24,196 nucleotides of DNA from an uncultured archaeon (GTDB lineage: Archaea > Iainarchaeota > Iainarchaeia > Iainarchaeales > DATDZZ01). How positions within the stretch are numbered: position 1 is the first letter of the stretch; every line of letters starts with the position of its first letter. Under the pieces are notes generated by a model. That model did not search any database, was not told where the DNA came from, and was given only the letters and a program-made list of their open reading frames with translations. Where the stretch lies: positions 1-24,196 of the forward strand of contig CAYJVY010000002.1 of assembly GCA_964373795.1 (NCBI GenBank), read 5' to 3'. Below are positions 1 to 24,196 of this stretch, piece by piece. A program made the translations under genes and the position numbers.

Positions 1-339
1 GCCTGGAAAGGAGGAGATTTTGCAGCTACGCATATTACCCCAAACGAAGAGGAAAGAGAAAAAGTAAAGACAAGAGGAAAGCAAGGTAGAAATGAAAAAA
101 CAGCTTTATTAAAAGCAAGATATGCAAATGTAATAGTGGATTCAAAAGCAAATAAAATGGAAAAATTTGAAATAGTTACTGTAAAAGATAATCCAGCAAA
201 TAAAGAATTTGCTAGAAGAAATATTATAACAAAGGGAGCTGTAATTGAAGTTAAAAACGCTAAAGGCGAAAATCAAAAAGTAAGGGTTACAAGCAGACCA
301 GGACAATCAGGAGTTATTTCGGCGATCGTCTTAAAATAG
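1..339 (+). CDS. rps8e: 30S ribosomal protein S8e, C-terminal part (5' end outside the window)
   Basis: Frame 1 is open from base 1 (AWKGGDFAATHITPNEEEREKVKTRGKQGRNEKTALLKARYANVIVDSK...). The tail ...VRVTSRPGQSGVISAIVLK matches the conserved archaeal S8e C-terminus (TSRPGQ.G..NAVLL). The listed GTG at 136 is internal. A T6 tract (343-348) follows the stop. Confidence 0.85.
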   Translation, partial: AWKGGDFAATHITPNEEEREKVKTRGKQGRNEKTALLKARYANVIVDSKANKMEKFEIVTVKDNPANKEFARRNIITKGAVIEVKNAKGENQKVRVTSRPGQSGVISAIVLK

Positions 340-538
340 GGTTTTTTGGCGTTTTGAGTAAGAATTTGAGGGTTTTAAGAGTATTTGTTTGTTTTTCTAA
401 AACTAAAGCTTTAAATACTTCATTGGCAGGTATTTATATAGATTACTAATGGACTTTTTTTCTACTAGTAAATGTGTATCTTAAATCTTATTGTGTAGAG
501 CCTAGCAAATAAATGTTGTTTAAAGGTGGTGAAACTGT

Positions 539-1438
539 ATGAGTTGTCCTGCATGTGGAAGTAATAGATTAACCCATGACAATGAAAAAGGAGAAGTTAT
601 TTGTAATAACTGTGGAGAAGTTATTAGTGATGAAATGGTTGACTCTGGAAAGGAATGGCGTTCATTTGATTCAGATCAATTTGATGAAAGATCTAGAACT
701 GGAAGCCCAATGAAGTACGTGAAATTAAATAAAGGGCTTGTAACAATGATTGACAGAAGAGGAACAGATTTAAGGGGAAACAAACTATCAAGCAAGTCTA
801 GAGCTCAAATGTATAGATTAATTAAATGGCATAAAAGAGCAAGCATTTCTAGTTCAATGCAAAGAAATTTATCAATTGCTTTAACTGAGTTGAGGAGAAT
901 TGCTTCTTACTTAAATATTCCTGAAGAACTAATTGAAGCAGCAGCATTGCTTTACAGAAAAACAGTTAAAAAAGGATTAATTAGAGGAAGATTAATTGAA
1001 GCAGTTGTATCTGCTGTTTTGTATACTGTTTGTAGAACTTATAATGTTCCAAGAACTTTAAATGAAATGGCTGAAGCATCTGGTTTAACTAAAAAAGAAA
1101 TTGGAAGAACTTATAGATTCTTAGTAAGAGAATTAAAGTTAGGAGTTCCTTTGACTAATCCAATTCATTATATTCCTAGATTTGCAGCTGAATTAAATTT
1201 GAGTGGAGAAGTTCAGGAAGAAGGAAGAAAGATTCTTGAACAAGCAATCTCTAATGGATTAATTTCTGGAAGAGGTCCAACAGGAGTGGCAGCAGCAGCT
1301 GTTTACATTGCTGGATTGCTTAAAGGAGAAAGAAGAACTCAAAAAGAAGTTGCAAATGTTGCAGGGGTAACAGAAGTAACAATTCGAAACAGATACAGAG
1401 AATTAAAGAAAAGATTGAAAATCGAAGTATCTGCTTAA
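539..1438 (+). CDS. tfb: Transcription initiation factor IIB (TFB)
   Basis: N-terminal Zn-ribbon CPACGS...CNNCG, B-finger/linker, then two cyclin-like repeats (..LRRIASYLNIPEELIEAAALLYRK.., ..IPRFAAELNLSGEVQEEGRKILEQA.., RGPTGVAAAAVYIA). Length of 299 aa is typical. SD GGTGGTGA at 525-532, 6 nt before the ATG. Confidence 0.95.
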   Translation: MSCPACGSNRLTHDNEKGEVICNNCGEVISDEMVDSGKEWRSFDSDQFDERSRTGSPMKYVKLNKGLVTMIDRRGTDLRGNKLSSKSRAQMYRLIKWHKRASISSSMQRNLSIALTELRRIASYLNIPEELIEAAALLYRKTVKKGLIRGRLIEAVVSAVLYTVCRTYNVPRTLNEMAEASGLTKKEIGRTYRFLVRELKLGVPLTNPIHYIPRFAAELNLSGEVQEEGRKILEQAISNGLISGRGPTGVAAAAVYIAGLLKGERRTQKEVANVAGVTEVTIRNRYRELKKRLKIEVSA

Positions 1439-1471
1439 AGGGTTTAAACCCTTTTCTTTTTTTATTTTTTT
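1438..1471 (+). terminator. Palindrome plus oligo-T terminator after tfb
   Basis: Perfect 16-nt palindrome AAGGGTTTAAACCCTT (1438-1453) overlaps the tfb stop codon. It is followed by TTCTTTTTTTATTTTTTT; oligo-T tracts are the known archaeal termination signal. Confidence 0.5.
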
Positions 1472-1477
1472 AGAAGA

Positions 1478-1490
1478 ACATTTAAATCAT
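1478..1490 (+). promoter_or_regulatory. TATA box candidate for the 1510 ORF (leaderless spacing)
   Basis: ACATTTAAATCAT is centred about 26 nt upstream of the ATG at 1510, with no SD in between. Confidence 0.45.
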
Positions 1491-1509
1491 TTCTATTTAT
1501 TTTCTATTT

Positions 1510-1812
1510 ATGGGAAGCTTTATTGAATTAAATGATACTTTGCAAATTACTTCTGAACAAGGATTTCCTTTCAAAGAATTAAATTTAAATAAACATAGAA
1601 AAAAGCCTTTAACTGCAAAGGAATTCGAAGGAAGAGTATTTGAATTTTATGACAAGCCAGGCGCAAGGCTTTACCATCTTTCTCCAACTAGATGTTTTTT
1701 AGTTCACAACATTAAAGGCAAATGGCTTTACTGGGGCAAAATAGTAATATTAGAGCAAACAATTTCTTCGGTAGGCGAAAAGCAAACGAATCCAGGGGAA
1801 AGCTTTTTCTAA
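1510..1812 (+). CDS. Small conserved-looking hypothetical protein (100 aa)
   Basis: Intact ORF with a TATA box at leaderless spacing. Non-repetitive, globular-looking sequence (..GRVFEFYDKPGARLYHLSPTRCFLVHNIKGKWLYWGKIVILEQ..). I do not recognise a family with confidence. Confidence 0.5.
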   Translation: MGSFIELNDTLQITSEQGFPFKELNLNKHRKKPLTAKEFEGRVFEFYDKPGARLYHLSPTRCFLVHNIKGKWLYWGKIVILEQTISSVGEKQTNPGESFF

Positions 1813-1853
1813 CAAACAAAAGGTTTTTATTTTTCCTCTCCATTATTATTGCA

Positions 1854-2153
1854 ATGACTAAAGAAAATCCTTTTAAAGAATTAAAAAGAAGTTGCACTCT
1901 TTGCACTACTTATAAAAATTTTAAACCAGGGCATTCTGAAAAAGAAAGAGAACAAGTCCAAGAATGCTTGAAACAACTAGCAAATCAATTTAATAACAAA
2001 TTCAATGCTTTAAGAAAAGAAGATGCTTCAGGAACAGCAATTAAACAAGCAAAGGAAAGAAAGGCTATTTGTTTGCAAGCATTAGATGTTTGCCAAAAAT
2101 GTGATAAAGAATTTGACAAGGCAAACAGATTTTTAATGGACAACTTTAAATAA
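1854..2153 (+). CDS. Small helical Cys-containing hypothetical protein (99 aa, start re-set to internal ATG)
   Basis: The listed ORF 1722-2153 overlaps the previous gene in another frame and its first 44 codons are junk-like. The ATG at 1854 (MTKENPFKELKRSCTLCTT...) follows T-tracts and an AT-rich box (1826-1836) at leaderless distance. Six Cys include CxxC (C14/C17) and CxxC (C80/C83). Confidence 0.5.
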   Translation: MTKENPFKELKRSCTLCTTYKNFKPGHSEKEREQVQECLKQLANQFNNKFNALRKEDASGTAIKQAKERKAICLQALDVCQKCDKEFDKANRFLMDNFK

Positions 2154-2171
2154 ATTTTTTTCCAAAAAATT

Positions 2172-2240
2172 TAGTAAAAACAAATTTTAGTAAAACATTA
2201 TAGTAAAAAACATTATAGTAAAAACAGCCTAGTAAAAAAA
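2172..2240. repeat. Five tandem TAGTAAAA(A)CA-type units, period 13-16 bp, in a convergent intergenic spacer
   Basis: TAG of the motif falls at 2172, 2188, 2201, 2216 and 2230. On the minus strand the units read TTTT(T)ACTA, giving five successive oligo-T tracts just 3' of the rpl35ae stop. Confidence 0.7.
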
Positions 2241-2501
2241 TTATTGAATTAAAATTCTTTCACCTAATGCAATTGTTGGAACTCCTTTTTCAAATCTAAC
2301 TCTTACAGCTCCTTTATTGCCATGAGCAGACATTACTTTTCCAACCAATCTTTTTCCAGAAGAAGTAGTCCAAACAGCTTTTCTTCCCACAAGAGTTGAA
2401 GCTTTTTTTCTATTATCAATGTCATTTAAGTCAACTATTACTTGATTACTAGTAGAAGTAGATCTTCCTCGTCTATAATTTTTAATATTTCCAGCCATCA
2501 T
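2241..2501 (-). CDS. rpl35ae: 50S ribosomal protein L35Ae
   Basis: 86 aa. NYRRGRSTSTSNQVIV...LVGRKAVWTTSSGKRLVGKVMSAHGNKGAVRVRFEKGVPTIALGERI matches the L35Ae signature (HG..G.vR..F..G.P..a.G). SD GGTGAT at 2506-2511, 4 nt before the ATG. Confidence 0.9.
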   Translation of the reverse strand: MMAGNIKNYRRGRSTSTSNQVIVDLNDIDNRKKASTLVGRKAVWTTSSGKRLVGKVMSAHGNKGAVRVRFEKGVPTIALGERILIQ

Positions 2502-2538
2502 TTAAATCACCAATTAAAGTAAATAAGAAAAATAACAC

Positions 2539-2550
2539 TTTTAAATATTT
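2539..2550 (-). promoter_or_regulatory. TATA box candidate for rpl35ae
   Basis: TTTTAAATATTT lies about 43 nt upstream of the ATG at 2501, consistent with a short leader carrying the GGTGAT SD. Confidence 0.4.
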
Positions 2551-2570
2551 GCATTTCAAATTCCAGATAC

Positions 2571-2580
2571 ATTTAAATTA
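2571..2580 (+). promoter_or_regulatory. TATA box candidate for rnhB (leaderless spacing)
   Basis: ATTTAAATTA is centred about 27 nt upstream of the ATG at 2602, with no SD. Confidence 0.45.
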
Positions 2581-2601
2581 ATGCATTGAGTAAAAATCAA
2601 T

Positions 2602-3252
2602 ATGCTTATTGCAGGAATTGATGAAGCAGGCAGAGGCCCTTGTATGGGCCCTTTATGTATTTCAGTTGTCTTAATTAAAAAAACTCAAGAAGAAAAATTA
2701 ATTAGTTTAGGATTAAAGGATTCAAAGCTTTTAACTGAAAGCCAAAGAGAAAATTTTTATCCCCAAATTCAATCAGTTGCTCAGGCATATTCTTTTATCA
2801 AAATTCATCCAAAGGAATTAGATGAATTAATGACTTGGAAATCGTTAAACGAAATTGAGGCAATGAAAATCGGGCAACTGTTAAACGAATTAAAAGAAAA
2901 ACCTTCAACAATTTTTGTTGACTCGCCCGATCCAATTGCAGAAGAATTTGCAAACAGAATTAAAAAATACATTTCTTTTTCAACTCACATTATTGCCGAA
3001 CACAAAGCAGACTTTAATTATCCAATTGTAAGTGCGGCATCAATTATTGCAAAAGTTGAAAGAGATAAAGAAATCAAAAAAATTGCAGAAAAATTTGGAG
3101 ACATTGGATCAGGATATTCAAGCGATCCAAAAACAATTTCATTTATTGAAAAATATTTAGAGGAAAACAATAAATTGCCCGAATTTGTGAGAAACAATTG
3201 GGAAACAAATAAACGAATTTTAGACAACAAATTCCAACAAAAATTATTTTAA
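2602..3252 (+). CDS. rnhB: Ribonuclease HII
   Basis: IAGIDEAGRGPCMGPL catalytic motif, DSKLLTESQRE, EHKADFNYPIVSAASIIAKVERD, GSGYSSDPKT. Length is the archaeal type-2 RNase H size (216 aa). Confidence 0.92.
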   Translation: MLIAGIDEAGRGPCMGPLCISVVLIKKTQEEKLISLGLKDSKLLTESQRENFYPQIQSVAQAYSFIKIHPKELDELMTWKSLNEIEAMKIGQLLNELKEKPSTIFVDSPDPIAEEFANRIKKYISFSTHIIAEHKADFNYPIVSAASIIAKVERDKEIKKIAEKFGDIGSGYSSDPKTISFIEKYLEENNKLPEFVRNNWETNKRILDNKFQQKLF

Positions 3253-3275
3253 ATATTTGCAGTGTAAATAATTTA

Positions 3276-3731
3276 ATGACTAAAAAAAATAATGTAATTG
3301 AGTTTGAATTCGATTTAGATCAATTAGAAGGATTATTCGAAGAAATATTATGCGAAATACTTGAATCAGAAGAAGAGTTAAATCAACCAATAACTTTGGG
3401 GTTTACAATTAAAATAGTTGATGGCAAAAAATCAAATATTAAAAGAATTGATTTTGAAAGAGTTAAAGAAGAACCAAATCCACTAATTAATGTTGTAGAG
3501 CAAAAAACCAATGTGGAGGTAACAATTGATTTAGCAGGAATTAATGATAAAAAAATCGATTACGGAGTTTATAGAAACAAGTTTTTTGTTAAAATCAATT
3601 CCTTAAATTTTTATAAAGAGTTTCTCTTCAATAAAATGTTAAACAGACAAATAAGGAGAAAAATAAAAAATAATATACTTATTTTGTCTTTTACTAAAAA
3701 AAACAGTCAAACAAATGTAAACAAAAACTAA
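3276..3731 (+). CDS. Hypothetical protein with possible Hsp20/alpha-crystallin-like C-terminal domain
   Basis: PLINVVEQKTNVEVTIDLAGINDKKIDYGVYRNKFFVKINS...IKNNILILSFTKK resembles the ACD pattern (P.vDv.E....v.v.vdlPGv.kedI.v.v..n.L.I ... NGvL.i.l.K). The similarity is weak and judged by eye. A TATA-like TTTTAAATATTT (3247-3258) overlaps the rnhB stop, about 24 nt before the ATG. Confidence 0.4.
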   Translation: MTKKNNVIEFEFDLDQLEGLFEEILCEILESEEELNQPITLGFTIKIVDGKKSNIKRIDFERVKEEPNPLINVVEQKTNVEVTIDLAGINDKKIDYGVYRNKFFVKINSLNFYKEFLFNKMLNRQIRRKIKNNILILSFTKKNSQTNVNKN

Positions 3732-4460
3732 TTATTTTTTGAAGTAAATTATTAAAATAACTGTTAAAGCAATTAATGAAATCAGTATTAAATTATTTTC
3801 CGGAACAGTTATTGGCTTTTTTTCTCTTGCAATAGTAAAACTAGTTGAAGCAACATTATTGAATAAATTGTCAAGCGAATTTGAATCGGATAAATTTTGT
3901 AATTCAGCTATTGCTTGATAGCTTTTCCCTTCTGAAAAAACAGGAGAAGCAATTGAATATGTTTGAGTTTCTTGAATGGAAGTATTTGCTGCAACGCTTA
4001 TAAATTTTGTTTGCCTTGAACCTTGAACTTCGGTTTTAGTTGCAGAATCAATTAAATAGAAAACTATTTTTTGACTTGAAATATTTTTGCTTGAAAAATT
4101 ATTTATAGTTGTTTGCAAGCTTACACTTGAAGGCAATCCCGAAGAATTTGGAAGAAAAGCAATATTAGGAGTTGCAGTAATTTTTGTTAAACCCCATACA
4201 TCAACTATTTTTAAAAACCCGCAAACTTCAGGGAATTTATCTAAGCAAATAACTAATGGATTTAAGCATCCGCCTACAGACAACTCTATCTTGAAATTAT
4301 TTGAGTCAAGTTTTTCTTTTCCCCCAGTATCAGCACAAATATATCCAATAAAATTATTTCCAGAACCAATTGGATCTAAAGTATAAGTTAATTGGGAAAA
4401 GACTGATTGAATGAAAAAAAGCAAGGCAAACAAGACAATTAAATAATTGAATTCCTTCAT
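3732..4460 (-). CDS. Exported protein with signal peptide and C-terminal transmembrane anchor
   Basis: N-terminus MKEFNYLIVLFALLFFIQSVFSQ is signal-peptide-like. The C-terminus ...PENNLILISLIALTVILIIYFKK is a hydrophobic helix plus basic tail. Four Cys in the N-terminal half and several N-x-S/T sequons. Last gene of the 8421->3732 cluster. Confidence 0.7.
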   Translation of the reverse strand: MKEFNYLIVLFALLFFIQSVFSQLTYTLDPIGSGNNFIGYICADTGGKEKLDSNNFKIELSVGGCLNPLVICLDKFPEVCGFLKIVDVWGLTKITATPNIAFLPNSSGLPSSVSLQTTINNFSSKNISSQKIVFYLIDSATKTEVQGSRQTKFISVAANTSIQETQTYSIASPVFSEGKSYQAIAELQNLSDSNSLDNLFNNVASTSFTIAREKKPITVPENNLILISLIALTVILIIYFKK

Positions 4461-4475
4461 TTTGTTTCACTTTAA

Positions 4476-4787
4476 TTACTTAATTACTATAGGAGTTATT
4501 CTATAAAAACCTATCAGTTTTTCTTGATTTAAATCAATTAATGCAGTGTAGTTTCCTTTTTCAGTGAAAAAATTTATTTGAATAAAATCTTTTTCTGGGA
4601 GATTTTTAATTAGGGAATCGTTTGAATTTCTCACTTCAGTTTTTGAAATGAATTTAAATTCTTTTTTAACTGATGAATTGAAGTCAAGTTTTTTTAAGTC
4701 TTGGCTTTGAAGTGCAATTAATTCAAGTTTTTGCTTTACTTCGTCAGTAAAAGTGAACTCAGTTTTTTGAAGATTAGTTGAAGACAT
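4476..4787 (-). CDS. Small hypothetical protein; reading frame probably extends to 4967 to include an N-terminal TM helix (see findings)
   Basis: ORF as listed (ATG at 4787). The same frame stays open for 60 more codons upstream, encoding IKPIRLILILIVLILISFNAFFIF..., but with no ATG/GTG/TTG. Confidence 0.6.
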   Translation of the reverse strand: MSSTNLQKTEFTFTDEVKQKLELIALQSQDLKKLDFNSSVKKEFKFISKTEVRNSNDSLIKNLPEKDFIQINFFTEKGNYTALIDLNQEKLIGFYRITPIVIK

Positions 4788-4977
4788 TTGCTTTGTTTGA
4801 GAATTAATTTCATTTGAAGATGCAGTCGTGTTTTCAAATTTACTTGATTCAAGTATATTTGAATCAACATTGTCTTGAGAATTGTTGAAGGAATTGAAAA
4901 TAAAAAATGCATTAAAAGAAATTAGTATTAAAACTATTAAAATTAAAATTAATCTAATTGGTTTAATTTAATTCACC

Positions 4978-7900
4978 TTAAGAGGTAAATTGGATTTGAA
5001 TTGATTCAGTTATGGAGCCTTTTTTTATTGAGACTTTTATTTTATGGCTTGCTCCGGGAACTAGTTTGCATGTCTCGCCTGTTCCAGGGCCTCCAATTGC
5101 ATAATTTATTTGTCCATTATTGATTTCTTTTCCAGTTGTTTTACATCCTTCTTCTCCTTTACTTGAATCTAAATCAATTACTTCTGCATCAAAAGAACCA
5201 TTATCTAATGGCTTATTTGGAGTGACTGTTTTGTCAACTATAAATCCATTTAATGGAATAACTGTATTCAGAGAAGAAGCTGTTAATGGAATCCCTCCTC
5301 CATAGGGGCAGTCAGGGTGTTGGTCAACTATTGGAACTGCACCTTGATCTATTGCTCCTTGAAATGCTTCTGTTACTCCACTTACTTGGCTTTGAGTATG
5401 TAAAGTAATTGATTTTCCTTCAACTTGAAGGCCATCTCTTGCATCAAATTTACAACTCCAAATCTCTATTGGCTGAGAATTAGTTGCTTTTGCATCAAAG
5501 TAAGCTGATTTAATTATTGAAGGATATTGAGGGTCGTCATTGCTTATATAAATTGAAGGAGTATCGTTTAAACTTGAAATAGATCTATTCAAGTTATTTG
5601 CGTTTTTTGTTCCTTCAATGTAAATTGATTGAATTGCATTATTTGGATTAGATGTTTTAGGCAAACCTCGATTAATAATTATTTGTCTTTGAGTATTTGT
5701 TGCTCCAATTAAAACTAGTTGGGAATTTTTTAAATAAAGATGATCCTTTAAATTAATTCTTCCATTAATTCTTGAAATCCAGCTATTAGTTAATTCAAGC
5801 ACTTCCCCTGAAATGTTTTTAATTTCATTCCCTGAATCGCTTACATTTGGATTAATTGAGGATTCGTTTTTTAATTCAAGTTTTTTAAATTTTAATTCAG
5901 CTGGACCAAAATTTTGAATAGTTGAATTATCTAATGAAATAACTCCATTTAAGTCAGTGAAATTAGTTGAAGCATTATTCATGAACTGAATAGTTGAATC
6001 ACTTAAATAAATATTGTTAGAAGATTTTAATTCATCAATTCTTCCATTTACGCCAGTAAAACTTATTTTGTTTAAAGAAATATCTCCTGCAGTGGATTCA
6101 ATTTTAAATGTTGCTTCAGGAGAAGTTATTTCGCTTGTTGCAAGGTTAGTGAAAACAATTGATTTAGCTGTAATGCTTGGAATTAAGCTTGCATCTCCAA
6201 AAAACACAGTTGCTAAATTGTTTCCAGTGAAAGCAATTGAACCATTTGAAGCAGTAATTGCTCCTTTAACTGTTCTTACTTGTCCAAGATTTTCAGAGTC
6301 ATTCCAAAAAGCAGGAGGACTAGCATTGTGAACTGAAATGTTTCCATTTAAAGCAGTAATGCCTGTAATTCCAGTTGAATTGTCCCCATCAATTCTAGAA
6401 TTAGATACAGTAATATTTTGAGCAACAGTAATTGCTCCTTTCAAGTTTCGCAATCCTCTTTTAGAGTCTTTAACAGTTAAAGATCCAATTGAAACATTAA
6501 TGTCTCCCGCTCCATTAATTGCTCCATTATCTTCTTCTCCTAAAAATACTCCAGTAACATTTAATCCATCTGTTCCTTCAACTTTTATTGCAATAGGGTT
6601 TGAAAACTTTAAAGTTGAATCAACTAAACTAGTTTTTCCTAAAACAATGAATTCTGAATCAGGAATGGTTTCAAAATGCATGTCATAAATCATTGAAGAA
6701 TTCACGATTAAATTTCCTGAAGTTGAAAGTTTTCTAACTCCTCTTAAGACAGCACTATTTAGAGTAATGTTTGAAGGCTTTGCTGCTTGATTTCCTGCAG
6801 TAGTTTTATCAAAATCAGGCATTGAAAGCTCGTAAAATCCTTTATCTCCAAATTTTCCTCCTTCAAATTTTAGTTCTCCATTAGTTGCAAGTCTTAAAGG
6901 CTTGAGGGAAGTGATTAACCAATTATTTGAAGGCCCTTGACCTTTGAAAGAAATTCCTTTTCCAGGAGCAGTTGCAGTAATCTCAAAATTCTCTGTTGCA
7001 TTGCCTCCTAGATTTAAAATCATTGGAGAATTAAATGTTCCAGCATTAGAGTTATCAAAAACAATTTCACCTGACTTGGATTTAATGAAATCAATTCCTG
7101 ATGAAGCATCACCGCTAAGCAATGCATTGAATACTTTAATATCTTTTTCAACTATTACTGGCCCTCCTTTAATGTTTAAAATTCCACTAGAAGGCTGATA
7201 TGCAGGCTGATAAGAAGGTGAAGCCTCTCCAATTAACAATGCTCCTGCAAGTACATTAACTGTTTCAGGAGAATTAATGGTTGAAATATTAAGTAAAGAA
7301 AGTCCAGTTGCTCCTCTAACAAACACTGGTTTTGGAGTAGTAAAAGACAATCCAGAAGAATTAAAGGAAAGATTTCCTGAAACATCAAGATTAGTTGTTA
7401 ATCCTAAAACATTACTTGAAGTCGCTGAAAAATTTCCTCCAATTAACACAGGCCCAGAAGAAGAAACATTAGTGAAAAGACCTGAATTCAAAGTCAAATC
7501 CCCTACAACATTAAAGTCCTTAAAAGTCCGATCAAAATTTGATGAAGAAATATTTGCTGAGCCAACTTGAAATACCCCTTCTCCTCCTGAAACAAATCCA
7601 ATAGTTGAACCAGTAGAAGTTAAAACTCCATTTACATGAATTCCTTCTTTTGGAGAAGCATTCACAATTTTACTGTAATTCATGTTTCCAAAAACAGCAT
7701 TAGTCAAAGTAGCATTTCCACTCACATTTAATATATATGCTCCATCAATTGAAAATCTGTTGTCACGATAAGAGTCTTGAACTCCAGTAATTGATGCATT
7801 TCCTTGAACAGTTATTGGCCCTGATTGATAGAAATGAATTTTTGATTTCTCCATATCTAAATTGCCTTTAACAATTATTTCAGGAGATCCAATGCCAAGC

Positions 7901-8421
7901 CATTTCAAGTAATCGATTGCAGCAGAGTCTCGCATAATTAAATCTTTATCTATTACAATTTTTTCAAATCTATGAAGAGAACCATATGGTCCAAAAGAAC
8001 TTCCAGGATCTGAACGAGCGCCTCGCAAAGTTAAAGTCCCGGGTAACAAGAAATCGCATTGACTTTGAGTTACTCCAATTGAGCAATAAATTCTGGAATT
8101 AGTTGTTTCAACATTCCAAGGAATTAAAATACTTGAATCGCTTCGCTTAAAATCTCCTCGAACATCTAAGTCAACGTTATTTAAAACCCATTTCACTTCA
8201 GTTAGCTGAGGAAAATCAGCTCTTGCTTTTACTTGCTGCCAATGATTATCAAAACTAGTGGAGTCTAAAAAAATTCCAGCAGTATTATTAATAGTGCAAA
8301 TAAAAACATTGTTCACTACGCTTGCATCATCGCATACAACGTATTGTTTATTTGCTGCAGCTGAAGCAAGTGAAATTAAAAGCAGTGAAAAAAATGCAAT
8401 TAAAAGAATTTTAAAATTCAT
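4978..8421 (-). CDS. Giant secreted beta-helix-like, N/S/T/G-rich surface protein (about 1147 aa from the ATG at 8421)
   Basis: The ATG at 8421 starts MNFKILLIAFFSLLLISLASAAA (signal peptide). The listed start at 8469 is a TTG, and a TATA box lies inside that extension. The body has degenerate approximately 20-25 aa units such as VSGNATLTNAVFGN, VVGDLTLNSGLFTN, VSGNLSFNSSGLSF, KGAITVAQNITVSNS, KGAITASNGSIAFTGN, typical of parallel beta-helix adhesin-like proteins. No C-terminal hydrophobic anchor. Confidence 0.8.
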   Translation of the reverse strand: MNFKILLIAFFSLLLISLASAAANKQYVVCDDASVVNNVFICTINNTAGIFLDSTSFDNHWQQVKARADFPQLTEVKWVLNNVDLDVRGDFKRSDSSILIPWNVETTNSRIYCSIGVTQSQCDFLLPGTLTLRGARSDPGSSFGPYGSLHRFEKIVIDKDLIMRDSAAIDYLKWLGIGSPEIIVKGNLDMEKSKIHFYQSGPITVQGNASITGVQDSYRDNRFSIDGAYILNVSGNATLTNAVFGNMNYSKIVNASPKEGIHVNGVLTSTGSTIGFVSGGEGVFQVGSANISSSNFDRTFKDFNVVGDLTLNSGLFTNVSSSGPVLIGGNFSATSSNVLGLTTNLDVSGNLSFNSSGLSFTTPKPVFVRGATGLSLLNISTINSPETVNVLAGALLIGEASPSYQPAYQPSSGILNIKGGPVIVEKDIKVFNALLSGDASSGIDFIKSKSGEIVFDNSNAGTFNSPMILNLGGNATENFEITATAPGKGISFKGQGPSNNWLITSLKPLRLATNGELKFEGGKFGDKGFYELSMPDFDKTTAGNQAAKPSNITLNSAVLRGVRKLSTSGNLIVNSSMIYDMHFETIPDSEFIVLGKTSLVDSTLKFSNPIAIKVEGTDGLNVTGVFLGEEDNGAINGAGDINVSIGSLTVKDSKRGLRNLKGAITVAQNITVSNSRIDGDNSTGITGITALNGNISVHNASPPAFWNDSENLGQVRTVKGAITASNGSIAFTGNNLATVFFGDASLIPSITAKSIVFTNLATSEITSPEATFKIESTAGDISLNKISFTGVNGRIDELKSSNNIYLSDSTIQFMNNASTNFTDLNGVISLDNSTIQNFGPAELKFKKLELKNESSINPNVSDSGNEIKNISGEVLELTNSWISRINGRINLKDHLYLKNSQLVLIGATNTQRQIIINRGLPKTSNPNNAIQSIYIEGTKNANNLNRSISSLNDTPSIYISNDDPQYPSIIKSAYFDAKATNSQPIEIWSCKFDARDGLQVEGKSITLHTQSQVSGVTEAFQGAIDQGAVPIVDQHPDCPYGGGIPLTASSLNTVIPLNGFIVDKTVTPNKPLDNGSFDAEVIDLDSSKGEEGCKTTGKEINNGQINYAIGGPGTGETCKLVPGASHKIKVSIKKGSITESIQIQFTS

Positions 8422-8448
8422 TAACCTTCCCCAGAGTTCATTAAAATT

Positions 8449-8460
8449 TCTATATAAATC
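8449..8460 (-). promoter_or_regulatory. TATA box candidate for the surface-protein cluster
   Basis: The minus strand reads GATTTATATAGA, centred about 33 nt upstream of the ATG at 8421. It lies inside the TTG-extended version of the ORF, which argues for the 8421 start. Confidence 0.45.
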
Positions 8461-8567
8461 CAAATGCAATTAATTTATATCATTATATATTTAATATATT
8501 TAAAACTAACGATTACAAGTATTAATGAACTCTTTTACATAAATAGTTGAATAATTTAAGTGATTGA

Positions 8568-8915
8568 ATGAAATCAGAATGGGATTTAAATAAAATTGCA
8601 ATTGCAATAATTGCATTAATTGTAATTTTGTTAATTGCATACTTTGTTTTTTTAACTCCAAAAGACAAGCAAGAAAAAAATAACATATTAAATGATAACA
8701 CTCAAGATAAAAACACTGAAACTGATTCAAAAAATACTTCAACAAATTCTACTAATGAAAGTAAAACAAAAATAGAGTCAAAGGATAAAAACCTTGAAGG
8801 AACAACTGTTTTACTGCCTGAGCTGCCAAAACAACCAGAAAAAATCATTACACCTGAAAACGTTAAAGAACCAGAATTAGGAAAAGACTCTGAAACAAAA
8901 CAACCTGCAAGGTAA
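8568..8915 (+). CDS. Small membrane-anchored protein with low-complexity K/N/T/E-rich tail
   Basis: N-terminal TM helix IAIAIIALIVILLIAYFVFL followed by a polar, probably disordered tail. The overlapping minus-strand ORF 8506-8745 looks like low-complexity noise. Confidence 0.55.
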   Translation: MKSEWDLNKIAIAIIALIVILLIAYFVFLTPKDKQEKNNILNDNTQDKNTETDSKNTSTNSTNESKTKIESKDKNLEGTTVLLPELPKQPEKIITPENVKEPELGKDSETKQPAR

Positions 8916-8977
8916 TCGTTCGCTCGCCGAGCGCGAGGGCTGACGTCGGCCTTCAGCTTCGCTGGATGAACGCGCTT
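8916..8977 (+). other. GC-rich (about 68% by hand count) structured non-coding island; candidate small RNA or cis-regulatory RNA upstream of ahcY
   Basis: TCGTTCGCTCGCCGAGCGCGAGGGCTGACGTCGGCCTTCAGCTTCGCTGGATGAACGCGCT. Hairpins: CGCTC/GAGCG (8921-8925 with 8929-8933); GGCTG/CGGCC (8938-8942 with 8947-8951, loop ACGT); TTCAGC/GCTGGA (8952-8957 with 8961-8966, loop TTC). An enclosing helix AGCGCG/CGCGCT pairs 8930-8935 with 8971-8976. Strand assignment is tentative. Confidence 0.4.
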
Positions 8978-9042
8978 TGAAAAGTATTTTAATTGTTTGT
9001 TTGTAATTTTTTTAGGAGAGTATTGAATGCAGAGGTTGGGAA

Positions 9043-10299
9043 ATGAATTTTGATGTAAAAGATTTAGGTTTAGCTGATAAAGGATTGCAGAGAATTGAAT
9101 GGGCTGAAAAAGACATGCCTGTTTTAAGACTGATTAAGGAGAGATTTGAAAAGGAAAAGCCTTTGAAGGGAATTAGAATTGGTTGTTGCTTGCATGTAAC
9201 AACTGAAACAGCTAATTTAATGCTTACCTTAAAAGCTGGAGGAGCAGCGCCTTTTTTGTGTGCTTCAAATCCTTTGTCAACGCAAGACAATGTAGCAGCT
9301 GCTTTAGTGAAATTTCATAAAATTCCTGTTTTTGCAATTACAGGAGAAGATAATAAAACTTATTACAAGCATTTAAATCAAGTGCTTGATGCAAAACCTC
9401 AAATTACAATGGATGACGGAGCAGATCTTGTAAGCGAGATTCATTCAAAGAGAACTGAGTGCTTGAAGGAAATTTTTGCAGGCACTGAAGAAACAACTAC
9501 TGGGGTAATTAGATTTAAAGCAATGGAGAAAGACAAGGCATTAAAGTATCCAATTATTGCAGTAAACGAGGCAGACACTAAACATTTGTTTGATAACAGG
9601 TATGGAACTGGACAAAGCACTGTAGATGGAATTGTTAGAGCAACTAATAGATTGCTTGCTGGAACAAATTTTGTTGTAGCAGGATATGGCTGGTGTGGAA
9701 AAGGATTAGCAATGAGGGCAAAAGGATTAGGAGCAAACGTAATTGTAACAGAGGTTAAACCTTTAAGGGCTTTAGAGGCTAGAATGGATGGATTTAGAGT
9801 AATGCCAATGCTTGAAGCAGTTAAAGAAGCAGATTTTATTTGCACTGTAACAGGAAACAAAGATGTTTTAAGAACAGAGCATTTCAAGGCAATGAAAAAT
9901 GGATGCATTACATGTAATTCAGGGCATTTTAATGTTGAAATAAATATTAAAGAATTAGAGGCTTTAAGTAATTCACGAAAACAAGTAAAAGAATTTGTGG
10001 AAGAATTTGAATTAAAAGACGGGAAAAAAATTTTCTTGTTAGGAGAAGGAAGACTAATTAATTTAGCTGCAGCAGAAGGGCATCCAGCAGCAGTAATGGA
10101 TATGAGTTTTGCAAATCAAGCATTAAGCGCGGAATTCATTGCAAAAAATCATTCAAAACTTGAAAACAAGGTTTATGTTGTTTCAAAAGAAATTGATGAA
10201 CAAATCGCAGCATTAAAACTCAAAGCATTAGGAGTAAAAATAGATGAATTAACTCTTGAGCAAAAAAAATATTTAGAAAGCTGGCAAGAAGGAACTTAA
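9043..10299 (+). CDS. ahcY: S-adenosyl-L-homocysteine hydrolase (adenosylhomocysteinase)
   Basis: N-terminus [28 protein letters not shown]. Also [30 protein letters not shown]-binding [17 protein letters not shown] and [17 protein letters not shown]. The 418 aa length is the archaeal short form. SD GAGGT at 9032-9036. Confidence 0.95.
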
Positions 10300-10327
10300 A
10301 ATTTAATAATCTATGGAGAATTAAACA

Positions 10328-11047
10328 ATGAATAAATTTTTACCACTAGCAATTGTCGTAGTAATTTTTATTTCATTACTGGTTTTTTACACTGCTTACG
10401 ATAAACAAACCAAAACACTTGTTCCAGAAAAACTTGTAAGTGTAGTATTGTTTAAAGATGTTGCAAATTCGTTAAAGGAATTAAACAAAGTTGCAGCTTT
10501 AGCTGCAATTGGATTAATTGCAATTACATTTATTTTAGGCCCTCTATCAAAAATTTTTCCAAAAATTTTTTCACAATTTCTTTTCACTAGAAAATTTATT
10601 GGATTAAGCGGATTTGTATTTGCTTTTTTACATGCGCTTTATTCAGTAATAGTGATTTATGAACTTGATTTGAATAAAATGCTTTTTGCAAATCCAAAAA
10701 TAGTGGGATTTATTTCAGCAGTTATTTCTCTTTTTATTTTCTTTTTAATGAGCATTACTTCCACTGAAAAAGCAGTTAAAGTAATGGGTTACAAAAACTG
10801 GAAAACTCTTCAAACAACTGGGTATATTGCTTTATTTCTAGCAATTCTTCACTTCATAATTTTAGAGATAAAGCCTGGTAAAGGATTTGATGTCAGGCCA
10901 TTTGGAGTATTATTTTTATTCATTGCATTAGTTGCCTTGATTTTAAAAATTTTAACTCTTTTTATTAAAGTTCCTGAAAGAAAAAGCTTTCAAGAACATG
11001 TTTCTCATTCTGAAACCGAAAACAATTCTAAAAAAGCTAAAAACTAG
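10328..11047 (+). CDS. Polytopic membrane protein, ferric-reductase-like / MsrQ(YedZ)-like transmembrane domain
   Basis: About 6 predicted TM helices with conserved-position histidines (FAFLHALYS and LAILHFIILE). A ..TSTEKAVKVMGYKNWKTLQTTGYIA.. segment resembles the S...R..lG...Wk.lH..Y pattern of PF01794-type domains. SD GGAG at 10315-10318, 28 nt after the ahcY stop, so likely co-transcribed. Confidence 0.5.
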   Translation: MNKFLPLAIVVVIFISLLVFYTAYDKQTKTLVPEKLVSVVLFKDVANSLKELNKVAALAAIGLIAITFILGPLSKIFPKIFSQFLFTRKFIGLSGFVFAFLHALYSVIVIYELDLNKMLFANPKIVGFISAVISLFIFFLMSITSTEKAVKVMGYKNWKTLQTTGYIALFLAILHFIILEIKPGKGFDVRPFGVLFLFIALVALILKILTLFIKVPERKSFQEHVSHSETENNSKKAKN

Positions 11048-11939
11048 TCAAATCTTTTAAAGCTTTAACTCTTTTCTTAATTTCATTTAAAGAAATAGTG
11101 TTTAATACATTTAATGAAAATCCTTCACAAACTAAAGAAGCTACTGCGCTTCCATGAATTATTGCTTGCCTTAAATTTTTTTCATTCACGTTTTTTTGAG
11201 TAGATAAAAATCCAATTATTGCGCCAGCAAAAGAATCTCCTGCACCAGTTGGATCAACAACTTTTTCTAAAGGATATGCAGGAGCAATGAATAATGATTT
11301 TTTTGAAAAAAGAATTGATCCATGCTCGCCTTTTTTAATAATGGCTAAAGAATTTTCATTGGTTAATAATTTTTTTCCAGCTGAAATCAAGTTAGAGTCA
11401 TTGAATAACATTTTTGCTTCAGAGTTATTCATTAAACAAACATTAACAGAGTTAATCATTTCTAAAACTTTTTCTCTTGCAGTTTCAATATAATAATCCA
11501 TTGTATCAGCTAAAACAAATTTTGGAGACTCAAATTGCTCTAAAAGCTTTAACTGATGTTCTGGATCAAGATTTCCAAGCAAAACAAATTTTGCTTGCTT
11601 GAATTCATCTGGAACAATTGGTTTAAACTTTTTCAAAGAATTTAATTCAATTGAAATTGTTTTCCTATTATTCATGTCTTTTTCGTATTCTCCAATCCAA
11701 TGCATGTTTGGCCCTGAAACTCTTTGCAATCCAGTTAAATTAATTCCTTTAAGGTAAAGTAGTTCTAAATATTTTTTTGGAAAATCTTCTCCGTACGAGC
11801 CGATTAAACCAGGTTTGCAAAACAAGCTTGCAGCAAGAGAAGCATAAACTCCTGATCCTCCTAAAATATTTTTTACTTCATTTGATTGAGTTTTAATGTC
11901 ATCTAATCCAATAGATCCAGCAATAACTGTTTCAATCAT
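11037..11939 (-). CDS. PfkB/ribokinase-family carbohydrate or nucleoside kinase
   Basis: GGSGVYAS N-terminal motif and the PfkB signature-2 motif DPTGAGDSFAGAIIG near the C-terminus; 300 aa. The 3' end overlaps the convergent gene 10328-11047 by 11 nt. Confidence 0.85.
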   Translation of the reverse strand: MIETVIAGSIGLDDIKTQSNEVKNILGGSGVYASLAASLFCKPGLIGSYGEDFPKKYLELLYLKGINLTGLQRVSGPNMHWIGEYEKDMNNRKTISIELNSLKKFKPIVPDEFKQAKFVLLGNLDPEHQLKLLEQFESPKFVLADTMDYYIETAREKVLEMINSVNVCLMNNSEAKMLFNDSNLISAGKKLLTNENSLAIIKKGEHGSILFSKKSLFIAPAYPLEKVVDPTGAGDSFAGAIIGFLSTQKNVNEKNLRQAIIHGSAVASLVCEGFSLNVLNTISLNEIKKRVKALKDLTSF

Positions 11940-12004
11940 ATGAAGAATAAGAAAAACAAAAGAAATAAATTAGTTTCTTAAAACAAAAAAGAATCAAAAA
12001 ACAG

Positions 12005-12670
12005 TTAAGCTGTTACTATTTTTTTAGTCATTGAATCAATTACTTCACTTATTTGATTCATTATTGATTCCATTTCTTTTGAAGCATCAATTTCTTTAAC
12101 CAAACCTTTTTTCTCATAATAAGTTAGTAAAGGTTTTGTTTGTTCTTTATAGGTTTCTAATCTGCTTCTAATAATTTCTTCTTTGTCATCTGTTCTTTGA
12201 AATAAAAGAGATCCATCTTTATCGCAAACTCCATCATTTTTTGGAGGAAAGTTCAATCCATAAATTGTATTGCATTTAGAGCAAACTTTTCTAGAAGTAA
12301 TTCTTTTAACAATTAATTCATCGTCAACCTTTAAATAAAATACAACATTAATTTGTTTTTCCATTCTTACAAGAATTCTTTCAAGCAAATAAATTTGTCT
12401 AACATTTCTTGGATAACCATCTAAAGTAAATCCTTTGGAATATTTTTCTTTTTTTAATTCTTCAGCAATTAATTCACTAACAAATTCATCGTCAACAAGT
12501 TTTCCTGCTTTTAATAATTTAGATATTTCTTGCCCTTTAGGAGTACCAGAATTAGCTACTTCTCTTAAAATATCTCCTGAAGAAAGCTGTGGAAAACTAT
12601 ATTTTTCCAAAATTTTTTGAGCAATAGTTCCTTTTCCTGCTCCTGGCGGACCTAAAAAAACAACGATCAA
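12005..12670 (-). CDS. adk: Adenylate kinase, long (bacterial/eukaryotic-type) form with Cys-x2-Cys...Cys-x2-Asp lid
   Basis: P-loop GPPGAGKGT, then LSSGDILRE, GFTLDGYPRNVRQ, and lid CSKCNTIYG...CDKDGSLLFQRTDD. TTG start (12668-12670) with SD GAGGAG (12676-12681) 5 nt upstream. Confidence 0.93.
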   Translation of the reverse strand: MIVVFLGPPGAGKGTIAQKILEKYSFPQLSSGDILREVANSGTPKGQEISKLLKAGKLVDDEFVSELIAEELKKEKYSKGFTLDGYPRNVRQIYLLERILVRMEKQINVVFYLKVDDELIVKRITSRKVCSKCNTIYGLNFPPKNDGVCDKDGSLLFQRTDDKEEIIRSRLETYKEQTKPLLTYYEKKGLVKEIDASKEMESIMNQISEVIDSMTKKIVTA

Positions 12671-12720
12671 GTTAACTCCTCTTTTTCAGAAAACAATATA
12701 ATTTATATACTAGGTAATAT

Positions 12721-12745
12721 AAAAAGGTTTCGTCAAAAAACGAAG
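12721..12745 (-). terminator. Hairpin plus T5 tract downstream of the small zinc-finger ORF
   Basis: The minus strand reads CTTCGT-TTTTTG-ACGAAA followed by CCTTTTTATA. The stem is 5-6 bp. This is a weak call. Confidence 0.3.
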
Positions 12746-12808
12746 TTATTTGTTCAAATTTATTTTAGATAATTATTTTACAAAGATTTGCACAACAGGA
12801 AAACAATT

Positions 12809-12958
12809 CTAACAAAACTCACATACATCTTTTTTCGATGAATCACTTTTTTCTTTACCAGATTTTTTAACACAGTCCGTAGAACAGTATTGCTTACTTC
12901 CTTTAGTTATAGATTTTTTGCTTAAACTTTTTCCACAATAATCACAAGTTTTATCCAT
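12809..12958 (-). CDS. 49-aa TRASH/MYM-like zinc-finger protein (below the ORF-track length cutoff)
   Basis: Hand translation: MDKTCDYCGKSLSKKSITKGSKQYCSTDCVKKSGKEKSDSSKKDVCEFC, stop TAG at 12809-12811. The C-x2-C-x16-C-x3-C spacing with ..YCS.DC.. fits the TRASH-type metal-binding motif. Strong SD GGAGGG (12964-12969) 5 nt before the ATG. Confidence 0.6.
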   Translation of the reverse strand: MDKTCDYCGKSLSKKSITKGSKQYCSTDCVKKSGKEKSDSSKKDVCEFC

Positions 12959-13017
12959 TAAATCCCTCCAAATTTACAACAATATTACTCTTTCCAAATT
13001 TAAAAAACTTTGTTTTA

Positions 13018-16000
13018 TTAATTCTTGGGTTTTTTAGTTTTTAATTCAAGAACTTTTTTTGAAGAAAATAAAAACCATGTAACCATTAAAACAAGCAATA
13101 CTATTGCAATAAAGTAAACAACTTGTGTTTCATCCAACCCTCCTTTTTTTATTGGTTCTTTTAACGGCTTTAAACATTTTCCATCAATACATAATAAGTT
13201 TTCTCCACAAGAAGTATTATCAGCAATTTTTTCAAATTCACATAAACCTGTTTTAGGATTACAAAAACTTGTAAGGCAAGAATTTTCCGAAGAACAAGAA
13301 ACATTTTCACACAAATCTTTAATTGCCTCTTGTTTTTCTTTTAAATTCAATAACATTGTGCTGGGAAGTGAATTAAATTGCTCTAAAGAAATATTTTTTG
13401 CAACAGAATAATTAATGTCAACAGATTTATTTACATCAACATTTGTTAATACAAATTTAATTATTGGATCCGCTTTAACGATTTCAAACCTTGTTTTACT
13501 TGAAACCTCATTTGCATTTAATGCAATTGTTTTAGGAATTTCTTCAATTAATTCAAGTCTTTCAATCAATTTATTTGAATTATTTTTTACTGTAATAGTT
13601 AAAACCGATGAAAAAGATATATTTTTGTCAACAGTTTTTTTTGTAACGTTAATTGATTTGTCAATTGAAACAAGTTTGTTAAATTCTTTTATTTCATTTA
13701 ATTTTGAATTTAATTCTGTTTCAGGGAGATTCAAAACATTTGCCAGCAATTCCTTTGAATTAATTTCATTAAATTCTTGTTTGGATTTTTGCTCTAAAAC
13801 TGTTTGAATCACTGGTTCAACATTGAGTCCTTTATTTTTATCCGAGATTTCTGTTGTTCCACCACTAACGCCCCCAGTTGTCACACCTCCACTAACAATA
13901 CCTCCTCCTGAAGGAGGAGATCCTCCTTGAGTTGGAGGCTGAGTTGAAAGCTTTACTTGGAATTGAATTGCATTTGAATCAGTCATTGAATTTCCAAATC
14001 CATCTTCACAGCTTACATAAAAAGTGTTAATGCCTTCAACTGCCAGTATATTAGTCAAATGATTTTTTGTTCCCTCACCATTTTCAAATTGTTTTATCAT
14101 AGAATTATAATCAGTTGAAGTCAAAGAATGCCTGCAAAAAGCATTTTCATTTGTTGAAGCAGTTAAGGTTACAGTTAAAGAGGTTTGATCGTTGTTCGGC
14201 CCAATTGAAATAATTTTTGGAGCATTCAAGTCTTGAATCACTAATCCGAAGTCACTAAAAGAATTCACGTCAACAAATGCAAATTCTTCATTTAAGTCAA
14301 CTCCAAAGCTATTGCCGTCAACTGAATACTCGGATGGATGCATCCAATAATTTAAATCAGAATTCCATTTAAAGATTAAAAAGTTTTCTGGAATGAAATC
14401 ACTACTAAAATTTAAGTCATTAAAGTAAACCTTTACTCTAATTTTTTCAAGTTTTTGAAGAGTATTGAAATTAGATGAAAGCGAAACAAATTTATCTGCA
14501 CTTTTTGTCTTCGGAGTTTTAACTGCATCTTTTACTTTACTTGTTTTTGGAGGGTTAAAATCATAGATAGTTGCATCTATAACTCCATTTGATAAATTTT
14601 CTTTGGCAAAAAAATCAAATCCAATGCCTAAACTTGATTTAATTATTTTATGAATTTTTCCTTTTTCAATAGAAATATTTTCATCTTTAGAAGAATTATT
14701 TGAAGGAATGACTGCAAAACTTAAAACATTTTTTAACTCAGTTTTTCTTTCCTTTTTAGTTGAAGCAATAATGTCAATAAAGTAAAGCCCTTTCTTCAAA
14801 TCATTTGAAGAAATTCTTGCAGCAAAAACATTTTGATCATTAAGAGTTAATGGAATTGATTTAATTCCTTTTTTCTTTTCTTCTTCTAAACTAATTAATG
14901 CATCAACATTTGTAATGCCATGAATTGATTCCACTTCGACTTGTAAATTAATTGTTTCACCTATTTTTGCAAATCTTTTATCAATTGAAAAAGATTTAAT
15001 TATGGGAATAATTTGTAAAAACGCGTAAACGGTTTTAATTGATTCAGTGTTGCCTGCTAAATCAATTGAATAAAATTTAATTAAATGATTTCCATCTTCA
15101 TTAATTAAAACTCTTGATCCGGATTTAAAGTTTTCATCAACTCCTTCAATCAAGTAATAAGTTTTATTTATTCCAGACAAATTATCTAGTGCATTTAATT
15201 GAACAAAATATGGAGAAAATTGAGGCGCTAAAGGAATTAATGCAGTTGTAATAGGCGCGTTAAAGTCAAGCTTTAATTCTTTTGACTTAATTGATTCAGT
15301 GTTATCCTCATTGTCAACTGAATAATATTTAATTAAATGAATTCCTTCTCTGGATACAGAAAAGGAATTTCCGTCAACCCAGTTTGCATCGTTTAATTTA
15401 TAGAAAGTATTTTTTACTCCTGTTCCAGAATCAGTTGCAGTTAAAACAACATTAAAACCATAATTAATGAATTCACTTGGAATGTTGTCATTAGTTATTG
15501 GAGGACTAAAGTCAAATGAAAGATTTAAGTCCTGAACTTTCTCAGAATTTCCTGCGCGATCAATTGAATAAAATTTAATTGATTTTTTTCCTTCACCACT
15601 TAAAACAACTCTGTTTAAGTCAACAAAGTTTTCATTAACTCCTTCAACCAATGCATAAGTGGCTTTCACTCCAGACAAATTATCTGTTGCATTAAAGTCC
15701 AGCCAAACTGTTTTAGCATTAACGTCTTGAGAAATCTTGTAAGTAGTTACTGGTTTAGTCCAATCAAGTTTAACTTGTTTAGTTTTTGGTTGCTCTTTAT
15801 GGCCTACCCCATCAACAGCGTAAAAACTGAAGTTATAGATTCCTTCATTTTTAAAATAATAAGTTCTAGTCCATTTATCAAATTTAACCCAATTTCCGTC
15901 ATCAATTTTATAGTAAAGATCTTTAATTCCAGTAGCAGTATCTCGAGGACTTAAAGTAACTGTGAAAGCAGAATTTACAAACCCTAAAGGAATATTATCA

Positions 16001-19000
16001 CTTGTATAAGGAGGAGAAAAATCGTAAACCACATTTACATCTTTTACTTTTTCAATGTTTCCAGCATTATCAGTGGAATAATATTCAAGTAAATGAGTTC
16101 CCTCTGATTCAATGAGTATTTTTGTTCCTTTTTTGAAACTATTTTTATCAGGATACCTGTTTAAATTGTAAAAAGTTTCTTTTACTCCTGAAAAATTATC
16201 TAAAGGAATTAAGTCAATGTTTAAAGCGGTTTCTTGAAATTGTTTTGGAGCATTATCAGTTGTTTGCGGAGGAGTATTATCTGATTTAAAAGTCATTAAA
16301 TCTTGTGCAGAGTTATTTAATGCATCAAATGCAACTGCTTTAAACGAATGATTTGAATCGGATACAAGGGTTGAATTAAAATCAAATTCATATAAATTTG
16401 TTTCAACATTAAATTTATCTTGCCCGATTTGTCCAACAAGTTTGCCATCAACAAAGAAATCAATTGATTCAATCCAAGAATCTTCATCGTCCGCATCAAT
16501 GCTTATTTTTTCAATTCCTTGAATGAATTCTTTTTTAATTGGCTTAATTGAAATTTTTGGAGGCTCTTTATCATTTGTGGGCGGAAGTCTCTTGAGTTTT
16601 TGACTTCCTGAAAGAGTTTCCCCAAAAGAGTTCGCAGTAAACTTAACATTTAATTCATTCAATTTCTTAATTGAGCCTTTTAAAGTCCATTGAATTGTTT
16701 TAGATTCATTTGGGTTGATTGAAGAGATCACTTGATTTTTGTCGCCATTAATTAATTCAAATCCTTGTGGAACACTAATTGAAACAACTGCATTTGAAAC
16801 AAAAAGATCCCCTTTATTTGAAAGAACTGCATTAACTAGGATTTGGTTTTTCTTTTCCTCGCTGCTTTCAACAGCCAAATTCAAGTCAGGCCCTAATAAA
16901 GGAATTAACTCTTGAGAAGCCGCTAAAGAAAATTTTTCAAAATTTTCATCAGGCGGACTAAAATTTTTATCAAACGCTTTAACTTTAATTAAAAATTCTC
17001 CTGAAGAATTTGATTCAACTTGTTCAACATTATCTAATCTACTAGTAGAAGAAGAAATTTCCTGACCATTTGAAAAATTAAATAAATATAAATCTAAATC
17101 ATTTAAAGGATAATAAATAGATGGAAACTGTGATCCAGAATAAATAATGTGTCTATTCCAAACAAGAGTTGCTTTATCTCCTAAATTAAAATTTGTTTTA
17201 TAAAACTTGAATTCATTTTTTAACACTTTACTTGAAAAAACAAAATTTTTTTCAAAAAAAGCTTTATTCAAATCAATATAACCCCAACCATAATGAGGAT
17301 CCCAACCCCTGGTTCCAAAATCCTCTGCAGAATTAATTAATAATGCTTTAACTTCATTTGGATTTAAACCAATGTCAGTTAAAATTGTTGCCGCTCCTGA
17401 AACATGAGGAGCAGCCATTGAAGTTCCACTAGCACTTTTCCATAAATTTCCTTGTTCCCAAAAAGCGTTAGCAGAAGTAATATTACTTCCAGGTGCAACA
17501 ATGTCTGGTTTTTTTCTTCCATCAACAGTTGTTCCTCTACTACTAAAATATGAAACAATATCATCAGCTCTATTAACTGTTCCCCTGTCATCCATGGATC
17601 CAACAGTGATTACATTATAAGCATCTCCAGGAGTACCAATTGTTTTCAATCCAGAACCAGAATTTCCAGCAGCAAAAACCAATACAACATTAAAATTATC
17701 TGTTAAGGCATCCATAAAACGAGTTGACCCTGATTCACCATTTGCATTACAAAGCGAGCAACCCCAAGAATTATTTAAAACATCTGCAGGAGTTTGCAAT
17801 TCAATTACAGCCCAACTTAATACCCTCATTGAATCAGAAAAACTTCCAGACCCAGTTTTACTCAAAAATTTTGCATTAATTAAATGCTTAACTCCTCTTG
17901 CAATTCCTCCATAAACATTATCAACTCCTGCAGAAATTCCAGTTACATGGGTTCCATGAAAATGCAAGTCATCAACAGTTGTATCAGATGAAAACTCTTT
18001 TTGATCAAAAACCCTTAGAATTCCTGAAATATTTTTTTCAATAGCAGGATGAGTTATATCAATTCCAGTATCAACAATTCCTAAATCTGCTTCTCCTCCA
18101 AGCAAATTAGCGTCAATCCATGTACGCAATTTAATTGAATCAGTAGAAGTTGAAAGCAAGGGATTAACTTCCTCAAAAGGCATAAGGTTTTCTTGAAGCA
18201 ATAAATAATTTTTTTGATTAAACAAATTATACAAGCTAGTTAACTGAGGTATTTGCAAACTTAAAAAATTAACGAAAACTTTTTGAAAATTATATTGAAT
18301 CCTTCCAAGAGAAGACCCTAAATCAACATTTTTTGGAACAGAAAAAATTTCTTCATTAGTGGAAATTGAAGCAATTAATTCAGTTTCAGATAATTCATCT
18401 AATTTATTTAATGGGATTTCGATTATTAATATATTCAATAAATTTTCTTGTTGTAAAATCGTTCCACCATTTTGTTGAACAAAATCAATAACACCATTAC
18501 TTTGTTGCTGTCTTATATCAAAAGATTTTTGAATTATTTCTTTTTTAATTGAATCTCTTAATTCATCAAGTTCTTGCTGGTCTTTTTTTAATTTAGTCAT
18601 CTCAGCTTCAGATAAAGTATTAAGCTTCTCTGAAGAAATTAATAAATTATTTCCAGTTTTAGGAAGTATTTCATCTGTTATTTCCTTAATTTCATTTTTT
18701 TTACTAATCAATTGATTTTCAAAATTTTCTTGAACTTCTTTTGAAATAACACTAACATTTTGATCTCTTAAAAAAAGAATCACTTGAATGACTTCAGTCG
18801 AATCAGGATTCGTATTAAATTTTTCAAGTAAATAACTGTCAAGTTTTAAATTTAAATTAGTCAATTCATTTGGCAAATTTTTTGACTCTTCATTTAAAAT
18901 TTCCTCAGCTGAATTAAAATCATTTCCTTTTTCATCAATTAAAATAATTTCTCCTGAATAGGTATTTTTATCAATTAAATATTCTTGTTGAGTTAAAGGG

Positions 19001-19104
19001 CTTACAAAGGCTTCCTGTTCGCTAGCAAAAGAATTATCCAAAAATGTTAAGAAAAAAAATAAAACAAGAAACTTTGCCAGCAACATTTTTTTTACATTAC
19101 ACAT
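13018..19104 (-). CDS. Giant membrane-anchored subtilisin-like serine protease (peptidase S8) with multiple beta-sandwich domains
   Basis: Signal peptide MLLAKFLVLFFFLTFLDNSFA. Catalytic triad motifs: GIVDTGID (Asp codon 18070-18072), HGTHVTG (His 17956-17958), SGTSMAAPHVSG (Ser 17419-17421). Downstream: a CARDB-like segment, an Ig-like segment, five ~83-aa repeats, Gly-rich hinge GGSPPSGGGIVSGGVTTGGVSGG (about 13855-13945), Cys-rich module (13174-13311) and TM helix VVYFIAIVLLVLMVTWFLF with a basic tail. Confidence 0.9.
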   Translation of the reverse strand: MCNVKKMLLAKFLVLFFFLTFLDNSFASEQEAFVSPLTQQEYLIDKNTYSGEIILIDEKGNDFNSAEEILNEESKNLPNELTNLNLKLDSYLLEKFNTNPDSTEVIQVILFLRDQNVSVISKEVQENFENQLISKKNEIKEITDEILPKTGNNLLISSEKLNTLSEAEMTKLKKDQQELDELRDSIKKEIIQKSFDIRQQQSNGVIDFVQQNGGTILQQENLLNILIIEIPLNKLDELSETELIASISTNEEIFSVPKNVDLGSSLGRIQYNFQKVFVNFLSLQIPQLTSLYNLFNQKNYLLLQENLMPFEEVNPLLSTSTDSIKLRTWIDANLLGGEADLGIVDTGIDITHPAIEKNISGILRVFDQKEFSSDTTVDDLHFHGTHVTGISAGVDNVYGGIARGVKHLINAKFLSKTGSGSFSDSMRVLSWAVIELQTPADVLNNSWGCSLCNANGESGSTRFMDALTDNFNVVLVFAAGNSGSGLKTIGTPGDAYNVITVGSMDDRGTVNRADDIVSYFSSRGTTVDGRKKPDIVAPGSNITSANAFWEQGNLWKSASGTSMAAPHVSGAATILTDIGLNPNEVKALLINSAEDFGTRGWDPHYGWGYIDLNKAFFEKNFVFSSKVLKNEFKFYKTNFNLGDKATLVWNRHIIYSGSQFPSIYYPLNDLDLYLFNFSNGQEISSSTSRLDNVEQVESNSSGEFLIKVKAFDKNFSPPDENFEKFSLAASQELIPLLGPDLNLAVESSEEKKNQILVNAVLSNKGDLFVSNAVVSISVPQGFELINGDKNQVISSINPNESKTIQWTLKGSIKKLNELNVKFTANSFGETLSGSQKLKRLPPTNDKEPPKISIKPIKKEFIQGIEKISIDADDEDSWIESIDFFVDGKLVGQIGQDKFNVETNLYEFDFNSTLVSDSNHSFKAVAFDALNNSAQDLMTFKSDNTPPQTTDNAPKQFQETALNIDLIPLDNFSGVKETFYNLNRYPDKNSFKKGTKILIESEGTHLLEYYSTDNAGNIEKVKDVNVVYDFSPPYTSDNIPLGFVNSAFTVTLSPRDTATGIKDLYYKIDDGNWVKFDKWTRTYYFKNEGIYNFSFYAVDGVGHKEQPKTKQVKLDWTKPVTTYKISQDVNAKTVWLDFNATDNLSGVKATYALVEGVNENFVDLNRVVLSGEGKKSIKFYSIDRAGNSEKVQDLNLSFDFSPPITNDNIPSEFINYGFNVVLTATDSGTGVKNTFYKLNDANWVDGNSFSVSREGIHLIKYYSVDNEDNTESIKSKELKLDFNAPITTALIPLAPQFSPYFVQLNALDNLSGINKTYYLIEGVDENFKSGSRVLINEDGNHLIKFYSIDLAGNTESIKTVYAFLQIIPIIKSFSIDKRFAKIGETINLQVEVESIHGITNVDALISLEEEKKKGIKSIPLTLNDQNVFAARISSNDLKKGLYFIDIIASTKKERKTELKNVLSFAVIPSNNSSKDENISIEKGKIHKIIKSSLGIGFDFFAKENLSNGVIDATIYDFNPPKTSKVKDAVKTPKTKSADKFVSLSSNFNTLQKLEKIRVKVYFNDLNFSSDFIPENFLIFKWNSDLNYWMHPSEYSVDGNSFGVDLNEEFAFVDVNSFSDFGLVIQDLNAPKIISIGPNNDQTSLTVTLTASTNENAFCRHSLTSTDYNSMIKQFENGEGTKNHLTNILAVEGINTFYVSCEDGFGNSMTDSNAIQFQVKLSTQPPTQGGSPPSGGGIVSGGVTTGGVSGGTTEISDKNKGLNVEPVIQTVLEQKSKQEFNEINSKELLANVLNLPETELNSKLNEIKEFNKLVSIDKSINVTKKTVDKNISFSSVLTITVKNNSNKLIERLELIEEIPKTIALNANEVSSKTRFEIVKADPIIKFVLTNVDVNKSVDINYSVAKNISLEQFNSLPSTMLLNLKEKQEAIKDLCENVSCSSENSCLTSFCNPKTGLCEFEKIADNTSCGENLLCIDGKCLKPLKEPIKKGGLDETQVVYFIAIVLLVLMVTWFLFSSKKVLELKTKKPKN
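15020..16280 (-). repeat. Five tandem ~83-aa beta-sandwich repeats inside the S8 protease gene
   Basis: Each unit begins D(N/F/W)(T/S/N)(P/K/A)P.T and contains D..SG(V/I)K.T(F/Y)Y and EG.H.(I/L).(Y/F)YS.D.AGN.E..K. For example, DFSPPYTSDNIPLGF.. vs DFSPPITNDNIPSEF.., and ATDNLSGVKATYALVEGVNENF vs ALDNLSGINKTYYLIEGVDENF. Confidence 0.7.
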
Positions 19105-19185
19105 AATACACTATAATATAACTATTCTAATAATATAAATATTTCTTAATTAAAAAGAAGGAGAAAGGGCAATGGCAAAAATCAA

Positions 19186-20256
19186 CTATTTATAAACTTT
19201 AAAATCAATTCCTATCTGTATGATTGAAGGCGAGAAATCTCTAATCTTTTTTTGTCGCAGTATTTTAAATTTTTTTGTATGCTTTGAAACTATTTTTTTA
19301 ATTAATTTTTCAACATTCTCAAAAGGCTTGTCTTTTTCAACAAATAAATCAAAATGAATTATTCCTCCTTTTGGTTTCAAGGCAACAATAGCTTCATTCA
19401 AAAATAAATCAGCATTTTTAGGCAAAGGCATTACAACTCTATCACACTTTTCCTTAAGTTTTTTTGGAACAATTCTTTTAACATCTCCCATTATTGCTTC
19501 AACTTTTTCTTGAACAGAGTTTAATTTAATGTTTTCTTCAAGTAACTTAAATGCATCAGAGTTTAATTCAATTGCAAAGGCTTTTTTCATTTTAGAATTT
19601 AATGCAAAAACAATTGGAAAAGGCCCTACGCCCGCAAAAAATACTCCTACTATTTCCCCTCCTTTTATTTGTTTTGCAATACGCATTCTTTCCGTAGCTA
19701 GTCTTGGAGAAAAAAACACTTTAGCAATATCAACCTTAAATTTACAACCACTTTCTTTGTAAATTGAAACAGTTCTATTTTCTCCTAAAAGTACTTTAAC
19801 AGGGTAAACTCTAAATTTTCCAGAAGTAATACCTGATTTTTTACATACAACTTTAATTGCGTTATTTGATTGCATTAAAGCGTTAGCAATAATTTTTTCT
19901 TTTTTTTCCAATATTTTTGGAATTTCAATTACAGCAATATCTCCAATTATATTAAATGAAGTGATTAAAGAAGAGAATTCTTTTTTTGTTAACTTGTCTT
20001 TCAACCTTTCTTTGAATGATATGTTCGATTTTTTAAAGGGCAAAAAATTTTCGCTAGTTACCTCAAATTTTATTTTTAGTTTGTTTAATGTGCCATTTAA
20101 ATTAGTGAAATCAATATTTTTTTGAAGAGGAATTATTATTACATTTCCAACTTGTTTTAATTTTAAATTTTTATTTCTATAATTAATTGAATCGAGTAAT
20201 TCAAGGGTTTTTTGAGTTAATTTTTTTTCAATTTTAACTGCAAAAGAATTAGTCAT
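19186..20256 (-). CDS. trm5: tRNA (guanine37-N1)-methyltransferase Trm5 / Taw2-family (Met-10+ like) SAM methyltransferase
   Basis: KVFFSPRLATERMRIAKQIKGGEIVGVFFAGVGPFPIVFA matches the Trm5 motif (fs.rl..ER.Ri......gE.V.D.FAGvGpF). Also has the class-I MTase motif ..VVMPLPK.. 356 aa with an N-terminal D1-like extension. Confidence 0.85.
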   Translation of the reverse strand: MTNSFAVKIEKKLTQKTLELLDSINYRNKNLKLKQVGNVIIIPLQKNIDFTNLNGTLNKLKIKFEVTSENFLPFKKSNISFKERLKDKLTKKEFSSLITSFNIIGDIAVIEIPKILEKKEKIIANALMQSNNAIKVVCKKSGITSGKFRVYPVKVLLGENRTVSIYKESGCKFKVDIAKVFFSPRLATERMRIAKQIKGGEIVGVFFAGVGPFPIVFALNSKMKKAFAIELNSDAFKLLEENIKLNSVQEKVEAIMGDVKRIVPKKLKEKCDRVVMPLPKNADLFLNEAIVALKPKGGIIHFDLFVEKDKPFENVEKLIKKIVSKHTKKFKILRQKKIRDFSPSIIQIGIDFKVYK

Positions 20257-20274
20257 ATCAAAATATCTTGAATT

Positions 20275-20290
20275 GCATTTATTTTTAAAT
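20275..20290. promoter_or_regulatory. Shared AT-rich TATA region between divergent trm5 and the DUF63-like gene
   Basis: GCATTTATTTTTAAAT is centred about 27 nt from the trm5 ATG (20256, minus strand) and about 30 nt from the second in-frame ATG (20313) of the plus-strand gene. Only 32 bp separate the two listed start codons. Confidence 0.4.
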
Positions 20291-21275
20291 GTTATTAAAT
20301 AAAATTAAGTCAATGGTTAAAGAAATAATTGAAAACATTATTAACCAATATTTTATTCAACCAATTTTGACAAACACAGGGTACAATTTAGTTAATACAT
20401 TAGTATTTGCCATAATTGCAATAGTTATTTCTTTTGGTTTTTTATACCCTTTTCTAAATAAGAAAGGAGTAAAGTTTAATTCAAAATTCATTTTAAGTTT
20501 AATTCCCTTCATACTTATTGGAATAGGTTTAAGGGTTTTAGAGGATCAAAAAATTTTGCAAAGATGTGTAAATCCATTGGAATACTGTTTTTACACTTAC
20601 ACTCCAGGAATATGGATTTTAGTTGCAGCAATAACTATTTTTTCACTTTTGATTGCCTTTTTTTTGGCTAAAAAATTAAACAAAGACTTTCATTTAATTT
20701 TTGCTTTAATTGGATCAATAATTGCTTTACCAATAATATTATTTGATTTAAGTTTATTCAAAGAAAATTTTGGGTTTTTAGGAGTTATTGGCACAGCAAT
20801 TGTAACAAGCATTTTAGTAATTTACTTATTTAAGTTTTTAAAACCGGTTTTAGGAATTGATGTTTATTCGTCTTCTTTAAATAAAATTGCTCTAATTGCT
20901 CAAACATTAGATGGAAGTGCAACATTTATTGCATTACAGTTTTTCAAATGTGGAGAACAACATGTTGTAAGCAACTTAATTATTCAACTATTTTCTCCAG
21001 TAAGTTTTTTAATAATCAAAGTTTTATTTGTAACAATATTTTTATGGGCATTAGATGATTATTTAAAAAAAGAAAGCTCAAAATCAACCCAAGAAAAAGC
21101 CAAGCCACAAATAACATTTATTGGCAAATCAGGGTTTGGATTTATAGGGGCTTATTTAAACCAATATGAAGTGAATGAAAATTTAATTGGATTTATTAAA
21201 ATGTTTATAATAATAATCGGCTTAGCTCCAGGATTAAGAGATTTATTTACTTTAGCAATCGGCACTTGCTCTTAA
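20289..21275 (+). CDS. Polytopic membrane protein, DUF63-like (archaeal); true start possibly the ATG at 20313
   Basis: About 8 hydrophobic helices. The segment AQTLDGSATFIALQFFKCGEQHVVSN resembles my recollection of the conserved DUF63 core (lD..aT.......gy.E.Hv). The family assignment is from memory only. Confidence 0.5.
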   Translation: MLLNKIKSMVKEIIENIINQYFIQPILTNTGYNLVNTLVFAIIAIVISFGFLYPFLNKKGVKFNSKFILSLIPFILIGIGLRVLEDQKILQRCVNPLEYCFYTYTPGIWILVAAITIFSLLIAFFLAKKLNKDFHLIFALIGSIIALPIILFDLSLFKENFGFLGVIGTAIVTSILVIYLFKFLKPVLGIDVYSSSLNKIALIAQTLDGSATFIALQFFKCGEQHVVSNLIIQLFSPVSFLIIKVLFVTIFLWALDDYLKKESSKSTQEKAKPQITFIGKSGFGFIGAYLNQYEVNENLIGFIKMFIIIIGLAPGLRDLFTLAIGTCS

Positions 21276-21300
21276 AGCAATTAAGAAAGCAAACTAGTAA

Positions 21301-21310
21301 TATTTAAATA
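21301..21310 (+). promoter_or_regulatory. TATA box candidate (leaderless spacing) for the 21332 ORF
   Basis: TATTTAAATA is centred about 26 nt upstream of the ATG at 21332. Confidence 0.45.
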
Positions 21311-21331
21311 GTAAAAATTTCTATTTAAAGT

Positions 21332-21697
21332 ATGAAAATTTTTTCTCAATATCTTAAAATATTTCAAAACAAAGTTGAATTCCCTCGCCCACAAGACAGG
21401 GAAACACTTGTTGAAGAATTTATTTCTTTAGTAGAAAAACAATCCAATGCAAGTAAAAAAAGTATTAACAAACAATCTAAACTATTTAAAAGAGGACTGA
21501 AGAGTGGAACTATTTGTTTTAGAGAAAAAAACTTTCCAGAAATAAGTTTACCAGACTGGTTTATGGATTTAACTTTAAAAAAAGAAAAAACTTCAGAAGA
21601 ACAAGAAAAATTAATAAAAGCAATTCAAGAAAGACAAGCATGCATTTTTATGCTAAGCGAGGTTTATGGATATTTTTTAGACACAAAAAACCAGTAA
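21332..21697 (+). CDS. Hypothetical protein (121 aa)
   Basis: Intact ORF with a TATA box at leaderless spacing. No family recognised. Confidence 0.45.
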   Translation: MKIFSQYLKIFQNKVEFPRPQDRETLVEEFISLVEKQSNASKKSINKQSKLFKRGLKSGTICFREKNFPEISLPDWFMDLTLKKEKTSEEQEKLIKAIQERQACIFMLSEVYGYFLDTKNQ

Positions 21698-21736
21698 GTA
21701 GATATTTAATTCTTCTCAAAGCAATAATTAGTTTAT

Positions 21737-22501
21737 ATGTTAAACTTAATTGGAATAGGGTTAAAACCAAGTCACATAACAATTGAAGCCTTAAAATGCT
21801 TAAAAGAAAGTGACGTAATATATTTAGAGAATTATACAAGTGCTTACAGCGAAGGATCAATAAAAGAATTAGAGGAAATAATTGAAAAAAAAATTTTCCC
21901 ATTAAATAGAATTCAAGTTGAAGAAAGATTTAATCAGATTTTATTTGCAGCAAAAAACAATAATATCTCCTTCCTTGTATTTGGAAATGTTTTTTCAGCT
22001 ACTACACACACACAAATAGTTTTAGACGCAACAAAAATGGGAATTAAAACAAAATACATTCCAGGAATATCAATATTTAATTTTTTAGGGAGAACAGGAT
22101 TACAAGAATATAAATTTGGAAAAACAATTTCAATTCCTAGGTGGGAAGAAAACTTTCAGCCAACTTCATTTTATCAAGAATTAAATGAAAACTTTCAAAG
22201 AGGGTTACATACACTTTGTTTACTTGACATTAAAAAAGAATCAAATTATTTTATGAGCATAATTGAGGCACTGAAATTACTTGAGATAATTGATGAAAAA
22301 ACTGAAAATAAGGAAAACCAATTAATTAGTAAAATAAAACTAGTTGGATTATATGGCATTGCAGGTAAAAATGAAAAAATTGTTTTCGGATCATTTCAAG
22401 AATTAAAAGAATTAAAGTTAAATGAATTTCCACAAGCATTAATTATTTGTGGAAAATTAAATGAAATTGAATCAGAAGCATTAAATGGATTTAAGATTTG
22501 A
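21737..22501 (+). CDS. dph5: Diphthine synthase (diphthamide biosynthesis methyltransferase)
   Basis: MLNLIGIGLKPSHITIEALKCLKESDVIYLENYTS is the classic Dph5 N-terminus (tetrapyrrole-methylase fold). Also has FLVFGNVFSATTH and PGISIFN; 254 aa. TATA-like GATATTTAAT (21701-21710) lies about 31 nt upstream. Confidence 0.93.
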   Translation: MLNLIGIGLKPSHITIEALKCLKESDVIYLENYTSAYSEGSIKELEEIIEKKIFPLNRIQVEERFNQILFAAKNNNISFLVFGNVFSATTHTQIVLDATKMGIKTKYIPGISIFNFLGRTGLQEYKFGKTISIPRWEENFQPTSFYQELNENFQRGLHTLCLLDIKKESNYFMSIIEALKLLEIIDEKTENKENQLISKIKLVGLYGIAGKNEKIVFGSFQELKELKLNEFPQALIICGKLNEIESEALNGFKI

Positions 22502-22514
22502 GGAGGTTGATTAA

Positions 22515-22805
22515 ATGCAAGAGAACCTAAAAACTAAAGTAAAAAGATACAATGATTTAACTAAAACTGCATTAAAAAAAATCAAAATATGTGTTCCAAA
22601 AAACTCTGCTTTATATGAAATTGCAAAAGACTTCAAAGAAATGAGTGAAAACTATTTTAATGACGCAGAATATTATGAAAAAAAAGGGGAACTACTAATA
22701 TCATTGGCCTCATACAGCTATTCACATGCTTGGCTAGATGCGGGCGCACGACTGGGATTATTTGATGTAAAAAATGACTATAGATTATTCACCCTATATA
22801 AATAA
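22515..22805 (+). CDS. DUF357-family archaeal protein
   Basis: The C-terminal motif LASYSYSHAWLDAGARLGLF matches the DUF357 hallmark (a..sYa.GWLDag..lG). 96 aa. SD GAGGAGGT (22500-22507) overlaps the dph5 stop codon. Confidence 0.65.
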   Translation: MQENLKTKVKRYNDLTKTALKKIKICVPKNSALYEIAKDFKEMSENYFNDAEYYEKKGELLISLASYSYSHAWLDAGARLGLFDVKNDYRLFTLYK

Positions 22806-22871
22806 ATTAATTGAACCAAGATTGAAAAAAAAGAAATAAATATAAGAAAGAAGATATATGTTTGGATTTAA

Positions 22872-23336
22872 ATGAGTTTATATCAAACAGTTTCAATTAC
22901 CGACAGAATAAAGCAGTTAAAAACTCCTTTAATAATACTGCTTGGATTAATTATTCTTGCAATACTTGTGTTAATGTTAATTAATTTATTAAAACCACAA
23001 TCAATTGATGCGCGATTTGATAAAAATCCTCTTTTAATTGGCGAAGACTTTTCTACAACTTTATCAATTACTCTTACAAATATAACTGAAACAGATGCAA
23101 AAAATACTGAGGTAAAAGTTTTTCCTAGAGACAGTGAAAGACTTCATGTCTTTCCAGAAACAATGAATTATGGAACTCTTGGAGCTGGCGAATATAAAAA
23201 AGAAAACTTTAGAATTCAACCAAATCCAAAATATGGAAGCGAAATATCTGAAGGAAAATATTTATTAGACATTAATGCTAAAATTAATAACATTGTTTTT
23301 ACTAAAACAGTTTCATTAGAAGTAAAAAAGAAGTAA
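22872..23336 (+). CDS. N-terminally membrane-anchored hypothetical protein with CARDB-like beta-sandwich ectodomain
   Basis: TM helix PLIILLGLIILAILVLMLINLL, then FSTTLSITLTNITETDAKNTEVKVFP...GAGEYKKENFRIQPNP, a pattern typical of CARDB/DUF11-like folds. Judged by eye. Confidence 0.5.
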   Translation: MSLYQTVSITDRIKQLKTPLIILLGLIILAILVLMLINLLKPQSIDARFDKNPLLIGEDFSTTLSITLTNITETDAKNTEVKVFPRDSERLHVFPETMNYGTLGAGEYKKENFRIQPNPKYGSEISEGKYLLDINAKINNIVFTKTVSLEVKKK

Positions 23337-23370
23337 CTATTAAAAAATTTAAAAATCTAACAAAATAATT

Positions 23371-23676
23371 ATGGATTTAATATATATTCCTTGCAAAAAC
23401 CTTATTGAAGCAAAAAAGATATCAAAAAAACTACTTGAAAAAAAGTTAATTGCTTGTGCCAACATTATTCCAAAAATTATTTCAATGTACTTTTGGAACA
23501 AAAAACTCGAAAACCTAAATGAAAGCATTATTTTGGCAAAAACAGTTGAAAAAAATATTAAAAAAATAACAAAGCAAGTAAAACAACTTCATTCATATAA
23601 ATGTCCCTGCATTATTTCAATAAAAGTTAAGGCAAATAAAGAATATGAAAAGTGGGTTAAAAAAAACTGTAAATAA
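23371..23676 (+). CDS. cutA: Divalent-cation tolerance protein CutA
   Basis: KKLLEKKLIACANIIPKIISMYFWNKKLENLNESIILAKT...LHSYKCPCIISI matches the CutA1 pattern (l...lAACvni.p.i.S.Y.W.g.i.......K......l...i...H.Y..P.i). 101 aa. Confidence 0.85.
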   Translation: MDLIYIPCKNLIEAKKISKKLLEKKLIACANIIPKIISMYFWNKKLENLNESIILAKTVEKNIKKITKQVKQLHSYKCPCIISIKVKANKEYEKWVKKNCK

Positions 23677-23695
23677 ATATTCTTAGTCGATTTAT

Positions 23696-24196
23696 ATGTT
23701 CAGTTCACAAAGCTATTTAGAGTCATTAGAAAAATACAAAAAAAAATTTGAATTAAAAACCACTGAAAAAGCATTAAAGCTATTTGGCAATCCACATAAA
23801 AAAATTAAAGTCATTCATGTTGCTGGAACAAATGGAAAGGGTTCAACTACGACAATGATTGCAAGCATATTAAAACAGGGAAAATTTAAAGTTGGAAAAT
23901 ATACTTCGCCACACCTTATTAAGTTAAATGAGCGAATTCAGATAAATGAAAAACCAATTTCAGATAAGGAATTAAATAAACTTGCAATTGAATTAAAAAA
24001 TAAAATTGAAAAAAGTAACATTAATTTAAGTTTTTTTGAATTTACAACTACATTGGCATTTATTTATTTCTATCAAAAAAAAGTCGACTTTGCAGTAATT
24101 GAAACTGGTTTGGGTGGAAGACTAGATGCAACAAATGTTTGCAATTCAATTATTCAAATAATAACAAATATACATTTTGACCATGTCCAGTATCTT
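23696..24196 (+). CDS. folC: Folylpolyglutamate synthase / dihydrofolate synthase, N-terminal part (3' end outside the window)
   Basis: Not in the ORF track because no stop is reached. From the ATG at 23696 the hand translation is MFSSQSYLESLEKYKKKFELKTTEKALKLFGNPHKKIKVIHVAGTNGKGSTTTMIASIL..YTSPHLIKLNERIQIN...ETGLGGRLDATNV..ITNIHFDH. This is the Mur-ligase P-loop plus FolC-specific SPHL motif. The frame is open to the window end. Confidence 0.88.
   Translation, partial: MFSSQSYLESLEKYKKKFELKTTEKALKLFGNPHKKIKVIHVAGTNGKGSTTTMIASILKQGKFKVGKYTSPHLIKLNERIQINEKPISDKELNKLAIELKNKIEKSNINLSFFEFTTTLAFIYFYQKKVDFAVIETGLGGRLDATNVCNSIIQIITNIHFDHVQYL

Follow-up and report, generated by a model that had tools for sequence, protein, structure and literature searches.

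The window analyzed here, a 24,196-nucleotide stretch of DNA from an uncultured archaeon, carries 3 consecutive minus-strand genes, all of whose products appear to be exported: a giant protein without a membrane anchor, a small membrane protein, and a 242-aa anchored protein, hereafter g3. The question raised by this locus is whether the 3 products form one assembly, with the 2 anchored proteins tethering the giant at the cell surface, as the original prediction proposed, or whether they are independent proteins that share a transcript.

Organization of the operon

8451–8458, minus strand: archaeal TATA box TTTATATA, 30 nt 5′ of the ATG of the giant gene
4978–8421, minus strand: giant secreted protein of 1147 aa with a signal peptide and without a membrane anchor (hydropathy)
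4973–4977, minus strand: Shine-Dalgarno core GGTGA, within the 10-nt spacer, 5 nt 5′ of ATT 4967
4476–4967, minus strand: middle gene, 163 codons from ATT (open extension and homolog topology)
4467–4470, minus strand: partial Shine-Dalgarno site GTGA, 6 nt 5′ of the g3 ATG
3732–4460, minus strand: g3, 242-aa type I membrane protein (hydropathy and homologs)
3696–3703, minus strand: T8 tract, 29 nt 3′ of the g3 stop codon (read directly from the sequence)

The 3-gene minus-strand layout originally described matches the sequence in coordinates and spacers: the giant gene stops 10 nt before ATT 4967 (190 nt before ATG 4787), and 15 nt separate the stop codon of the middle gene from ATG 4460 of g3. 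The single TATA box predicted ahead of the trio was also located, at 8451–8458, and the internal 10- and 15-nt spacers contain no TATA motif; across the window, the motif occurs 23 times versus 14 ± 3.2 expected. The open reading frame of the giant is listed as 4978–8469, from a TTG, but because the TATA box lies between this codon and ATG 8421, the latter is the sensible start and is preferred here. The 30-nt distance between box and ATG implies a leaderless or very-short-leader mRNA. Downstream of g3, the T8 tract, which sits within the 3′ end of a convergent Hsp20-like gene, is a possible archaeal oligo-T terminator. A scan for sigma-70 promoters and intrinsic terminators, which uses bacterial models irrelevant for archaea, detected no enrichment. 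The trio is a real, tightly packed operon.

The giant secreted protein

8353–8421, minus strand: predicted Sec-type signal peptide, aa 1–23 (MNFKILLIAFFSLLLISLASA, then AA; hydropathy and AF2)
5821–8352, minus strand: lineage-specific body, aa 24–867, N/S/G/T-rich, with many predicted short beta strands
4981–5820, minus strand: conserved C-terminal module, aa 868–1147, with 4 conserved cysteines (homolog alignment)
4981–5259, minus strand: terminal beta-sandwich of ~93 aa, aa 1055–1147, within the C-terminal module

Signal peptides and transmembrane (TM) segments were called from hydropathy, charge distribution, and conservation in homologs. The sole hydrophobic segment of the giant spans aa 5–23 (hydropathy peak 2.55; A-S-A motif; ending in ASA before AA) and coincides with a helix at aa 3–22 of the AF2 model, bearing out the description of a signal-peptide protein of ~1150 aa without an anchor. 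An independent Logan assembly carries the identical protein. N-X-S/T sequons number 32, compared with 18.9 ± 3.7 in shuffled sequences, and such enrichment is typical of archaeal surface glycoproteins.

Across lineages, the giant can be aligned only over its last 280 aa (aa 868–1147). This C-terminal module, modeled by AF2 with pLDDT 70–77, is 27% identical to P0004/L086 and 25% identical to L085 over ~315 aa, with an hhalign probability of 98%, and the last 63 aa are 47% identical to P0005. The N-terminal body showed no similarity to the giants of L085 and L086.

The giant had been described as a beta-helix protein, a label that finds partial support in the short, regularly spaced strands of a low-confidence AF2 model (mean pLDDT 51; strands 3–6 residues long, one every 7–9 residues; pLDDT 60–79 at aa 550–900) and in nonsignificant, autotransporter-like Foldseek matches. 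The model was built from a 3-sequence alignment, and Foldseek matches obtained with it are only indicative. No PDB entry matched at E ≤ 0.001; the top, nonsignificant matches are beta-helix passengers (E 0.006–0.15, TM ~0.1, 900–1150 columns), and the best BFVD match reaches E 2.9e-5 but a TM of only 0.18. A motif picked post hoc, G[NDA]h[STN]h, is enriched, with 11 occurrences versus 0.7 expected. Simple autocorrelation uncovered no periodicity in the sequence, self-blastp (E ≤ 10) produced no off-diagonal match indicative of internal repeats, and neither Pfam (0 families at E ≤ 1, including beta-helix profiles such as PF13229 or PbH1 repeats) nor NCBIfam (0) returned a hit. Taken as a prediction from the model, the body (aa 24–867) is probably a beta-solenoid, and a beta-helix is plausible.

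The middle gene

4896–4952, minus strand: predicted TM helix, aa 6–24 (hydropathy; present in the ATT-extended form only)
4479–4700, minus strand: conserved C-terminal domain of ~70 aa (homolog alignment)

The middle protein consists of the TM helix, a polar insert specific to the window, and the conserved C-terminal domain. The N-terminal TM helix originally assigned to it is present when ATT 4967 is the start codon and is lost with the listed ATG 4787; if started at the ATT, the product would be a type II (N-in) membrane protein. The 180-nt extension contains no in-frame stop codon (P = 0.0045, shuffles), compared with 6 and 9 stops in the other 2 frames, and GGTGA stands in the same geometry to the ATT as in the Pyrococcus abyssi aEF1A start GGAGGUGAUUUAAAUG (PMC6237735). 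A TM helix likewise opens each of the 3 homologous middle proteins, whose genes start with ATG or GTG; those of L002/L086 and L085 have a normal ATG followed by the helix. The recurrence of the trio, together with these ATG-TM middle genes in relatives, supports the ATT extension of the middle gene as well as the operon. The middle gene may be an archaeal case of initiation at a codon other than AUG, GUG, or UUG. What the middle protein retains across lineages is the last ~27 aa (41% identity to the L085 middle protein over 27 aa, E 2e-6) and the N-terminal TM topology, the helix itself being without sequence identity. The middle protein also matched an upstream 115-aa protein (E 5e-6 when composition was left uncorrected), a similarity attributed to the TM helix and low complexity and rejected as homology.

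The anchored protein g3

aa 1–22, minus strand: signal peptide (N-terminal signal-like hydrophobic segment)
4176–4361, minus strand: four-cysteine module, aa 34–95 (homolog conservation)
3816–4175, minus strand: all-beta domain, aa 96–215 (low-confidence AF2 model)
3735–3806, minus strand: V-P-E-N-N motif, then TM helix (aa 222–240), then KK (hydropathy)

For g3, hydropathy recovered both the signal peptide and the C-terminal TM anchor that had been assigned to it. The protein is 26–29% identical to its L086 and L085 homologs (E about 1e-22), with invariant residues C42, C65, C72, C80, and V219-x-E221-x-N223, the invariant residues being densest in aa 34–95. Only ~10 residues separate the beta domain from the TM helix, and there is no long or coiled-coil stalk. 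The AF2 model, computed from a single sequence (pLDDT 42), is unusable for a fold search. Pfam searches with isolated small domains returned nothing above the cut-off, the best match being Mannosidase_ig for L085 (E 0.0056, 17.6 versus 23.4 bits). A CARDB/Ig-like identity of aa 96–215 was rejected for want of a profile match above cut-off; its CARDB-like “D..NN.A..FTV” ending was recognized by eye only. Nor did any profile match support reading the small domains as PepSY-like or CARDB-like.

Homologs, synteny, and distribution

The earlier statement that none of the 3 proteins belongs to a nameable family agrees with our searches of Pfam, NCBIfam, PHROG, and PDB. Pfam, NCBIfam, and PHROGs searches with whole proteins, homologs, and isolated domains yielded nothing above the cut-offs, the giant and g3 found nothing below E 0.2 in the PDB, whether by sequence or by profile, word-indexed searches with the same 2 proteins recovered only the queries themselves, and all 3 proteins are singleton clusters. 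Searching the giant against 1.84 billion representative proteins with HMMER retrieved 2 fragments only, P0004 and P0005; the g3 alignment, used as a profile query, brought in only the L002-lineage protein and L085; and a metagenome scan with the alignment of the giant C-terminus returned only the L002 contig, already found. By these searches, the proteins are 3 new orphan families that occur, among about 15 billion proteins, in 3–4 lineages. Because neither viral contigs nor GenBank phages contained a match, we rejected an origin of the trio from a virus or mobile element, and the housekeeping flanks agree with this.

The nearest RNase HII and TFB come from Candidatus Iainarchaeum metagenome-assembled genomes, placing the organism, a small archaeon of the symbiont type, in DPANN (Iainarchaeota), as originally suggested. 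Conservation of synteny, proposed as a check on the trio, was observed in part: the same order occurs in 3 lineages, but the slot lacks the trio in at least 5 equally close relatives. In two other Iainarchaeota lineages, L002/L086/L087 and L085, the giant is likewise followed by the small TM protein, the anchored protein, and then convergent Hsp20, RNase HII, and TFB, and the homologs retain the exported topology of all 3 proteins; genes of the homologous trios overlap by 29 and 4 nt or are separated by a 5-nt spacer. A 789-bp high-GC contig encodes the C-terminal domain of the giant and, 2 nt past its stop codon, a small open reading frame with an N-terminal TM segment. In the equally close Iainarchaeota L004, L010, L013, L014, and L018, the syntenic slot does not contain the trio, and none of 80 loci in an RNase HII-seeded scan of genome contigs contained a trio homolog (phmmer); in relatives without the trio, the slot after Hsp20 is occupied by ScpB-like and other genes. 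This absence from close relatives indicates an accessory cassette; with a patchy slot and no detectable giant homolog elsewhere, the trio cannot be counted among the core envelope proteins of the phylum.

Between L085 and L086, identity is 84% for RNase HII and 89% for Hsp20, compared with 67% for the giant, 67% for g3, and 37.5% over 24 aa for the middle protein. Between the window and L086, the values are 83.5% for TFB and 51% for RNase HII, compared with 26% for g3 and 27% for the giant C-terminus. By these identities, the trio evolves faster than its neighbors.

A candidate cell-surface assembly

Confined to a few related lineages and without a known family, the trio probably encodes a fast-evolving assembly at the cell surface. 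We favor, tentatively and with nearly as much weight for it as against it, the more specific reading that the locus encodes a lineage-restricted, fast-evolving surface complex of an Iainarchaeota archaeon, expressed as one operon and built like SlaA/SlaB. Hydropathy assigns an SlaA/SlaB-type architecture to the giant and g3, with g3 all-beta in the low-confidence AF2 model and the homologs in agreement. The pattern of conservation, with the giant keeping its C-terminal 280 aa, g3 mainly its four-cysteine N-terminal module, and the middle protein its last ~27 aa and N-terminal TM topology, is suggestive of a giant tethered by the anchored proteins. Against the surface-complex reading stand the low confidence of both AF2 models (pLDDT 42 and 51), the missing stalk of g3, the absence of the trio from the slot of at least 5 equally close relatives, and the noncanonical start of the middle gene, which may be weakly expressed or decaying.

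Under this surface-complex reading, the first gene would be transcribed from the TATA box ~30 nt upstream into a leaderless or short-leader mRNA, and the geometry of the downstream Shine-Dalgarno sites suggests that the other 2 genes are translated from them, in the 10- and 15-nt spacers. The giant would be exported via Sec and freed from the membrane by cleavage of its signal peptide. From the conservation pattern, it may then be retained by noncovalent docking of the disulfide-containing module (aa 868–1147) onto the anchored partners, the main candidate docking site being the four-cysteine N-terminal module of g3; g3 would take the role of SlaB and the giant that of SlaA, with the type II middle protein as a possible third subunit or assembly factor. 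The sequon-rich, probably beta-solenoid N-terminal body is predicted to project outward as a diversifying contact surface, acting as an adhesin or spike or forming a canopy-like coat, and the assembly may serve host attachment or cell contact, as originally suggested. More speculative, and distinctly doubtful, is an elaboration in which the locus represents an undescribed archaeal surface-fiber system: the C-terminal module would plug into the g3 and middle anchors, both of them diverging rapidly outside their small conserved modules, the N-terminal body would be swapped between lineages like the receptor-binding proteins of phage fibers, the system would mediate host or partner recognition in some Iainarchaeota, and translation of the middle subunit in this genome would begin at an AUU codon or, following a two-codon mini-ORF, by termination-reinitiation.

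Alternatively, the genes could encode 3 independent exported proteins on a shared transcript; the giant would then not bind the 2 small proteins and would be released in soluble or loosely attached form, for example as a free adhesin or as a beta-helix enzyme acting on polysaccharides. Beta-helix proteins include many glycan lyases and hydrolases, and secreted beta-helix passengers and phage fiber/spike-like proteins are the top, nonsignificant Foldseek matches of the giant. This alternative nonetheless appears unlikely: the order and tight coupling of the trio are preserved across lineages down to about 26% identity, the distant high-GC fragment still pairs the C-terminal domain with a small TM open reading frame, the presumed catalytic body is the nonconserved part of the giant, and no catalytic family matched it in Pfam or NCBIfam. 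An S-layer proper, in which the trio would be the organism's functional analogue of SlaA/SlaB with the giant as lattice canopy, g3 as anchor, and the middle protein as accessory, also seems unlikely to us. The giant-g3 architecture does match slaA-slaB, the large subunit being the more variable, and the orphan status fits the loss of detectable similarity among S-layer proteins above the genus level described in a preprint (bioRxiv 10.1101/2023.10.27.564410). Against this stand the patchy occupancy of the syntenic slot among close relatives, the mere 2 fragments related to the giant among 1.84 billion representative proteins, the missing coiled-coil stalk of g3, a predicted secondary structure of the giant that is solenoid-like, unlike the arrays of Ig domains in the archaeal S-layer proteins known so far, and the damaged or noncanonical start of the middle gene.

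Two further alternatives concern single genes of the trio. The tail of g3 (V-P-E-N-N, TM helix, KK) shares the layout of archaeosortase/exosortase signals (PEF-CTERM TIGR03024, PEP-CTERM), namely a P-E motif, a TM helix, and a basic cluster, and V-x-E-x-N is invariant across 3 g3 orthologs; g3 might be an archaeosortase-type substrate (PEF-, PEP-, or VPXXXP-CTERM-like), the helix being cleaved and replaced by a lipid anchor. The matches are subthreshold, however (PEF-CTERM model for the window g3, E 0.028, 14.7 bits against a curated cut-off of 23; Loki-CTERM, 8.7 bits; PEP-CTERM protein tail for L002, E 0.035), the proline varies (VPENNL, VPETNP, and VAEINP in L085), the motif is absent from the S8 protease that is the other anchored giant of the window, and no archaeosortase or exosortase gene was found among the open reading frames of the 24-kb window, making this route improbable. 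As for the middle gene, it might have lost its start codon, leaving the operon decaying and nonfunctional in this genome. ATG 4787 is the first canonical start; it falls inside a 48-residue polar stretch absent from the homologs (an alignment gap), and its use would cost the protein its TM anchor; moreover, an in-frame GTG at 4976 lies upstream of ATT 4967, interrupted by TAA 4968–4970, and the resulting series GTG, AAT, TAA, ATT resembles a stop-interrupted start region (compare GTG AAA GAG ATC AAA in L084). Yet the 60 codons after the ATT are still open (at the probability given above) and TM-encoding, the 5-nt spacing between GGTGA and the ATT is ideal, both the giant and g3 remain intact, and a second assembly shows the same sequence, so that we regard decay as very improbable.

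We know of no envelope or host-contact proteins of Iainarchaeota (Diapherotrites). The locus provides a defined candidate, a conserved 3-gene cassette with a testable division of labor among a variable outer body, a docking module, and 2 membrane anchors; if tethering holds, the “anchorless canopy plus anchored stalk” of Sulfolobales S-layers would extend to DPANN through unrelated proteins. Since DPANN genomes commonly encode large secreted orphans, the finding is useful rather than surprising.

Comparison with known systems

Among the top, nonsignificant PDB matches of the giant are autotransporter and two-partner-secretion passengers (Hbp 1wxr, Hap 3syj, IgA1 protease 3h09), which are long secreted beta-rich rods. 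Unlike these, the giant is encoded at a locus without a beta-barrel translocator, in an organism without an outer membrane, and its conserved part is a C-terminal beta-sandwich, as opposed to the translocation unit of autotransporter passengers.

Within DPANN, a preprint on the cultivated Nanobdella aerobiophila (bioRxiv 10.1101/2023.10.27.564410) proposes an SlaA-like anchorless protein and SlaB-like anchored candidates and describes pectin-lyase-like surface proteins of 908–1320 aa. Like the giant, the surface proteins covered there measure 900–1300 aa, carry signal peptides, and contain many sequons; structure prediction alone made their folds recognizable, and a cell-surface or symbiosis role is proposed. 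The passages of the preprint consulted describe no conserved 3-gene cassette with dedicated anchored partners.

Searches of Pfam, NCBIfam, and PDB sequences, the last of which should include the SlaA cryo-EM model, detected no sequence or profile homology of the giant or g3 to SlaA/SlaB. Several features set the systems apart: SlaB is twice the size of g3 and has a ~130-residue coiled-coil stalk that g3 lacks, an additional small type II membrane protein is encoded between the large subunit and the anchor of the trio, the giant looks solenoid-like in its model whereas SlaA is multi-domain and Ig-like, and the trio is patchy even within Iainarchaeota. Sulfolobus SlaA is an anchorless, beta-rich protein with a signal peptide and 31 sequons and is more variable than SlaB, which itself has a signal peptide and, besides beta-sandwich domains, a TM helix at its C-terminus; SlaB may hold SlaA via the C-terminal D6 domains of SlaA (PMC10903991). 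Both systems place a variable, sequon-rich, anchorless large subunit beside a smaller protein with a C-terminal TM helix, and the giant can be likened to SlaA also in that the C-terminal domains of SlaA face the SlaB anchor (PMC10903991).

Gene organization and genomic context

The minus strand carries three successive ORFs at 3732–8469, and all numbers of the original prediction, including the starts and the spacers of 10 and 15 nt, were confirmed.

Features of the locus and its surroundings
8469 (minus): TTG from which the giant ORF is listed
8451–8458 (minus): archaeal TATA box TTTATATA, between TTG 8469 and ATG 8421 and 30 nt before the latter
4978–8421 (minus): giant gene
4476–4967 (minus): middle gene
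3732–4460 (minus): third gene (g3), 242 aa
3276–3731 (plus): Hsp20-like gene, diverged (matches NCBIfam archaeal Hsp20 at E 1.4e-9, below the cut-off, and nothing in Pfam)
8568–8915 (plus): 115-aa protein, divergent from the giant, with a TM helix at the N-terminus and a low-complexity tail rich in K/E/T/P
13018–19104 (minus): second giant surface protein, 2028 aa, unrelated to the trio

Because the TATA box sits between the two candidate starts, we adopted the originally proposed ATG 8421, which implies an mRNA with no leader or a very short one. The giant protein comprises 1147 aa (N-terminus MNFKILLIAFFSLLLISLASA|AA), and hydropathy analysis revealed no hydrophobic segment beyond the N-terminal one, in agreement with a protein that has a signal peptide and no anchor. 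The mature giant contains 32 N-X-S/T sequons, compared with 18.9 ± 3.7 in shuffles. Across the whole window, matches to the archaeal TATA consensus TTTAWATA are more frequent than expected (23 versus 14 ± 3.2), and several of them precede gene starts by 20–100 nt, such as those at 3248–3255 (Hsp20-like gene) and 2540–2547 (RNase HII). At the other end of the trio, g3 begins 15 nt after the middle gene and displays the predicted topology by hydropathy, namely, a signal-like segment at the N-terminus and, at the C-terminus, a TM helix with KK after it. Its stop directly abuts that of the convergent Hsp20-like gene, with zero intergenic bases, and a T8 tract on the minus strand, 29 nt downstream of the g3 stop, is likely the oligo-T terminator of the operon. 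The K-rich tail of the Hsp20-like gene overlaps this likely terminator.

The trio is flanked by archaeal housekeeping genes, encoding TFB, RNase HII, S-adenosylhomocysteine hydrolase, adenylate kinase, Trm5/Tyw2, DUF63 and DUF357 proteins, and a TP_methylase-family protein, probably diphthine synthase. The description of the organism as DPANN-like proved correct, since MAGs of Candidatus Iainarchaeum, Diapherotrites and Micrarchaeota supply the closest RNase HII (55–62% identity) and TFB (84–92%) sequences. The G+C content of the window is 29% (24% to 35% across sliding 1-kb windows). Two overlapping plus-strand ORFs without a Pfam match (1510–1812 and 1722–2153) lie between TFB and RNase HII, a gap of only ~30 nt in the related metagenome contigs L002 and L086. 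In the unrelated 2028-aa protein, a signal peptide precedes a subtilase S8 domain (aa 341–608); the protein also contains five OmpL47-type beta-barrel domains and a Cys-rich region, and its C-terminal TM helix carries a basic tail.

Start of the middle gene

The frame of the middle gene opens with ATT 4967, 10 nt past the TAA stop of the giant, and a GGTGA Shine–Dalgarno core lies 5 nt before this codon, the same geometry as at the aEF1A start of P. abyssi (PMC6237735). Translated from the ATT, the protein has 163 residues and the predicted N-terminal TM helix, which is strong by hydropathy (aa 6–24); from the first ATG (4787), it has 103 aa and lacks the helix. No stop interrupts the frame of the 180-nt extension (P = 0.0045, shuffles); its two alternative frames contain 6 and 9 stops. 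The start region (4965–4976, minus) reads GTG AAT TAA ATT AAA CCA, and the sequence of a second assembly is identical.

Three explanations of this start are possible. The AUU may itself serve as the start codon, as its ideal distance from GGUGA would suggest. Alternatively, the GTG three codons upstream, in frame but cut off by TAA, may open a two-codon mini-ORF followed by re-initiation, or the start may have been inactivated recently by mutation. A close parallel, GTG AAA GAG ATC AAA ACA, begins a GTG-initiated ORF at 670–687 of L084, a short ENA contig. The 60 open, TM-encoding codons after the ATT argue that the region is still coding, and homologous middle genes, which start with ATG and the TM helix directly, support both the extended form and the operon.

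Homologs and distribution

Clustering of about 15 billion proteins at 90% identity leaves each of the three as a singleton, and word-indexed searches returned the queries alone. When the giant was used in a full HMMER scan against 1.84 billion representatives, two fragments emerged, P0004 (329 aa; 27% identity across 316 aa) and P0005 (65 aa; 47% identity). The former derives from L002, a contig of 4.6 kb, of which L086 and L087 are longer or shorter copies from the same lineage; the gene order is giant, 115-aa protein, 224-aa protein, convergent Hsp20, RNase HII, TFB and ribosomal protein S8e. A profile of two g3 sequences uncovered a third lineage, L085 (GCA_964387215.1), in which the genes are arranged likewise (giant fragment, 111 aa, 227 aa, Hsp20, RNase HII). 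In these two lineages, neighboring trio genes either overlap, by 29 and 4 nt, or are separated by 5 nt, which further supports an operon; the contigs stop inside the giant gene. Whereas g3 is homologous over its whole length (26–29% identity, E about 1e-22), homology of the middle protein is recognizable over no more than its final 27 residues (41% identity to L085, E 2e-6). The divergent 115-aa protein of the window was rejected as a relative of the middle protein, the apparent similarity being compositional.

P0005 is encoded by L084 (789 bp, 61% G+C), where the giant-type C-terminal domain occupies 398–667 (plus) and, 2 nt past its stop, the GTG-initiated ORF encodes an N-terminal TM helix. 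The contig is probably a chimeric assembly; positions 1–411 (minus) hold what we take, by eye from the translation (helix-hairpin-helix region), to be a fragment from the interior of a bacterial Tex-like gene. The giant-type domain is itself high in G+C, indicating that a relative of the module exists outside the low-GC Iainarchaeota.

The trio keeps its order in the lineages that carry it, and none of its members has a homolog in the 80 loci fetched via RNase HII. In relatives with TFB at least as close to that of the window as the TFB of L002 (84–92% versus 83.5%), other genes occupy the slot after Hsp20, a ScpB-like gene in L004, L010, L013, L014 and L018. The metagenome scan revealed no further trio locus, and viral contigs and phage genomes gave no trio match. 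By this patchy distribution, the trio is an accessory cassette, not the core envelope gene set of the phylum.

Conserved modules and fold of the giant

Comparison with the identities of neighboring genes indicates that the trio evolves fast.

Protein identities between lineages
RNase HII: L085 versus L086, 84%; window versus L086, 51%
Hsp20: 89%; 31%
TFB: window versus L086, 83.5%
Giant: 67%; 27% (C-terminal module)
g3: 67%; 26%
Middle protein: 37.5% over 24 aa; not alignable by BLASTP

Only aa 868–1147 of the giant can be aligned with its homologs (hhalign probability 98%). This module has four conserved cysteines and ends in a ~93-aa domain modeled by AF2 as a beta-sandwich (pLDDT 70–77). 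The 420 residues upstream of this module in L086 are cysteine-rich and unrelated to those of the window. In the L085 and L086 giants, a weak second copy of the module lies upstream of the terminal one (L085 1–480 and L086 490–970; blastp E 0.002, second hhalign match P 0.006). The invariant positions of g3 cluster most densely in aa 34–95, a four-cysteine module, and V-x-E-x-N, which directly precedes the TM helix, does not vary either.

As anticipated, no family could be named: Pfam, NCBIfam, PHROG and PDB-sequence searches gave no match for any trio protein or isolated domain. The AF2 model of g3 alone is unusable (pLDDT 42; all-beta between two helices). The proposed beta-helix of the giant would fit the short, regularly spaced strands of its AF2 model (three sequences), which recur every 7–9 residues with lengths of 3–6 residues through most of the body; overall pLDDT is 51, rising to 60–79 at aa 550–900, and Foldseek with this low-confidence model returned no PDB match at E ≤ 0.001. 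The best PDB matches were autotransporter beta-helix passengers (Hbp, Hap and IgA1 protease; TM about 0.1), and the search against BFVD matched an uncharacterized cyanophage protein at E 2.9e-5 but TM 0.18. The motif G[NDA]h[STN]h, picked post hoc, occurs 11 times at 20–37-residue spacing (0.7 expected); autocorrelation detected no periodicity. A beta-helix or solenoid is a plausible, though not established, fold.

A candidate surface assembly

The original interpretation of the trio is partly supported. The best explanation would be a surface complex in which the giant docks via its C-terminus on the anchored partners. This model draws on three features: the giant lacks an anchor, is glycosylation-rich and pairs a variable body with a conserved, disulfide-bearing C-terminal module; the adjacent type I protein (g3) is best conserved in its membrane-distal module; and the small type II (middle) protein has a conserved C-terminal domain. 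Tethering of the giant, the contribution of the middle protein and any part in host contact are inference. The complex may be a coat or an adhesin; its patchy distribution and lineage-specific outer body speak more for an accessory role in contact or recognition than for a core S-layer.

Among described systems, SlaA/SlaB of Sulfolobales comes closest; there, the C-terminally anchored SlaB may hold the anchorless SlaA through the C-terminal D6 domains of the latter (PMC10903991). For the cultivated DPANN archaeon Nanobdella, a preprint proposes a similar division of labor and beta-helix exoproteins of 908–1320 aa (bioRxiv 10.1101/2023.10.27.564410). The trio comprises three orphan families and would belong to a known type of archaeal surface assembly.

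Follow-up and report, generated by a model that had tools for sequence, protein, structure and literature searches.

In archaea, transcription termination is driven mainly by oligo-T tracts and in general does not need an RNA hairpin. Among the GC-rich palindromes of bacteria, REP/BIME elements are co-transcribed and protect the upstream mRNA; REPs are multi-copy, about 35 bp long, have a conserved GTAG/CTAC end and go together with RAYT transposases. To our knowledge, nothing comparable to the mobile GC clusters of yeast mitochondria or the Rickettsia palindromic elements is known in archaea, and no GC-rich mobile or regulatory element family has been described to date in DPANN archaea. A different class of GC-rich RNA, the SAH riboswitch, has been described in beta- and gamma-proteobacterial lineages, where it precedes ahcY (PMC4239095). 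A GC-rich island located between an orphan open reading frame and ahcY in an archaeal genome shares some traits with each of these systems. We find it to be a genuine orphan hairpin, specific to one strand, that is ordinary in kind and unusual in composition.

The window, i.e., the whole stretch of 24,196 nt that was analyzed, has an archaeal gene content (TFB, RNase HII, TYW2, DUF63), and the TFB and SAHH homologues nearest to those of the window carry the labels Candidatus Diapherotrites / Iainarchaeum (DPANN). It also contains two very large ORFs, at 4978-8469 (1163 aa) and, on the minus strand, at 13018-19104 (2028 aa). The 1163-aa product begins with a signal-like helix, is N/S/T-rich and has no precomputed Pfam domain in the gene calls of the assembly, in which the contig end truncates the 2028-aa ORF; each is probably a cell-surface protein of this DPANN archaeon. 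The island and its neighbors are arranged as follows:

8568-8915, plus strand: ORF115, an orphan ORF of 115 aa (ORF call), with a TAA stop at 8913-8915
8916-8977, plus strand: GC-rich island, ~66-68% G+C within a 29% G+C window
8979-8992, plus strand: BRE/TATA-like box, GAAAAG + TATTTTAA, 51-64 nt before the ahcY ATG (sequence reading)
8987-9013, plus strand: T-rich tract composed of T4 (8987-8990), TTGTTTGTTTG (8993-9003) and T7 (9007-9013)
9032-9036, plus strand: GAGGT, a Shine-Dalgarno-like motif 6 nt before the ahcY start codon
9043-10299, plus strand: ahcY, S-adenosylhomocysteine hydrolase, 418 aa (PF05221, PF00670)

The island (TCGTTCGCTCGCCGAGCGCGAGGGCTGACGTCGGCCTTCAGCTTCGCTGGATGAACGCGCTT) starts at the base right after the ORF115 stop codon, and 66 nt separate its end from the ahcY ATG at 9043. 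This distance agrees with the preliminary description of the locus, as does the base composition, with 41 of the 60 residues at 8917-8976 being G or C. When the whole 24,196-nt window is scanned in 60-nt segments, the G+C maximum (0.683) is reached at start position 8916, with z = 5.6 relative to the window mean of 0.292 (sd 0.070) and a binomial tail of ~4e-10. Six other places in the window reach at least 50% G+C over 60 nt, all of them within ORFs; the island is thus the sole non-coding GC patch in 24 kb, as had been proposed. The possibility of an assembly chimera, raised at the same time, can be dismissed: two Logan assemblies built from different runs, ERR3478686 and ERR4904391, match the window with 100% identity, island included, over 10.3 kb and 3.3 kb, respectively.

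ORF115 itself is a predicted gene whose product has a hydrophobic helix at the N terminus and, after it, a K/N/T/E-rich tail of low complexity; among 5.8 billion proteins it has no homologues, the sole match being ORF115. On neither strand does another ORF of 20 aa or more run across the island. Past the TAA, the ORF115 frame remains open for 17 GC-rich codons (SFARRARGLTSAFSFAG) and ends with TGA at 8967-8969. ORF115 and the island lie in a non-conserved segment that adjoins a conserved ahcY-PfkB-ADK-TYW2 block. In the window, the region upstream of ahcY holds the orphan ORF115 and the 1163-aa surface-type protein, and two independent assemblies from a related population (L005 and L006) yield contigs that both break ~0.5 kb (~500 nt) upstream of ahcY; together, these breaks and the upstream content of the window make the segment upstream of the conserved block look hypervariable.

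The computed RNA structure extends slightly beyond the island on both sides and comprises the following elements:

8908-8979, plus strand: extended imperfect RNA hairpin (computed fold, -34.0 kcal/mol)
8935-8954, plus strand: apical 8-bp stem around an ACGU loop, GAGGGCUG / CGGCCUUC
8919-8974, plus strand: imperfect direct repeat inside the island, TTCGCTCGCCGAGCGCG (8919-8935) / TTCGCTGGATGAACGCG (8958-8974)

The predicted hairpin has 28 pairs, 7 of them G-U, is capped by the ACGU loop and accounts for 46% of the computed ensemble; its lower stem shares sequence with the final codons of ORF115 and with the TAA stop. The same hairpin is the minimum free energy structure in 196-, 301- and 478-nt contexts, and the first 15 suboptimal structures within 3 kcal/mol are all variations on this fold. 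The complementary segments from which the preliminary description had built mutually exclusive or pseudoknot-capable stems are all present in the sequence, but the proposed competition among them does not hold up: the three-hairpin model reaches -17.8 kcal/mol and the enclosing helix with two hairpins -20.8 kcal/mol, so that the single -34.0 kcal/mol hairpin beats these alternatives by 13-16 kcal/mol and dominates with no near competitor. The two 17-nt copies of the direct repeat, identical at 13 of 17 positions and located on either side of the apical stem, make up a two-copy family and may be similar by chance.

The energy of the hairpin is modestly better than that of dinucleotide shuffles (z = -2.1, p = 0.027; 2000 shuffles), and GC-rich sequence reaches ~-27 kcal/mol anyway. 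The difference between the strands is more telling. The minus strand of the island folds to only -20.3 kcal/mol, and the resulting gap of -13.7 kcal/mol compares with -4.3 +/- 2.8 kcal/mol in shuffles, just 1 of 2000 being as extreme. This asymmetry argues that the pairing is a property of the RNA of the plus strand, which is sense for both flanking genes, and the 7 G-U pairs likewise make the hairpin specific to the sense strand. The description of the island as a genuine, isolated, GC-rich structure-forming element thus stands and can be narrowed to the RNA of the plus strand.

The same symmetry could in principle be read in double-stranded DNA, since the apical stem at 8935-8954 corresponds to a near-palindrome (an inverted repeat) centered on GACGTC. 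Together with CGCTCG-C-CGAGCG and CAGC-TTC-GCTG, GACGTC could form a protein-binding site, either an activator or operator site upstream of ahcY or a recombination site, and these short palindromes are found 45-70 bp upstream of the TATA-like box. As DNA, however, the long pairing contains 7 G-T mismatches, and its symmetry therefore makes better sense as RNA on one strand; a similar site is absent before ahcY in relatives, and 68% G+C over 60 bp would be rare for a binding site in a 29% G+C genome. We consider a DNA-level function very unlikely.

Being GC-rich and located upstream of ahcY on the same strand, the island resembles the SAH riboswitch (RF01057), and a few of its short words look like the riboswitch blocks listed in the preliminary description, which proposed a riboswitch-like element. 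An ahcY leader of this kind, whether an SAH riboswitch or a previously undescribed RNA that senses SAH/SAM, would be transcribed from an upstream start, with the hairpin as its expression platform. In its favor, the island ends only 66 nt upstream of ahcY, SAH riboswitches do precede ahcY in beta-/gamma-proteobacteria (PMC4239095), and a hairpin with U-rich sequence behind it might in principle limit read-through by attenuation. Covariance models give no support to this idea. At the gathering threshold, Rfam 15 cmscan returns 0 matches in the whole window; a permissive search of 8850-9080 on both strands (E<=10) finds neither RF01057 nor any SAM/SAH class, and yields only four junk matches with E = 1.3-9.3. 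The SAH riboswitch family is bacterial, found in beta-/gamma-proteobacterial lineages (PMC4239095), whereas the host of the island is an archaeon. Furthermore, the island forms a simple hairpin instead of a pseudoknot with competing states, and with no alternative fold within ~13 kcal/mol there is no competing state for a switch to adopt.

The position of the island argues in the same direction. SAH riboswitches belong to the transcript that they regulate, being part of the 5' UTR of ahcY, metF or metH. The TATA-like box between the island and ahcY, pointed out as a caveat in the preliminary description, is indeed present at 8979-8992 and is the predicted ahcY promoter; AGGAGAG follows between T7 (9007-9013) and GAGGT (9032-9036). 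Other genes in the window have TATA-like boxes at similar distances, in the same layout. In the relatives L004 and L005/L006, whose SAHH proteins are 82% and 75% identical to that of the window, respectively, a TTTTATA-type box lies ~45-55 nt upstream of ahcY, and in L004 GAGGT stands just before the start codon, as it does here. With the box and GAGGT located between the island and ahcY and spaced as in relatives, transcription of ahcY would start near 9015, and the island would lie outside the predicted ahcY transcript. Conversely, a promoter-like TATA is absent 25-35 nt upstream of the island, where the sequence is ORF115 coding sequence.

Nor is the island conserved with ahcY: the five related lineages examined (L004, L005/L006, L132, L133 and L134) have neither a GC island nor a similar leader upstream of ahcY, which argues that the island is not an ahcY leader. 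Without an RF01057 match or conservation, and with a doubtful position relative to the transcript, the island is not classed as a riboswitch, and a role as a cis-regulatory leader of ahcY is very improbable.

Other known RNAs fare no better. ARAGORN finds no tRNA in the island, and the Rfam 15 classes without a match include tRNA, rRNA fragments, SRP, RNase P, C/D and H/ACA sRNAs, ribozymes and the group II intron. Reading the sequence against the fold also eliminates a series of motifs: a split-tRNA half (the would-be D-loop has 3 nt only and the T-loop is absent), a C/D box sRNA (the RUGAUGA...CUGA pair is absent from the ends), an H/ACA sRNA (neither a pocket nor ACA), a K-turn (tandem G-A pairs beside a 3-nt bulge are absent) and an archaeal SECIS element (the GAA/A loop is absent and the stop codon is UAA). 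The hammerhead core, group II domain V and the BHB motif do not fit the fold either.

The preliminary description had also considered, as a caveat, that the element might form part of the 3' end of the transcript from 8568-8915. This suggestion fits best, with the TATA-like box separating the island from ahcY: a stable stem-loop on the sense strand overlaps the TAA stop of ORF115 (8913-8915), and the T-runs at 8987-9013, candidate archaeal oligo-T termination signals in light of what is generally known about archaeal termination, stand 8-34 nt past the hairpin. Hairpins followed by T-runs recur at gene ends in this lineage. After TFB in the window (1437-1463), the hairpin AAAGGGTTTAAACCCTTT (1437-1454) is followed by TCTTTTTTT; after TFB in the relative L262 (~2444-2482), the hairpin AAAGGAATCGCAAGATTCCTTT, whose stem differs from that in the window, is followed by CTTTTTC...TTTTTTT; and in L004 a hairpin with T7 is found downstream of ahcY (L004 2313-2349). 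These cases suggest that the DPANN lineage of the window uses bacterial-style hairpin + oligo-T 3' ends. Since the island is likewise placed after ORF115 and before T-runs, a 3'-end stem-loop of the ORF115 transcript, serving as a terminator, stabilizer or insulator, is its best explanation, one that we hold tentatively and at somewhat less than even odds.

In the mechanism that we propose, RNAP would pass the ORF115 stop codon, transcribe the hairpin and terminate at the T-runs. The stable hairpin would then cap the 3' end of the transcript, where it may help termination along, keep 3'->5' exonucleases out and insulate the nearby downstream ahcY promoter from read-through. The ahcY gene would be transcribed separately from its own BRE/TATA (8979-8992), producing an mRNA with a 5' UTR of ~28 nt that contains GAGGT.

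Several observations fit this mechanism less well. Like bacterial rho-independent terminators and the hairpin + oligo-T ends of some archaea, the island is a GC-rich sense-strand stem-loop at a stop codon with T-rich sequence after it, and TFB and ahcY are followed by such motifs in the same lineage. Those 3' hairpins, however, have only 7-9 bp and a G+C content that is moderate or low (AT-rich), whereas that of the island, with 28 bp over 72 nt, is far longer and GC-richer, and neither its length nor its extreme G+C is accounted for by a 3'-end function. Just three U residues (TTT) directly follow the stem, T4/TTGTTTGTTTG/T7 come 8-34 nt on, and a terminator consensus scan does not call the island. 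In addition, the fold energy alone is only modestly better than chance for this composition, as noted above, and ORF115 is an orphan gene known from prediction.

Searches for homologues place the island itself among orphans. The apical 20-mer GAGGGCTGACGTCGGCCTTC is found in 4 of 185,579 species genomes, all of them Acidimicrobiia MAGs that share one orthologous locus. These matches (L007:3400-3440 and the orthologous sites in L008-L010) extend over 21-22 nt only, in flanks unrelated to the window, and we judge them to be due to chance, their number being about that expected for a GC-rich 20-mer. In the Acidimicrobiia locus, which has no Rfam match, the 20-mer is embedded in a direct repeat, CCTTCGAGGGC-TGACGTCGG-CCTTCGAGGGC. 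A 22-mer of the island has 0 matches in JGI metagenomes. An 18-mer has at least 120; among the matches listed, the contigs are GC-rich (median 66% G+C) and none of the matches extends beyond 23 nt. Four viral scans produced 0, 0, one chance match in coding sequence and at least 120 chance matches, and blastn against phages and plasmids gave only matches with E = 0.7-9 from GC-rich hosts. Taken together, the genome, metagenome, viral, phage and plasmid searches yielded no homologue, and ~200 kb of related sequence contains no copy, bar one doubtful relative in L004. By these sequence comparisons, the island appears to be an orphan restricted to its lineage.

An orphan with no conservation, located in a lineage-variable segment beside the equally orphan ORF115, could be a relic without a function, a small fragment of GC-rich DNA, foreign or decayed (e.g., filler at a repair or recombination junction), that pairs with itself by chance. 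The modest fold statistics agree with this idea, given that random GC-rich sequence folds to ~-27 kcal/mol and the island attains p = 0.027. Yet the strand asymmetry of the fold, matched in 1 of 2000 shuffles, is unexpected for neutral DNA, no collection searched contains a donor match longer than 21-23 nt, and an unselected patch of 68% G+C should erode under AT pressure in a 29% G+C genome. A relic thus seems unlikely, if somewhat less so than a protein-binding site.

The one possible relative of the island is found in the closest genome to the window, GCA_030650135.1, of which L004 is a part. A GC island at L004 2229-2310, with a maximum G+C of 0.683, begins immediately past the ahcY stop codon, at the next base, and precedes the hairpin and T7 described above. 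Its minus strand aligns with the plus strand of the window island along most of the latter, with TCGTTCGCCGAGC, GGCTGA, GGCCT and ACGC as shared blocks (z = 3.7-4.3, p ~0.001-0.002 vs dinucleotide shuffles), whereas its plus strand does not align. The minus strand is also the better-folding strand of the L004 island. Rfam and ARAGORN find no known RNA family and no tRNA, respectively, in the L004 island. Measured against real GC-rich DNA segments of matched G+C, the similarity weakens to p ~0.01 per strand; the RNAalifold consensus of the pair is only -11.95 kcal/mol, and the two predicted structures do not correspond. We regard this sequence similarity as suggestive only.

Should the resemblance be real, the island might belong to a small lineage-specific family, either a mobile palindromic GC cluster or REP-like insertion or a small RNA gene, that lands in AT-rich intergenic DNA beside stop codons; the L004 copy would sit on the other side of ahcY in inverted orientation. 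Apart from the strand-matched alignment and folding, such a family is favored by the presence of a GC island next to ahcY in both the window and L004 (SAHH 82% identical), by the absence of non-coding GC islands from ~130 kb of other Iainarchaeial contigs and from another contig of the L004 genome, and by the non-conserved segment that adjoins the ahcY-PfkB-ADK-TYW2 block. The expected signs of mobility are missing, however. The island is single in the 24-kb window, where not even a 10-mer of it recurs elsewhere; no clear target-site duplication flanks 8916-8977, and its annotated neighbors include no transposase. A covariance model of the window/L004 pair finds no further match in 223 kb (the window and related loci), in which the doubtful L004 relative is the only other candidate copy, and scanning genomes, metagenomes and viral contigs for k-mers of the island produced nothing beyond chance matches in GC-rich DNA.

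Comparison with described mobile elements is similarly divided. Like bacterial REP/BIME elements, the island is an imperfect GC-rich palindrome just past a stop codon, but it is single in 24 kb, has neither GTAG/CTAC nor a nearby transposase and resides in an archaeon. With yeast mitochondrial GC clusters and Rickettsia palindromic elements, it shares isolation, self-complementarity and G+C-richness in a very AT-rich genome, and possibly a related patch elsewhere in a sister genome (L004); it differs from them in lacking multiple copies and target duplication, and the L004 similarity stands at p ~0.01. A family of this general kind is possible, although we would not expect it. A more specific version, in which the window (plus) and L004 (minus) islands are diverged copies of an undescribed GC-rich structured family in Iainarchaeia (DPANN) that stays adjacent to ahcY while changing side and orientation, and represents an archaeal counterpart of mobile GC clusters and REPs or a small RNA functionally tied to the methyl cycle, is improbable.

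A stem-loop at the 3' end of the ORF115 transcript, the explanation that we prefer, would carry little importance if true: it would be another gene-end stem-loop, noteworthy for its extreme G+C in a 29% G+C DPANN genome. The locus also offers a lesson, namely that GC-richness and proximity to ahcY are no evidence for an SAH riboswitch. Further copies of the island, if found, would raise its importance. This archaeal lineage also appears to make use of 3' ends in which a hairpin is followed by a T-run.

Follow-up and report, generated by a model that had tools for sequence, protein, structure and literature searches.

The question raised by this locus is why an archaeon would build a subtilase into a protein of 2028 amino acids, and where such an enzyme would act. 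The gene lies in a 24,196-nt stretch of archaeal DNA (the window; GC about 29%), of which it occupies 25%. Its open reading frame runs from ATG to TAA at 13018-19104 on the minus strand without interruption, and at the base composition of the window a run of 2028 codons free of stops would arise by chance with a probability of about 1e-73. The preliminary description was therefore correct in placing a complete S8 protease in one 6.1-kb gene that makes up about a quarter of the window. GC content is even along the gene. Window positions 4827-15110 and 11300-14094 recur at 100% identity in two independent Logan assemblies, a match that covers the last 696 codons (the 3' 2.1 kb) of the gene, and a relative, P0172, is collinear with the window protein from the S8 domain through the repeats to the membrane anchor. 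Given the two assemblies and this collinearity, a chimeric join of separate genes appears unlikely, and of the frameshift or mis-assembly that had been named as a possible refutation there is no sign. The neighbouring genes have housekeeping functions (adk, a pfkB-family kinase, SAH hydrolase and Trm5) and include no peptide transporter or host-interaction gene within the window; gene context therefore lends no support to a function. Genes at 3732-4460 and 4978-8469 code for further secreted or anchored proteins.

From the N-terminus to the C-terminus, the protein is composed of the following features:

19021..19104, minus strand: signal peptide, aa 1-28 (MCNVKKMLLAKFLVLFFFLTFLDNSFA, cut before SE), read from the sequence as a hydrophobic stretch followed by a small-residue cleavage-like motif
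18838..19020, minus strand: acidic N-terminal leader, aa 29-89 (AF2 pLDDT 30-50)
18334..18837, minus strand: predicted I9-type prodomain, aa 90-257, with a helical hairpin of ~95 aa replacing helix 1 (AF2 pLDDT 70-94)
18100..18333, minus strand: linker, aa 258-335 (AF2 pLDDT <50)
17260..18099, minus strand: peptidase S8 catalytic domain, aa 336-615, with D345, H383, N481 and S562 (PF00082, match to 3afg, triad)
16900..17259, minus strand: Tk-SP-type beta-jelly-roll, aa ~616-715 (Tk-SP alignment reaching aa 710; AF2 strands of moderate confidence; Foldseek matches to 3afg and 1wmd)
16555..16899, minus strand: CARDB/NEW3-like beta sandwich, aa 736-850 (weak Pfam NPCBM_assoc match, E=0.037)
16273..16554, minus strand: Big_7-type Ig-like domain, aa 851-944 (Pfam PF17957, E=1.6e-4; 22.7 bits, below the cut-off of 24.1)
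15013..16272, minus strand: five tandem OmpL47-type beta-barrel repeats, aa 945-1364 (NCBIfam NF047446, E=1.7e-66)
14230..15012, minus strand: Ig-like segments A (aa 1365-1470) and B (aa 1471-1625), with homologous stretches in P0083 and P0097
13945..14229, minus strand: two-Cys Big_13-like domain C, aa 1626-1720 (AFCRHS...YVSCEDGFGN), from homologous proteins
13810..13944, minus strand: Gly/Ser/Thr/Pro-rich hinge, aa 1721-1765, by composition
13330..13809, minus strand: cassette domain D, aa 1766-1925, a beta sandwich into which a helical hairpin is inserted (AF2 pLDDT 85-97)
13150..13329, minus strand: cassette domain E, an eight-Cys knot, aa 1926-1985 (conserved Cys; five short strands in AF2, pLDDT 82-92)
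13021..13149, minus strand: short spacer, TM helix (~aa 1992-2013; hydropathy maximum 2.9) and Lys-rich cytoplasmic tail of 16 aa

The catalytic machinery is intact. Pfam Peptidase_S8 (PF00082) matches aa 341-608 (E=1.6e-47; 162.7 bits against a cut-off of 21.8), the triad follows the order Asp-His-Ser with D345 (VDTG), H383 (HGTH) and S562 (GTSMAAPH), and the oxyanion-hole asparagine N481 (AAGNSG) is, like the other catalytic columns, invariant in an alignment with 16 homologues. This combination of triad, oxyanion-hole Asn and above-threshold profile match assigns the protein to the S8 family, and the codons to which the triad had been attributed (D, 18070-18072; H, 17956-17958; S, 17419-17421) decode exactly to these three residues. 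The best match in the PDB, both in sequence (E=2.4e-35, about aa 334-711) and in predicted fold (Foldseek, E=1.9e-29), is Tk-SP of Thermococcus kodakarensis (3afg), with 9ues, 1wmd and 5fax as further top matches of the fold and a sequence alignment to 1wmd that covers aa 342-717. As in Tk-SP and KP-43, a beta-jelly-roll or barrel directly follows the S8 domain. This jelly-roll, common to P0003, P0004 and P0172, had been overlooked in the preliminary account of the module order, which did list the CARDB-like and Ig-like modules further downstream.

The pre-catalytic region had been described as roughly 330 aa of charged, coiled-coil-like sequence, far longer than a standard I9 propeptide. The length holds, but the region is more than charged coiled coil: aa 1-28 form a signal peptide, and a folded I9-like domain is predicted beyond it. 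In the AF2 model this domain comprises a beta strand (105-112), two helices (117-150 and 166-211) and then beta, beta, alpha, beta, which is the I9 order of beta-alpha-beta-beta-alpha-beta, with helix 1 replaced by a long hairpin. The Foldseek alignment to the top match, ProN-Tk-SP (3afg), spans 544-659 columns and includes the propeptide. A bacterial relative, P0004, has an expanded prodomain too, and the two prodomains align end-to-end (Smith-Waterman, z=6.9 against shuffles). Neither Pfam I9 (PF05922) nor the fervidolysin prodomain (PF22148) matched within aa 29-340 even at E<=10, and hhalign of the window prodomain with those of homologues gave no significant match (E=0.56). Judged by one AF2 model and one pairwise alignment, the pre-catalytic region would thus be largely an I9-type prodomain expanded by a hairpin, and its length would reflect an enlarged standard device, not a departure from I9. 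For the leader (aa 29-89), a search for a family or homologue returned none. The linker (aa 258-335) is possibly a degenerate second I9 strand, and in BLASTP its aa 297-335 pair with the last part of P0172's canonical I9 domain and the residues that follow it.

Between protease and membrane lie about 1380 residues, roughly 13 beta-sandwich or barrel modules, so the protease forms the membrane-distal end. The predicted topology, from an N-terminal signal peptide to a single C-terminal TM helix, agrees with the earlier proposal of a protease at the tip of a long stalk. The CARDB/NEW3-like sandwich aligns with equivalent regions of P0003 and P0172. NF047446 matches five stretches (220.6 bits against a curated cut-off of 40), the same number of tandem repeats as had been counted from the sequence alone, each of about 83 aa and with pairwise identities of 20-42%. 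Segments A and B gave no family match in Pfam or NCBIfam scans. Elsewhere domain C is repeated in tandem, with up to 31 matched stretches, and the proteins bearing these arrays score as Pfam Big_13/Y_Y_Y/DUF4625.

A Cys-rich stalk had been noted for this protein. It is not peculiar to this protease, being part of a conserved C-terminal cassette that recurs in proteins with very different passenger domains, most of which lack any enzyme domain. The hinge falls where a Gly-rich stretch had been noted, and low-complexity linkers of an equivalent kind precede the cassette in relatives. Domain D, modelled in AF2 with an alignment of 13 sequences, has the invariant columns N, IPK..A, DP, F and Y, and corresponds to the "EEIPK/DPII" sandwich. 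Of the 149 cluster representatives listed, 70 contain domain D, which puts the cassette in at least 70 protein clusters; the domain bears only weak resemblance to DUF11 and CBM2-like domains. In domain E, the eight Cys of the window protein lie at aa 1932-1977; across 13 cassettes, seven of the Cys columns never vary, and conservation of the eighth (C173) is 90% or more. Of the label EGF/disintegrin-like, the eight Cys stand, the EGF part found no profile match, and the disintegrin part corresponds to sub-threshold similarity: ADAMTS_CR_2 reaches 18.9 bits where its cut-off is 27.3, and the cassette profile weakly matches the disintegrin-like domains of ADAMTS-13 and ADAMTS-1 in the PDB (E=0.04-0.09). 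Dicty_CTDC reaches 15.6 bits in the window protein, below its cut-off of 27, which relatives pass with 31-36 bits. A single hydrophobic stretch (an AF2 helix at model residues 233-263) followed by the Lys-rich tail bears out the one C-terminal TM helix, and spacer, helix and basic tail are repeated in 47 cassette representatives, with the cassette at the extreme C-terminus.

All invariant cassette columns (N, IPK..A, DP, F, Y and the eight Cys) are found in the window protein, and P0039 matches its aa 1765-2027 at E=2.3e-40 (positions 421-683 of a query comprising aa 1345-2028). The few named relatives go under "Ca. Diapherotrites archaeon" or "archaeon", every one of them a hypothetical protein. 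No model in Pfam or NCBIfam covers the cassette, no CTERM or LPXTG sorting-signal model matched the C-terminal 279 aa at E<=1, a PGF or LPXTG motif is absent from the window protein, and LPXTG gave one sub-threshold match among 10 cassette relatives. Hinge, D sandwich, eight-Cys knot and TM helix form a conserved and so far unannotated C-terminal anchor common to many DPANN-type surface proteins.

Two further S8 proteases are carried on this anchor: P0172 (1376 aa, NCBI) and the ORF at 3750-8771 of contig NPID01000316.1 (L055; 1673 aa). P0172 is 31% identical to the window protein over 911 aa (E=1e-88) and 29% over the cassette (E=1e-18). Both combine an S8 domain on OmpL47-type repeats with a terminal D-domain cassette and TM helix, and both have intact triads, so that the catalytic residues, whose loss in orthologues had been named as a sign of a pseudo-protease, are kept in proteins of the same architecture. 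They differ from the window protein in having fewer repeats and short, canonical prodomains (Pfam Inhibitor_I9 in P0172, Fervidolysin_NPro-like in L055), and in the L055 protein a Kazal domain takes the position of the eight-Cys knot.

We consider it probable that the gene product is an extracellular subtilase, synthesised as a zymogen and anchored as a type-I membrane protein, that cleaves extracellular or neighbouring-cell proteins; its export, autoprocessing, surface retention, substrates and role are what we infer. The signal peptide would direct export, and the hairpin-enlarged prodomain would chaperone and inhibit the S8 domain until autoprocessing removes it, in the manner of Tk-SP and other subtilases. 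The mature S8 and jelly-roll head would then stay on the cell's own membrane, held by a tether of ~1380 residues that ends in the conserved cassette, from hinge to basic tail. Stretched to its full length, this tether could carry the active site tens of nanometres off the membrane and past the cell's own envelope, where it might cleave extracellular proteins or those of neighbouring cells. For a small-genome archaeon, putatively an episymbiont, this would most plausibly serve peptide harvest and/or the loosening of a partner's proteinaceous surface, roles akin to the nutrient scavenging or host S-layer degradation suggested at the outset. Alternatively, the protease could be released from the cell at the Gly-rich hinge instead of remaining tethered.

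Two other functions are each improbable, and to a similar degree. First, the protein might be mainly an adhesin or surface scaffold whose S8 head acts only in cis, for instance in removing its own prodomain or in cutting the stalk to shed the ectodomain, without external digestion. Most of its mass is indeed OmpL47-type, Big_7 and Big_13-like modules of types found in adhesins, the enzyme-free majority of cassette-bearing proteins fits this reading, and Tk-SP cuts off its own C-domain (PMC3599501). However, the catalytic domain is full-length, resembles the degradative subtilase Tk-SP and conserves the substrate-binding framework, and a protease head recurs on the cassette anchor in at least three different proteins, which argues that the protease is the functional payload. 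Second, and with no better prospects, it might be a protease dedicated to maturing or processing surface proteins of the same cell (S-layer, pilins or other cassette-anchored proteins), akin to mycosins and other processing subtilases. Such enzymes are often membrane-tethered, and secreted or anchored proteins are encoded close by (3732-4460 and 4978-8469), yet at the tip of a stalk of ~1380 residues the active site would be distant from substrates close to the membrane, and no operon links the gene to a substrate gene in the window. Weak similarity to an NCBIfam mycosin model (94.8 bits) lies far under its cut-off of 278.75, and the best relatives, Tk-SP, KP-43 and fervidolysin, are degradative. 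Finally, it is highly improbable that the gene is an artefact, whether separate genes fused by mis-assembly or a pseudo-protease in decay: the contig is metagenome-derived and no close orthologue of the protein was found, but the uninterrupted frame, the even GC content, the independent assemblies of the 3' part, the collinearity of P0172 and the presence of every catalytic residue all speak against it.

The membrane-anchored extracellular subtilase that we favour has several known counterparts. Tk-SP is a zymogen that matures by autoprocessing of a 113-aa N-propeptide (PMC3599501). It is a secreted enzyme of ~640 aa without an anchor, whereas the window protein adds a pre-catalytic region of ~310 aa with a helical-hairpin insertion, about 1300 stalk residues and a TM anchor. 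Among DPANN archaea, the SPEARE proteins of Nanohaloarchaeota are giant surface proteins that combine adhesion domains, a serine-protease region distal to the membrane and a TM helix close to the C-terminus; an action on the host has been proposed for them (PMC6642349). The window protein shares their size class, distal serine protease and TM helix. The hallmarks of SPEARE proteins are a conserved cytoplasmic type III restriction-enzyme portion and laminin-G domains (PMC6642349); we reject membership, given that only 16 residues follow the TM helix and that Pfam/NCBIfam scans gave no restriction-enzyme or laminin-G domain. In the thermopsin-like surface proteins of Nanobdella aerobiophila, Ig-like folds carry the peptidase and a TM helix lies at the C-terminus; the authors speculate that these proteins degrade the host S-layer (bioRxiv 10.1101/2023.10.27.564410). 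The idea of an anchored, S-layer-degrading peptidase has already been put forward for that organism, with a peptidase of the thermopsin family, not S8; the likeness lies in the layout described.

Multi-domain S8 proteases of 1400-1900 aa with an enlarged pre-pro region include lactocepin PrtP, streptococcal C5a peptidase and archaeal pyrolysin. They are held on the cell envelope by a long spacer of beta-sandwich and helical domains, and lactic acid bacteria use them to harvest peptides. Their attachment depends on an LPXTG/sortase signal or on binding to the cell wall, whereas the window protein, without an LPXTG match, ends in a TM helix after the D sandwich and Cys knot; as far as Pfam/NCBIfam scans show, its stalk domains are not homologous to the A/B/H domains of PrtP. 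The design is an interesting variant of the cell-envelope proteases rather than a new kind of system.

The preliminary description reported a 2028-residue protein taking up a quarter of the window, and this holds: positions 13018-19104 (-) form a single, uninterrupted ATG-to-TAA open reading frame of 2028 codons (25% of the window). At the composition of the window (29% GC), the stop-codon frequency gives a chance probability of ~1e-73 for a frame of this length. GC content is level throughout the gene, and two independent Logan assemblies, ERR3478686 and ERR4904391, show 100% identity to window positions 4827-15110 and 11300-14094, together covering its last 696 codons. A second S8 protease carrying the same anchor, the 1376-residue cluster representative P0172, is collinear with the protein over a stretch that starts shortly ahead of the S8 domain and extends into the repeats (31% identity over 911 residues, E=1e-88), and its C-terminal anchor aligns separately (29% identity, E=1e-18). 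Given the even GC content, the Logan identity and the collinearity of P0172, a mis-joined chimera or a frameshift appears very unlikely from the sequence, and no sign of either was found. The last two observations and the improbability of so long a frame likewise disfavor any reading of the protein as an artefact.

The catalytic head is intact. The three codons previously assigned to a complete S8 triad translate to D345 (in VDTG), H383 (in HGTH) and S562 (in GTSMAAPH), and Pfam places Peptidase_S8 at residues 341-608 (E=1.6e-47). An alignment with 16 homologues shows no change in the triad or the oxyanion-hole Asn, and triads are intact in all three cassette-anchored S8 proteins, namely the protein described here, P0172 and the product of metagenome locus L055. 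The closest solved structures by sequence are the subtilisin-like protease Tk-SP of Thermococcus kodakarensis (PDB 3afg; E=2.4e-35, residues 335-711) and KP-43 (1wmd). Both alignments extend through a beta-jelly-roll C-terminal to the S8 domain, which has to be added to the domain order proposed earlier. The protein is thus a member of family S8, belonging to the Tk-SP/KP-43-like group with a jelly-roll.

Two features made this gene look exceptional, its long pre-catalytic region and its Cys-rich stalk, and both have more ordinary explanations than first suggested: an enlarged I9-type prodomain and a shared anchor cassette. Behind residues 1-28, which resemble a signal peptide, an AlphaFold2 model of residues 29-730 (17-sequence alignment; mean pLDDT 68, pTM 0.73) confidently predicts the S8 domain. 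Residues 90-254 (pLDDT 70-94) are modelled as a strand (105-112), long antiparallel helices (117-150/166-211), two strands, a short helix and a strand. This predicted topology is the beta-alpha-beta-beta-alpha-beta arrangement of I9-type prodomains, with a hairpin of ~95 residues replacing helix 1; pLDDT falls below 50 at residues 29-84 and 258-328. When the model was compared with the PDB using Foldseek, the top match was ProN-Tk-SP (3afg; propeptide, S8 and jelly-roll; E=1.9e-29, 544-659 aligned columns), followed by KP-43, pro-Tk-subtilisin and fervidolysin.

At the sequence level, a Pfam and NCBIfam scan of residues 29-340, including the I9 and fervidolysin-prodomain models, gave no match, hhalign gave no significant match to homologue prodomains, and BLASTP against the prodomain of the representative P0003 returned no alignment. 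The sole prodomain sequence test with a signal was a Smith-Waterman comparison with P0004, an Acidobacteriota S8 peptidase among the best S8 matches, which aligned end-to-end (z=6.9, 300 shuffles). This alignment argues for a shared, expanded prodomain rather than an unrelated coiled coil, and, taken with the one predicted model, points to an enlarged I9-type device common to at least one relative. The unusual length noted in the preliminary description therefore stands, while its coiled-coil character gives way to a predicted I9-type fold enlarged by a helical hairpin. P0172 has a canonical I9 domain, and its C-terminal strand region aligns with residues 297-335 at the tail of the low-confidence linker; this linker may therefore be what is left of a second, degenerate I9 element. 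The propeptide of Tk-SP comprises 113 residues and is lost by autoprocessing (PMC3599501); the enlarged prodomain would be a small addition to the known variation among subtilase zymogens.

C-terminal to the head, the stalk is built from the following modules, in residues of the protein encoded at 13018-19104 (-):

Directly after the jelly-roll: CARDB/NEW3-like sandwich (weak, E=0.037)
After the CARDB/NEW3-like sandwich: Big_7 domain (E=1.6e-4)
945-1364: five tandem repeats of ~83 residues (mutual identity 20-42%)
1365-1625: two Ig-like segments without a family
1626-1720: two-Cys 'AFCRHS...' module

The five tandem repeats had been recognized before and are now assigned by NCBIfam to OmpL47-type beta-barrel domains, in five stretches (E=1.7e-66). 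The two-Cys module recurs widely as a repeat domain, with up to 31 matched stretches in a single representative (P0031, 5994 residues), and proteins composed of it are scored by Pfam as Big_13, Y_Y_Y or DUF4625.

The anchor cassette emerged from an exhaustive HMMER search of residues 1345-2028 against 1.84 billion cluster representatives (E<=1e-3), whose 1005 matches fall into two classes, the two-Cys module and the cassette. Given these relatives of the C-terminal third, we treat the negatives of a word-index search as weak: the whole protein had returned only itself and S8-only or repeat-only matches, the N-terminal 340 residues zero matches (not even the parent protein), and the cassette alignment one match. 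The absence of a close orthologue is accordingly a weak statement, as that search missed this family. By exact look-up, neither the full protein nor the neighboring Trm5 has a database record, and a scan of GTDB genomes with the C-terminal third gave no matches.

The cassette begins at the Gly-rich hinge, runs to the C-terminus and consists of a low-complexity linker, domain D, domain E (the eight-Cys knot), a short and often Pro-rich spacer, a transmembrane (TM) helix and a basic tail. Domain D is a beta sandwich into which a helical hairpin is inserted, with N, IPK..A, DP, F and Y invariant, and occurs in 70 of the 149 representatives listed; 47 of these 70 have both D and E no more than 90 residues from the C-terminus, with a hydrophobic helix after them. 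Neither Pfam nor NCBIfam has a model that covers the cassette. An AlphaFold2 model of residues 1760-2028 (13-sequence alignment) reached a mean pLDDT of 85, and Foldseek found nothing in the PDB at E<=0.001. The best structural matches were weak CBM2-like and mu-homology sandwiches, and we rejected an assignment as carbohydrate-binding module. In relatives, the knot scores 31-36 bits against Dicty_CTDC (cut-off 27); in the protein itself, it is sub-threshold on both Dicty_CTDC and ADAMTS_CR_2, and the cassette profile reaches ADAMTS disintegrin-like domains in the PDB at E~0.04 at best, so 'disintegrin-like' denotes a resemblance rather than an established membership. The Cys knot itself is real; it is no peculiarity of this protease, given that the cassette is widely shared.

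Many cassette proteins (among P0039-P0174) combine a Pro-rich spacer, 'D-[YWFN]-T' at the TM entry, a Tyr-rich helix end and a Lys/Arg tail; in the protease (residues 1986-2028), the motif reads 'DET'. This C-terminal layout is reminiscent of a sorting signal, but the C-termini of the cassette proteins fit none of the known CTERM or LPXTG models. In the protease, neither an LPXTG nor a PGF-CTERM signal was found, and sortase or archaeosortase anchoring was accordingly rejected.

Twenty members were looked up, ten of which carry a source name. Four cassette proteins are informatively named, three from 'Candidatus Diapherotrites archaeon' (MDO8627522.1, MFH1224321.1, MFH1225613.1) and one from 'archaeon' (MFA4855683.1); all four are annotated as hypothetical or merely Ig-like. 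The cassette hence appears to be a conserved, unannotated unit found so far, among named members, in DPANN-labelled archaea only. Passengers identified by Pfam in 53 cassette proteins include Big_7, Big_13, CARDB, Laminin_G_3, DUF2341, polysaccharide deacetylase and FG-GAP, with an S8 domain in one of them (P0172). A metagenome scan with a 4-sequence alignment added 14 loci, including L055 (contig NPID01000316.1, 25% GC), where positions 3750-8771 (+) encode a 1673-residue protein with a fervidolysin-type prodomain, S8, OmpL47-type repeats, two two-Cys domains, D, a Kazal domain in the position of the eight-Cys knot, and a TM helix. With P0172 and the protein described here, protease heads therefore recur on this anchor in at least three proteins, of which only the one described here has the enlarged pre-catalytic region. 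Kazal-like sequence also occupies the knot position in one cluster representative; it is curious that a protease-inhibitor domain sits next to the membrane in a tethered protease such as that of L055. On another metagenome contig (L052), two matches to domain D (3520-3867 and 8363-8506) lie ~5 kb apart, suggesting that a genome may hold clusters or expanded sets of cassette genes.

The neighbors of the protease gene are housekeeping genes and give no clue to its role; archaeal housekeeping genes in the window include TFB, RNase HII, Trm5/Taw2, DUF63 and DUF357. Other reading frames are:

3732-4460 (-): 242 residues, signal peptide, C-terminal TM helix and KK tail
4978-8469 (-): 1163 residues, signal-peptide-like N-terminus, N/S/G-rich repeats
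12005-12670 (-): adenylate kinase (adk), long bacterial type with lid domain
12809-12958 (-): 49 residues, Cys-rich, between the protease gene and adk, GGAGG upstream
13415-13807 (+): 130 residues, inside the protease gene on the opposite strand, most likely a chance frame

The first, without a family in Pfam or NCBIfam, is by its sequence signals a putative small type-I surface protein. By eye, the sequence of the second suggests a parallel beta-helix. It lacks a C-terminal TM helix, matches nothing in Pfam or NCBIfam, and shares neither similarity nor modules with the protease; it probably represents a further secreted protein, of surface or adhesin type. The adenylate kinase matched only bacterial genes in GTDB, at no more than 35% identity (best Bacteroidales, 35%) and with no archaeal match, and may have been acquired horizontally or simply have no close relative there. 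The 49-residue frame, also among the genes called on two Logan contigs, has a zinc-ribbon-like pattern (CxxC ... C ... C ... CxxC).

The domain order, intact catalytic residues, predicted folds, type-I topology signals and anchor conservation documented here can be read together with the biology of Tk-SP and subtilisin E. By this analogy, the protein would be exported through the Sec pathway, and its prodomain would assist folding and be removed autocatalytically. The active S8 and jelly-roll head would remain tethered to the TM helix by ~1380 residues of tandem sandwiches and, at a rough estimate that allows a few nanometres for each of ~13 modules, could lie tens of nanometres off the membrane. 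Small-genome archaea living on other cells need peptides and face the protein coat of their partner, and the most likely role is extracellular proteolysis for peptide supply, for remodelling the partner's proteinaceous surface, or both. Less probably, the protein could act as an adhesin whose protease works in cis only or is shed, or as a protease dedicated to maturing surface proteins of the cell itself. A bolder proposal makes the cassette the hallmark of an undescribed, lineage-specific DPANN-type surface-display system: as a shared pedestal close to the membrane, perhaps with a dedicated sorting or processing step at the frequent 'D-[YWFN]-T', it would present dozens of passengers (proteases, lectin-like domains, deacetylases and Ig arrays) towards a host cell, and the protease with its uniquely enlarged prodomain would be one of its host-directed effectors. 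We regard this as improbable. The gene offers a clean and complete example of a protease predicted to be displayed far from the membrane, in organisms of which very few surface enzymes are understood. The cassette is the most useful product of the analysis, as a profile built from it could serve to list, by sequence alone, the surface proteins that these organisms encode.

In its working, the protein presumably resembles large cell-envelope subtilases such as lactocepin PrtP, C5a peptidase and pyrolysin. Within DPANN, its likeness is to the SPEARE proteins of Nanohaloarchaeota, in which a protease region and adhesion domains are joined to a TM helix at the C-terminal end (PMC6642349), and to the thermopsin-like surface proteins of Nanobdella aerobiophila (bioRxiv 10.1101/2023.10.27.564410). 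Membership among the SPEARE proteins was rejected, as the protein has neither a cytoplasmic restriction-enzyme portion nor a laminin-G domain. Current concepts are left unchanged, as cell-envelope subtilases and giant DPANN surface proteins bearing a protease head have both been described before.
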